A model generated the notes under the pieces. That model did no database searches and was not told the origin of the DNA. It was given only the letters and a program-made list of their open reading frames with translations. This document shows, piece after piece, positions 1-64,000 of a stretch of 64,000 nt of DNA (its first letter is position 1; every line of letters begins with the position of its first letter). The stretch is taken from NCBI GenBank assembly GCA_002269645.1, contig NIVC01000459.1:253760-317759 (forward strand). The letters run 5' to 3'. The DNA is from Macrostomum lignano. Its lineage: Eukaryota. The position numbers and the translations under genes are program-made.

Positions 1-537
1 CCCACCCTCTCCCACCCTTTCCAACCCTCTCCCATCCTCTCCCATCCTCTCCCATCCCCTCCCACCCTCTCCCACCCTTTCCAACCCTCTCCCATCCTCT
101 CCAATCCTCTCCCATCCTCTCCCATCCTCTCCCACCCTTTCCAACCCTCTCCCATCCTCTCCAATCCTCTCCCATCCTCTCCCATCCTCTCCCACCCTCT
201 CCCACCCTCTCCCACCCTCTCCCACCCTTTCCAACCCTCTCTCATCCTCTCCCATCCTCTCCCATCCCCTCCCACCCTCTCCCACCCTTTCCAACCCTCT
301 CCCATCCTCTCCCATCCTCTCCCATCCCCTCCCACCCTCTCCCACCCTTTCCAACCCTCTCCCATCCTCTCCAATCCTCTCCCATCCTCTCCCATCCTCT
401 CCCACCCTTTCCAACCCTCTCCCATCCTCTCCAATCCTCTCCCATCCTCTCCCATCCTCTCCCACCCTCTCCCACCCTATCCCACCCTCTCCAACCCTCT
501 CACACCCTCTCGCACCCTCTCCCACCCTCTCCCACCC
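1..537. repeat. 10-bp minisatellite (CCCAYCCTCT)n
   Basis: Direct tandem repetition; runs off the left edge of the window. The ORF at 242-475 is a repeat artefact. Confidence 0.95.
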
Positions 538-781
538 TAACCAAATTAGACTGAGTGTGAATCCGAAATGACGAAAGGAATAAAAAATATAGAAAAATTC
601 TGACCAGCGGGAAACGGCACGGACTGCACCGGCACCTCGAGTTCTCTGTCTGGTAATTAGCTCAGCACAGCCCTCCCTGGCTCAATAAATACAAAAAGGA
701 TTTTCTCATGACAAGTTCCGACAACGGTTTTAGTCCGGCTAATTAACAAGATGGAAAGACGGGGTGCTCAAATTTTCTCAC

Positions 782-1184
782 CTTCTCTTCTCCGAAGGAT
801 TCGAGCCCGGACCCCGCTTTGCTGCAAAATATGAGAAGATTTATCCTATTCTGCTTGACAGCTTCATCCTCTGAGTGGGGAACTGAAGGCGTCTTTAGGC
901 TAAAGAGGCTGAGGGTCCAGCACTCTCCGCCTGTCTGTAATCAGGAAGTCAGCAGAAAATTCTTGCCTGAATGTCTCTCTCACCTCTCTCTACCCCATCT
1001 TTCCGTTCCGGGAGACAGCTGGCCCAGCCCGCTAGCACGGATTTATACAGATTTAATTTCTGATGCAGCCGCAGTTAAATCCGTCACCTGCCAGGGACCT
1101 TTGCGTAGCCGAACTGGACTGGAATCGGACTTCGCACTCAACAACAAGATTTATCATTACAGGCTGCTCTGGGTTCCTTAATTC
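782..1184 (-). CDS. Probable internal exons (1184-1088, 930-782) of an unidentified minus-strand gene
   Basis: tttctgtag|GAA...GCA G|gtgacg, then gacag|GC...AAG|gtgaga. Phases 0/1 then 1/0 join into one open frame (ELRNPEQPVMINLVVECEVRF...GECWTLSLF...SFGEEK), flanked by repeat-filled introns. No homology recognised. Confidence 0.4.
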
Positions 1185-1236
1185 CTACAGAAATATGAAA
1201 AAGTAAGTTAAGCTTTTTCATGGATCAACAACTTGA

Positions 1237-1700
1237 CCTCCCCCATCCTCTCTTATCCTCTCCCACACTCTCCTACCCAATCCCACACTCTCCTACCCTC
1301 TCCCACACTCTCCCATCCTCTCCCATCCTCTCCCATCCTCTCTCACACTCTCCCATCCTATCCCACCCTTTCCCATAATCTCCACTCTCTCCCACCCTCT
1401 CCAAACCTCTCACACCCTCTCCCACCCTCTTTCACTCTCTCCCACCCTCTCCCACCATCTTCTACCCTCTCCAAACCTCTCACACCCTCTCCCACCCTCT
1501 TTCACTCTCTCCCACCCTCTCCCACCATCTTCTACCCTCTCCCACCCTCTCCCACCCTTTCCCACCTTCTTCCACCCTCTTCTACCCTCTTCCACCTTCC
1601 AGCCTCTACCACCCTCTCTCACCCTTTCCCTCCATCTACCACCCTCTCACAGCATCTCACAGCATCTCACACCCTCTCCCATCTCACACCCCTCTCACAC
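1237..1700. repeat. Degenerate (CCCAYCCTCT)n minisatellite, second block
   Basis: Same unit as 1-537 but more diverged. Confidence 0.9.
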
Positions 1701-2149
1701 CCTGGTGCGGGTTCCTTCTAGTCAAGGCCTTCTCAACGTCCCTGCACCTGTTTACACTGAATCTCTGTCTATTATTAAAAATCAAACCATTCTATTCCTA
1801 ACGGAAACTGCAAATAGTTCAATGCACCCCACCTGCCAGAAGAGCTCACCCACACAATCCAACTTTGTTGCAGCTGCAGAGACTGCACGAGTCTCTTTCA
1901 AAAACTCAGCTTCCTCTGAGTGTCCTCTTCATCTTTTTAGGGTTGCCTGTTCTCTCAGCAGCTTCATCAAACAGCTGTGATTTAAAATTCTGATATCGGA
2001 GGATATCAGATAGGCAACTTGATAGCATTTAAAGTGCTGTGGATTGGGATCACTTGCTCAGCCACTCTGTCTGCCTATCTGTCTCCTGTCCTCACCTATG
2101 ACTTCAATCATTCTCCGTAATCCTTCTGTCACTCTCCAATTGTCACTCT

Positions 2150-2545
2150 GCAATCTGTCACTCTGTATTTGCCGCCTTTCATCTGTCACTCTGTATCCGT
2201 CACTCTATATCTGTCACTCTGTATCTGTCACTCTGTATCCGTCACTCTGTACCCGTCACTCTGTATCCGTCACTCTATATCTGTCACTCTGTATCTATCA
2301 CTCCGTATCTGTCACTCTGTATCCGTCACTCTGTACCCGTCACTCTATATCCGTCACTCTGTATCTGTCACTCCGTATCTGCCACTCTGTATCCGTCACT
2401 CTGTATCTGTCACTCCGTATCTGGCACTCTGTATCTGACACTCTGTATCTGTCATTTCGTAACTGTCACTCTGTATCTGTCACTCTGCATCCATCACTTT
2501 GCATCTGCCGCTCGTCATTTGTCACTCTGCATCTGTCACTCTCCA
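2150..2545. repeat. ~14-bp minisatellite (CTGTATCTGTCACT / CTGTATCCGTCACT)n
   Basis: Direct tandem repetition. Confidence 0.9.
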
Positions 2546-2913
2546 TCTCTATACGAAAAATTTTAAAAATAACTGTAAGCAATGGATCAGCGGTTCTCCA
2601 AGTGGCTTTTCAACGCGTTTCTGTAAAGCATATAGCAACAGAATAACCTGAACACTCTACTTATAGTAGCGAATTTTAGAAGGAAATTTTTTTAAGGAAA
2701 ATTTACAATAAATAACGTTATATAAGAATATAGTGCCAAAGCTGGTTGCAAAAGTACACTTGTAGACTGCAAGCAACAACCGGATGTCTGTGGCCCAAGT
2801 TCCACCCTAAGCTACCTCACCTAGACCATAACGAAGCGACTTCAGAACCTCTGAGCGTCTGAGCGGTTTTTTGTTTCAAAGCGGTGCAACGTTTTGAAGA
2901 CTTGCCAAGCGAC

Positions 2914-5222
2914 ATGTACCGAGAGTACAGGTACAGAGAGGCCTACCTCGCTCCCATCAATGACAAGACCCTGCAGATGATTGGCGACTCCCGGGTTCGG
3001 GCCGCGTGCACCCAGACTGGCTGCCTGTTCTTCGTACAGAACCGAATGTGCTCAAGAAAGATCTGCGGCCGAGTTCTGCGCTGCTGCATCTTCGAGGTGC
3101 GCGGAGTCAGTCGGTCTGTGATCGGCAGCTTCAACAAAATCCTAGAGGGCTACTTTCCCGAGTACAAGCAGCGTAAAGTGCACGACGCCAAAGGTGTCAA
3201 GGCGAGGATTTCCTTTAACGAATGGACGCCCGACAACACGAAGCTGTTCTACATGTGCCAGCGCTTCGGACTGGGCCGCGGCGCCCTGGCCGATGTTGTC
3301 CTTGACGGTCCTTGCGGCGGCCTGCTGGAGGACTGGCAGACGTGTGAGTGAGACTGAGAGCACTTGACTCAATTGAGCAATGACTTGAGGTTCAGGGCAC
3401 GAATGAGTGTCCGAATATAGCTAGTGTTAGTGTTGCTAGTGAGAGCTGCCGACCCAAGGTACAGCGCGTCTGCATGCCTATACATGCATGTGCAAGCAAG
3501 CAAGCCAACAGACAAACAGACAAACAAACAAACAAACAACAAACCAGCAAACTAACTAACCAACTAACCACATAAACAACTGACTAACGAACCAACTAAT
3601 CAACAAATCAACAAACCAACAAACCAACAAACCAACAAACCAACAAACCAACAAACCAATAAACCAATAAACCAACAAATCAACAAACTAACAAACCAAC
3701 AAATCAACAAACCAACAAACCAACAAACCAACAAACCAACAAACCAACAAACCAACAAACCAACAAACCAACAAACCAACAAATCAACAAACCAACAAAC
3801 CAACAAACCAACAAACCAATAAACCAACAAATCAACAAACTAACAAACCAACAAATCAACAAACCAACAAACCAACAAACCAACAAACCAACAAACCAAC
3901 AAATCAACAAACCAACAAACCAACAAACCAACAAATCAACAAACTAACAAATCAACAAGCAAACAAACCAAAAAACCACCTAACCAACAAACCAACAAAC
4001 CAAGAAACCAACAAATCAACAAACCAACAAACCAACAAACCAACAAACCAACAAACCAAAAAACCACCTAACCAACAAACCAACAAACCAACAAACCAAC
4101 AAACCAACAAACCAACAAACCAACAAACCAACAAACCACCTAACCAACAAACCAACAAACCAACAAACCAACAAACCAACAAACCAACAAATCAACAAAC
4201 TAACAAATCAACAAGCTAACAAACCAAAAAACCACCTAACCAACAAACCAACAAACCAAGAAACCAACAAACCAACAAACCAACAAACCAACAAACCAAC
4301 AAACCAACAAACCAACAAACCAACAAACCAACAAACCAAAAAACCACCTAACCAACAAACCAACAAACCAAGAAACCAACAAACCAACAAACCAACAAAC
4401 CAACAAACCAACAAACCACCTAACCAACAAACCAACAAACCAACAAACCAACAAACCAACAAACCAACAAACCAACAAATCAACAAACTAACAAATCAAC
4501 AAGCTAACAAACCAAAAAACCACCTAACCAACAAACCAACAAACCAAGAAACCAACAAACCAACAAACCAACAAACCAACAAACCAACAAACCAACAAAC
4601 CAACAAACCAACAAACCACCTAACCAACAAAACAACAAACCACCTAACCAACAAACCAACAAACCACCTAACCAACAAACCAACAAACCACCTAACCAAC
4701 AAACCAACAAACCACCTAACCAACAAACCAACAAACCAACAAACCAACAAACCAACAAATCAAGAAACCAACAAAGAAACTAGCCAACGAATTAACTAAT
4801 CAACAACCCAACCAACCAACCCTACAGACCACACCGGCCTCATGGACATGATTGCGGACGTGCCAAGAAGCGCCTGGATGGCGGGCAAGCGAGAGAGCGA
4901 GGGTCTGTACACGTCATCCTTCGGCAACTGCATCAACTACCAGCCGACCCTGTTCCGCCGGGCCTGCAAGAACAAGACCTACAGAGGCCGCAAGGACTTT
5001 CAGCAGACTACGGAGCGCCTGCCGAACATGAACTACTTCAGCGATCCGGAGTACATGGACAGGCTGATCGACCCGCTGCGGGTGGAGACGCTCCGACAGA
5101 AGGAGGCGCTGCTGGAGGCGGAGCGCCACTCGCACAAGACCATGATGCCGGGCTACAGCACAGATGACAAGCCGGCAGCTGCCGACAAAAACAAGAGCGC
5201 AGAGACGGGAGGAACCAACTAA
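2914..5222 (+). CDS. Uncharacterised 2-exon protein, ~274 aa (exons 2914-3343, 4828-5222)
   Basis: ATG at 2914; donor T|GTGAGT at 3344; acceptor CTACAG|AC at 4827. The phase-1 join gives ...WQT-Y-HTGLMDM... and stays open to TAA at 5222, with GC-rich coding-like codon usage. An acceptor tttcaaag| at 2881 could link to a further upstream exon. Confidence 0.7.
3500..4820. repeat. Intronic 8-bp minisatellite (AACCAACA)n
   Basis: Fills most of the 3344-4827 intron and runs almost to the acceptor. Confidence 0.95.
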
Positions 5223-5619
5223 AAACTCTCTGGTTTAAGCAGAATTTTGTCCCAATCTGAAAAACGCTCTGTTTACCATTTTTATTAACACTCTTAAAGT
5301 CCAGTTGCTTTTCCTATTGAAGACAAAAATCTGAGCACAAGGCTTCAAATAGAGATGCCGACTTGAAAAAAAGAGAATATTTTTTTCAAAGATATGAAAA
5401 TTCTTTTTTTGTTAAAGGACTTGATTCTGTCATTCCTTATTTATCGGTCTCACAGGTGAATAGCGCGCTAATGAATGACATTTTGAAAAGTGGCTCAATT
5501 TATGAGGTTGCTAAAAGTTCATCATGTCCTTAATAAAGATCTGCTCCTTCCTTAGATTGCTCAGTCCTAAAACGCTATTCTAATCTAAGGCACTCCATAT
5601 AAGGTAGAGTGCTCAATCC

Positions 5620-6155
5620 TCTGAGTGCTCAATCCTCTGAGTACTCAATCCCTGGAGTGCTCAATCCTCTGAGTGGTCAATCCTCTGAGTGCTCAATCCT
5701 CTGAGTGCTCAATCCCAGGAGTGCTCAATCCTCTGAGTGGTCAATCCTCTGAGTGGTCAATCCTCTGAGTGCTCAATCCCAGGAGTGCTCAATCCTCTGA
5801 GTGGTCAATCCTCTGAGTGCTCAATCCTCTGAGTGCTCAATCCCAGGAGTGCTCAATCCCTGGAGTGCTCAATCCTCTGAGTGCTCAATCCTCTGAGTGC
5901 TTAATCCCTGGAGTGGTCAATCCTCTGAGTGCTCAATCCTCTGAGTGCTTAATCCCTGGAGTGCTCAATCCTTTAAGTGCTTAATCCTTTAAGTGCTTAA
6001 TCCTTAGAGTGCTCAATTCTTTGAGTGCCCAATCATCGGAGTGCCCAATCCTTGGAGTGCTCAATCCTCAATCCTTTAGAGTACTCAATCATTGGAGTGC
6101 TCAATCCTCAATTCTTTAGAGTGCTCAATCATTGGAGTGCTCAATCCTTGGGGTG
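5620..6155. repeat. 16-bp minisatellite (GAGTGCTCAATCCTCT)n
   Basis: Direct tandem repetition. Confidence 0.95.
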
Positions 6156-6544
6156 CTCAGCATCTTACATAAAATGATATACAGAAAAACATAAACTGAA
6201 ATCAACTGACCAGCAAAATAATGTTCAGACGATCAGTTTTGGTCATAAAAGTTAGCTACGAGTATAATAACAATCAAGCTTTTATTAAAAGAACTCCTGC
6301 TCATCTTCATGGAGTTGAGACAAAGAGTTAAAAATAGAATACTTGGCACGCGGGCAGGTGCTGATCTGTCTGAATTCATTAGCATATGGTGCAATGACTA
6401 CGTTATTCTTTGGCACGTATAAATTAGTCAACTTTATAGCATAATAGTTATTACGTTTCTAGATTCCAATTAAATGTGAAAAATGAAGTCACATCGTGTT
6501 CGAGAAGTTGCTGATATTCATGTACATGTACTAGTTAACCCAAG

Positions 6545-6730
6545 CTGAGAGTAGTACTACCCTCAGAGAGTAGTTCTACCCCAGAGAGTAATGCTACCCC
6601 AGAGAGTAATGCTACCCCAGAGAGTAATGCTACCCCAGAGAGTAATGCTACCCCAGAGAGTAGTTCTACCCCAGAGAGTAACGCTACCCCAGAGAGTAGT
6701 TCTACCCCAGAGAGTAATTCTACCCCACAC
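6545..6730. repeat. 18-bp minisatellite (ACCCCAGAGAGTAATGCT)n
   Basis: Direct tandem repetition, about 10 units. Confidence 0.9.
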
Positions 6731-7639
6731 AATTCCACTCCATGCTACCTCGAAAAGACGGGCAAACAAGCCAAGTTGCAATTCAGCTGCCTGTGTAGAG
6801 TTTACTTTTTCTAAAAGGAACTGTCTCAAACCAGACTGTCTATGGTAAAACTGATGGTGTTATGGTGTTATTAGTGCTAAAAAGGCAAACATAAGCTATT
6901 TCGCTAATGCATCTGTAGCGTCCTTCTCATGCAGCTGCTGTTCACGATTTTTCTCCACCCAGACGGCGACCCGAAAGTGCGCAGGTGGCGCGGTTTTCCG
7001 AGAGCAAGTCGGGGGTGGGCTGCCTTCGCATTCGCACTCTCTGTTCGGTCGATAACGCAGCAAACAAAGTGAAGAAGCCAGCACAATATGGCTTTGCCAA
7101 AAGCAACCAGCCCGAAGCAGGCAGGCTCAGGCAGCCGGGCTAAGCAAGAGCAGAGTTTGAGCTCGGGGCCCCAGCGATTTTTTAATTGCCGCGCTGCGCT
7201 TGCCGAGCTCTCCTTTCTTCTTCATCTCCTTTTTCTTTCATTTCTTTATTGATGTTGCTGCGTAGCGAGAGAGAAAAATTCTTTAATATTAGCTAGAAAT
7301 TTTTGGCCCATTGTGACCAGGGGGGTTTTGGGGTGCCGGGCCACAGAACCAGACGGACAGATAGACCGAGTGAAACAGACAGACGGTAGCTAAGAGAGGG
7401 GTGGATGTCGTGCTCAGAATCGGGCCGAGTTCGAGGCCGACTGAAGGCAAAAATAATTTTATAAAATTGCTGCCGATTTGGGCCTCACGGTAAGCAGAAA
7501 ATGTTGCAGAACTGATGGATTCTGGTGGGCTGTCTATCAGGGTTAGCGGGGTCTGACTGAATACCTTTGAAAAGGTAGTTGAGTATCTGACTGACGTGTT
7601 GTTAGGTTAAGCCCAGTTATTGATTTCTATAGATGGGTG

Positions 7640-8750
7640 ACTGCCTCTGTGTCTTAGGTGGGCGCCTCGTGTCTTAGTTGAGTGCCCCTGTGTCTTAGGT
7701 GGGCGCCCCCGTGTCTTAGGTGAGTGCCCCTGTCTCTCAGGTGAGTGCCCCTGTCTCTTAGGTGAGTGCCCCTGTGTCTTAGGTGAGTGCCCCTGTCTCT
7801 CAGGTGAGTGCCCCTGTCTCTTAGGTGAGTGCCCCTGTCTCTTAGGTGAGTTCCTCTGTGTCTTAGGTGGGCGCCTCGTGTCTTAGGTGAGTGCCCCTGT
7901 CTCTCAGGTGAGTGCCCCTGTCTCTTAGGTGAGTGCCCCTGTGTCTTAGGTGAGTGCCCCTGTGTCTCAGGTGAGTGCCCCTGTGTCTTAGGTGAGTGCC
8001 CCTGTCTCTTAGGTGAGTGCCCCTGTGTCTTAGGTGAGTGCCCCTGTGTCTTAGGTGGGCGCCCCCGTGTCTCAGGTGAGTGCCCCTGTCTCTCAGGTGA
8101 GTGCCCCTGTCTCTTAGGTGAGTGCCCCTGTGTCTTAAGTGAGTGCCCCTGTGTCTTAGGTGGGCGCCCCCGTGTCTTAGGTGAGTGCCTCTGTCTCTTA
8201 GGTGAGTGCCCCTGTGTCTTAAGTGAGTGCCCCTGTGTCTTAGGTGGGCGCCCCCGTGTCTCAGGTGAGTGCCCCTGTCTCTTAGGTGAGTGCCCCTGTG
8301 TCTCAGGTGAGTGCCCCTGTCTCTTAGGTGAGTGCCCCTGTGTCTTAGGTGAGTGCCCCTGTGTCTTAGGTGAGTGCCCCTGTCTCTTCAGGTGAGTGCC
8401 CCTGTCTCTTCAGGTGAGTGCCCCTGTGTCTTAGGTGAGTACCCCTGTGTCTCAGGTGAGTGCCCCTGTGTCTCAGGTGAGTGCCCCTGTGTCTTAGGTG
8501 AGTACCCCTGTGTCTCAGGTGAGTGCCCCTGTGTCTCAGGTGAGTGCCCCTGTGTCTTAGGTGAGTGCCCCTGTGTCTTAGGTGAGTGCCCCTGTGTCTT
8601 AGGTGAGTACCCCTGTGTCTCAGGTGAGTGCCCCTGTGTCTCAGGTGAGTGCCCCTGTGTACTAGGTGAGTGCCCCTGTGTCTTAGGTGAGTGCCCCTGT
8701 CTCCTAGGTGAGTGCCCCTGTGTACTAGGTGAGTGCCCCTGTGTCTTAGG
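7640..8750 (+). repeat. 21-bp minisatellite (GTGAGTGCCCCTGTGTCTTAG)n in a putative 5'-UTR intron (7490-8764) of the ZIP gene
   Basis: About 50 units, bracketed by donor CG|GTAAGC at 7490 and acceptor tattttgcag| at 8764. Confidence 0.9.
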
Positions 8751-8992
8751 TCTCTATTTTGCAGGCTAGATCGTAGTGAGGCAAAGAGAAAAAGTTACCT
8801 TTTGCTTTGTAGAGCCCCGACCAATAGCAGCTGCTGTTGACAGAAAAAGGAGAGAAAGAAGAGAGCTGCTCTGCGAGCCCTAGGGTTTCGCGAGTGAGTG
8901 GATAAATATGAGTGCCGAGTCCAAAAACAGTTAAATTTCTTGTCTGCAGGCTTAGCTTCTCTACAAATATTGAAAATATTTAAATATTAAAT

Positions 8993-12954
<3,962 letters not shown>

Positions 12955-13536
12955 ACGAATCATCATTTTTATTGAACTATTTCAGCACCAAAACCAAACC
13001 ATCAAAAATCTCAACTTTGATAAAAAAACTTTTAACTTACAGCGTCATGTTCGTAACAAGTGATGACCATGTCTAAATCTCGTAGACTAGACTTAAATCT
13101 TAAAATGATAAATCATAACATTTATAACAGAATTTCTAAAATATGTATAATTATAACTAACACATTTATATTTTTTTTTAACATAATACCCAATAATTTA
13201 CCACATTTTTAAGACAAAAGTCTTTATTTTAAATGAACGTTATAACAAATCTAAACAAAAAAATTCATTGGAACTTCATTGAACTGAACTTTCATCGCGC
13301 CAGAAATAACAAACACAACACGATGGGCGCCAAAAAAACCGTAATGTTAATTAATTATTATATTCTCAGTTTTAACGCACGAGTCTCTGTTTTATTCTTT
13401 TTTTATTGGCATTTATTTAATTGATGGAGTCTTTGTGACAAGCGCTATAGCGGGATTGTTAAGGAAGCGGGCGATACCAAGGAGTTGAAGTGATGGCTGC
13501 TCTATGACAGCTTAAACAGCATTGGAGCATTGGGCT

Positions 13537-13689
<153 letters not shown>

Positions 13690-14311
13690 TGAGAAAACAG
13701 TATTCTTGGGCACCAGCTGCAACCACCAAGACCAAGGAAAATAAATATGTATGAATATATCGCATTATAACAAAAGCGTGTGAAAAAGGACAGCAAAATA
13801 GGCGGCACATGCGGAACATCTGTTAGAATTGTGACACGCGCGAAGGCCAAGCGGGGATTTGACATTAGCTAGGTTATTAGAAAATAATATCTAGATATGC
13901 GGTACAATGCGCACTTGAACTCCTCACACCAACGAAGCAAAACCAGAACTAAAAGTACAAGTCACGATCGGCTCATTAACAAAATTAATTAGCTGAGTTC
14001 ACATTGAAAGACGGATGCTATGCTAAATTGAAATTAAAAAATAACCATTTTATGACGAAATAATATTACGATAAAATTAAATTTCAAACGAAAATGAGAA
14101 TCAGGTAATCTTTCTAGATGTTAGTTTTCATGTCCAGAGCTAATTAGGAATTCTTCTAAATAGAATCTTTCTATGGTGAAACCAGAGCTGCACGCCAGCT
14201 ACAGGCTCCCCAACAGCCTCCAAGCTCATTTCTAAGAAAGTTGGGTAATGCCCATTCCGCTGACGCCTGAGCTGGCACAGCGTCGTCAGTTAGCCGACAC
14301 ACCCTGTGACG

Positions 14312-14540
14312 GGGGCCGTAGCCCAGCGGTAGCGCAGCTGCTCTGGTGTGCCAGCGACCCAGGCTCGATTCCAAGTGCAGTCACATTAATTTCGGGCTGA
14401 ATTGGAATCTCGGCTTGGCTCTGCTCGTGCAATTAACGGCCTTGAGAGCCAACCCCCCAAGGCGCAGTGAAGTGTACATGCCTAATAAAGTTAGGGCCGC
14501 TGTACACTCCTGTGTGAGTGTGTGCCTGCGTACGTATCCG
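14312..14540 (+). mobile_element. tRNA-derived SINE-like element
   Basis: GGGGCCGTAGCCCAGCGGTAGCG (A box) ... GGCTCGATTCC (B box variant), with no acceptor-stem pairing. The 3' part (14470-14535) has a reverse-complement relative at ~27505-27575. Confidence 0.45.
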
Positions 14541-14779
14541 CGCGCTTGTATGCCTGCTCAGGGGAGTCGGCGGAATGGGCAGTAATGCCTCTCGCCGGTT
14601 GTGTGCCTATGTCGCTTAAAGTGCGCCAGGGTGCACACAGCCCCCTGCCTCTAAAAAAAACACCCCCTGTGCCGTGGGGTTCAGGGCCTGATTTCATGAC
14701 AACCCCCGGCGCATTATCGGGGATTTCGGAAGTGCAAAGTCCTCCTATTTGAAGCAGTGAGTTGTCTGTAAGGCGGGCA

Positions 14780-17700
14780 TTAGAAGGGCTTGTATCCTTT
14801 GCGCTTTCCTCTGCTAGTTCGCAGGGCGATGCAGGCAAACAGAACCGCCAACGCTAGCAGCAGAACGAACAGCACAATCAGGCAGATGAACAGAGGCAGT
14901 GGCACCGCCCAGATCAGGCCTTCGGTGGGACTGCTGGCCGACTGCAGGATCATGTAGCCCAGCGGCCAGGCCAACTTGTTGTCAGTTCGGGTCTGCGGGG
15001 ATTTGAGAGACATATTGGGGATTCATAAGCCTTGCAAAAATCATAACATTATTTATCGTTCAGGTGATTACCACAGCTTTGCCTTCTGTTCGGTACGTTG
15101 GGATCTGAAAAAATTGAATGCGATGGCAATGGATTTTGAGAGAAATTAATGTTTAAGGGTCTTCCTGTCCTCAACTCTCACCTCCAGAATTTCCTCAACT
15201 CTCACCTCCACAATGTCCTCAACTCTCACCTCCACAATGTCCTCAACTCTCACCTCCACAATGTCCTCAACTCTCACCTCCACAATGTCCTCAACTCTCA
15301 CCTCCACAATGTCCTCAACTCTCACCTCCACAATGTCCTCAACTCTCACCTCCACAATGTCCTCAACTCTCACCTCCACAGTGTCCCTCAACTCTCACCT
15401 CCACAATGTCCTCAACTCTCACCTCCACAATGTCCTCAACTCTCACCTCCACAATGTCCTCAACTCTCACCTCCACAATGTCCCTCAACTCTCACCTCCA
15501 CAATGTCCTCAACTCTCACCTCCACAATGTCCTCAACTCTCACCTCCACAATGTCCTCAACTCTCACCTCCACAATGTCCTCAACTCTCACCTCCACAAT
15601 GTCCTCAACTCTCACCTCCACAATGTCCTCAACTCTCACCTCCACAATGTCCTCAACTCTCACCTCCACAATGTCCTCAACTCTCACCTCCACAATGTCC
15701 TCAACTCTCACCTCCACAATGTCCTCAACTCTCACCTCAACAATGTCATCAACTCTCACCTCCACAATGTCCTCAACTCTCACCTCCACAATGTCCTCAA
15801 CTCCCACCTCAACAATGTCATCAACTCTCACCTCCAGAATGTCCTCAACTCTCACCTCCACAATGTCCTCAACTCTCACCTCCACAATGTCCTCAACTCT
15901 CACCTCCACAATGTCCTCAACTCTCACCTCCACAATGTCCTCAACTCTCACCTCAACAATGTCATCAACTCTCACCTCCACAATGTCCTCAACTCTCACC
16001 TCCACAATGTCCTCAACTCCCACCTCAACAATGTCATCAACTCTCACCTCCAGAATGTCCTCTACTCTTTTCTTCTACGTCTTCTACGATTCCAATTTCA
16101 TCAACCCCAATGTCCTTAATCAGTCCTCACCTTATCAAGAAACTCAATATTGCTCCAGTTGGAGTCGTTGAATCCCAGTCCCCGCAGGAGGCTCTCCACG
16201 AAGATGCCATCAAAGCAGAGCCACCTCAGCCTGGCCTCGGACACGCTGCCCGATGGTCGATACGACCGGCTGCAGAAGCTGTCCACCAGGATGGACACCT
16301 CGGTGAGGTTGGCGCTGGGCCGGCTGGCCGCCCGACGGTTTGCCGTCAAATTGAAGAAATCGGCGACGTGATAGAAGCCGGAGAAGGCGACAAATTTACC
16401 GACTGGGTCGGGCTGGTAGACATTGTTGAAGGAGCAGCTGGTTTGGTTGCACAGCGAGTTGAAGAACCTGGCGGCCAGCAGGCGGCAGCGGGAGGCGTCG
16501 CCGCTGCCGGAGACGAGGAAGCGGGCATCCACCTTTGCGGCCGGCACGGTGAACAGGCCGTCCGAGCAGGGGGGGACGAACACCTCGCTGGCGCGTACCT
16601 GCGGTGTGGGTGTGTGGCATTGGTGTGGTATTGGTGTGGTATTGGGGTGGTATGGTGTGGCATTGGGGTAGTATGGTGTGGTATTGGTGTGGTATTGCTG
16701 TGGCATTGGGGTGGTATTGGTGTGGCATTGGGGTGGTATTGGTGTGGTATTGGTGTGGTATTGGTGTGGTATTGGTGTGGTATTGGTGTGGCATTGGGGT
16801 AGTATGGTGTGGTATTGATGTGGTATGGTGTGGCATTGGGGTGGTATGGTGTGGCATTGGGGTGGTATGGTGTGGTATTGGTGTGGCATTGGGGTGGTAT
16901 TGGTGTGGCATTTGGGTGGTATTGGCGTGGCATTGGAGTGGTATGGTGTGGTATTGGTGTGGTATGGTGTGGCATTGGGGTAGTATGGCGTGGTATTGGT
17001 GTGGCATTGGGGTGGTATTGGTGTGGTATGGTGTAGCATGGTGTGGTATTGGTGTGGTATTGATGTGGTATTGGTGCGGCATTGTGTGGTATTGGTGTGG
17101 TATTGGTGTGGCATGGTGTGGTATTGGTGTGGTATTGGTGTGGTATTGGTGTGGTATTGGTGTGGTATTGATGTGGTATGGTGTGGTATGGTGTGGTATT
17201 GGTGTGGCATTGTGTGGTATTGGTGTGGTATTGGTGTGGTATGGTGTGGTATTGGTGTGGTATTGGTGTGGTATTGGTGTGGTATTGATGTGGTATTGAT
17301 GTGGCATGGTGTGGCATGGTGTGGTATTGGTGTGGTATTGATGTGGCATGGTGTGGTATTGGTGTGGCATGGTGTGGTATTAGTGTGGTATTGGTATTGC
17401 ATGGTGTGGTATTGGTGAGGCATAGGTATAGGGATGGGTTATGAGAATACCCTGGGGACCAGGGATGGCACGGGATACCGGAGCTCCTGTCGCACCTTGT
17501 CCGAGTAACCCAGCTGCCAGCAGGGAAAATCCACAGGTTTGCCATCGTCATATCCTGCGTCGGCGATGGCCCGGCCGATGGCTCGCCGCTGGGCCGCGCC
17601 GAGTCCGTAGCAGCCGAAGCTGTGCGCGTAGACCCGCCTGGTGCGGCCATAGACAGTCAGCGGTCGCGTGTCCGGCGAGTCGGGCGGCGAGTCCGGCGGC

Positions 17701-19258
17701 GATTCGAAGGCGACCTGGACGCTGCCGTCGCCAAGGTCGAGGCTCCCGAAGGTTGCTGGCAGATCCGGCGGCGGATTGGCGGTCGAACCGGCGTTCTGCG
17801 CCGCCTCCCGCGCAGGCAGGTCGCCGAATCCGCCTTTAAGGAAGTTGACGGCCAGCCAGCCGGCGCGCGCCTCCTCGTCACCTTCAAGGATGCGCACGCC
17901 GCCGACTTCAAAGTGGAAGCCGCCGCTGCCGCCCGGCCGCAGAATTTTTCGAGCATCCGAGAGAACGGCTTCAGCTTTAGAGGCGTTCACGGATCTGAGA
18001 GCAGGGGGGGGGGGCGTTTGGGTGGCGGTGGGTGGAACTGCTGAGAACTGAGATCGATTCGGTCACACAGTTGGCAGTCGGTCACACAGCTCAGCAATCG
18101 GTCACACAGCCCAGTAATCGGTCACACAGCTCAGCAATGGGTCACAAAGCCCAGAAATCAGTCACACAACTCAGCAGTCAGACACAGCTCAGCCATCGGT
18201 CAAACAGCTCATCAGCCTCACCTGTACATCCTCATCCCGGCAGTGGCGCCCAGATACAGTTTGGTTTGCTTCTCAAGTTTCTCTGGCACCGCCGGTCTCA
18301 CGGCGCTGACGGCCTCTCGCATTTGACTCAGGCCTCCGGCCACTTGTATAGGGAGCGCTGAAAGTAAGAAAATGAATATGATAAATCAAAATGATGATGA
18401 ACAAGGCAAAGTCACTTCGGCTTGAGATCAAACACTTAAGGCTCGAGATCTCTTACAAGTGTGGGCGGTGGCCTTCTGGAGCACCACTCCGTTGCCGCGG
18501 TACTTGCTTGAGCGCCAAGCGTAGATGTAGGCCTTCGTGGAGTGCGCGCCCGCGTCCACGATGACCCCGAACTGTGGGAAGACAGCGCAAGAGTCAGATA
18601 CGTTTATCGCTGGCATGCCCTGCCCCAAGATGACCCTCCCAAACAGACAGATAAATCCAGAGAGTCTTACAGTCACAGCCGGCCGACTCAAGGTGAGGTG
18701 CACAACAACCAGGACGATGAGTCCAATAGCTCCGATGGCGAGCGCCAGAGCTGCCAGAATCCACCAGGTGGACAGGGCCGGCGGCGGCACCTTCGGCAGG
18801 TCCGGTGGAGGTGGCGGTGGATCTGCGAGGTGGGGATAATGGGATTTGGGAAGTCACGGTAACAGTCTGGATGTCCAGTACAGCATGTCTGCAAGCTGGG
18901 GGACTGCATGGGATCTGCACCAACTGCAGCATGTCTGCAAGCTGAGGGACTGCATCTGATCAGCACCCGACATCGCCCCAAGCAAGTCACATGGACAGCG
19001 CGACTCACTCTTATTATAGGCAAAGATGGTCTCGCCATCAGTCAAGCCGGATTCGGCGATGGTCTTCGCCAAGTCCAGCTCAGGATTAGCGGCGTTCCTG
19101 CGCAATGCAAACGTTTCCTTGCGTTTAACCCGCTTCTCAGTGCAAAACTCGTCCAACAACCAGTCCAGTGTCCGGTCCGCCGTGGTCTGCACGTGCACCC
19201 GACCGAATATCTCGTCATTGTCGAGGTCGCACTTCACCGTGATGGTTATAATACTCAT
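14780..19258 (-). CDS. CD39/GDA1-family ecto-NTPDase with N-terminal ubiquitin-like domain, 610 aa (exons 19258-19009, 18822-18671, 18571-18457, 18357-18222, 17994-17496, 16598-16131, 14992-14780)
   Basis: ACR1 VIVDAGAHST, ACR2 LYLGATAGMR, ACR3 GDEEARAGWLAVNFL, ACR4 LDLGDGSVQ, ACR5 AWPLGYM; N- and C-terminal TM helices. Six GT-AG introns with consistent phases; 1833 nt. NTPDase identity is high confidence; the Ubl exon link is moderate. Confidence 0.85.
15165..16060. repeat. 24-bp minisatellite (CTCAACTCTCACCTCCACAATGTC)n in NTPDase intron 6
   Basis: Direct tandem repetition; explains the long ORFs at 15149-16171. Confidence 0.95.
16605..17420. repeat. ~11-bp degenerate minisatellite (TGGTGTGGTAT/TGGTGTGGCAT)n in NTPDase intron 5
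   Basis: Direct tandem repetition abutting the acceptor at 16599. Confidence 0.93.
18055..18205. repeat. 20-bp degenerate minisatellite (GGTCACACAGCTCAGCAATC)n in NTPDase intron 4
   Basis: About 7 units. Confidence 0.8.
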
Positions 19259-20319
19259 GATTGCCGAGCGATCTCAACTTTAACGATAGCGGGTTTCAAT
19301 CCAAGCCAGACGGGGGGCCATGGATCGCACTCGGACAGGAGCAGCTACGAAACAAGTGCACGCTTCGTGGATCCACCCAAGCTGTAGGGCGACTGCAGTT
19401 AAAGGCTCAGAACGAGAGCAATATTCTTTCTCGCTGCAAACTATGCCAGATGTTTCAAACCGAAGCTCTCGACTGGGCCCACCGCATGGCTGAGGCCTTG
19501 CTGCGCCGATATCTGGCAAAAATCCACACGATTCAGAGAGGAAAAAACGATTTTTGTATGATAGCCAGGCTCGCTTTGCACAGATAACAGCGCGCTCCGA
19601 GTTAGCGCAAAAGCAGTCAAGTTATATTAATCTACACTTGACTTCCGTCTCTCTCTCTCTTCAGCCCTCCAGGCCACTGCAGTCAGGCAGGCAGTATTTT
19701 TCAATCGATAACATTGATTGATTTCTGCGCCAAAGCGAGAGAGAGAGAGAGAGAGAAGAGGAGAGCACCACAGAGCAGCCCGCGTCATTGTCTCTCTCTC
19801 CCCTAGCAATGCCGCCCACAAAATCCACTCTCTCATGTCCGTTCACGGTGGTTCGGTCTCGGGCAAAACTGCATGGCATAGTCAATAGCTCCGTAGCAAT
19901 TATTAGTAATAATTGTCCATATGGAGCAATAGAAGGCCGCACCCAAGAGATACGCTCTGCTGCTGCTTGTAGTTAATTAAAAAATTATTTAAGTCGCCGC
20001 TGAACTGCGAGCAGTGCATGGTTACAACTTACTAATGCAAGTAGTATAGTCCAAAACTGGAATTGTAAAAAACTCTTAAGTGTATATTTTCCTTAATTTG
20101 GATAAACAACAGTTGAGACTGTAGATTCATTTTAATATCGAGTTCGCACGTTTTAGTATTCAGAAGGCATGAATTCACCAATTGAAACAAAGACATTCAG
20201 TCTGGAGCCGCATATATTTGATTCAGCAGATGTGCCAGCACTAGAGGCAAATAAAATGCAAAACAGTTCGCGTCTCTTGAGACTAAGCAGCTGATGTAAC
20301 CGCAACCTCCAGCTGAATC

Positions 20320-21000
20320 TGCCTCAGCATCCTTCATCTGAGTCTGCATTCGCATCAGCATCCTTCATCTGAGTCTGCATTCTCATCAGCATCCTTCATC
20401 TGAGTCTGCCTCATCAGCATCCTTCATCTGAATCTGCATTCTCATCAGCATCCTTCATCTGAGTCTGCATTCTCATCAGCATCCTTCATCTGATTCTGCA
20501 TTCTCATCAGCATCCTTCATCTGAGTCTGCATTCTCATCAGCATCCTTCATCTGAGTCTGCATTCTCATCAGCATCCTTCATCTGAGTCTGCATTCTCAT
20601 CAGCATCCTTCATCTGAATCTATATCCTCATCAGTATCCTTAATCTGCATCAGCATCCTTCATCTAAATCCGCATCAGCATCCTTCATCTAAATCTTCAT
20701 CCGCATCAGCATCCTTCATCTGAATCTACATTCCCTTCAACATCCTTGATCTAAATCTACATTCCCTTCAACATCCTTCATCTGAATCTACATCCGCATC
20801 AACATCCTTTATCTGAATCTACATCCTCATCAGCATCCTTTATCTGAATCTACATACTCATCACTATCCTTCATCCGCATCAGCATCCTTTATCTAAATC
20901 TACGTCCACATCAACATCCTTCATATGAATCTACATCCGCATCAACATCCTTCATCTGAATCTACATCCGCATCATCATTCTTCATCTGGATCGTCTTCA
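20320..21000. repeat. 31-bp minisatellite (GCATCCTTCATCTGAGTCTGCATTCTCATCA)n overlapping the LicD stop region
   Basis: Direct tandem repetition that becomes more degenerate towards the CDS. Confidence 0.9.
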
Positions 21001-21964
21001 TCAGCATCAGCGCTCCCATTAACATCCGCAGACTCCGCATCGGCCCCAGCAGAGTCGGCCCAGCGGGCAGCCGCGCCAGGAATCTGAGTTCTCAGCTCAG
21101 GCGGAATTTTAACGTACAGTCCAGTAGACGAGTCGTACATGGCGTCGCGCCCCAGGTAGCCGTACTCGACAGTCAGGTAGGCCAGCAGGTCCCTAGGCGC
21201 AAAAGTTGGTACAGACTCAAAGGTGCAGGGCACAGCTGGGAAGAGACAGTCCGCAGGGAATCGCTTGTCCATGCAGTCGTAGATGCCAGGTACGGACCAG
21301 TTGACGCGCAACGAGCCGTTTGGATCCAGCGGATGCGGCGACACGGTGAACACGTCCAGGTGCACCAGGCAGGGATCGAAGGGAAACCGCTTAGGCCCGC
21401 AGTTGAGACCAACGGCTGCCCAACCGGCCTCGGTGAGGCTGAACTTCACCCGCTTGCATCCCCGACCAGCGTAGGGGATCTCAACAGTCGAACCGGACTC
21501 GAACCACGGCTTACCGCTCAGACTGCAGCTGGCATCGAATGCGATATGAGCAGCGCCCGGCTCGGCCGCCGTCAACCGGTTGCCAATAGCAACCAGACGG
21601 GCAAAGTCGACCTCGCGGACAACCAGATCGATATCGGAGTCGTGCGGAATCATCCGGCCGGACTCGCGTGCACAGCCAGGGCGCTGCCGCCGTACAGGGC
21701 GTACTCAACCCCGGCCGACTCTAGCTCGGACTTGACCCTGGCGAACAGCGCCAGACGAGCCGGCCGGAACAGGCGGGCTCGCCGGACAGACTTGGCATAG
21801 TTGGCCGGCCGACAGTCGCCCCACATGTTAAGGCTGATCGAGCTGGCGGTTCGGTGCTTCCGCTGCCCGCCGCTGGCGTCGTCATCGTCGAACCACAGCG
21901 GCAGCAGCTGGCACAGACTCGCTGTTGGTGACTCGCTCTGGAGCTCCTCCTCGCCTGCGCTCAT
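20976..21964 (-). CDS. LicD/fukutin-like nucleotidyltransferase-fold protein, single exon, with an apparent 1-nt frameshift near 21665
   Basis: YALYGGSALAV in one frame and MIPHDSDIDL in the next match the LicD G-T/S-L-L-G...IPWDxDxD motif. Restoring one base (cac[c]gcgag) gives ...LAVHRESGRMIPHDSDIDL. C-terminal YLTVEYG motif. Confidence 0.75.
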
Positions 21965-22157
21965 CTCTCTCTGTCTCTCTCACGCTGTGTCTACTCGAAA
22001 GTAGGCTGGATCGGGTTTTAAATTATAATATAATTAAATAGATAACTAGTTGCGCCAACTGCAAACAATCATTTCTGACTGACATGTAGAATGGATTTTC
22101 TATAGGAAATTTCATAGTGTAGGGAGATTTCCGACTGAACCTCGCGTCGCTTAAACT

Positions 22158-24850
22158 GGAGTGTTAATAACACAGAAACCCCATCCCTCAGAGTGTTAAT
22201 AACACAGAAACCCCATCCCTCAGTGTTAATAACACAGAAACCCCATCCCTCAGAGTGTTAATAACACAGAAACCCCATCCCTCAGAGTGTTAATAACACA
22301 GAAACCCCATCCCTCAGAGTGTTAATAACACAGAAACCCCATCCCTCAGAGTGTTAATAACACAGAAACCCCATCCCTCAGTGTTAATAACACAGAAACC
22401 CCATCCCTCAGAGTGTTAATAACACAGAAACCCCATCCCTTAGAGTGTTAATAACACAGAAACCCCATCCCTCAGAGTGTTAATAACACAGAAACCCCAT
22501 CCCTTAGAGTGTTAATAACACAGAAACCCCATCCCTCAGAGTGTTAATAACACAGAAACACCATCCCTTAGAGTGTTAATAACACAGAAACCCCATCCCT
22601 TAGAGTGTTAATAACACAGAAACCCCATCCCTCAGAGTGTTAATAACACAGAAACCCCATCCCTCAGAGTGTTAATAACACAGAAACCCCATCCCTCAGT
22701 GTTAATAACACAGAAACCCCATCCCTCAGAGTGTTAATAACACAGAAACCCCATCCCTCAGTGTTAATAACACAGAAACCCCATCCCTCAGTGTTAATAA
22801 CACAGAAACCCCATCCCTCAGAGTGTTAATAACACAGAAACCCCATCCCTCAGAGTGTTAATAACACAGAAACCCCATCCCTTAGAGTGTTAATAACACA
22901 GAAACCCCATCCCTCAGAGTGTTAATAACACAGAAACCCCATCCCTTAGAGTGTTAATAACACAGAAACCCCATCCCTCAGAGTGTTAATAACACAGAAA
23001 CACCATCCCTTAGAGTGTTAATAACACAGAAACCCCATCCCTTAGAGTGTTAATAACACAGAAACCCCATCCCTCAGAGTGTTAATAACACAGAAACCCC
23101 ATCCCTCAGAGTGTTAATAACACAGAAACCCCATCCCTCAGTGTTAATAACACAGAAACCCCATCCCTCAGAGTGTTAATAACACAGAAACCCCATCCCT
23201 TAGAGTGTTAATAACACAGAAACCCCATCCCTCAGAGTGTTAATAACACAGAAACCCCATCCCTCAGTGTTAATAACACAGAAACCCCATCCCTCAGTGT
23301 TAATAACACAGAAACCCCATCCCTCAGAGTGTTAATAACACAGAAACCCCATCCCTCAGAGTGTTAATAACACAGAAACCCCATCCCTTAGAGTGTTAAT
23401 AACACAGAAACCCCATCCCTCAGAGTGTTAATAACACAGAAACCCCATCCCTTAGAGTGTTAATAACACAGAAACCCCATCCCTTAGAGTGTTAATAACA
23501 CAGAAACCCCATCCCTCAGAGTGTTAATAACACAGAAACCCCACCCCTCAGTGTTAATACACAGAAACCCCATCCCTCAGAGTGTTAATAACACAGAAAC
23601 CCCATCCCTCAGAGTGTTAATAACACAGAAACCCCATCCCTTAGAGTGTTAATAACACAGAAACCCCATCCCTCAGAGTGTTAATAACACAGAAACCCCA
23701 TCCCTCAGTGTTAATAACACAGAAACCCCATCCCTCAGAGTGTTAATAACACAGAAACCCCATCCCTCAGAGTGTTAATAACACAGAAACCCCATCCCTC
23801 AGAGTGTTAATAACACAGAAACCCCATCCCTCAGTGTTAATAACACAGAAACCCCATCCCTCAGTGTTAATAACACAGAAACCCCATCCCTCAGTGTTAA
23901 TAACACAGAAACCCCATCCCTCAGAGTGTTAATAACACAGAAACCCCATCCCTTAGAGTGTTAATAACACAGAAACCCCATCCCTCAGAGTGTTAATAAC
24001 ACAGAAACCCCATCCCTCAGAGTGTTAATAACACAGAAACCCCATCCCTTAGAGTGTTAATAACACAGAAACCCCATCCCTTAGAGTGTTAATAACACAG
24101 AAACCCCATCCCTTAGAGTGTTAATAACACAGAAACCCCATCCCTCAGTGTTAATAACACAGAAACCCCATCCCTTAGAGTGTTAATAACACAGAAACCC
24201 CATCCCTTAGAGTGTTAATAACACAGAAACCCCATCCCTTAGAGTGTTAATAACACAGAAACCCCATCCCTCAGAGTGTTAATAACACAGAAACCCCATC
24301 CCTCAGAGTGTTAATAACACAGAAACCCCATCCCTCAGTGTTAATAACACAGAAACCCCATCCCTCAGAGTGTTAATAACACAGAAACCCCACCCCTCAG
24401 TGTTAATACACAGAAACCCCATCCCTCAGAGTGTTAATAACACAGAAACCCCATCCCTCAGAGTGTTAATAACACAGAAACCCCATCCCTTAGAGTGTTA
24501 ATAACACAGAAACCCCATCCCTCAGAGTGTTAATAACACAGAAACCCCATCCCTTAGAGTGTTAATAACACAGAAACCCCATCCCTTAGAGTGTTAATAA
24601 CACAGAAACCCCATCCCTTAGAGTGTTAATAACACAGAAACCCCATCCCTTAGAGTGTTAATAACACAGAAACCCCATCCTCTAGAATGCTAATAACACA
24701 GAAATGCCATCCTCTAGAATGCTAATAACACAGAAATGCCATCCTCTAGAATGCTAATAACACAGAAATGCCATCCTCTAGAATGCTAATAACACAGAAA
24801 TCCCATCCTCTAGAATGCTAATAACACAGAAATCCAATCGCTTAGAATGT
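22158..24850. repeat. 32/30-bp satellite (GAGTGTTAATAACACAGAAACCCCATCCCTCA)n, ~2.7 kb
   Basis: Head-to-tail units without spacers; a diverged variant (TCTAGAATGCTAATAACAC...) occupies the right edge. Confidence 0.97.
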
Positions 24851-25430
24851 TATTAAAAATTCTAAAAAAGACCTAATCTGCATAACAAAATAAAACAAAG
24901 AATACAAGACAATCAATTCATTGATCACTGCATCCCATCGTGGGATGGCAGACCAGCAATTTAATTACAACAAGCCTATTATTATTATCTTATTATAATT
25001 AGATAACACATACAGATAGACAAATATTGTCGATTGAAGCAGATGACTTCATTGAAAACAGCGACAAGAAATGAAATTAAAATGACACAACAAAGGGGTT
25101 AAGCAAAACCAGAGTGGGTATAGAGATGAGTTTCTCGACCCCTGTTATAGGCGGATGCACATTATAATTGAACATTGGTTATTAAATATTATTTATACTT
25201 GAAGAAAAGCACAACGCGCCAAATTTGCTCAGCAATTCTCAGTCAACAAACGCCTGCGCAGTGAATTAATGGTATTTTTTCTGCGCAAAATATTCATTCT
25301 CTTTTTTATTGTTTCATTTTTTCAGTTGCTGTTGCTGCTTTGATTCTTCTTTTCTTGCACAATAATATTTTATTGTTTTTAACTCTTTTGTATCATTTTT
25401 TCGTTATTTTTTTTCAAGCTGAGCGACGAA

Positions 25431-28400
25431 TCAGTAGGGCGCGTACCAGTAAGGTGGTGGGCGGCGTCTGCAAGTGGTGATGAGCGTTGCAGCATACTCT
25501 AGAAATAATCAATACCTAATTGAATCTAATAAGCCAAATGCGACAAAAATGTAATAAAAAGATTCACAGCACCTGGGTAATTAAATGCAACTATTGTATA
25601 ACTACTAACGTTGTAAATAAATACCGTATTGAAAATAAAAATATGAAAGCACAATTTGGGATTGAAATCCATAATCTGATCACTGAGATCCCCAATCTGA
25701 TCACTGAGATCCCCAATCTGATCACAGAGATACCCAATCTGAGCACTGAGATCCCCAATATGATCACCGAGATCGCCAATCTGATCACCTGAGATCGCCA
25801 ATCTGATCACCTGGGATCCCCGATCTGATCACCGAGATCGCCAATCTGATCACCTGAGATCCCCAATCTGATCACCTGAGATTCCCAATCTGATCACCTG
25901 AGATCCCCAATCTGATCACCTGAGATCCCCAGTCAGATCACCTGAGATCCCCAATATGATCACCGAGATCGCCAATCTGATCACCTGAGATTCCCAATCT
26001 GATCACCTGGGATCCCCAATCTGATCACCGAGATCGCCAATCTGATCACCTGAGATCGCCAATCTGATCACCTGGGATCCCCGATCTGATCACCGAGATC
26101 GCCAATCTGATCACTGAGATCCCCAATCTGATCACCTGAGGTACCCAATCTGATCACTGAGATCCCCAATCTGATCACCTGAGATCCCCAGTCAGATCAC
26201 CTGAGATCCCCAATCTGATCACTGAGATCCCCAATCTGATCACCTGAGATCCCCAATCTGATCACCTGAGATCCCCAATCTGATCACAGAGATCCCCAAT
26301 CTGATCACAGAGATACCCAATCTGATCACCTGAGATTCCCAATCTGATCACCTGAGATTCCCAATCTGATCACCTGAGATCCCCAATCTGATCACTGAGA
26401 TCCCCAATCTGATCACAGAGATACCCAATCTGATCACCTGAAATCCCCAATCTGATCACCGAGATCGCCAATCTGATCACCTGAGATTCCCAATCTGATC
26501 ACCGAGATTGCCAATCTGATCACCTGAGATCCCCAATCTGATCACCTGAGATCCCCAATCTGATCACCTGAGATCCCCAATCTGATCACCTGAGATCCCC
26601 AATCTGATCACCTGAGATCCCCAATCTGATCACCTGAGATCCCCAATCTGATCACCTGAGATCCCCAATCTGATCACTGAGATCCCAAATCTGATCACCT
26701 GAGATTCCCAATCTGATCACTGATCCCCAATCTGATCACCTGAGATCCCCAATCTGATCACCTGAGATCCCCAATCTGAGCACTGAGATCCCCAATCTGA
26801 TCACCTGAGATCCCCAATCTGATCACCTGAGATCCCCAATCTGAGCACTGAGATCCCCAATCTGATCACCTGAGATCCCCAATCTGATCACCTGAGATCC
26901 CCAATCTGAGCACTGAGATCCCCAATCTGATCACCTGAGATCCCCAATCTGAGCACTGAGATCCCCAATCTGATCACCTGAGATCCCCAATCTGAGCACT
27001 GAGATCCCTAATCTCATACCGCAATAGAGAATCGGATAGACCCTATGATCACAATAATGGTGCACACTAATAGTACTCACTGTACTTTAGTCACAAACAG
27101 GTAATGCAAAGAATCGCAAACAAAGCCGAAGCCATCAACATAACCGCAGAGCTCTCAGCATATTTATATACCTGAATCCGCGACCTCCCCGGGGCGCCAT
27201 ACCGGACCCGCCGTACATTCGGGCCATGCGACCGCGGAATCGGCCCCTCGGCGGCCGGTTAGTAACAGACATGCCGGGCGTGTTGGTTCGCTTAGCCATC
27301 ACTTTGAGGGAACGATTGCGGAACAGGCTCTCGTCTAGGGCGAGGGCCGCCTCTACAGAGTCTTTCTCGGCGAATTCCACGTAGGCGAAACCTTTGGGCT
27401 GGCCTGCGACAATTGGGATTATAGTCATTTGGTGCTACTGGTTAGTAGTGTAATATTTGCAGCAGAAAATCGTCTCACAACAAGAGCTGACAGCAATTCC
27501 ACCCTCAGTACGCAGGCACGCATTCATGCACACGCTCACACAGGGTGTACACCGGCCCTGACTGTCTAATCGTCAGGCATGTACACTATGTGCCTTGGGG
27601 GCTGCATAATGTGCCACAACGATGATGTACACAATGATGATGTACACACGTGCTTAATGTGCCACACTGATAATGTACACACGTGCTTAATGTGCCACAC
27701 TGATAATGTACACACGTGCTCGATGTGCCAAACTGATGATGTACACACGTGCTTAATGTGCCAAACTGATGATGTACACACGTGCTTAATGTGCCACACT
27801 GATGATGTACACACGTGCTTAATGTGCCAAACTGATGATGTACACACGTGCTTAATGTGCCACACTGATGATGTACACACGTGCTTAATGTGCCACACTG
27901 ATAATGTACACACGTGCTTAATGTGCCACACTGATGATGTACACGCATGCTCAATGTGCCACACTGATAAATGTACACACATGCTCAATGTGCCACACTG
28001 ATAAATGTACACACATGCTCAATGTGCCACACTGATGATGTACACACATGCTCAATGTGCCACACTGATAAATGTACACACATGCTCAATGTGCCACACT
28101 GATAATGTACACACATGCTCAATGTGCCACACTGATAATGTACACACATGCTCAATGTGCCACACTGATACGAGCTAAATGTACACACATGCTCAATGTG
28201 CCACACTGATAATGTACACACATGCTCAATGTGCCACACTGATAAATGTACACACATGCTCAATGTGCCACACTGATGATGTACACACATGCTCAATGTA
28301 CATACGTGCTCGATTTATCAGACAATGTTCCCACACCAGAGGGACTCGAACCCCATGCCGCACCTGTATACTTATTGCACAGGATAGTAATCCTGTTAAT

Positions 28401-28775
28401 AGCGCCGCAGGAATGAAAATGCGTCTCCAACTCCTCAGCCGTGGCTCCGTAATCGACGTTGCCAACGTAAACTGAGCGCGAGTCCGTATCTAAGCGCTCC
28501 TCGTCTGTTAACACGGCGGTTGGCATAGCAACAGACGAGCCGGCCATGGGCTTCTCCATGTCTGACTGCATCATGCGCAGCCGCTCCGCCTCGGCTTCCA
28601 TCTCGCGCACCTTCTGCCTGATGCTCTCCAGCTCGGGGTCGTCCCGCAGCTCGGTGTCTTCATCACCGGCCGCCGCTCGTCCACCGCCGCCGCCGCTAGC
28701 TTCGTTCGAAGTCTTCTGTTGCTGCTGCTCGTCATCGAATTCGCTGGAGTTCTCCTCAAACAGGAGGTCGGCCAT
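25431..28775 (-). CDS. PABPN1: Nuclear poly(A)-binding protein, 226 aa (exons 28775-28364, 27403-27172, 25467-25431)
   Basis: Coiled coil [37 protein letters not shown]...[10 protein letters not shown]-rich tail, C-terminal YWYAPY*. GT-AG introns with phases 1 and 2; 681 nt. Confidence 0.93.
25670..27010. repeat. 22/21-bp minisatellite (GAGATCCCCAATCTGATCACCT)n in PABPN1 intron 2
   Basis: Direct tandem repetition. Confidence 0.95.
27610..28300. repeat. 33-bp minisatellite (ATGTGCCACACTGATGATGTACACACGTGCTTA)n in PABPN1 intron 1
   Basis: Direct tandem repetition. Confidence 0.95.
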
Positions 28776-28854
28776 GGCATGAATGGTCGGGTTTGGGTAT
28801 CGCTTCGTTGTTTTATACTACACTAAAGATAGTCCTCCGATTAAACTAGCTTGA

Positions 28855-29565
28855 AGCTGTAACTCCCCCTGACACTGCTGGAACTCCCATCTGACACTGC
28901 TGGAACTCCCATCTGACACAGCTGGAACTCCCATCTGACACAGCTGGAACTCCCATCTGACACAGCTGGAACTCCCATCTGACACTGCTGGAACTCCCAT
29001 CTGACACAGCTGGAACTCCCATCTGACACAGCTGGAACTCCCATCTGACACAGCTGGAACTCCCATCTGACACAGCTGGAACTCCCATCTGACACAGCTG
29101 GAACTCCCATCTGACACAGCTGGAACTCCCATCTGACACTGCTGGAACTCCCATCCATCTGACACTGCTGGAACTCCCATCTGACACTGCTGGAACTCCC
29201 ATCTGACACAGCTGGAACTCCCATCTGACACTGCTGGAACTCCCATCTGACACAGCTGGAACTCCCATCTGACACTGCTGGAACTCACATCTGACACTGC
29301 TGGAACTCCCATCTGACACAGCTGGAACTCCCATCTGACACTGCTGGAACTCCCATCTGACACAGCTGGAACTCTCATCTGACACTGCTGGAACTCCCAT
29401 GTGACACTGCTGGAACTCCCATCTGACACTGCTGGAACTCCCATCTGACACTGCTGGAACTCCCATCTGACACTGCTGGAACTCCCATCTGACACTGCTG
29501 GAACTCCCATCTGACACTGCTCGAACTCCCATCTGACACAGCTGGAACTCCCATCTGACAGCTAC
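28855..29565. repeat. 22-bp minisatellite (CTGGAACTCCCATCTGACACAG)n just upstream of PABPN1
   Basis: Direct tandem repetition. Confidence 0.95.
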
Positions 29566-30164
29566 AAATCTGGCCATTTACAGGAATGTCTAGAATGGAT
29601 TCTTGGAACTTGGAACCCCACAAGACAAAAAACAGCAAAAAAATTGCAGCCCACCATACGAGAAAAAATTTATTAATAATCGACGTATGAATGTTTATTA
29701 TGTTATTAATATGTAATATTTTGCTGATGTCCAGTTATTGGCATATTTTATGAAACAAATAATAGACAAAAAATAAAGTGCGATTTATGATATGGGGTAG
29801 CAAAGTGAATAATAAATAATAGCAAATAATAGTTGTAGCGTAAAGTACAAATGCTTTTGAATAATTTTGTTGCACATATTTCTTCACTGCAGATATATAC
29901 GCGAAGAGGAGTATATATGAAAAAAGCTGATAGAATGAGCGAAAGCAAAAAAAGTCAATTAGAAATGATGAAGACGGAAACTAGCAATTGATCAATGGAT
30001 AGACAGAATATGAGCTATATAAAATGCAACAGAAAATTGTATAATAAAGAGGGGTTTCTAATTACATAATTGAGCTAAATTAATTGAGCAGGGTGATTAA
30101 AATATAAATAAACGCACTTGTTATACTGGTCATAAATCAAGTTGCACAGTGCCGCAACCAACTG

Positions 30165-32022
30165 TCACAGGATTCTATCAATGTCGAAACAGATCGCCAC
30201 TCGATCCTCGTCAACATCATTGTCCAGACTGTCGCTGCTGCCCAGGCTGGACTGCCGATAGCCCTTCCGACGACGACAGCCGCTTCTAGTTGGCGACTCG
30301 TCCCAGTGATGCCCGCCAGGCGACTCTGAAGACGAGGGCGACGGCGGCGGTACATTCTCCTTGTTGTCGGAGACCAGCGGCTGCGGCGACTGGTCGATAG
30401 TTGCCAGACGGCCGCGGAACGGCAGGCCGCCGGGACAGCCGGCGGAGCCGATGCGACCCAACAGGCGGAGCCAGTCAGCCGTGTCGGGCAGAAATTCCCA
30501 CTCGTAGGGAGCCTCAAATTCGGCTGGATCTGGCGGCGGCTTCTCAACTGGAGGCGGTGGGTGAACAGCTGCAGCCGCGGCCTGATTGGCTGACGGCTTT
30601 GCAGCTGCAGCCGGGCCCGACGGCTTGGAGACGTTTGTACTGTTATTATCGTTTCGGTTGCTAAGCAACGCCAGGCCGGTGCGAGGCGTAGCCGGAGTGG
30701 CTGGCTGCTGCTCATTCTGTTGGAAGATCTTGGCCCGGGGAAGCTGGCGGTGAACGGGGTGTTCCTGACCGCACCTGGAGCCAGCTGGGTGTTCATTGTT
30801 GATTGATGGAGCTGGAACCAGAAATTATTAATAAATATTAATTTAGGCAGCTAGGTGAATTGCGCAACAAAGCCTTATGTAATTAGTTTTAAAATGAGGA
30901 TATAAGATGACACATGATGGCCGTTGCTTTAGGGATACTCAAATGGTTGACGATTTCATGGACTAGTTTATTGGCGATCCAATGGGTTGGTTTAAGGGCG
31001 ATACAATGGGTTGGTTTATGGGCGATACAATGGGTTGGTTTATGGGCGATACAATGGGTTGGTTTATTGGCAATCTAACGGGTTTGTTTTTGGGCAATCC
31101 AAAGGGTTTGTTTTTGGGCAATCCAAAGGGTTGGTTCAAGGGCGATCCAATGGGTTGGTTTATGGGCGATCCAATGGGTTGGTTTATTGGCAATCCAACG
31201 GGTTTGTTTTTGGGCAATCCAAAGGGTTTGTTTTTGGGCAATCCAAAGGGTTGGTTCAAGGGCGATCCAATGGGTTGGTTTATTGGCAATCTAACGGGTT
31301 TGTTTTTGGGCAATCCAAAGGGTTTGTTTTTGGGCAATCCAAAGGGTTGGTTCAAGGGCGATCCAATGGGTTGGTTTATGGGCGATCCAATGGGTTGGTT
31401 TATTGGCAATCCAACGGGTTTGTTTTTGGGCAATCCAAAGGGTTGGTTCAAGGGCGATCCAATGGGTTGGTTTAAGGGCGATACAGTGGGTTGGTTTATT
31501 GATGATACAATGGTTGGTTTATTGGTGATACAATGGGTTGGTTTATTGGCGATCCAGTGATCGTTTGAAAATATGTGTAACCGTTATTTTATTTTAAATA
31601 AAATAGGAGCTAGCCGAGACAAAAAAAAAAAAAACATAAAACTGAAAGATTCCGAAGGCTTACACGTATAACCCTTGCAGAACAGATATGGTAGAGTGAA
31701 TGACTAAATTAATAGCTAATGAGTCTGACACTTTTTTTAACTTAAATTCAACGCTAACCAAAATACCAAATGAATAGCATTGACGATGTCATTTATACTG
31801 CTATCAATTACGACAAATTTCTGCACATATAAGTTCTCGTCGCTTATGTATGTACATATTTCTAGCGATTCAGCCTCCAACCCACCAACGAAACTATAAT
31901 TGTCGTATACAATTGGTTGGCTGATCTGGAAGGCAAACAAAACTTGATAAATGTACATTGCATTGTACATTTACCCTCGGATTTGGTTAGCGCAGCCACC
32001 CAGCCACCCCCGCCTATACGGG
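30165..32022 (-). CDS. 3' exons of an uncharacterised low-complexity (Pro/Ser/Ala-rich) protein (putative exons 32022-31975, 30811-30165)
   Basis: Acceptor tggttccag| at 30812 opens a ~215-codon GC-rich terminal exon (...APYEWEFLPDTADWLRLLG...DIDRIL*). A 48-nt phase-1 exon at 32022-31975 joins in frame. The start codon was not located. Confidence 0.5.
30965..31560. repeat. 21-bp minisatellite (GGCGATCCAATGGGTTGGTTT family) with higher-order variants
   Basis: Direct tandem repetition between the two putative exons. Confidence 0.92.
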
Positions 32023-32134
32023 CTGAGCTAATTAAGCAATTATTGACTATTGTAGCCTTTGATGGGCGCACTAAAATCAGGGGGGGGGTTCATATCTCCG
32101 ACAAATCAGTTTAGCTAGATGTTTCGACAAGCTT

Positions 32135-34075
32135 GCCAGAGATATGAAGTGTCGGAGAGATGGAATGTAGGAGATAAGAAATGTCGGAGCTATAAAAGAG
32201 GTGCCGTCGGAGATAAGAAATGTCGGAGCTATAAAAGAGGTCCCGTAGGAGATAAGAAATGTCGGAGCTATAAAAGAGGTGCCGTCGGAGATAAGAAATG
32301 TCGGAGCTATAGAAAGAGGTGCTGTCGCAGATAAGAAATGTCGGAGCTATAAAAGAGGTGCTGTCGGATCGATAAGAAATGTCGGAGCTATAAAAGAGGT
32401 GCTGTCGGAGATAAGAAACGTTGGAGCTATAAGAGGTGCCGTCGGATCGATAAGAAACGTCGGAGCTATGGAAAGAGGTGCTGTCAGAGATAAGAAATGT
32501 CGGAGCTATAAAAGAGGTCCTGTCGCGGATAAGAAATGTCGGAGCTATAAAAGAGGTCCCGTCGGAGATAAGAAATGTCGGAGCTATAAAAGAGGTCCTG
32601 TCGCGGATAAGAAATGTCGGAGCTATAAAAGAGGTCCCGTCGGAGATAAGAAATGTCGGAGCTATAAAAGAGGTCCTGTCGCAGATAAGAAATGTCGGAG
32701 CTATAAAAGAGGTGCTGTCGCAGATAAGAAATGTCGGAGCTATAGAAAGAGGTGCTGTAGGATCGATAAGAAATGTCGGAGCTATAAAAAGAGGTGCTGT
32801 CGGAGATAAGAAACGTCGGAGCTATAAAAGAGGTGCTGTCGCAGATAAGAAATGTCGGAGCTATAAAAGAGGTCCCGTCGGAGATAAGAAATGTCGGAGC
32901 TATAAAAGAGGTGCTGTCGGAGATAAGAAATATCGGAGCTATAAAAGAGGTCCTGTCGCAGATAAGAAATGTCGGAGCTATAAAAGAGGTCCCGTCGGAG
33001 ATAAGAAATGTCGGAGCTATAAAAGAGGTCCTGTCGGAGATAAGAAATGTCGGAGCTATAAAAGAGGTCCCGTCGGAGATAAGAAATGTCGGAGCTATAA
33101 AAGAGGTGCTGTCGGAGATAAGAAATGTCGGAGCTATAAAAGAGGTGCCGTCGGAGATAAGAAATGTCGGAGCTATAAAAGAGGTGCTGTCGGATCGATA
33201 AGAAATGTCGGAGCTATAAAAGAGGTGCTGTCGGATCGATAAGAAATGTCGGAGCTATAAAAAGAGGTGCCGTCGGATCGATAAGAAACGTCGGAGCTAT
33301 AGAAAGAGGTGCTGTCGGATCGATAAGAAATGTCGGAGCTATAAAAGAGGTGCTGTCGGATCGATAAGAAATGTCGGAGCTATAAAAGAGGTGCTGTCAG
33401 AGATAAGAAATGTCGGAGCTATAAAAGAGGTGCTGTCGGATCGATAAGAAACGTCGGAGCTATAGAAAGAGGTGCTGTCGGATCGATAAGAAATGTCGGA
33501 GCTATAAAAGAGGTGCTGTCGGATCGATAAGAAATGTCGGAGCTATAAAAGAGGTGCTGTCAGAGATAAGAAATGTCGGAGCTATAAAAGAGGTGCTGTC
33601 GGATCGATAAGAAATGTCGGAGCTATAAAAAGAGGTGCCGTCGGATCGATAAGAAATGTCGGAGCTATAAAAAGAGGTGCTGTCGGATCGATAAGAAATG
33701 TCGGAGCTATAAAAGAGGTGCTGTCGGATCGATAAGAAATGTCGGAGCTATAAAAGAGGTGCTGTCAGAGATAAGAAATGTCGGAGCTATAAAAGAGGTG
33801 CTGTCGGATCGATAAGAAACGTCGGAGCTATAGAAAGAGGTGCTGTCGGATCGATAAGAAATGTCGGAGCTATAAAAGAGGTGCTGTCGGATCGATAAGA
33901 AATGTCGGAGCTATAAAAGAGGTGCTGTCAGAGATAAGAAATGTCGGAGCTATAAAAGAGGTGCTGTCGGATCGATAAGAAATGTCGGAGCTATAAAAAG
34001 AGGTGCCGTCGGATCGATAAGAAATGTCGGAGCTATAAAAGAGGTGCTGTCAGAGATAAGAAATGTCGGAGCTAT
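32135..34075. repeat. 39/41-bp minisatellite (GGAGATAAGAAATGTCGGAGCTATAAAAGAGGTGCTGTC)n
   Basis: About 1.9 kb of tandem units. Confidence 0.96.
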
Positions 34076-35149
34076 GAAATTTTGGAGATATGAAAGCGCC
34101 TTCTAAACCATAATAAAACAAAAAAGCTTACAATCGAAAACCTACAATTAGGATAATCTTAAACATATAAAATAAAAAACAAACGAAGATGGTTGCTTAT
34201 TTGAGTCAAAACATACATTTGACAAATGATTAACTATATAATAGATTTTTTCAAATTAAACTTCATTTTTTGTTTCTTTGATTCAGCAAATTAGGAGGTG
34301 AGGGCAATTGAAAAAGTTGTTTATTTACGTAGAGATAAGCAGTTAGAATGGCCTGTTTTAACAAGGCAAGGGGCACGCACAGAGAACACAGACACACACA
34401 CGAGTACACAGAGCAAGCATTGATTGGCGCATTGAATGGGGTTGGTTAATAACTTGAAACTACTAACAGTAGGTAATTTAGGATGCAAAAAAGTAAACTG
34501 ACAAAATTATTATTTTCTTGATTGCTTTTGATTCTGACGAAGCATGCAACTATTGATTAATTATGTATCAATATTACCTGGTTAGTTACTTCATAGAATT
34601 CCTATATTTAAAACAATGAGCCGACATGGATAGGCGGTTACATAATCAATTTGTTTTAATTTTTCTAGAAAAAACGGGAAGAAAGAATCAAAATTTAACC
34701 GGATATGAAACGAAAGCAAGCAGGCCATAAAAACAGTATAAATAATATATTGCTAAGTAATTAATTAATTTTAAACTATTTGGAATTAGTGAATGCTGTG
34801 GAATTTGTTGAATAGCGATAGCCTGATCTTATTACTAGTATTAGTACGATACAGTACAATAGTTAAGTAACCTTTGATGCAGATAGGATACTTTTTTGCT
34901 TAATGCTTCAAATTTAATTTATTAAAAATGTAGTATAAATAATTAGTTATTAAACCAATTAAACAAGCGCTCGTAAACACAATGGATAAGTACAAAAATA
35001 AATACAGTTAAAATTATTAGTGTGAATGAGTACTCGTAATTAGTTTTATAATGGAGAATTATTCAATAATTACTCAACGTAGGCTTCTCGAGTAAAAATA
35101 AGAACCTTATTTGGGATTGAGCTGGATCTGGAAATCTGCGAAGGCGGCC

Positions 35150-35892
35150 CAGCAACTGAGGATCTGGGAGCCTTGCCCAGAAACTGAGGATCTGGGAGGC
35201 TGGCCCAGCAACTGAGGATCTGGGAGAGGCTGGCTCAGCAACTGAGGATCTGGGAGGCTGGCCCAGCAACTGAGGATATGGGAGAGGCTGGCCCAGAAAC
35301 TAAGGATCTGGGAGGCTGGCCCAGCAACTGAGGATCTGGGAGAGGCTGGCCCAGCAACTGAGGATCTGGGAGAGGCTGGCCCAGCAACTGAGGATCTGGG
35401 AGAGGCTGGCCCAGCAACTGAGGATCTGGGAGAGGCTGGCCCAGCAACTGAGGATCTGGGAGAGGCTGGCCCAGCAACTGAGGATCTGGGAGAGGCTGGC
35501 CCAGCAACTGAGGATCTGGGAGAGGCTGGCCCAGCAACTGAGGATCTGGGAGAGGCTGGCCCAGCAACTGAGGATCTGGGAGAGGCTGGCCCAGCAACTA
35601 AGGATCTGGGAGAGGCTGGCCCAGCAACTGAGGATCTGGGAGAGGCTGGCCCAGCAACTGAGGATCTGGGAGGCTGGCCTAGCAACTGAGGATCTGGGAG
35701 AGGCTGGCCCAGCAACTGAGGATCTGGGAGAGGCTGGCCCAGCAACTGAGGATCTGGGAGAGGCTGGCCCAGCAACTGAGGATCTGGGAGAGACTGGCCC
35801 AGCAACTGAGGATCTGGGAGAGGCTGGCCCAGCAACTGAGGATCTGGGAGAGACTGGCCCAGCAACTGAGGATCTGGGAGAGACTGGCCCAG
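35150..35892. repeat. 30-bp minisatellite (GGGAGAGGCTGGCCCAGCAACTGAGGATCT)n
   Basis: Highly homogeneous tandem array, bracketed on the minus strand by GTAAGT (35945) and CAG (35136). Confidence 0.96.
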
Positions 35893-36026
35893 CCTCTACA
35901 ATTGATTAAGGAATCCATCCTAACTACCTCTGCATATGAACTTACCCAAAAACGCTAATCCCAAAGCACAAAAAGCCCCTATTTGCGTAAATTGATGACA
36001 CGTAAAGCGTGCACAGTTATTAACTT

Positions 36027-36437
36027 TCAACCGGAAGCCTTGACCTTCTCTTTAATAGCGGCCTCATCAACTTCGGACATATCGTTGGCCTGAATTTCCA
36101 CTACGCCTTTCAGCTCCTTTTTAATAGCATCCTTGGACGAGGCGTACAGCATCTTGTCGCGAATCCTGGCGCTGTCCGGAGCCCAGTGGATAAACAGCAG
36201 CTTCTCCCGCTTGGCGCCATCGTCCAAGGTGTATTTGTAGTCGTACACAACGTAGCGACACTCATTCGGCGGCAGAGTACCAATGAACTCTTCGTATGTG
36301 GAGTTCTCAGCCACTCGTTCGGTTTTGATTTGCGATTCGCCTTCGATTTTGAACACCATGTAGGCGTACTTGTGGCCCAGCTTAATGGCATTGAAGTCGT
36401 CCTTGAGACTGGCATCGACAGTTACACCGGAGGCCAT
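36027..36437 (-). CDS. Cofilin/actin-depolymerising factor, 136 aa, intronless CDS
   Basis: MASGVTV...CRYVVYDY...KLLFIHWAPDSARIRDKMLYASSKDAIKK...EIQAND is the classic ADF-H signature. Splice acceptor (cattttcag|) 10 nt upstream of the ATG. Confidence 0.95.
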   Translation of the reverse strand: MASGVTVDASLKDDFNAIKLGHKYAYMVFKIEGESQIKTERVAENSTYEEFIGTLPPNECRYVVYDYKYTLDDGAKREKLLFIHWAPDSARIRDKMLYASSKDAIKKELKGVVEIQANDMSEVDEAAIKEKVKASG

Positions 36438-38392
36438 GACTTTTAAACTGAAAATGAGGAAACAATTAAACAGAATCTAGATCATTGCTGTGGGCAAAAT
36501 GAGAGAGGAAGAGGGAATAGAGGAGAGAGAAGAGAGAAGAGATGCGAGATGAAAAAGAAAATAAGAGAGGAGGCAAGGAGGAGAGGAGAGATAAAGGGAG
36601 AGAGGAGAGAACTGAAGAGAGATGAGAATATAAAAACCCTAAGCAGACCAGATTGCTATTGTGAAGTTTTAAATGACCCAAGTGCCAAATATAGAGGCTT
36701 TGTGGGGTGCATGTAACAGGGGTGTAAAGAGGGGGGACGTTGGGAGAGATGTAACCCTAAAACAGCCTAAAAGTCTTTTTTCTCCCTAGGTGTCTCTATA
36801 GTCAAGAACATAGCTTTTTTCATTAAAAATTCATGGCAAATTCAAGCTAGGGCAGAGCCAAGTAAAGTAAGGCAAGGCAGGGTGTGGCAAGGTACAATAT
36901 AGGTTAGGGCAAGGTAAAGCAAAGATAGGACAAGGACAAATAAGGCTAGGTTAAGGCCATACTCTAGAAGGTTTCCAGTTCATTTGTCTGCTGACAGTTT
37001 ATCTTCTAAGTAGAAAAAAAGCCCTTTTCTTCTAAAACTATTCATTTGCTAGGAAATAGGGGTAGGAAAGGGAGTTGGGTGGATGGGGAATGGGGTAAAA
37101 AGCTGCTTAACAATGTCTTTGCTAATATTTTTAAAATGCTGTGGGTTCTAATATTTTAACAAACAATTTCAGAATATATATATATATAACATCTATAGAA
37201 AGAGTGATAAGTTTGATTAGAAAACAGTGGAGCTAAAACTGTTAAACATTTTTTAGAGATAAAAACAACAAATTGTTTTTCTGATTCAACAATTCTCAAA
37301 TGCAAGACATGAGTCATTTCAATTCTAGAGTTGCTATATAACATATTTTGCTTCTCTTCAAAATTGTTTTTCCTAATGGTATATCTATAACCTAATGTAG
37401 ATTGTCATATTCAGAGACCAACCCTTGCAATACTAACAATATCAACAGAGTTTGCTAGGCAGTTCCCATCTCACTCCATATTCCCACCTTCATTTCCTAG
37501 CAGATGAATGGTTTTAGAAAGAGAAAATTTTCCTCTACTCAGTAGACAAACTATTGGCAAACAAAATGATTAGCACCCCTCTAGAAAAAATCCCTTTGAC
37601 AAGCTCAGTATTATATAATAATTGTTTTTCCTTCAATAATCATTATTGTACACATTTAACAAATAACAATATTAGCTTTGATAGAATAATATAAATAGGC
37701 CTACTAGATAGTGCATGACCAAGATGGCCATAACTCTAAATGTCTAAATAGATAACAACAAGCCTAGTTCTATATATTTAATTTATTTCCCATTGGCAGT
37801 AAGTAGTATTGGCAGTTATTGTTATGGTGACCATATATATAGCAAAATGTTTTTTTATAGTCAATGCATAAAATACTGTTTGGACTTGAGATTTTTACTT
37901 AATGTAACCATATAGTGAAACTATTATTTTTATGGTTACTGTACGCAAGAAGCAAAATGGCTATTTTTATAGTCAGGGAAGAAAGTTCAATTACATTAAT
38001 AGTTAAAATTAACAATTATGTGAGTAAGCTTTAAGCTAGAAAAAGTTATCTCATTTTTTTATAATCACCAAAACAATAACAATTGCCATTAGTATTAGGT
38101 GTAGATCTTAGATCTTAAAGTCTTAGAGAGATAGATGCTATAAATTTGTATAAAATTATACCTGTATTTAGTATATTATATTGTATTATAATCATTCTAT
38201 TTGGCTTTGGCTTTAGCTTTTATTTTAACTTAACTCATAGTCACAGATACCTATCCACAAAAAAGCAAATAGCCTAGCATAAAAATAAGTGATTTGTTGC
38301 ATATTTATCCCATTCTTTTGCATAGCATTACCTCTAACAATGGGAGTGCTACCGAATTTGTTACCTTACTAAGCACTATTGACAAATTCAGT

Positions 38393-38625
38393 GGCATAGC
38401 CAGGGGGGCTGCAGCCCCCCCTCCATCTGCCTAGGAAAGGGGGTTAGGGTTGGGCATGGCGAGTACCAAAAACCATGAGGCAATTGAGTGCCTACGACAC
38501 TAAAATGAATACCTGTGGCACCAAAATGAGTGCCTGCAATGCCAAAATGAGTGCCTGCAATGCAAAAAATAAGTGCCTACGGCGCTAAAATGAGTGCCTG
38601 TGGCACCAAAAGTGGCAATAGCATA
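38393..38625 (+). mobile_element. Old, truncated copy of the hAT-type MITE family seen at 50022
   Basis: End motif CAGTGGCATAGCCAGGGGGG plus degenerate copies of the internal 21-bp unit (…AAAATGAGTGCCTG…). Confidence 0.5.
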
Positions 38626-41029
38626 ATGGTTTTTATTTGATATTATTTCTTATAAGCTATTTATAACACTAGCAGATTTTAAACCAATGAAATTCCAATA
38701 TTAAATTAAATATTGAATTCTAATATAAAATTAAATATTGAATTCCAATTACCTTCAAGTCATATTAAAGTATTTGGCAATATTTTGCTCATTGAATTAT
38801 AGAAATTTATATTATTAAGTTAGGAAACCACTTTCATCTTTAGGAAAGTCTATCTTATTGTTGACAAATTTGATTTCTTCCAATTTCCTAAACTTTGGGT
38901 CTGCTGACAAATTAGATATTGGGCTCATTCCATATAAGCATGGTCGTAACATGACAGGTTATTTTTACTTATAAAATGAAATCTAATAATAGAATATACT
39001 AAACCAATATTTTAAATGAAAGATTATTTTGTCTAGAATATATTTATAGAGTTTCATATAGATATCATCATTAGTATAGATGCTATTAAACCTTAAATGA
39101 CACTTATGGTCATAACGACAGGATTTTTGACATATAGAAACTAAAAGGTAAAAGTCTTATAACATTTTTCATTTTTGATATTTTGCAATACATTTTTAAA
39201 ATTTGACTAAGAACATCTTTAGAAATCATACTCTTTTATTAGAATATATAAACTCAAAAGGCAACAAAGATACAAAAGAAAAGGCAGCCTTATGGTCGTA
39301 ACATTATGGTCGTAACATATTTTTTTCTGTCAATTCAGTAACTTTGAGGTACTAATACATTAAAAATATAATAGATTATTTGGTCACCAATGCTTTTATC
39401 TGATGATGCAAGTACTATACTTTTATCTATAGTTTGTTTCAACCTTCAAAAGCTTTCTATTTGTTTTTAAAAGGTACAAAATCTTAATGATGTCTTTTGC
39501 TTTGAAAAATGTCCAAATTTTTACAAAAATGACTTTTTGCCAATTGATAACATACTAATCCAACATTTTACCATTCCTTTATTCTTAGATTGTATATATT
39601 GCACAATATAAACATTTGGTAAAAAAATAGGCTAATTAGGCAATGGCAAGCAAAAATATTGACTTTTTTCTATTTTCCAAATATGTCCATCTTATATGGA
39701 ATGAGCCATTGGTGAATTTGGTGTAACCCAACAATGGTTTTTGATAATTGATAATAATACATTTGATAGATGTAATACTAGGCAATAAATTGGCATAAAC
39801 ACTGAAAAAGATTAAAGATTGTGTATAATCTCTATATATAAAAATCAAAACTCTGTCTATGTGTGTGTCTGTGTATATACAATTTTGATTGTTATGGACT
39901 CCGAAACTGCTCAATCAAATGATACCAAACTTTACACCCACCCTAAACTTACTACGGAGAATGTCTTATGCTACCTTTTAATTTTCTAGACTCAAGTCTT
40001 CCTATCTAAAAGTACAAAAAACTGCTCAAAATGCACATTTTTCACTAAATCCTCTATAGCACCACTCCACTTTTACCAATCTTCTTCAAATTTGACACAA
40101 ACAATTTTCAACTATTTTGACACAATTGTGTAATATTTTGAGTCTTAAAGTTAATCCTGAATAGCACTGTGCACTTTTAAAGTTAAGCTGCTATTTTTAG
40201 CGAGACAGCCACCCTAACCTCTGCCTACCTGCCTCTCTTTCCCAATCTGGGCCCAGATGTGTAAAGGGGTTTCAAAATTGACTAACTTCTGGCTGCCATA
40301 AGTTTGCTCCACATAAAGCAATTGACTTTAAACTTGACACAATTCTTCATTGACTCATTCTCTGTCTAAATGTAAAGTTACAATTCTGTAACTCATTCAG
40401 AAAAGAAACTATAAGCATGTGAAGTTTGTCTGCTTTTTCTATTGTTTGTGCCACTCACTCACTCATTCCCCCAGAGCCAGATGAAAGGTCAGGCAATAGG
40501 ATTGAATATACATAGCAAATGTACAGTGCTTTGGAATAACTTTATTTATAGCCTTTTCTGCACCCCAAGAGGCTACATTTAGCTATAACAGTTTAGTGAG
40601 AAATTCTAACCATTGCCCTCTGTATTGGCAACCTCTGCAGCAGTTTAATAGTGGATGGCAATTGGCAAATTGAGGGAATCCAGCATGGTTTGTAAAAGCG
40701 AAAGATTTATGAAAAGGCGATGCGATGCAATGCAATACAACCCAACTAAATTAGGCACATCATGGAAATTTTAGGTTTCTTTTAAAGGTACTATGTAAAT
40801 TTTAAATGGCCTTCTAAGAAATGTGTATTTCCTTGGTTGTTAGACTGATGCAGACTGCAGTGGAGCTGAAGATACACAAATTCCTTTCAGGGCTGCAAAT
40901 TAGCAAGAAAGATGACGTGATCAAAGCATGAGAACAACCATGAGAGTACTACGTCCCACAAACTGGCTTTCCAAGCAGGGATGAACAGACTTTTACCTCA
41001 AAGGCCAGATAAAGAATCCAGCTCATGGC

Positions 41030-41850
<821 letters not shown>

Positions 41851-43218
41851 ATTTTAAAGGATCCAAGGGACATAGGGAGAGTCAGGAAGAGGCCAGGGTT
41901 TGCCAATATATGTTTTAAAGTCAAACAAACATTGCCTGACATTCTGCATAGTATCCTAGCCAACAATATAAATGTTTGCCTCAAATCCTAATTTTACACG
42001 AATGTGTCTATTTTATGTCTACCTTTATCCTACTAACTATTAACAAGTAATTCTATATAGCTTTAGATTTTAGAATACATGCAAAAGTATTTCTGGGGAT
42101 TGGAATTACCTGGGTTCAAAATCCACAGGTTTCAATAGCTTGTTAATTAAACATAAAAATTAATATAATGATAGTTATTAAGTTGCTAATTAATGGTAGA
42201 GAGAGAATAAGGCCTAGATATAATAAAGATTCAATGTTGTGACTATCTTGGTCTTAGGCCTATACAATATATTTACTAGAATATTTGCCCAAACTTAAAA
42301 TTTTACATGTCTAGTACAACTTAGTTTTGTCCAGATTTGAAACTTAGTTCCTCTTGATTATGACTTAGTTCCTCCCAATTGCAACTTAGTTCCCCCCATT
42401 GCAACTTAATTTTCACTTTGTAAATGACAGGCCCTATTTCTTGCCTTTTTCTTTTTTTTTCTTTTTTTCTCTCTTCTTTCCCCTCTCTCTCTATTCCCTT
42501 TTTTCTTTTCTTTTTCTCTTCCCACTTCCTTTTCTTTCTTCTCCAAATTTTCCATTTTTTGCATTTTACCTAGGCTGGCTGGTGGCCATTTCACCTGTCC
42601 GGTTTGGATGGGTCAGACAGGTATTATGCATGTATGATATATGCCTAGGCCCTACTAGATGCTAATTAGACTTAATATCAAGTCTCAAATTTAGTCAATA
42701 AAATCTTGATTATCTCAAAAGCATAGTCTCGAAAATCTTCAAAATGTGATATCGTCCAACCCCTACTAACAAATTTAATTAAGAGAGTAGACCTACCTAG
42801 GAATCACAAAGAAATTTTGCTGGCAAAGCCCAACTCAAGCAAAGGATACCATATGTCCATAGTCTTCTATACTCTTGGACTCTAATAAGAAAGTGTGTTC
42901 ATGCAATAGTGATGCACAGACACATCCAGCATCCTGACTTTAGCTAGAATTCGAATTGTATCCTTAAATGGGAACTCGGATGCGCATTCGCATCGCACCC
43001 ACTTTCTGGTAAATCTGGACCGGTATATAAGAATTTCTTGGCAATATCAACATTTTAAAGCTTGACCAAGTCTATAATGGTGAAAACAAATATTTACAAA
43101 ACACAAAAATTAGTGGTTACATTTATAGAAAACATGGGTATGGTAAAAGTAAGTCATTTAAATTTTAAGATTTATTTGTGACCGTGACTCAGGTCGGCGC
43201 CGATCTTGGATCAGTCAG

Positions 43219-46200
43219 ACGTATTCATTTCCCGATTGACATTCAGATTCACATTCAAATTTTAACAAAGCCGCTGTAACTTTTCTTTACTTAAACGAAA
43301 CGCTTTAAAATTTTACTAAAACTGTGACCCAATCAAGAAAAAAAACTACGTAAAATATCTCGGCATTTAAAAATAGACTGTACAAATTATTCACATATAA
43401 AGTTTGTTCCTATCTCCTTAGTGTATTATTATGCAACTCAACAAAACGGCTTAAAATACACGCAGAGCTACGAAACTTTATTTTTCTCTTGACGCATGCG
43501 AGATGCGTTGGCAAGTCAAAAATCAGCACCCTAGCTTAAAGCCTGTACGAGTTATTCACCTGCAAACTGTGTTCCTATCTCTCTGTAGTGTATTTTGGGG
43601 GTCCAGCTTGACATTCGCTGACAGACACTTCTACTCAACGCAGAGCTACGAAACTTTATTTTTCTCTTGACGCATGCGAGATGCGTTGGCAAGTCAAAAA
43701 TCAGCACCCTAGCTTAAAGCCTGTACGAGTTATTCACCTGCAAACTGTGTTCCTATCTCCGTAGTGTATTTTGGGGGTCCAGCTTGACATTCGCTGACAG
43801 ACACTTCTACTCAACGCAGAGCTACGAAACTTTATTTTTCTCTTGACGCATGCGAGATGCGTTGGCAAGTCAAAAATCAGCACCCTAGCTTAAAGCCTGT
43901 ACGAGTTATTCACCTGCAAACTGTGTTCCTATCTCTCTGTAGTGTATATTTTGGGGGTCCAGCTTGACATTCGCTGACAGACACTTCTACTCAACGCAGA
44001 GCTACGAAACTTTATTTTTCTCTTGACGCATGCGAGATGCGTTGGCAAGTCAAAAATCAGCACCCTAGCTTAAAGCCTGTACGAGTTATTCACCTGCAAA
44101 CTGTGTTCCTATCTCTCTGTAGTGTATTTTGGGGGTCCAGCTTGACATTCGCTGACAGACACTTCTACTCAACGCAGAGCTACGAAACTTTATTTTTCTC
44201 TTGACGCATGCGAGATGCGTTGGCAAGTCAAAAATCAGCACCCTAGCTTAAAGCCTGTACGAGTTATTCACCTGCAAACTGTGTTCCTATCTCCGTAGTG
44301 TATTTTGGGGGTCCAGCTTGACATTCGCTGACAGACACTTCTACTCAACGCAGAGCTACGAAACTTTATTTTTCTCTTGACGCATGCGAGATGCGTTGGC
44401 AAGTCAAAAATCAGCACCCTAGCTTAAAGCCTGTACGAGTTATTCACCTGCAAACTGTGTTCCTATCTCTCTGTAGTGTATTTTGGGGGTCCAGCTTGAC
44501 ATTCGCTGACAGACACTTCTACTCAACGCAGAGCTACGAAACTTTATTTTTCTCTTGACGCATGCGAGATGCGTTGGCAAGTCAAAAATCAGCACCCTAG
44601 CTTAAAGCCTGTACGAGTTATTCTAGTATTAGAGACTGTACGAGATTACAGTATTTACGCTTTCCGCCTCTGTAGTCTGGACAGTGACTATAAGATTCAG
44701 GGAATCCAATGTGCGATCGGTTGTATTTGGCAATACAGTTGTCGATAATGACATCTAGCCGACTCGACAGAAAAGCGGAAAAGCGTAGCCAGCCTACTGG
44801 TATTTGACTGAATAGCAGTCAGTTTTCCGTGAAAGGGGCGATCCTCAGCCGATACTGGATTCTTTGAGCCTTAGGTTCACATGAAATCCCTATTTTCCCC
44901 ATTTATCCCATTCAGGGAGACCAAATGATAGAGAGATCGGTTTTCAACGATTCTTCTCTCATTGTCGGTCCAGTAGAGAGATCCGATAGAGAAACCAGCT
45001 CAATCGGCCACCACTTCCATTTCAGAGTCTTAAGTTCACATGAAATCCCCATTTTCCCCATTTATCCCATGCGGAAGCGGCTGGAGTGGAAGAAAGATCA
45101 ATTACACTTTTCTTGTCTATTTTGGGTCTGAATAGTGAGAATTTCGCAGCGGTTTGGTTGCTGGACTCACGGCATCCAAATCGCGCTTAAGTTCACATCC
45201 TCTTTGACATCGCATTACCACTTCTCACATTCTCTGGCTGGTGCAGAGCTATATAATTATCAGCTACAATTTGCTGAGTTGCCGTAATGTCTGGTTGACG
45301 AACTGCCGGTTGACGAAATGCTGGTTGACAAAATGCCCGGTCACCTCTTCATCATTCACAGAAAGAGGATCCACTGTTTAAAAAGTCTTCTGCATGGCTG
45401 CATGGTGTAGCAGACTCCCAATGAGTCCCGTTTTCGACTTCCGGGCTACACCAGATGGCTCAAACAACTCCCGATCATGAGGACCCCACTAAAGCAGCGT
45501 AAAAATGATGCGATGCGTGCTCATTAAGGGATGTGTGGCAGGGGGTCCGTACAGAAATTATTTTTAAGGCTCAGGTGGGTGACCCAGCTATGACCAGAGC
45601 CGAATTTGTGAACTTTCTATCCCGTCATATGTTTCCCATTAGATGAATTCCCTGAATCTTAGTAACTGTCCAGACTACAGAGGCGGAAAGCGTAAATACT
45701 GTAATCTAGTACAGTCTCTAATACTGGAATAACTCATGCAGGCTTTAAGCTAGGGTGCTGATTTTTGACTTGCCAACGCATCTCGCGTGCGTCAAGAGAA
45801 AAATAAAGTTTCGTAGCTCTGCGTTGAGTAGAAGTGTCTGTCAGCGAATGTCAAGCTGGACCCCCAAAATACACTACAGAGAGATAGGAACACAGTTTGC
45901 AGGTGAATAACTCGTACAGGCTTTAAGCTAGGGTGCTGATTTTTGACTTGCCAACGCATCTCGCATGCGTCAAGAGAAAAATAAAGTTTCGTAGCTCTGC
46001 GTTGAGTAGAAGTGTCTGTCAGCGAATGTCAAGCTGGACCCCCAAAATACACTACAGAGAGATAGGAACACAGTTTGCAGGTGAATAACTCGTACAGGCT
46101 TTAAGCTAGGGTGCTGATTTTTGACTTGCCAACGCATCTCGCATGCGTCAAGAGAAAAATAAAGTTTCGTAGCTCTGCGTTGAGTAGAAGTGTCTGTCAG

Positions 46201-47133
46201 CGAATGTCAAGCTGGACCCCCAAAATACACTACAGAGAGATAGGAACACAGTTTGCAGGTGAATAACTCGTACAGGCTTTAAGCTAGGGTGCTGATTTTT
46301 GACTTGCCAACGCATCTCGCATGCGTCAAGAGAAAAATAAAGTTTCGTAGCTCTGCGTTGAGTAGAAGTGTCTGTCAGCGAATGTCAAGCTGGACCCCCA
46401 AAATACACTACAGAGAGATAGGAACACAGTTTGCAGGTGAATAACTCGTACAGGCTTTAAGCTAGGGTGCTGATTTTTGACTTGCCAACGCATCTCGCAT
46501 GCGTCAAGAGAAAAATAAAGTTTCGTAGCTCTGCGTTGAGTAGAAGTGTCTGTCAGCGAATGTCAAGCTGGACCCCCAAAATACACTACAGAGAGATAGG
46601 AACACAGTTTGCAGGTGAATAACTCGTACAGGCTTTAAGCTAGGGTGCTGATTTTTGACTTGCCAACGCATCTCGCATGCGTCAAGAGAAAAATAAAGTT
46701 TCGTAGCTCTGCGTTGAGTAGAAGTGTCTGTCAGCGAATGTCAAGCTGGACCCCCAAAATACACTACAGAGAGATAGGAACACAGTTTGCAGGTGAATAA
46801 CTCGTACAGGCTTTAAGCTAGGGTGCTGATTTTTGACTTGCCAACGCATCTCGCATGCATCAAGAGAAAAATAAAGTTTCGTAGCTCTGCGTGTATTTTA
46901 AGCCGTTTTGTTGAGTTGCATAATAATACACTAAGGAGATAGGAACAAACTTTATATGTGAATAATTTGTACAGTCTATTTTTAAATGCCGAGATATTTT
47001 ACGTAGTTTTTTTTCTTGATTGCGTCACAGTTTTAGTAAAATTTTAAAGCGTTTCGTTTAAGTAAAGAAAAGTTACAGCGGCTTTGTTAAAATTTGAATG
47101 TGAATCTGAATGTCAATCGGGAAATGAATACGT
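43219..47133. mobile_element. Non-autonomous foldback/Mutator-like element, 3915 bp, ~1.49-kb inverted arms each containing 6-7 copies of a 178-bp tandem repeat
   Basis: Left end ACGTATTCATTTCCCGATTGAC matches the reverse complement of the right end. Exact 9-bp TSD ATCAGTCAG at 43210-43218 and 47134-47142. Arms end internally near 44707 and 45648. No transposase ORF. Confidence 0.9.
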
Positions 47134-47324
47134 ATCAGTCAGTCAGTCTCAAAATATTAAACAAAGATCAAAGTAAAACAAAACTAAAATTGTATTGATA
47201 TTAAAGATAGAGGCTTTTTAAAAATACATAAAAAACTAGGAATTTTTACATATCGATGTCTAAGAGAGAAGTTTTAATAATTAAAAATCTAAATATTGTC
47301 TTATATTGAGGATATGCAACGTGC

Positions 47325-48658
47325 CGACTTAAGTCGACTTAAGTAGAAGGACGGAAAACCTCGTTTCTTAGAAAGTTTTAGAAGGCAGGTTTTCCGGTCC
47401 ATGAGAATTTCCCGCAGACAAATTGCCCGCCGAGATTTGCCCGCAGGAGATTTGCCAGTGGAGATTTGCCCGCCGAGCTTTTCCCGCGGAGATTTGCCCG
47501 CAGTGCATTTTGCCCGTGAGCGAATTGCCCGTGGAGATTTGCCCGCCGAGATTTGCCCGCAGTGCAATTTGCCCGCGAGCGAGTTGCCCGCCGAGTTTTT
47601 TCCCGCCGAGGTTTGCCCGCAATGCTTTTTTCCTGCAGCGCATTTAGCCACGCGGCAGATTTTGTCTGCATTGCCTTCCCAATGCTTAGTAAATCTCAAT
47701 AAAGAGATTTACATGATCAAAACGTTTTGATAGTAACTGCATATCAAATGCATATTTTTTTTGGGGGGGGGCAATGCAGACAGAATCTAGCTGCCAAATG
47801 CGCTGCGGGAAAAAAGTATTGCGGGCAAACCTCGGCGGGAAAAAACTCGGCGGGCAACTCGCTCGCGGGCAAATTGCACTGCGGGCAAATCTCCGCGGGA
47901 AAAGCTCGGCGGGCAAATCTCCACGGGCAAATCTCCTGCCGGCAAATCTCGGCGGGCAATTCGTCTGCGGGCATTTCTCGTGCTCCCAGGTTTTCCCGAA
48001 AAAATACACTACCGAAAAAGGAAGTTTTCATTTTTTTAGTACAAAAATTGTTATTGCTTTTGATAGGAGGCAGATCCAGTGTTCATCTTTTGATATGTTG
48101 TGCCTTTCTTATTGCTCTATATCGATCGTAAAGCTTTTCGTTCAAAAAATTAGTATTCTATGTAAATTTTTATTCAACGTTTTTTGCTGTACCTAAAACT
48201 CATAAAAATGCATAGCACAGCTCCATTCTATGGTTTTATGAACCTATTTTATCATCTCTGTTACACATTTGTTACACAGTCAGCTAAGAATGATAAAATA
48301 GAATCATAAAGCCAAAGAGACGAGCCGGCCGTGCAATTTTAATGGTTTTAGGCACAAGACACGTGCAAATGTACGTAGAATAAAAAATTAACATCTAAAT
48401 ATACTAAATCTCTAAGGTTTGTATGCTTAGAATCCTAATTTTTTGAACGAAAAGCTGTATGAGTATCAGAATATCAATCGAGCAATAAGAAAGGCACAAC
48501 ATATCAAAAGATGAACTGTCTCCTATCAAAAGCAATTAACAATTTTTGTTGTAAAAAAATGAAAACTTCCTATCTCCATAGTGTATTTTTTCAGGAAAAC
48601 CTGCCTTGTAAAATTTTCTAAGAAACGAGGTTTCCCGTCCTTCTACTCCAGTCGTCCT
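47325..48658. mobile_element. Mutator-like foldback MITE (outer element)
   Basis: Inverted ends AGTAGAAGGACGGAAAACCTCGTTTCTTAGAAA (47342) and its complement (~48594-48647); inner inverted arms 47990-48210 vs 48390-48600; flanking direct repeat TGCAACGTGC (47315-47324, 48659-48668). Confidence 0.65.
47396..47986. mobile_element. Mutator-like MITE nested in the left arm of the previous element
   Basis: GG...CC termini, long inverted arms made of GCCCGC-containing subrepeats, and a 10-bp direct repeat CAGGTTTTCC at 47386-47395 and 47987-47996. Confidence 0.75.
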
Positions 48659-49699
48659 TGCAACGTGCATGCATATTTACCAATTTACCACTTCACACGT
48701 CATATCGCATCACATTGTTATCACGGACCACTATAGTACTAGCAAGGACCACTGTATACAGTGGTCTTTGAGTACACAGGCTTTACGAACATATATAATA
48801 GTTAATAAATGCATATTCTACAGGCTTCCAGACAATAAAAATTTCCTGGCAAATGGCACAACTGCCCGATCGTAAGGGTCCATCGTGCTTTACATGCATG
48901 TACTCGTATTTCCAGATTATTTTTGTGTCTGTCAGTGTCGAAATCTTAAACAAGGATCAAAGAAAAACAAAAATTAAACTGAATACGATCGAGCTATTAT
49001 ACCAACTAGATAAATCCAGCTTGAGCATATTCAACCGAAATTTCGCAGGAGGATCACCAGCAGTCACGGGATGCGGCGTCTCATATAGAGCTCGAGAAGA
49101 TTCTGGAAAGCGCTGAACTATGCTCTGGATGCCGTGATAATCCTAGAAAAAGATTGCATTATACAGTGAAGCTGCTGCTGCTGCGTATGAATTAAGAAGA
49201 AAGCAAACTCTAAATTTCTACAAAGTGCGACATGTTCGATTTGCTTTGAATTTCGTCATCGAGCAGAAGCTCAACAGCCCAGAAAATAGACCTGCACCAG
49301 CCATCTGCTTCACTCGTTTCCGAGACAACCTTGCCAAGTACCCTAAGTACATGTACATGTATGCAAATAGAAATTCTTTTTTATTTTTGAATGGTGAGCT
49401 GATCGACAAGCAAATACCAAGCTCCAATTTCCTACCAGCTGCTGCACAGCAAGATTGTACTCTGTCATCAAGCCTCCCCCCAGAAATTGCCGGGGAATGG
49501 ACGCCCAGCGCCTCTCTGTCCGGGATAGTGAAAAAATCCGTGGCGAACACCACTGCACACAGCTCACACCATCGGCCGTGAGGCCCCTGCAAGTCGCACC
49601 GTTGTGCTGAGGATCATCTGTATCCATGGCTTTTGGGATTCTGAGCTTCTGTGCCCTCAAAATACTTCCCTCAGCTTCGATGCAAAGCTGTATCCGCAT

Positions 49700-51890
49700 A
49701 CGCCAAGTCTGGAAACAGCTGAGGTACTAATTTGACGCGGGAAAACTCTCCGGTTACTGATCTGACCGCACGCGAGTTCTTCATTGTGAAGAAAATACAA
49801 CATATTGACCCTGCAAGCAGAGGACCGTTGTGCAGAGGATCTTCTGGCTTCTGGCATTCTTGAGCTTCCTGGGCCTTCTGCTAAACACCTGTACCGTCTA
49901 CATTCGACGCCTGAACAGTCCGAGCGTAAGGTCAGAGTTCCAAGCGGAAAAGGTTCCATTCGAGTTCCCGATGTCTACTTTTGCAACAGTCTCCAAGCCG
50001 CTGGCTCGTTTATCTACCGACCAGCGGCGTCGCCAACGGGGGGGGGGGGACAGGGGGGCCAATTCTTTGTCCCCCCACTCCACCCTGTGAACCGTTATGG
50101 AAATCAATAATTTTTCTGCAGGGCGACAATACATAGTGCTTGCGGCGCTAAAATGAGTGCCTGCGGCGCTAAAATGAGTGCCTGCGGCGCTAAAATGAGT
50201 GCCTGCGGCGCTAAAATGAGTGGCTGCGGCGCCAAAATGAGTAACCTGCGGCGCTAAAATGAGTGCCTGCGGCGCTAAAATGAGTGCCTGCGGCGCTAAA
50301 ATGAGTGCCTGCGGCGCTAAAATGAGTGGCTGCGGCGCCAAAATGAGTAACCTGCGGCGCCAAAATGAGTGCTGACAACACCGATTCTGAAAATAATGTA
50401 CATGTAAGAATTTTGTCATGTACACGTACTAGTATAATTATTGGCTTTGTCCCCCCCCACCATAAAATCCATGGCGACGCCCCTGCTACCGACTGAACAG
50501 GTCAGAGGCGGACCAGGTGAACATACCGGTCGATGCTGCTCAGACTGCATTCGATGCCGCTCTCGGATCTCTGAATGCGTCGGAGAGTGAAAACACAACA
50601 CTGCGCGAACTTCGGCCAACAAGCTTGATCCAGTCTCTGCCCTACAGAACTCTGGCGGACATTGTGGGTCAGAGAAAGCTGCAGACATTCTACGGAAACT
50701 ACGGAATCTTCAGTGCAGGCTCAGATCGCAGTCTGAATTCCCCGATCGCGGTAGAGACGCTGTTCCACCCGAACCATCTGAAGTGCTTCAAGCTTGCCCT
50801 CACCGATGCTGAGTTATCTCGGATGCAGAATACGAACAACAGATTGCAGCTCGACCTGCTTCTCGATCCTTACTTCTTTGACTTCGATAAGCTTGGCCTG
50901 TTTTCAAACCATACAGACCGGCTTCCAACAATGTCTGTTGTCGTATCTGGTCATCAGATAACATTATATCCATTCGACTGGAACCTGGAGAATCCGATCG
51001 GGTTCGATAAAGGCAGCGGAATGTATCTCTACCTGACGCCCAGAGGTCACTACCCGTCTCGATTCACCTCTAATGTGATCAGCCTGGGTCCCGGTCGAGC
51101 CTACGACGTCTCCATCGCAATGCAAGATGCCCAGATGACACCGGCGGACTTTCCCGGCCAGTGCGTTGAGAAACACGACGACCCAGTTCTGTTCTTGAAC
51201 CCGTACAACGGCGCCGCAGATGCGTTCAGCTACAGCGAGGCTCACTGCTACTATTCGGAGATGGCGAGGGACAGACAGCAGAGGTACAACTGCAGCCCGA
51301 CACCTGAGCCTACAACCTGGGAGTTTAGACATCTCCCTCTGTGCCTGAACCTCACAGCGGCTGAAACTGAAGAAGCAATTCATCGAAACATGAAGGCGTC
51401 CGTGAAAGCGCGTCTGGATGTCGATGGCGGCAACAGCTCCAAGTCCGACTCGTGCTCCGCGAAGCGACTGTGCAAGCGACGCGCTGACTCCGTGACGTCA
51501 TCTTATGGAATGTGGCCGAACCAAGCCAAGTCTCGTTCGTCATTTCTGAAATGCACGAGTAAATCGCAGTTCATATGAATCAAAGTTGGCGTTAAAAACA
51601 CTTCAGCTCTCTGGTAAAGCACTGATACGCGTTCAATTAGAGACCGGAGTGTCGCGTTGCTTCCATCGAGAGAGTCACATTGAGAAGCAGGTAGAGGCAA
51701 CTCAAAGCTCTCCGACAGCAGCAGTCTTAACTATACTATCGGCTTGGTCAGTTCGTCGCGGAAGTTGGCAGTTGCACTTGGCCTTGTATCTTGGCTTGAC
51801 ATCCATGCCATAATTAGCTCTGAATAAATTTACGAGTACATGTGTATCAAGTTCTATGAAGCCTATCATCGAGGCTATATCGATGTCTGT
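49700..51890 (+). pseudogene. Disrupted DEG/ENaC (ASIC/FaNaC-like) channel gene
   Basis: TM1 RIFWLLAFLSFLGLLL..., post-TM1 EFP/DVYFCN, HPNHLKCF, PGRAYDVSI, YSEAHC, GMWP, and TM2-like QFVAEVGS/LALYLGLTS fragments. These are spread over different frames by several 1-nt indels and split by a hAT MITE. Confidence 0.75.
50022..50485. mobile_element. hAT-superfamily MITE, 464 bp, with internal 21-bp tandem repeat
   Basis: TIRs CAGCGGCGTCGCCA / TGGCGACGCCCCTG (13/14 match); exact 8-bp TSD CTACCGAC at 50014-50021 and 50486-50493; internal (TGCGGCGCTAAAATGAGTGCC)n. Confidence 0.92.
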
Positions 51891-53132
51891 CGCTGATGCT
51901 ATATTCATATCTATATGCGTAGGGTCGAATGGTGTAAAACTTGTGAAAAGGGTTCATTATTATCCAATTCTTAATCAATTACTGCTTATTTTACTCTATT
52001 ATTGTGTATACGTTTGTGTAAGCTACATTATTGCTTTTTGTGTAGTACGAGCGTCACTATCATCAGTAAAATATGTCTTCAAATTTTTGTTAGAACAATA
52101 ATCTAGCGTAGAGGCATATTGCGCAGATTTTTTTACAAAAAAACAGAAAAAACCTTGAAATTCTCCGTACCTAATAATATGTTTATTTAATTATTTTGTT
52201 ATAATACTCCTAACTCAATTAGTTTCCTGCGTAATATGAGTTTCTGTTATAGTGGATTAGAAAGTGCAGCGATATTCTGTCACGGTTTCGTAAATGAAAA
52301 AGTGATAACCATGCATATAAATATACTATTCATGTAAAGCCATTTTATTGGGAAACTCAAACTTCATCTGTCAATGTGTGTGAAGGTTGCTTCGTAAATG
52401 AAATAAATTTTGTCAAATTTTGCAGTTAAATAGAAACATTAATCTACTAAAACATGTCATCAGAGAGAATTTACATCAGTTTTGCGTTCATTCTGTTTAA
52501 TCATCCACTTACAAATTTTATGAGTCTTGTGTCTGACGTAGACATAAATAATGGAACTGAATCTTTGTCATGAGTATGAACTTATGACTTGTCAGCACGG
52601 TAGCGATTAAGCCGTAATATAGTTAATTGTAGCTTAATTTGTTATAACGTAATTGCCACGTACTATTTTGAAGGCTCAAGCGATTGTAAGAAAATATACT
52701 AAATAAAAAATTTGTTAACTAATTACATGTTACTTTACGCTCGAATGGCTCTTGAGTTAACATTGCAATGCCAATCTGTTCTGTTTGAGAAAAAGTAACA
52801 CGACTGAAAAGCCACGAGCAGTCCACAATAGCCAGAAATCTATGCTGTATTGGTATAGTGTATAAAAGCACTGTGGACTAAAATATTCCGTAAAATGGCC
52901 GAATTCAACTGCTTAGGACTGAAGGCTTTATTGCCCTCAATGTTGTCTGTTTTGGTTAAGAATGTATGCTGCAAACAAGGGGCCAGTGAACTGCTCGCGA
53001 TTAAGATTCTAATAAAATATTATCTAAAGAATCGACAGGATTTGCAGCCAAATCGTTAGCAAAACAGCAGCTGACCAGCGGGACAACAACATAAAATCGC
53101 TGAAGCAAAGGGAAGAGACAAGGCCGTTTGGC

Positions 53133-56100
53133 TCAGCCGGTGAGCAGGTAGAAGCACCAGTAGCACAGGTTGAACAGGACGAACAGCGACGGGAAGGCCA
53201 GCCTGGAGTACTTGTCAATCTTGTTCACATCCTTGATGCGCGGCATTCGCGCCCGGATCTGCAACGCCCGCTGTCGTAGCTGCTGCCCGATGACCGCGGC
53301 AGCCGCTCGCTGGTGCTGATGCCGCCTGTCGAAGTCGCCCCCACCAAGGCTGCCAGCGGTTACGCGACGTTGGCGAAGGTAGCTGCGACCAACGCCTGCA
53401 ATGCCGCCGCCGACGCCTCCGCTGCCGCCGCTGCTGCCGCCGAGACCAGATCCACTGGCGCCCAGGTAGCAGCCCGGCCGGCTGATGTAGGGCACATGGG
53501 GACTCATCGGGTAGACGGGCACGGATGATGGAGGCGGCGGCTCCGGCTGCTGCTGCTGCTGCTGAGGGCACGACTGAATGCTGGTCTCCTCTTCTCGGCT
53601 TTCGTCTTCGCTTTGCTGCTGCTGCTGCTGCTGGTGCAGCTGCTGATTCAAGCGTCGAATTCGTAGGCCAATTATCGGCGACATGCGCTGATTGTTCAGA
53701 TCAACGCCCGAGTGCTGCAGAGAGGAGTTTGATGGAGACAATCAGAGAACAACTTAGCTGACAGGAAAAGTACTAAGGCATGCGGATGAGGTTACGTTAA
53801 GTTAAATCCTTCTTTAAAAGGTTTTAGAGCCCTAATTTTGACACTCATGGTGTTTTGGCTACGCACTAAAAAAGCTCTGTGTTCTGAAACCAGACAGATA
53901 AAGCCATATGAACGCCGATCTGGCTATACCAATAAGAAACACCGTTTCTAGGATCTAAAATGCTGCTTTAGGGTCAGCCAATCCGAGTCCGACTTTATTG
54001 GCTAAAAAAAGTTCTCTATACCCCATGTCAGCCAATCAGAACCCATCTCGTTGACTCAGACCTTCTTTTCTACTCCCTGTCAGCCAATCAGAGCCCAAAG
54101 CTTTGGTTTCGAAAATTCTACTCTACCCAGAAAAGTACGCAAGCCAATTATAATCCAACTAGTTAAGCTCTCAAATACTTCTAGCTCGTAAAATACTACT
54201 AAAACTAAGCCGGTTAAACAGAGAATTTTTTATCCCTAGCAGGAGGCCTCACCGAGTTGTCAATGAAGTCTCCAGAGCAGTTGCCTCGTGTGTTATTTCC
54301 GCTGCTGGCGTCTCTCAACCGTTTGGCCTTCCGCTTGGCCCTGGCGCCCCAATAAGTGTAATTCACCATGGCGTACTCCAGCAGAGCGGCGAACACAAAC
54401 ACAAAACACATCACCAGGTAAATGTCTATGGCTTTTACGTAGCTGATACGAGGCAGGGAGGAACGAACGCCTGTGCTGATTGTAGTCATGGTGAGAACGG
54501 TGGTGATGCCTGTAGTAATATAGTAACGGAGAAGCAGTTTATCGGTAAATTATAAAATGTAACGGCTGGGAACCCGAACTACGAGTAGTTTACCTTGATA
54601 TGAGTGCAGCTAAATAAAACATTTCCTGATATAATAAAGATTTTATCCGCGGTTTTTTTCTCTTACTTATTTCTGCCTAATTTCCAGGGCTATGTGCTCG
54701 ATTCGAATGCAGTTTTCGACGGATACAATTTACGTATGCTTCCTATTCGATGCATTCTACAAGAAATCCAAGCAGAAAACGCCCAGAACTACCGTCTCCA
54801 ATAGTGCTATACTGCTATACTACTACTGCCATGAGTAGCGATGCACGCGTACATACCGAGTGCTACGCGAGCCGAAGTTGCCTCGTGATTAATCCAGAAT
54901 GACACCCAGGACAGCATAACGATTAGAATGGACGGCAGGTACGTTTGGAATACAAAGAAGCCAACATTTCTGCGGAGTCTAAAGATGAGCGACAGTCGCT
55001 GATAGGAGCCTGTGGAAAATTGAAAATAAATTAAGTGAAATTTCGGAAAACTAGTGTAATAACAGACCTAAAAAAATATATGTAGAGCCTTCAGGCTTCA
55101 GCCAATAAAATAAGCAATGCGGAGTCGCAGCCCCTTACTCCCATTTTCTCTACCTCTCCGTGAGTGGCTTCAGCCAATCAGAATTAAGGTCGGGAATGTG
55201 GAGTCGTAGCCCCTCACCCCCAAATTTTCTACCCCTCCGTGAGTGGCTTCAGCCAATCAGAATTAAGGTCGGAAATGCGGAGTCGCAGCCCCTCACCCCC
55301 AAATTTTCAACCCCTCTGTGAGTGGCTTCAGCCAATCAGAATTAAGGTCGAGAATGCGGAGTCGTAGCCCCTCACCCCTGAATTCTCCTACCCTCGAACC
55401 AATAAAAATTTAAGGCGGATATTGAGTACACTAAGTGCATTTCAATCCAATTTAAATTAGCTCTACGTACAAAGTTAAAAAGCGATGCCTTACTTCGACT
55501 TTTTCATTAACTCGACTCTCTGCGGATGCCATTCGAAAAAAAGTTCAAACATTTACTCTTGGAAAGTTGTTTTTTGCTGATAACAGTAGCCAAAGATTTT
55601 CTAAAACTTTCTTTTATAGTTATCTGGCAGACAAGAAACGTTATCACGGCTCTGACAAATGAGCAAAGTACAGCTATTATATTTCTGCAACCTGTTTCTT
55701 CATCTGTAGGCCCCATTATTTCCTCTCTATCTTCATTTCTGAAGCACTGTTTATCGCCCTTGTTTGCCAGACGCATCAACACCGCGGGAAACTTTAATGC
55801 ACTAAACAGATATGGAAACGGGAGCTGAGGCGAAACATCGGAGAGAAAAAAGAAGCTCCCCTTGGAAAGGAAGCGTGTGATTCTGTCAGGTCTACGTGTT
55901 CGCGTTGGGCCGCCCGATTCAACAATTCTCTCTTTCAGTAGACTGACTGAAAGTGCCAAAATCCTGGGGGTGGGGGGGGAGGTCGCTCACGCGTCACTCA
56001 ACAGAGGGAATTGCAAGCCGGGATGGACACAGGAAGAGGTGGAGGGGGATTTCGGCCGGCCTGCCAGAATGGACTTGGAAACCCTCCGCGCATCGGAGGC

Positions 56101-59100
56101 CAGCAACAAGCAATTAGCGACCAGAAGCTCGAAGCCCAAAGGAATCTTAGATCCTCATGCCAGGCCCCCGTGAACTTGATGAAGCGTCAGAAGGGAAAGA
56201 GAGAAATGAGGGTAGAAAGCGAGACTTAGGGATTTCCAAGAAAAGAAAACAAGATTTCCAGAAGCCCCATAGCTGCAATCTGTTCTTGGATTCGATTGCA
56301 TTGCAAAGCTTCTTCTTTGAAAGTCAATTGGATGAGGGGAGCTTCTTGGAGAAGTCTTGAAGGGCATGCAGTTGATTGATAATTTTTCTGTTCTGTTTTT
56401 TATTGTCCAAAATCTCCGAGCGCGGCTGGGACAGTGGGTGCAAATCAATCTAAACCAATCACGCACGTAAGGCGTGCCATCGAAGAGGTTGGCACTCATG
56501 GGTGTGAATGTCACAACAACCCCGGTCTCAATTTTTCGTGCCGAGCCTCAAATTAATGGGGCTATACTCACGGAGTCGAACCAGGGGTCGAGTCAGACGC
56601 GTTTGGCGCTGAGCTGCTCTGCCTCACTGGGGTGGTTTTCATGGCAGTTGGGATTATTGCTGCAGAATCTGGGTAACTTTTGATATGAGTTTATCGTGCT
56701 GCGATTATCGGGGTGAGATGATCGGGGTGAGATTATTGGAGTGAGATGATCGGGGTGGCATTATCAGGGAGAGATTGTTAGAGTGAGATAATTGGGGTAA
56801 GATTAATTGGGTGAGATTAATGTGGGAGATTATTGGGGTGGTATTATCGGGTGAGATTGTTAGGATGAGATTATTGGGGTGAGATTATTGGGGAGAGATT
56901 ATTGGGGTGAGATTATTGGGTGAGATTATTGGGGTGGGATTATTGGGGTGAGATTATCAGGGTGAGATTTTCGTGGTGAAATTATCGGTGTGGGATTATT
57001 GGAGGAGATTATCGGGGTGAGATTATCGGGGATGAGATTATCGGGGTGTAATTATCGGGGTAAGATTATCGAGGTGAGATTAACGATTTGGGATAAATGG
57101 TGTGAAATTTTCTAGGTGAGATTATCGAGGTGAGATTATCGGGGTGAGATTGTCGGAGTGAGATTATCGGAGTGGCATTATCGGGGTGAGGTTATGGGGA
57201 TGAGTTTGTCCGAGTGGGATAATTATCTTAAATTAACGCGGGTTAAATTTATTGAGGTCAGATTCTTATAGTGGGAGATTATCGACCGGCAAATTATTAT
57301 TAATCAAAATTCTGTCGGTTGGTTCTCAGACAAATGAACACAATGGAACTTGCTTATGTACAGACATAGGGTAAATAATTAGCAAGTGACCACATACTCT
57401 AATTGGAGCGTCTCAAGTCGGCCCCTCACCCCTCAGACCACAGGTCACTCGCTTATCTGAGCAATTATCTACTGACTCTCCGACCTGTAGTAGCATCATA
57501 TCAGTGAAAGCGAGAGATGCATGTGTGCGGCCTTAATGATAATAGTATTTTTTAGCTTCTATCCCACTCCGCCGCCAGTCGCGGCCACCGCGCTGTTTCT
57601 CTCAGTGACGGAGGGAATCGGCACCGCAAGGACTGCGGCGGCGGTGGCGGGGTGAGAGAACAGCTAAAATGCGTCGCATTATCGGATTACAGAGCGGCGA
57701 GGACACAGGGGCCGGCTATAACATTATTGAATTGCCGTGTAGAGAGAGAGGGGGGGGGCAAGGGCGCAGCTTGTAAGAGCGGGTAGGCCAGGGCCGGGCA
57801 GATTAATATGCTTTAGTTGCCCGGAGGTGCTAGAAGTCTCGGCAGCTTCAGAAACTTTTCGGCGCAGCGGGATTTTCACTCCCTCCCCAGATATTCTTTT
57901 CCTTCAAGCCCGCTCAAGCTTTGTACTTTGAAGTGCCGAGTGTTTACACAGATATATCCCTGAGGCGGTGGTGCTGAGACATTGTGCCCTAGCTAGCCTC
58001 ATCTTGTTCCGAAATTCCATCACGTGCTCCGTAGCTGATTCTGTATAGCGCAGATATTAACTGAACTATGAGAATCCACCCTTTCATCTTTGTTTTCATT
58101 TATCCTATTGATTTAATCCCAGAATTTACGTCTGACTCTAAACCTAATTCTATTCTTGCCTATACGAGTGTATCCCAGATTCTATTCTTGATTCTATCCA
58201 CGAGTCTATCCCTGAGTCTATCCCGATTCTATCCTTGATTCTATCCACGAGTCTATCATTGAGTTTATTCTTGATTCTATCCCTGAGTCTATCCTTGAGT
58301 CTATCCCTGATTCTATCGTTGATTCTATCCCTGATTCTATCCTTGATTATATCCCCGATTCTATCCTTGATTCTATCCCTGATTCTATCCTTGATTCTAT
58401 CCCTGATTCTATCGTTGATTCTATCCCCGATTCTATGCTTGATTCTATCCCCGATTCTATCCTTGAGTCTATCCCCGATTCTATGCTTGATTCTATCCCC
58501 GATTCTATCCTTGATTCTATCCCCGATTCTATCGTTGATTCTATCCCTGATTCTATCCTTGATTCTATCCCCGATTCTATCCTTGATTCTATCCCCGATT
58601 CTATCCTTGATTCTATCCCTGATTCTATCCCTGAGTCTATCCCTGATTCTATCCTTGAGTTACTCCATTTATATTTTCGCTGAGTCAATTTATGATCATC
58701 GTCTTCAATTCGCCTCTTAAGAACTTGTGACAGAGTTTACACGTTGTCCTACGGGCAATGTTTTTCGGTGTCAGCGATTTCTTAGAAAATTCCCAAATCT
58801 CATTCGAGCAAGAGAGAAAAAAAAAAGTTTGAGTATTGGGTCTCTCAGTTCTCCGGAGACTGGCAATAAAATATGCTGCATCTTTCATTGGCACATTTCT
58901 GTCCCTGAGCACACCCTAATGGATCGATGTGCTGCAGTTGCACAGCGAGTCCACTTGCCCGGGACACATTCTCAGTTACTCAGTGTTGATATGCATGAAG
59001 CTAACAGATGGATATAAAGCTATCAAGATTCCCAGTCTCACCCACAGTCAGCCATGTTGACTTCTCTTCATACAGATCCCGCGTCCCCGGGCCCCATCAT

Positions 59101-62100
59101 ATTAGCTCATCGACCGGGCCTGTTGAGCACATGGCATGGAAATTGAGCCGCCCAAGTTCGGTGGCACGCCTTTGGCACCACCCCCCTCCCCCGCTCCCCA
59201 ACTCCGGGATTTTGGAGCGCTCGGTTTGAACAGCAATAAATCCTCCTTAGATTCGGCCAGCTCGCCCGAGCTCAACTAAACTCGCATAATCTTCTTCTTC
59301 TCTTTCTCTAAAGCCTCTCCAGCTCTTCCCTAGCTTATCCCCCGCAGCCGCATCCCATGGGTGCGGTAGGAGAGAAGTAGTATGATATAGGAACCGGCCG
59401 GAACACCGGACTAGGGACTTTGGATGGGGGGGGGGTGAAGAGAGCCTGGGCTTGGATGCTGGAAGCTGCATCTCTTATACGAGTTTTCCTCTTCTCTCTC
59501 TCTCACTTCCTAGCCGGACTCACTGCCGGGTATCCAAGCTAAAGCCCCACTGCCCTCTCTCCTCCCCCCTCTCTCTCTCGTGGCGCTCTTCCCAAACTGT
59601 CAGGGTAGCCAATGAAGCTGTCTGTTTTTTCTCCCCTTCTCCCTTTTTTGAGTCCAACAGCCTACATTTTATAGTATCTAAAAAAGCTCATTTATTTTTT
59701 TGGGCCCTGATCCGGATTGAGCTTCGTGAAACACGGCCAAAGCGGGTCGGTCTTGTCTGTCCGTCTGTCTCTCTGATCAAATGCTAATTAAGTTAACTTG
59801 TAACTTGGTTTCCATCGCTCCCTCAAGAATTGAACTTCGGTTTCAAATTATCATATACTTAGTCTCCTACATCAGGGGTCGGCAAAATCCGGCCCGCGAA
59901 GCCTCTCTATCCGGCCCTCGGGTCCTTTGAAACTTCACAATACCAATCCGGCCCGCTCATGGTTTGTGTCTCTTCACAGGTTTCCTCTTTTTTATCCTCT
60001 CTCCTCTCTTTTCTCCCCTCCTCTCCTGTCCCTTCTCTTCTCTTCTTCTCTCCTCTCTCCTATTCTATTTCATTATCTCTCTTCTCGTCTCCTTCATTTT
60101 TTTCTCATCTCTCTTCTCTCTTCTCTATTCCCTCTCCTGAGAGAGAGAGATAGATGAGAGAGTGAATGAACCAGCACAGGTCAAACATTAACAGGAGAAC
60201 TGTTACGTCAGGATCAGAGCACTCTCTCACTCCCAACCACTCGATTGTAAACTTTGTGACAAGGTTGAGCAAATAGCACAGATTATTAGATGTACTCATA
60301 TGTATTTCATCAGACCGACAAAAATCCTACTTAAAAGGCAAACTTGCATTGCATTAAACGTTAATTTTTACGCTTGACCCAGAGGCTTGAAACCGGTAAG
60401 CCTAAGATTTTAGAGCTCAAATTAGAACTCAATGCGCCTTGACCTCTCCTCTCCCCTTCTCTGGTCCGAAGTCACGCGCTAGGTTCTCTACCTGGCCTTT
60501 GAGGTAAAAAGTTTGCCCATTCCTTTTTCTAGATCCCTGTTCTAGGTGGGTGTAGATCCCTGGTCTAGATCCCTGTTCTAGATTCCTGTTCTAGATCCCT
60601 GTCCTATACGAGCCAGTTCAACCAGTGCATTGTGGATTAAAATTCGACGCACCTGTCGACAATGATATGGTGGTTGTGCTAACTTCAAAATGTTCCAGCG
60701 TGAACTGAGGCATTTTCACGCGATCAGCACCGTCGACTGCCGATTGACCGTTTTTCCATTGCATTGTCACGTCTTCCGTTGGGTAGCCATCTAGGGTGAG
60801 ATAGGTGGTGGAGTGAGGTGGATGTCGGGTGCTGAAGTGAGGTAACGATTGAACAGACATCCTTATAGATTAAACAAGCACGTCTGTCGCAGCTTACAGC
60901 TTTCAATCTCAACGGTGCAGTTCTGTACATCCAGTGGGTAATAGTGCAAGTCCATCATGCAAGCCAAGGTGGTGGTGAACCTGCAATTGGGTACGTATAA
61001 ACTGGAAATGATTAGGTGCTAGTCTGCTTGATTTTTTATTGCTATACTATACCATCTATAGCTCACTTCCTTTTCAGCTGCGCCCACCTCACTCCCTGCC
61101 CCGCTACACCCACCTCACTCCCTGCCCCGCTACACCCACCTCACTCCCTGCCCCGCTACACCCACCTCACTCCCTGCCCCGCTACACCCACCTCACTCCC
61201 TGCCCCGCTACACCCACCTCACTCCCTGCCCCAGTGCACCCACCTCACTCCTTGCCCCACTGCATCCACCTCAATCACTGCTCCGCTATGCCCAATCCCA
61301 CACCCCAGTCCCAAAACCGTGCTGACCGCATTCCGTAGATGATTCTCCCGTCGCCATACAGCCGCACCATCTTGTTCTGCTCGGTGACGTCGTGCAAAAA
61401 TGAATGCTTGTCGTTCGCAATGAAAGTATCTGGCACCCAGATCTTGCTGGCAAATTCTCCGGTTAAAGTCATTGATTTATTTGCATTACGAATGTCAAAT
61501 GCTAGCCTGTTGTCTGTCCAGTACTGGTTCAAGTACATTGTGATAGTATAGTCCTGAGAAATTGAAAAAAAGGCAATCAACTTAATAACTCAGACTCATA
61601 AATCATTATTCTCGCTAAACCATTAATCACAGGATTTTATTATTAAAGCTTAAAATATTTGAGAGGTACATAAGCAGCCCATTCATTGAGCGCTTTGACA
61701 CATCCCCCCCCCGGTAGCTTTTTGGGCAATCCGTCAATCACAGTGAGTCACAATGTCTGTTAGGATGGTTTAATAGAAAATCAGGCTCTTATATGTAATC
61801 AAATTTTCAGATGAGAGAAAGGTTGCGGCTCCTTTGATGTCTCTCGACTTGGACGGACCTTCACTTAAGCTCTTAGACTATAGACGATCAAATAACTAGC
61901 GATAGCGGTGCAGCTTCATCACGCGTCTCGATGCCACAGAGCGGTTGAGTACATCGCACTCTTGTTCCAAGAGTCCTAGGCTCAATTCTGTGTATGCTCA
62001 CAATACTAGTACCAACGTACTAAATTAAAAAAAATTTAGTCAGATAAGCTAGGAGCTAACATATTGTATAGATTAAATAAGAAATTCATTTTCTACAATA

Positions 62101-62561
62101 ATTACGTTCCATAATTGTTTGAAAATTATTTACGATACACATCTTTAACAACGGATTCTGCACTACAGTGCCTAGCTATGAGCATCTTCTTTCCTTTCTC
62201 TCCACTTGGAAGAAATCCGAGCAGTTAAAAAGTACATGCATCTATATCTCTATACCCAGCAGACAGAGTTGTAGCTTTTCTAGACAGAGTTCGGAATTGC
62301 TAAGTGCAGCGGGCCGCAGATGAGACTCATTAGATTCGAAATTGAGCTCAATGTAGCGCCGGCCAGGGCTGATATTCCTACTCAGACTCCGACAGAGACA
62401 TCGGTGCAATGAGGTGTGGAAAATGGTTCCGGACTACCGAACTGCACCGCATGACAGACAGACTCTGAGAGAGACAGTGGTAAAGACAGGCACTGACAGA
62501 CAGGCATTGGGAGGGATAGAAAGTCACAGACAGACAGACAGACAGACACACAGACAGACAC

Positions 62562-62640
<79 letters not shown>

Positions 62641-62641
62641 C

Positions 62642-62736
<95 letters not shown>

Positions 62737-62773
62737 CACAGACAGACAGACAGACAGACACACAGACAGACAC

Positions 62774-62839
<66 letters not shown>

Positions 62840-63464
62840 TGACACTGCCGGACAGAAAGACATGAAACCATGGGAAAGAAGAATGTAAGCAGATGGAGAC
62901 AAAAGACGAAGAGCGGAGATCAGGAGAGGAGATAGAAGACAATGCTAGACTGAAAGTCAGTCAGTAAGACAGACAGGGGCTGAATGAAAACAATATGCAG
63001 AATGCAATATAATTTCCAGTTAACCAGCAGTGCATTGCGGTCCTGTAGTCTTATTTACATTTCGTGCCGATGCAGGAAGAAAAATCTGCTAGAGTTTACA
63101 GATCCGGCACTGATTCCAATCAGCCTTTTTCTGCTAGAAACTGACTGTAACACCCAGTTGAACTTTTCTGTTGCATTTTATTTATAACCGATTTTCCTTG
63201 AGAAGGTTTCTTATGCACCAATTTATTGTCGGCATGACCTCAAGCGAAGACGGGGTCATGCGCTTGTGCGGACTTTGAGAAAAAGACTAAATCTGTGCAA
63301 TGCTATTTTTCTCCTAAAAATCCATAGAAAATCGACTAGAGGCACGCCGGGGACTGAATGTGATTTGGCGGAAGAGTTCCGGCAACATTTTCTCACCATG
63401 TTAACCTCCGATATGCTGTCGAAACTTGCTATGACCACTTCCATGCCAATGTCCAGCACCTTGG
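53133..63464 (-). CDS. Lcch3: GABA-gated chloride channel beta-like subunit (Cys-loop), 5'-partial; exons 63464-63397, 61553-61327, 60980-60898, 60790-60653, 55009-54857, 54509-54253, 53714-53133
   Basis: [23 protein letters not shown]...[20 protein letters not shown]; Cys-loop [15 protein letters not shown]; M2 [19 protein letters not shown]; M4 [14 protein letters not shown]. All introns are GT-AG and in phase. The first exons lie beyond the window. Confidence 0.92.
55090..55400. repeat. ~79-bp tandem repeat (about 4 copies, contains GGCTTCAGCCAATCAG) in the GABA receptor intron
   Basis: Motif recurs at 55094, 55166, 55245 and 55324. Confidence 0.85.
56705..57290. repeat. Degenerate ~13-14-bp minisatellite (GGGGTGAGATTATC)n
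   Basis: Direct tandem repetition. Confidence 0.85.
58150..58660. repeat. 12-bp minisatellite (GATTCTATCCCT/GATTCTATCCTT)n
   Basis: Direct tandem repetition. Confidence 0.92.
59873..59960 (+). mobile_element. hAT-Charlie-like terminal fragment
   Basis: CAGGGGTCGGCAAAATCCGGCCCGCG resembles Charlie-type termini; the matching other end was not seen. Confidence 0.4.
61082..61260. repeat. 26-bp minisatellite (CCCACCTCACTCCCTGCCCCGCTACA)n filling a GABA receptor intron
   Basis: About 6-7 units between the exons at 61327 and 60980. Confidence 0.9.
62525..62845. repeat. (GACA)n microsatellite
   Basis: Tetranucleotide run. Confidence 0.97.
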
Positions 63465-63539
63465 CTGAAAATTTGAGAAGCAGCGAACAAGTTAATTGCT
63501 TGAGAGGGCCGAAAAGAGGGGAGGAGAGGGAAATGTGAG

Positions 63540-63650
63540 GGAGGAAAGAGAAAATGGAGGAAGGAGACTAGGAGAGAGAAGAGAGGAAGGAGACTAGGCG
63601 AGAGAGAAGAGGAAGGAGACTAGGAGAGAGATGAGAGGAAGGAGAATAGA

Positions 63651-63712
<62 letters not shown>

Positions 63713-63840
63713 GGAGATTAGGAGAGAGAGAGAAGAGGGAAGGAGACTAGGAGAGAGAGAATAGAGGAAGGAGACTAGGAGAAAGGGCAGAAAAGAGAGG
63801 GAAAACTGGAGAAGAGAGGGGGTTAGAAAGGAGAGGAGAA
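63540..63840. repeat. GA-rich low-complexity tract
   Basis: Purine-rich repeats with a (GA)n core. Confidence 0.88.
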
Positions 63841-64000
63841 TAGGTCGCTGAGACAGGGCAGGTTAGATGTTATACAATACGAAATTGATTGAATCCTGCT
63901 CACAGATTTGGGGATAATCACTTCGGAAAGTGTGACTGAAGACTCAATTCAATAAACGAAGACAGTAATTAGAGTTCTTGAGCGAAATAACCCCATTAAA

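Follow-up and report, generated by a model that had tools for sequence, protein, structure and literature searches.

Gene structure and organisation of the encoded protein

The window (the whole stretch of 64,000 nucleotides that was analysed) carries on its minus strand, from 19258 to 14780, one Macrostomum lignano gene of eight exons that codes for a cell-surface-type NTPDase (Table 1). All introns are GT-AG, and a direct check of coordinates and phases showed that the exons join in frame to give a 621-aa protein composed successively of an 83-aa N-terminal domain, NPPPPPPDLPKVPPP, a first transmembrane helix (TM1), a GDA1_CD39 ectodomain, a second transmembrane helix (TM2) and a basic tail. 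An in-frame TGA lies six codons upstream of the start ATG (19258-19256), and the stop codon is a TAA (14782-14780). Exon 1 (250 nt, 83 codons plus one nucleotide) ends in AAT AAG A|GTGAGT; with the acceptor AG at 18824-18823, exon 2 begins at 18822, and the codon formed at the junction (A+AT) encodes an Asn that is followed by PPPPPPDLPKVPPP and then by the hydrophobic helix.

The original prediction had joined an exon encoding a ubiquitin-like (Ubl) domain in frame to the NTPDase through a phase-1 GTGAGT donor at 19009, had ordered the product as Ubl, NPPPPPPDLPKVPPP, TM, ectodomain and TM, and had called for an upstream exon to supply the start codon. Each of these points was borne out: the donor by the sequence itself, the order by the spliced 621-aa model, the fusion by the exon phases and by a paralogue with equal architecture and intron position, and the upstream start by the lack of any Met codon in exons 2 and 3 (the earliest Met downstream of exon 1 lies past ACR1), the spliced leader being out of frame at exon 2.

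The exon 6 junction YSDK|VRASEVF corresponds to YTAT VRATDVF in the paralogue. The mini-exon that follows has a counterpart, the 12-aa insert ITVNHSTSAGEQ, in the RNA-seq-based paralogue model P0022; it may be alternative, since it is missing from the UniProt models P0020 and P0025.

Table 1. Features of the Ubl-NTPDase gene (window coordinates)
Feature	Position	Strand	Content
Exon 1	19009..19258	-	Start codon and 83-aa ubiquitin-like (predicted beta-grasp) domain; phase-1 GTGAGT donor; basis: sequence and phase, sub-threshold Pfam matches, AF2/Foldseek, paralogue identity
Intron 1 (186 nt, GT..AG)	18823..19008	-	One in-frame stop; no ATG between this stop and exon 2
Exon 2	18671..18822	-	NPPPPPPDLPKVPPP linker and TM helix 1 (~aa 103-128); hydropathy maximum 3.04
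Exon 3	18457..18571	-	ACR1 (FGVIVDAGAHSTKAYIY); Ser->Ala at the near-invariant DAGS position
Exon 4	18222..18357	-	ACR2 (LYLGATAGMR)
Exon 5	17496..17994	-	ACR3 (ILEGDEEARAGW) and ACR4 (SLDLGDGSVQ; Gly->Asp at the DxGGAS position)
Exon 6	16131..16598	-	C-terminal lobe of the ectodomain; conserved cysteines, N-glycosylation sequons
Exon 7 (33-nt mini-exon)	15072..15104	-	Encodes IPTYRTEGKAV
Exon 8	14780..14992	-	ACR5 (LAWPLGY), TM helix 2 (~aa 579-606), basic tail RTSRGKRKGYKPF, stop codon

The NTPDase ectodomain and its altered phosphate loops

Residues 133-573 match the Pfam family PF01150 (GDA1_CD39) with 172.6 bits (cutoff 24.9; E=1.5e-50), over profile positions 8-415 of 423, and the five ACRs occur in order and align with those of relatives (VDAGAHST, LGATAGMR, GDEEARAGW, DLGDGSVQ and WPLGY). 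The protein has two hydrophobic segments only (~103-128 and ~579-606); these flank all six N-x-S/T sequons and eight Cys, and the C-terminal tail is basic. This organisation is that of the two-TM cell-surface enzymes (NTPDase1/2/3/8 type), and a surface location is predicted.

The best relatives are ENTPD2/3, in the NTPDase2/3-like branch of the GDA1_CD39 family. Like vertebrate ENTPD2/ENTPD3, CD39/ENTPD1 and ENTPD8 (28-35% identity), the window protein combines a GDA1_CD39 domain containing five ACRs with a TM helix near each terminus and a glycosylated ectodomain with conserved cysteines. It differs from them in lacking the first disulfide pair between ACR1 and ACR2, in reading DAGA/DLGDGS instead of DAGS/DLGGAS, and in carrying the additional 83-aa Ubl and poly-Pro run, whereas the vertebrate enzymes have short cytosolic tails only. 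The closest relatives outside Macrostomum (29-32% identity) are NTPDases of parasitic flatworms (Sparganum proliferum SprV_0100357200 and a Trichobilharzia szidati homologue; SmATPDase1 type), which share the two-TM surface-type layout and the absence of the Cys pair between ACR1 and ACR2; neither a resemblance to the Ubl nor a Pfam match was found in their N-terminal tails (~55-125 aa).

Two substitutions in the ectodomain had been overlooked in the first reading of the sequence. The canonical phosphate-loop residues are lost from ACR1, which reads DAGA (Ser->Ala), and from ACR4, which reads DLGDGS (Gly->Asp); DAGS is present in 123/124 non-Macrostomum relatives and D-x-GGAS likewise in 123/124, and both motifs are canonical in the paralogue P0003. 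The window copy retains the DxG cores of ACR1 and ACR4, the Glu-Glu of ACR3, the Ser and Gln of ACR4, the Trp of ACR5 and the eight ectodomain cysteines. Because of the two altered motifs, extracellular nucleotide hydrolysis by this copy is not assured, and its activity may be altered or reduced compared with the canonical paralogue.

The probable N-terminal ubiquitin-like domain

The N-terminal domain ends in ...ETIFAYNK-N-PPPPPP in the window protein and in ...IYAFDS-DPPPPPP in the paralogue, with Gly-Gly in neither, in agreement with the earlier description of a Ubl without di-Gly. Since this signature is absent from both paralogues, the domain would fit an integral UBL rather than a conjugatable (type 1) modifier.

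The Pfam searches yielded no match to a Ubl family at the curated thresholds. For the window domain, the best scores were those of YukD (21.0 bits, cutoff 27) and Rad60-SLD (20.9 bits, cutoff 23.8), with TUG-UBL1, RBD_SIN1 and DUF2604 weaker still; for the paralogue domain, YukD (19.8 bits) and Rad60-SLD (14.5 bits) were also below threshold. The sub-threshold matches of both paralogues are confined to beta-grasp families. An hhalign comparison with a small ubiquitin/NEDD8/SUMO alignment was in register but weak (P=0.0067, probability 5.7%), and searches of PDB sequences with the domain or its profile retrieved no Ubl.

Structure prediction gave a more uniform picture. The AF2 model of the domain, built on a two-sequence alignment and of modest confidence (pLDDT 65), has the topology b-b-a-b-a-b (E3-12, E15-24, H31-42, E50-54, H63-70, E76-82), which was accepted as a beta-grasp (reference order b-b-a-b-b-(a)-b). 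Almost all of the best 50 PDB matches listed by Foldseek are ubiquitin-like (SUMO, ubiquitin, Rad60-SLD2, ISG15, Hub1), with a probability of 1.00, E-values down to 6e-5 and TM scores of 0.5-0.7. In the AF model of the full-length paralogue P0003, where the pLDDT of the N-terminal domain is 41-65, most beta-grasp elements are present and the short third strand is missing; the Ubl is followed by a disordered linker and then by a TM helix (102-129). The beta-grasp fold of the original prediction thus agrees with the AF2 topology and the Foldseek matches, but every sequence-profile match remains sub-threshold; on the strength of the models, we regard this fold as probable.

Paralogues and distribution of the fused architecture

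Two UniProt entries, A0A1I8HB62 (P0001), automatically named 'Ubiquitin-like domain-containing protein', and A0A1I8G7Q2 (P0020, 605 aa), are fused models that include the Ubl and correspond to the same gene as that of the window (~95-99% identical); they differ from our model by another intron-5 junction and by the omission of the 33-nt mini-exon. The same layout (Ubl-P6-TM-NTPDase-TM) is present in the paralogues P0003 and P0022 (PAA81568.1, PAA48824.1), which are 43-44% identical to the window protein overall and differ from it by their canonical ACR1 and ACR4; PAA48824.1 and PAA81568.1 carry the gene ids BOX15_Mlig010970g1 and Mlig026231g1. All these PAA and UniProt names are automatic, and none of the proteins has been studied. 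The NCBI models of M. lignano derive from a genome-guided RNA-seq assembly in which gene boundaries were cut at spliced leader (SL) and poly(A) signals (PMC5730564). No such RNA-seq-based NCBI protein was found for the window copy in protein searches.

Intron 1 of the paralogue locus L001 matches that of the window in position and phase (TCT G|GTGAGG ... CTGCAG|AT CCG), and P0003 retains both the P6 run and the WWILAA..LAIG helix. Over 82 aligned codons, identity between the exon-1 peptide and the paralogue N-terminus is 50%, a match beyond chance; for the whole proteins it is 43-44%. Between the paralogues, the Ubl exon has a dN of 0.46 and a dS of 1.63 (dN/dS ~0.28), and the near-identical paralogue copies L001 and L003 differ in this exon by four synonymous and no non-synonymous changes, a pattern indicating that it is under purifying selection. 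Comparison of the window and paralogue loci by tblastx revealed homology within the gene and shared minisatellites only, with no wider synteny.

An exhaustive HMMER search with a two-sequence Ubl profile detected the domain only in Macrostomum NTPDases and in one metagenome fragment (L002). The matches to P0001, P0002 and P0003 (E ~1e-44) establish nothing more than the presence of the domain in these proteins, because they are not independent of the profile: P0001 and P0002 contain the exon-1 peptide of the window, and P0003 is itself in the profile. Matches to P0015, P0016, P0018 and P0019, which are long, internally repetitive and aligned over 2-12 partial stretches each, were considered spurious. 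The Ubl exon of L002 has a 1-nt frame break and matches no beta-grasp Pfam family; the fragment supports conservation of the Ubl exon and its donor only. A RecJ-like appearance of one end of this contig was dropped, as it had no Pfam match.

Among the 120 best relatives listed, PF01150 is the only Pfam domain and no match extends over the query's N-terminal domain, in line with the view that CD39-type NTPDases normally have no such domain. We searched the literature for a Ubl-NTPDase fusion, Macrostomum NTPDases and the Mlig gene ids, without any relevant result. The layout so far appears restricted to Macrostomum. The architecture first described as unusual remains so in that the Ubl was not found in the listed non-Macrostomum relatives; it is less novel than thought, because UniProt already contains the fused protein, which seems limited to this genus.

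Alternative explanations

We consider the fused Ubl-NTPDase architecture to be real with high confidence. The gene model of this copy would be an artefact if the Ubl exon were untranslated, formed a small gene of its own or came from another transcript, with exon 2 spliced elsewhere, be it to the SL or to a different exon. No direct transcript support was obtained for the 19009/18822 junction of this copy, the exon-1 ORF stays open for 134 aa up to a stop within intron 1, and in the UniProt model P0004 the poly-Pro exon is preceded by different upstream sequence that lacks the Ubl. Moreover, SL trans-splicing affects ~30% of M. lignano genes, and the SL terminates in ATG (PMC8629364). However, joined to exon 2, this ATG reads IHRHLH...TSP* in the wrong frame and meets a stop after 44 codons; on these grounds we rejected the idea that the SL supplies the start codon there. 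On exon 3 it would be in frame, yet the product would lack TM1, and nothing was found in favour of this junction. P0004 was discounted as an unreliable, frameshift-ridden prediction from an older assembly. The 43%-identical paralogue, with RNA-seq-derived models, has the identical join and the identical phase-1 intron, similarity between the two loci ends exactly at the exon 1 donor, and L002 retains this donor (AAT AAA A|GTGAGT), so that an artefact is very unlikely. A possibility compatible with our preferred reading, tentative but the strongest of the alternatives, is that the architecture is real and the window copy is a duplicate with impaired catalysis or in decay (pseudoenzyme or young pseudogene), the canonical paralogue being the working Ubl-NTPDase; the role of the window copy would then be non-enzymatic, for instance nucleotide binding or scaffolding via the Ubl/poly-Pro tail. 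The near-invariance of the two altered motifs in relatives, their canonical state in the paralogue and the missing RNA-seq-based protein point in this direction, as does the recent polyploidy of M. lignano, with its many redundant copies (PMC5730564). Against this stand the eight intact exons with canonical splice sites, the motif residues and cysteines listed above as retained, and the near-identical second copy P0020, which has both substitutions and few other changes, so that the state is stable rather than one of random decay.

The nature of the 83-aa domain also allows other readings. The folded domain could be specific to this lineage and have no function as a Ubl: either its alpha/beta fold is a different one, or it is a beta-grasp that serves only as a spacer or for oligomerisation, unconnected with ubiquitin/SUMO readers. 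Sub-threshold sequence matches, the pLDDT values (65 isolated, 41-65 in full-length context) and the absence of a beta-grasp Pfam match in L002 are consistent with this idea, and full activity of surface NTPDases requires oligomerisation (PMC7954995). It is nevertheless doubtful, as two sequences 50% identical recover beta-grasp families alone below threshold, the predicted topology is uniform, almost all of the 50 listed Foldseek matches are ubiquitin-like, and the automatic UniProt name is an independent pointer to a Ubl. Ubiquitin-fusion precursors exist, such as the ubiquitin-ribosomal protein fusions, and the predicted fold resembles SUMO and ubiquitin; the N-terminus could accordingly be imagined as a conjugatable modifier made as a fusion precursor and freed from the NTPDase by a protease. 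Such processing is extremely improbable: both Gly-Gly and a conserved cleavage motif are absent at the domain end (AYNK-NPPPPPP, AFDS-DPPPPPP), and the domain sequence is confined to these membrane proteins.

Proposed role of the Ubl/poly-Pro module

HERP/HERPUD1 and TMUB1/2 carry a non-conjugatable UBL at the cytosolic membrane face, beside a TM segment, that docks partners of the ubiquitin system. We liken the window protein to them by analogy from general knowledge; they are ER-quality-control adaptors without enzymatic ectodomain, and no sequence relationship to the window Ubl was detected.

The best explanation as a whole, to which we assign a probability of about 0.55, is a Ubl-NTPDase gene with a cytosolic, non-conjugated Ubl of docking or regulatory function. 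A two-pass cell-surface-type NTPDase would have gained a lineage-specific Ubl of ~83 aa on its cytosolic N-terminus, followed by a hexaproline linker located ~19 residues ahead of TM1. Neither cleaved nor conjugated, this Ubl would remain on the cytosolic side as an integral UBL, like that of membrane proteins such as HERP or those of the TMUB1 type. In combination with the poly-Pro run, it could draw cytosolic partners (ubiquitin/SUMO-receptor-like or SH3/WW/profilin-type), which would set the trafficking, surface residence or turnover of the enzyme. Taken on its own, this putative docking/regulatory role has about even odds. The Ubl is so close to TM1 that it may also tune catalysis via motions of the transmembrane helices, which control surface NTPDases (PMC7954995).

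A bolder version, which we hold to be unlikely, is that a non-removable ubiquitin/SUMO-like tag on the tail of an ecto-nucleotidase acts as a constitutive sorting or regulatory signal, sending the enzyme along an endosomal, multivesicular or secretory-vesicle route, with the poly-Pro run binding cytoskeletal or SH3/WW adaptors, or gating it allosterically via TM1; the window copy might then be a nucleotide-sensing pseudoenzyme signalling inward through the Ubl. If true, this would represent a new link between the termination of purinergic signals and the ubiquitin-reading machinery.

Domain accretion is common in recently polyploid genomes. The finding is a lineage-specific layout that was already present, unremarked, in UniProt and NCBI, and it makes for a useful annotation and is mildly curious, without being a major surprise. 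Surface NTPDases terminate signalling by extracellular ATP/ADP and are known to be regulated by their TM helices and short tails; in the literature searched, we found no description for this family of a folded Ubl and poly-Pro run fused just ahead of TM1. The function of the Ubl-NTPDase is testable because transgenesis and RNAi are established in M. lignano and, if functional, the fusion would provide a natural experiment on how an ecto-enzyme is controlled, in its trafficking or its activity, by cytosolic modules.

Gene model of the window copy

The minus strand between 14500 and 19800 was translated in all frames and the exons were assembled, which gave an eight-exon gene (see table) whose spliced product is 621 aa long. 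The start ATG is preceded, six codons upstream, by an in-frame TGA. At the junction between exons 1 and 2, A and AT form an Asn codon, followed by PPPPPPDLPKVPPP and then by a hydrophobic helix. No ATG is present in the window sequence between the single in-frame stop of intron 1 and exon 2, and Met is absent from the translations of exons 2 and 3. The exon 1 peptide lacks Gly-Gly. The original prediction of a ubiquitin-like (Ubl) domain fused in frame to a CD39-family NTPDase gave exon 1, the phase 1 junction, the absence of di-Gly and the requirement for an upstream exon, all of them correctly on direct reading of the sequence, and the in-frame Ubl-NTPDase gene model is confirmed.

The top homologues of the window protein are all from Macrostomum lignano. 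Two UniProt entries, A0A1I8HB62 (automatically named 'Ubiquitin-like domain-containing protein') and A0A1I8G7Q2 (named 'ENTPD1'), correspond to the same gene, Ubl exon included; both use another intron 5 junction and leave out the 33-nt mini-exon (exon 7). The assembled intron 5 junction, YSDK/VRASEVF, aligns with YTAT VRATDVF of a M. lignano paralogue, and the mini-exon peptide aligns with the paralogue sequence ITVNHSTSAGEQ, from an RNA-seq-based model; homology with the paralogue thus favours the assembled version at both places. The mini-exon, without counterpart in the UniProt models, may be alternatively spliced.

Evidence for the Ubl-NTPDase join

The strongest evidence for the join is this paralogue (PAA81568.1/PAA48824.1), which is 43% identical to the window protein and has the matching layout: Ubl, DPPPPPP, a WWILAA helix, NTPDase and a second transmembrane helix (TM2). 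The NCBI models of the paralogue derive from genome-guided assembly of RNA-seq data, with transcripts cut at mapped spliced leader (SL) and poly(A) signals (PMC5730564), so that the join in the paralogue is transcript-derived. At the paralogue locus L001, the last bases of the Ubl exon and its donor are TCT G/GTGAGG (phase 1), and the following exon opens CTGCAG/AT CCG CCG; the position and phase of intron 1 are common to L001 and the window gene, and similarity between the window and paralogue loci ends at the exon 1 donor. No RNA-seq-based NCBI protein for the window copy was present among the homologues found.

Trans-splicing of the SL (CGGTCTCTTACTGCGAAGACTCAATTTATTGCATG; PMC8629364) was considered as an alternative start at exon 2 and rejected, its terminal ATG joined to 18822 giving IHRHLH... 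and a stop after 44 codons. The exon 3 acceptor (18571, minus strand) is in phase 0, and the same ATG joined there would be in frame; the product, a purely hypothetical one, would be an NTPDase without Ubl, poly-Pro run and first transmembrane helix (TM1). The fused architecture is very probably real.

The Ubl exon is 50% identical between paralogues, versus 43-44% for the whole protein, with dN 0.46 and dS 1.63 (NG86). Between L001 and L003, two near-identical paralogue copies, it differs at four positions, all third-position and synonymous. A further, diverged copy lies at 826-1090 of L002, a short contig from an environmental assembly (ENA metagenome ERZ27264081 k141_1422588), with a nucleotide match to the window of 75% over 56 nt and a donor, AAT AAA A/GTGAGT, in phase 1 as in the window. 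The reading frame of this copy breaks by 1 nt after RVHLY, which may reflect either an assembly error or a pseudogene.

Fold of the N-terminal domain

Pfam matches of the exon 1 peptide are all sub-threshold and only to beta-grasp families (Rad60-SLD, E=3e-4; YukD, 6e-4; DUF2604; RBD_SIN1; TUG-UBL1), and the paralogue domain also matches YukD and Rad60-SLD below threshold. The hhalign comparison of a ubiquitin/NEDD8/SUMO alignment with the domain is in register and weak (P=0.0067), and PDB sequence searches with the domain returned no Ubl match. This sequence evidence is consistent and sub-threshold; structure prediction is more supportive. The AlphaFold2 model, computed from a two-sequence alignment, has the order E3-12, E15-24, H31-42, E50-54, H63-70, E76-82 (pLDDT 65). 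Almost all of its top 50 Foldseek matches in the PDB are SUMO, ubiquitin, Rad60-SLD2, ISG15 or Hub1, the remainder being other beta-grasp proteins (best E 6e-5, best TM 0.70). The full-length paralogue model, of lower confidence, recovers most of these elements without the short third strand, and places the domain before a disordered poly-Pro linker and a transmembrane helix at 102-129. The N-terminal domain is probably a beta-grasp (about four chances in five).

Enzyme part and topology

Residues 133-573 correspond to GDA1_CD39 (Pfam, 172.6 bits; cutoff 24.9). Hydropathy reveals just two hydrophobic segments (~103-128 and ~579-606), between which lie all six N-x-S/T sequons and all eight cysteines; the C-tail is basic. 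The arrangement matches surface NTPDases, whose topology would place both tails, and hence the N-terminal domain, on the cytosolic side.

The original prediction was right on architecture and overlooked non-canonical residues in two apyrase conserved regions (ACRs). ACR1 (exon 3) reads DAGAHST, with Ser replaced by Ala, and ACR4 (exon 5) reads DLGDGSVQ, with Gly replaced by Asp; DAGS and D-x-GGAS are each found in 123 of 124 non-Macrostomum relatives, and both regions are canonical in the Macrostomum paralogue. The two substitutions recur in A0A1I8G7Q2. The window copy keeps the DxG cores, the ACR3 Glu, the ACR4 Ser/Gln and the ACR5 Trp. Judging from these substitutions, its activity may be altered or reduced, and it may be a pseudoenzyme or an enzyme of altered specificity.

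Genomic surroundings

Minisatellites nearly fill three introns of the NTPDase gene, and these arrays produce long spurious ORFs on both strands. It is conceivable that the LicD-family gene and the NTPDase gene form an operon in this trans-splicing organism. The paired 178-bp arrays could be transposable-element termini or a large palindromic structure. Many minisatellite arrays occur at 1-10400, 22159-35893 and 56686-62844, and GC skew is strong (-0.62) in the first 2 kb. No tRNA, Rfam family or SL-RNA gene was found in the 64,000-nt window.

Features of the window (exons 3 to 8 have GT/AG borders and compatible phases)
Feature	Position	Strand	Details
Exon 1	19258-19009	minus	250 nt, 83 codons + one base; ends AAT AAG A/GTGAGT
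Intron 1	between 19009 and 18822	minus	186 nt, one in-frame stop
Exon 2	from 18822	minus	acceptor AG 18824-18823
Exon 3	18571-18457	minus	
Exon 4	18357-18222	minus	
Exon 5	17994-17496	minus	
Exon 6	16598-16131	minus	
Exon 7	15104-15072	minus	33-nt mini-exon, IPTYRTEGKAV
Exon 8	14992-14780	minus	TAA stop 14782-14780
Intronic minisatellite	15166-16068		24 bp x 37.5 copies
Intronic minisatellite	16612-17417		11 bp x 75 copies
Intronic minisatellite	18059-18211		20 bp x 7.8 copies
LicD-family (fukutin/FKRP-like) gene, last exon	20976-21653	minus	ends ~1.7 kb upstream of Ubl exon, same strand
Tandem array	20313-20993		31 bp; over 3' end of LicD-family gene
ZIP zinc transporter coding exon	11294-12421	plus	Pfam Zip, E=2.6e-38
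Amiloride-sensitive sodium channel (ASC/ENaC/DEG family) coding exon	50517-51578	plus	E=2.7e-9
Two tandem arrays	43460-44623 and 45727-46892		each 178 bp x 6.6 copies; mutual reverse complements, ~1.1 kb apart
Minisatellite	3501-4820		8 bp x 165 copies
Minisatellite	22159-24856		32 bp x 85 copies
Minisatellite	25673-27014		22 bp x 62 copies
Minisatellite	32166-34079		39 bp x 48 copies

Possible role and distribution

A conjugatable modifier is ruled out, since the domain lacks Gly-Gly and is directly followed by Pro6 and the transmembrane helix. Most likely, the integral Ubl would be a docking or regulatory module on the cytosolic side, controlling trafficking or turnover, a role for which HERP and TMUB1 may be analogues. 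The Ubl could possibly also act on catalysis via TM1, because surface NTPDases are regulated by the dynamics of their transmembrane helices (PMC7954995).

With the Ubl profile, HMMER was run exhaustively against 1.84 billion representatives and gave genuine matches only to Macrostomum NTPDases (E ~1e-44) and to the L002 fragment; the remaining matches, to repetitive proteins, were judged spurious. A profile search for NTPDase relatives gave 592 matches; in the 120 of them listed, PF01150 is the sole Pfam domain, and in no case does the match extend over the N-terminal domain. The single long match (Adineta) turned out to be a tandem NTPDase. In the Sparganum homologue, the longer tail matches no Pfam family. 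We found no description of a Ubl-NTPDase fusion in the literature. The fused protein, already present in databases and unstudied, represents a lineage-specific variant within a well-known enzyme family.
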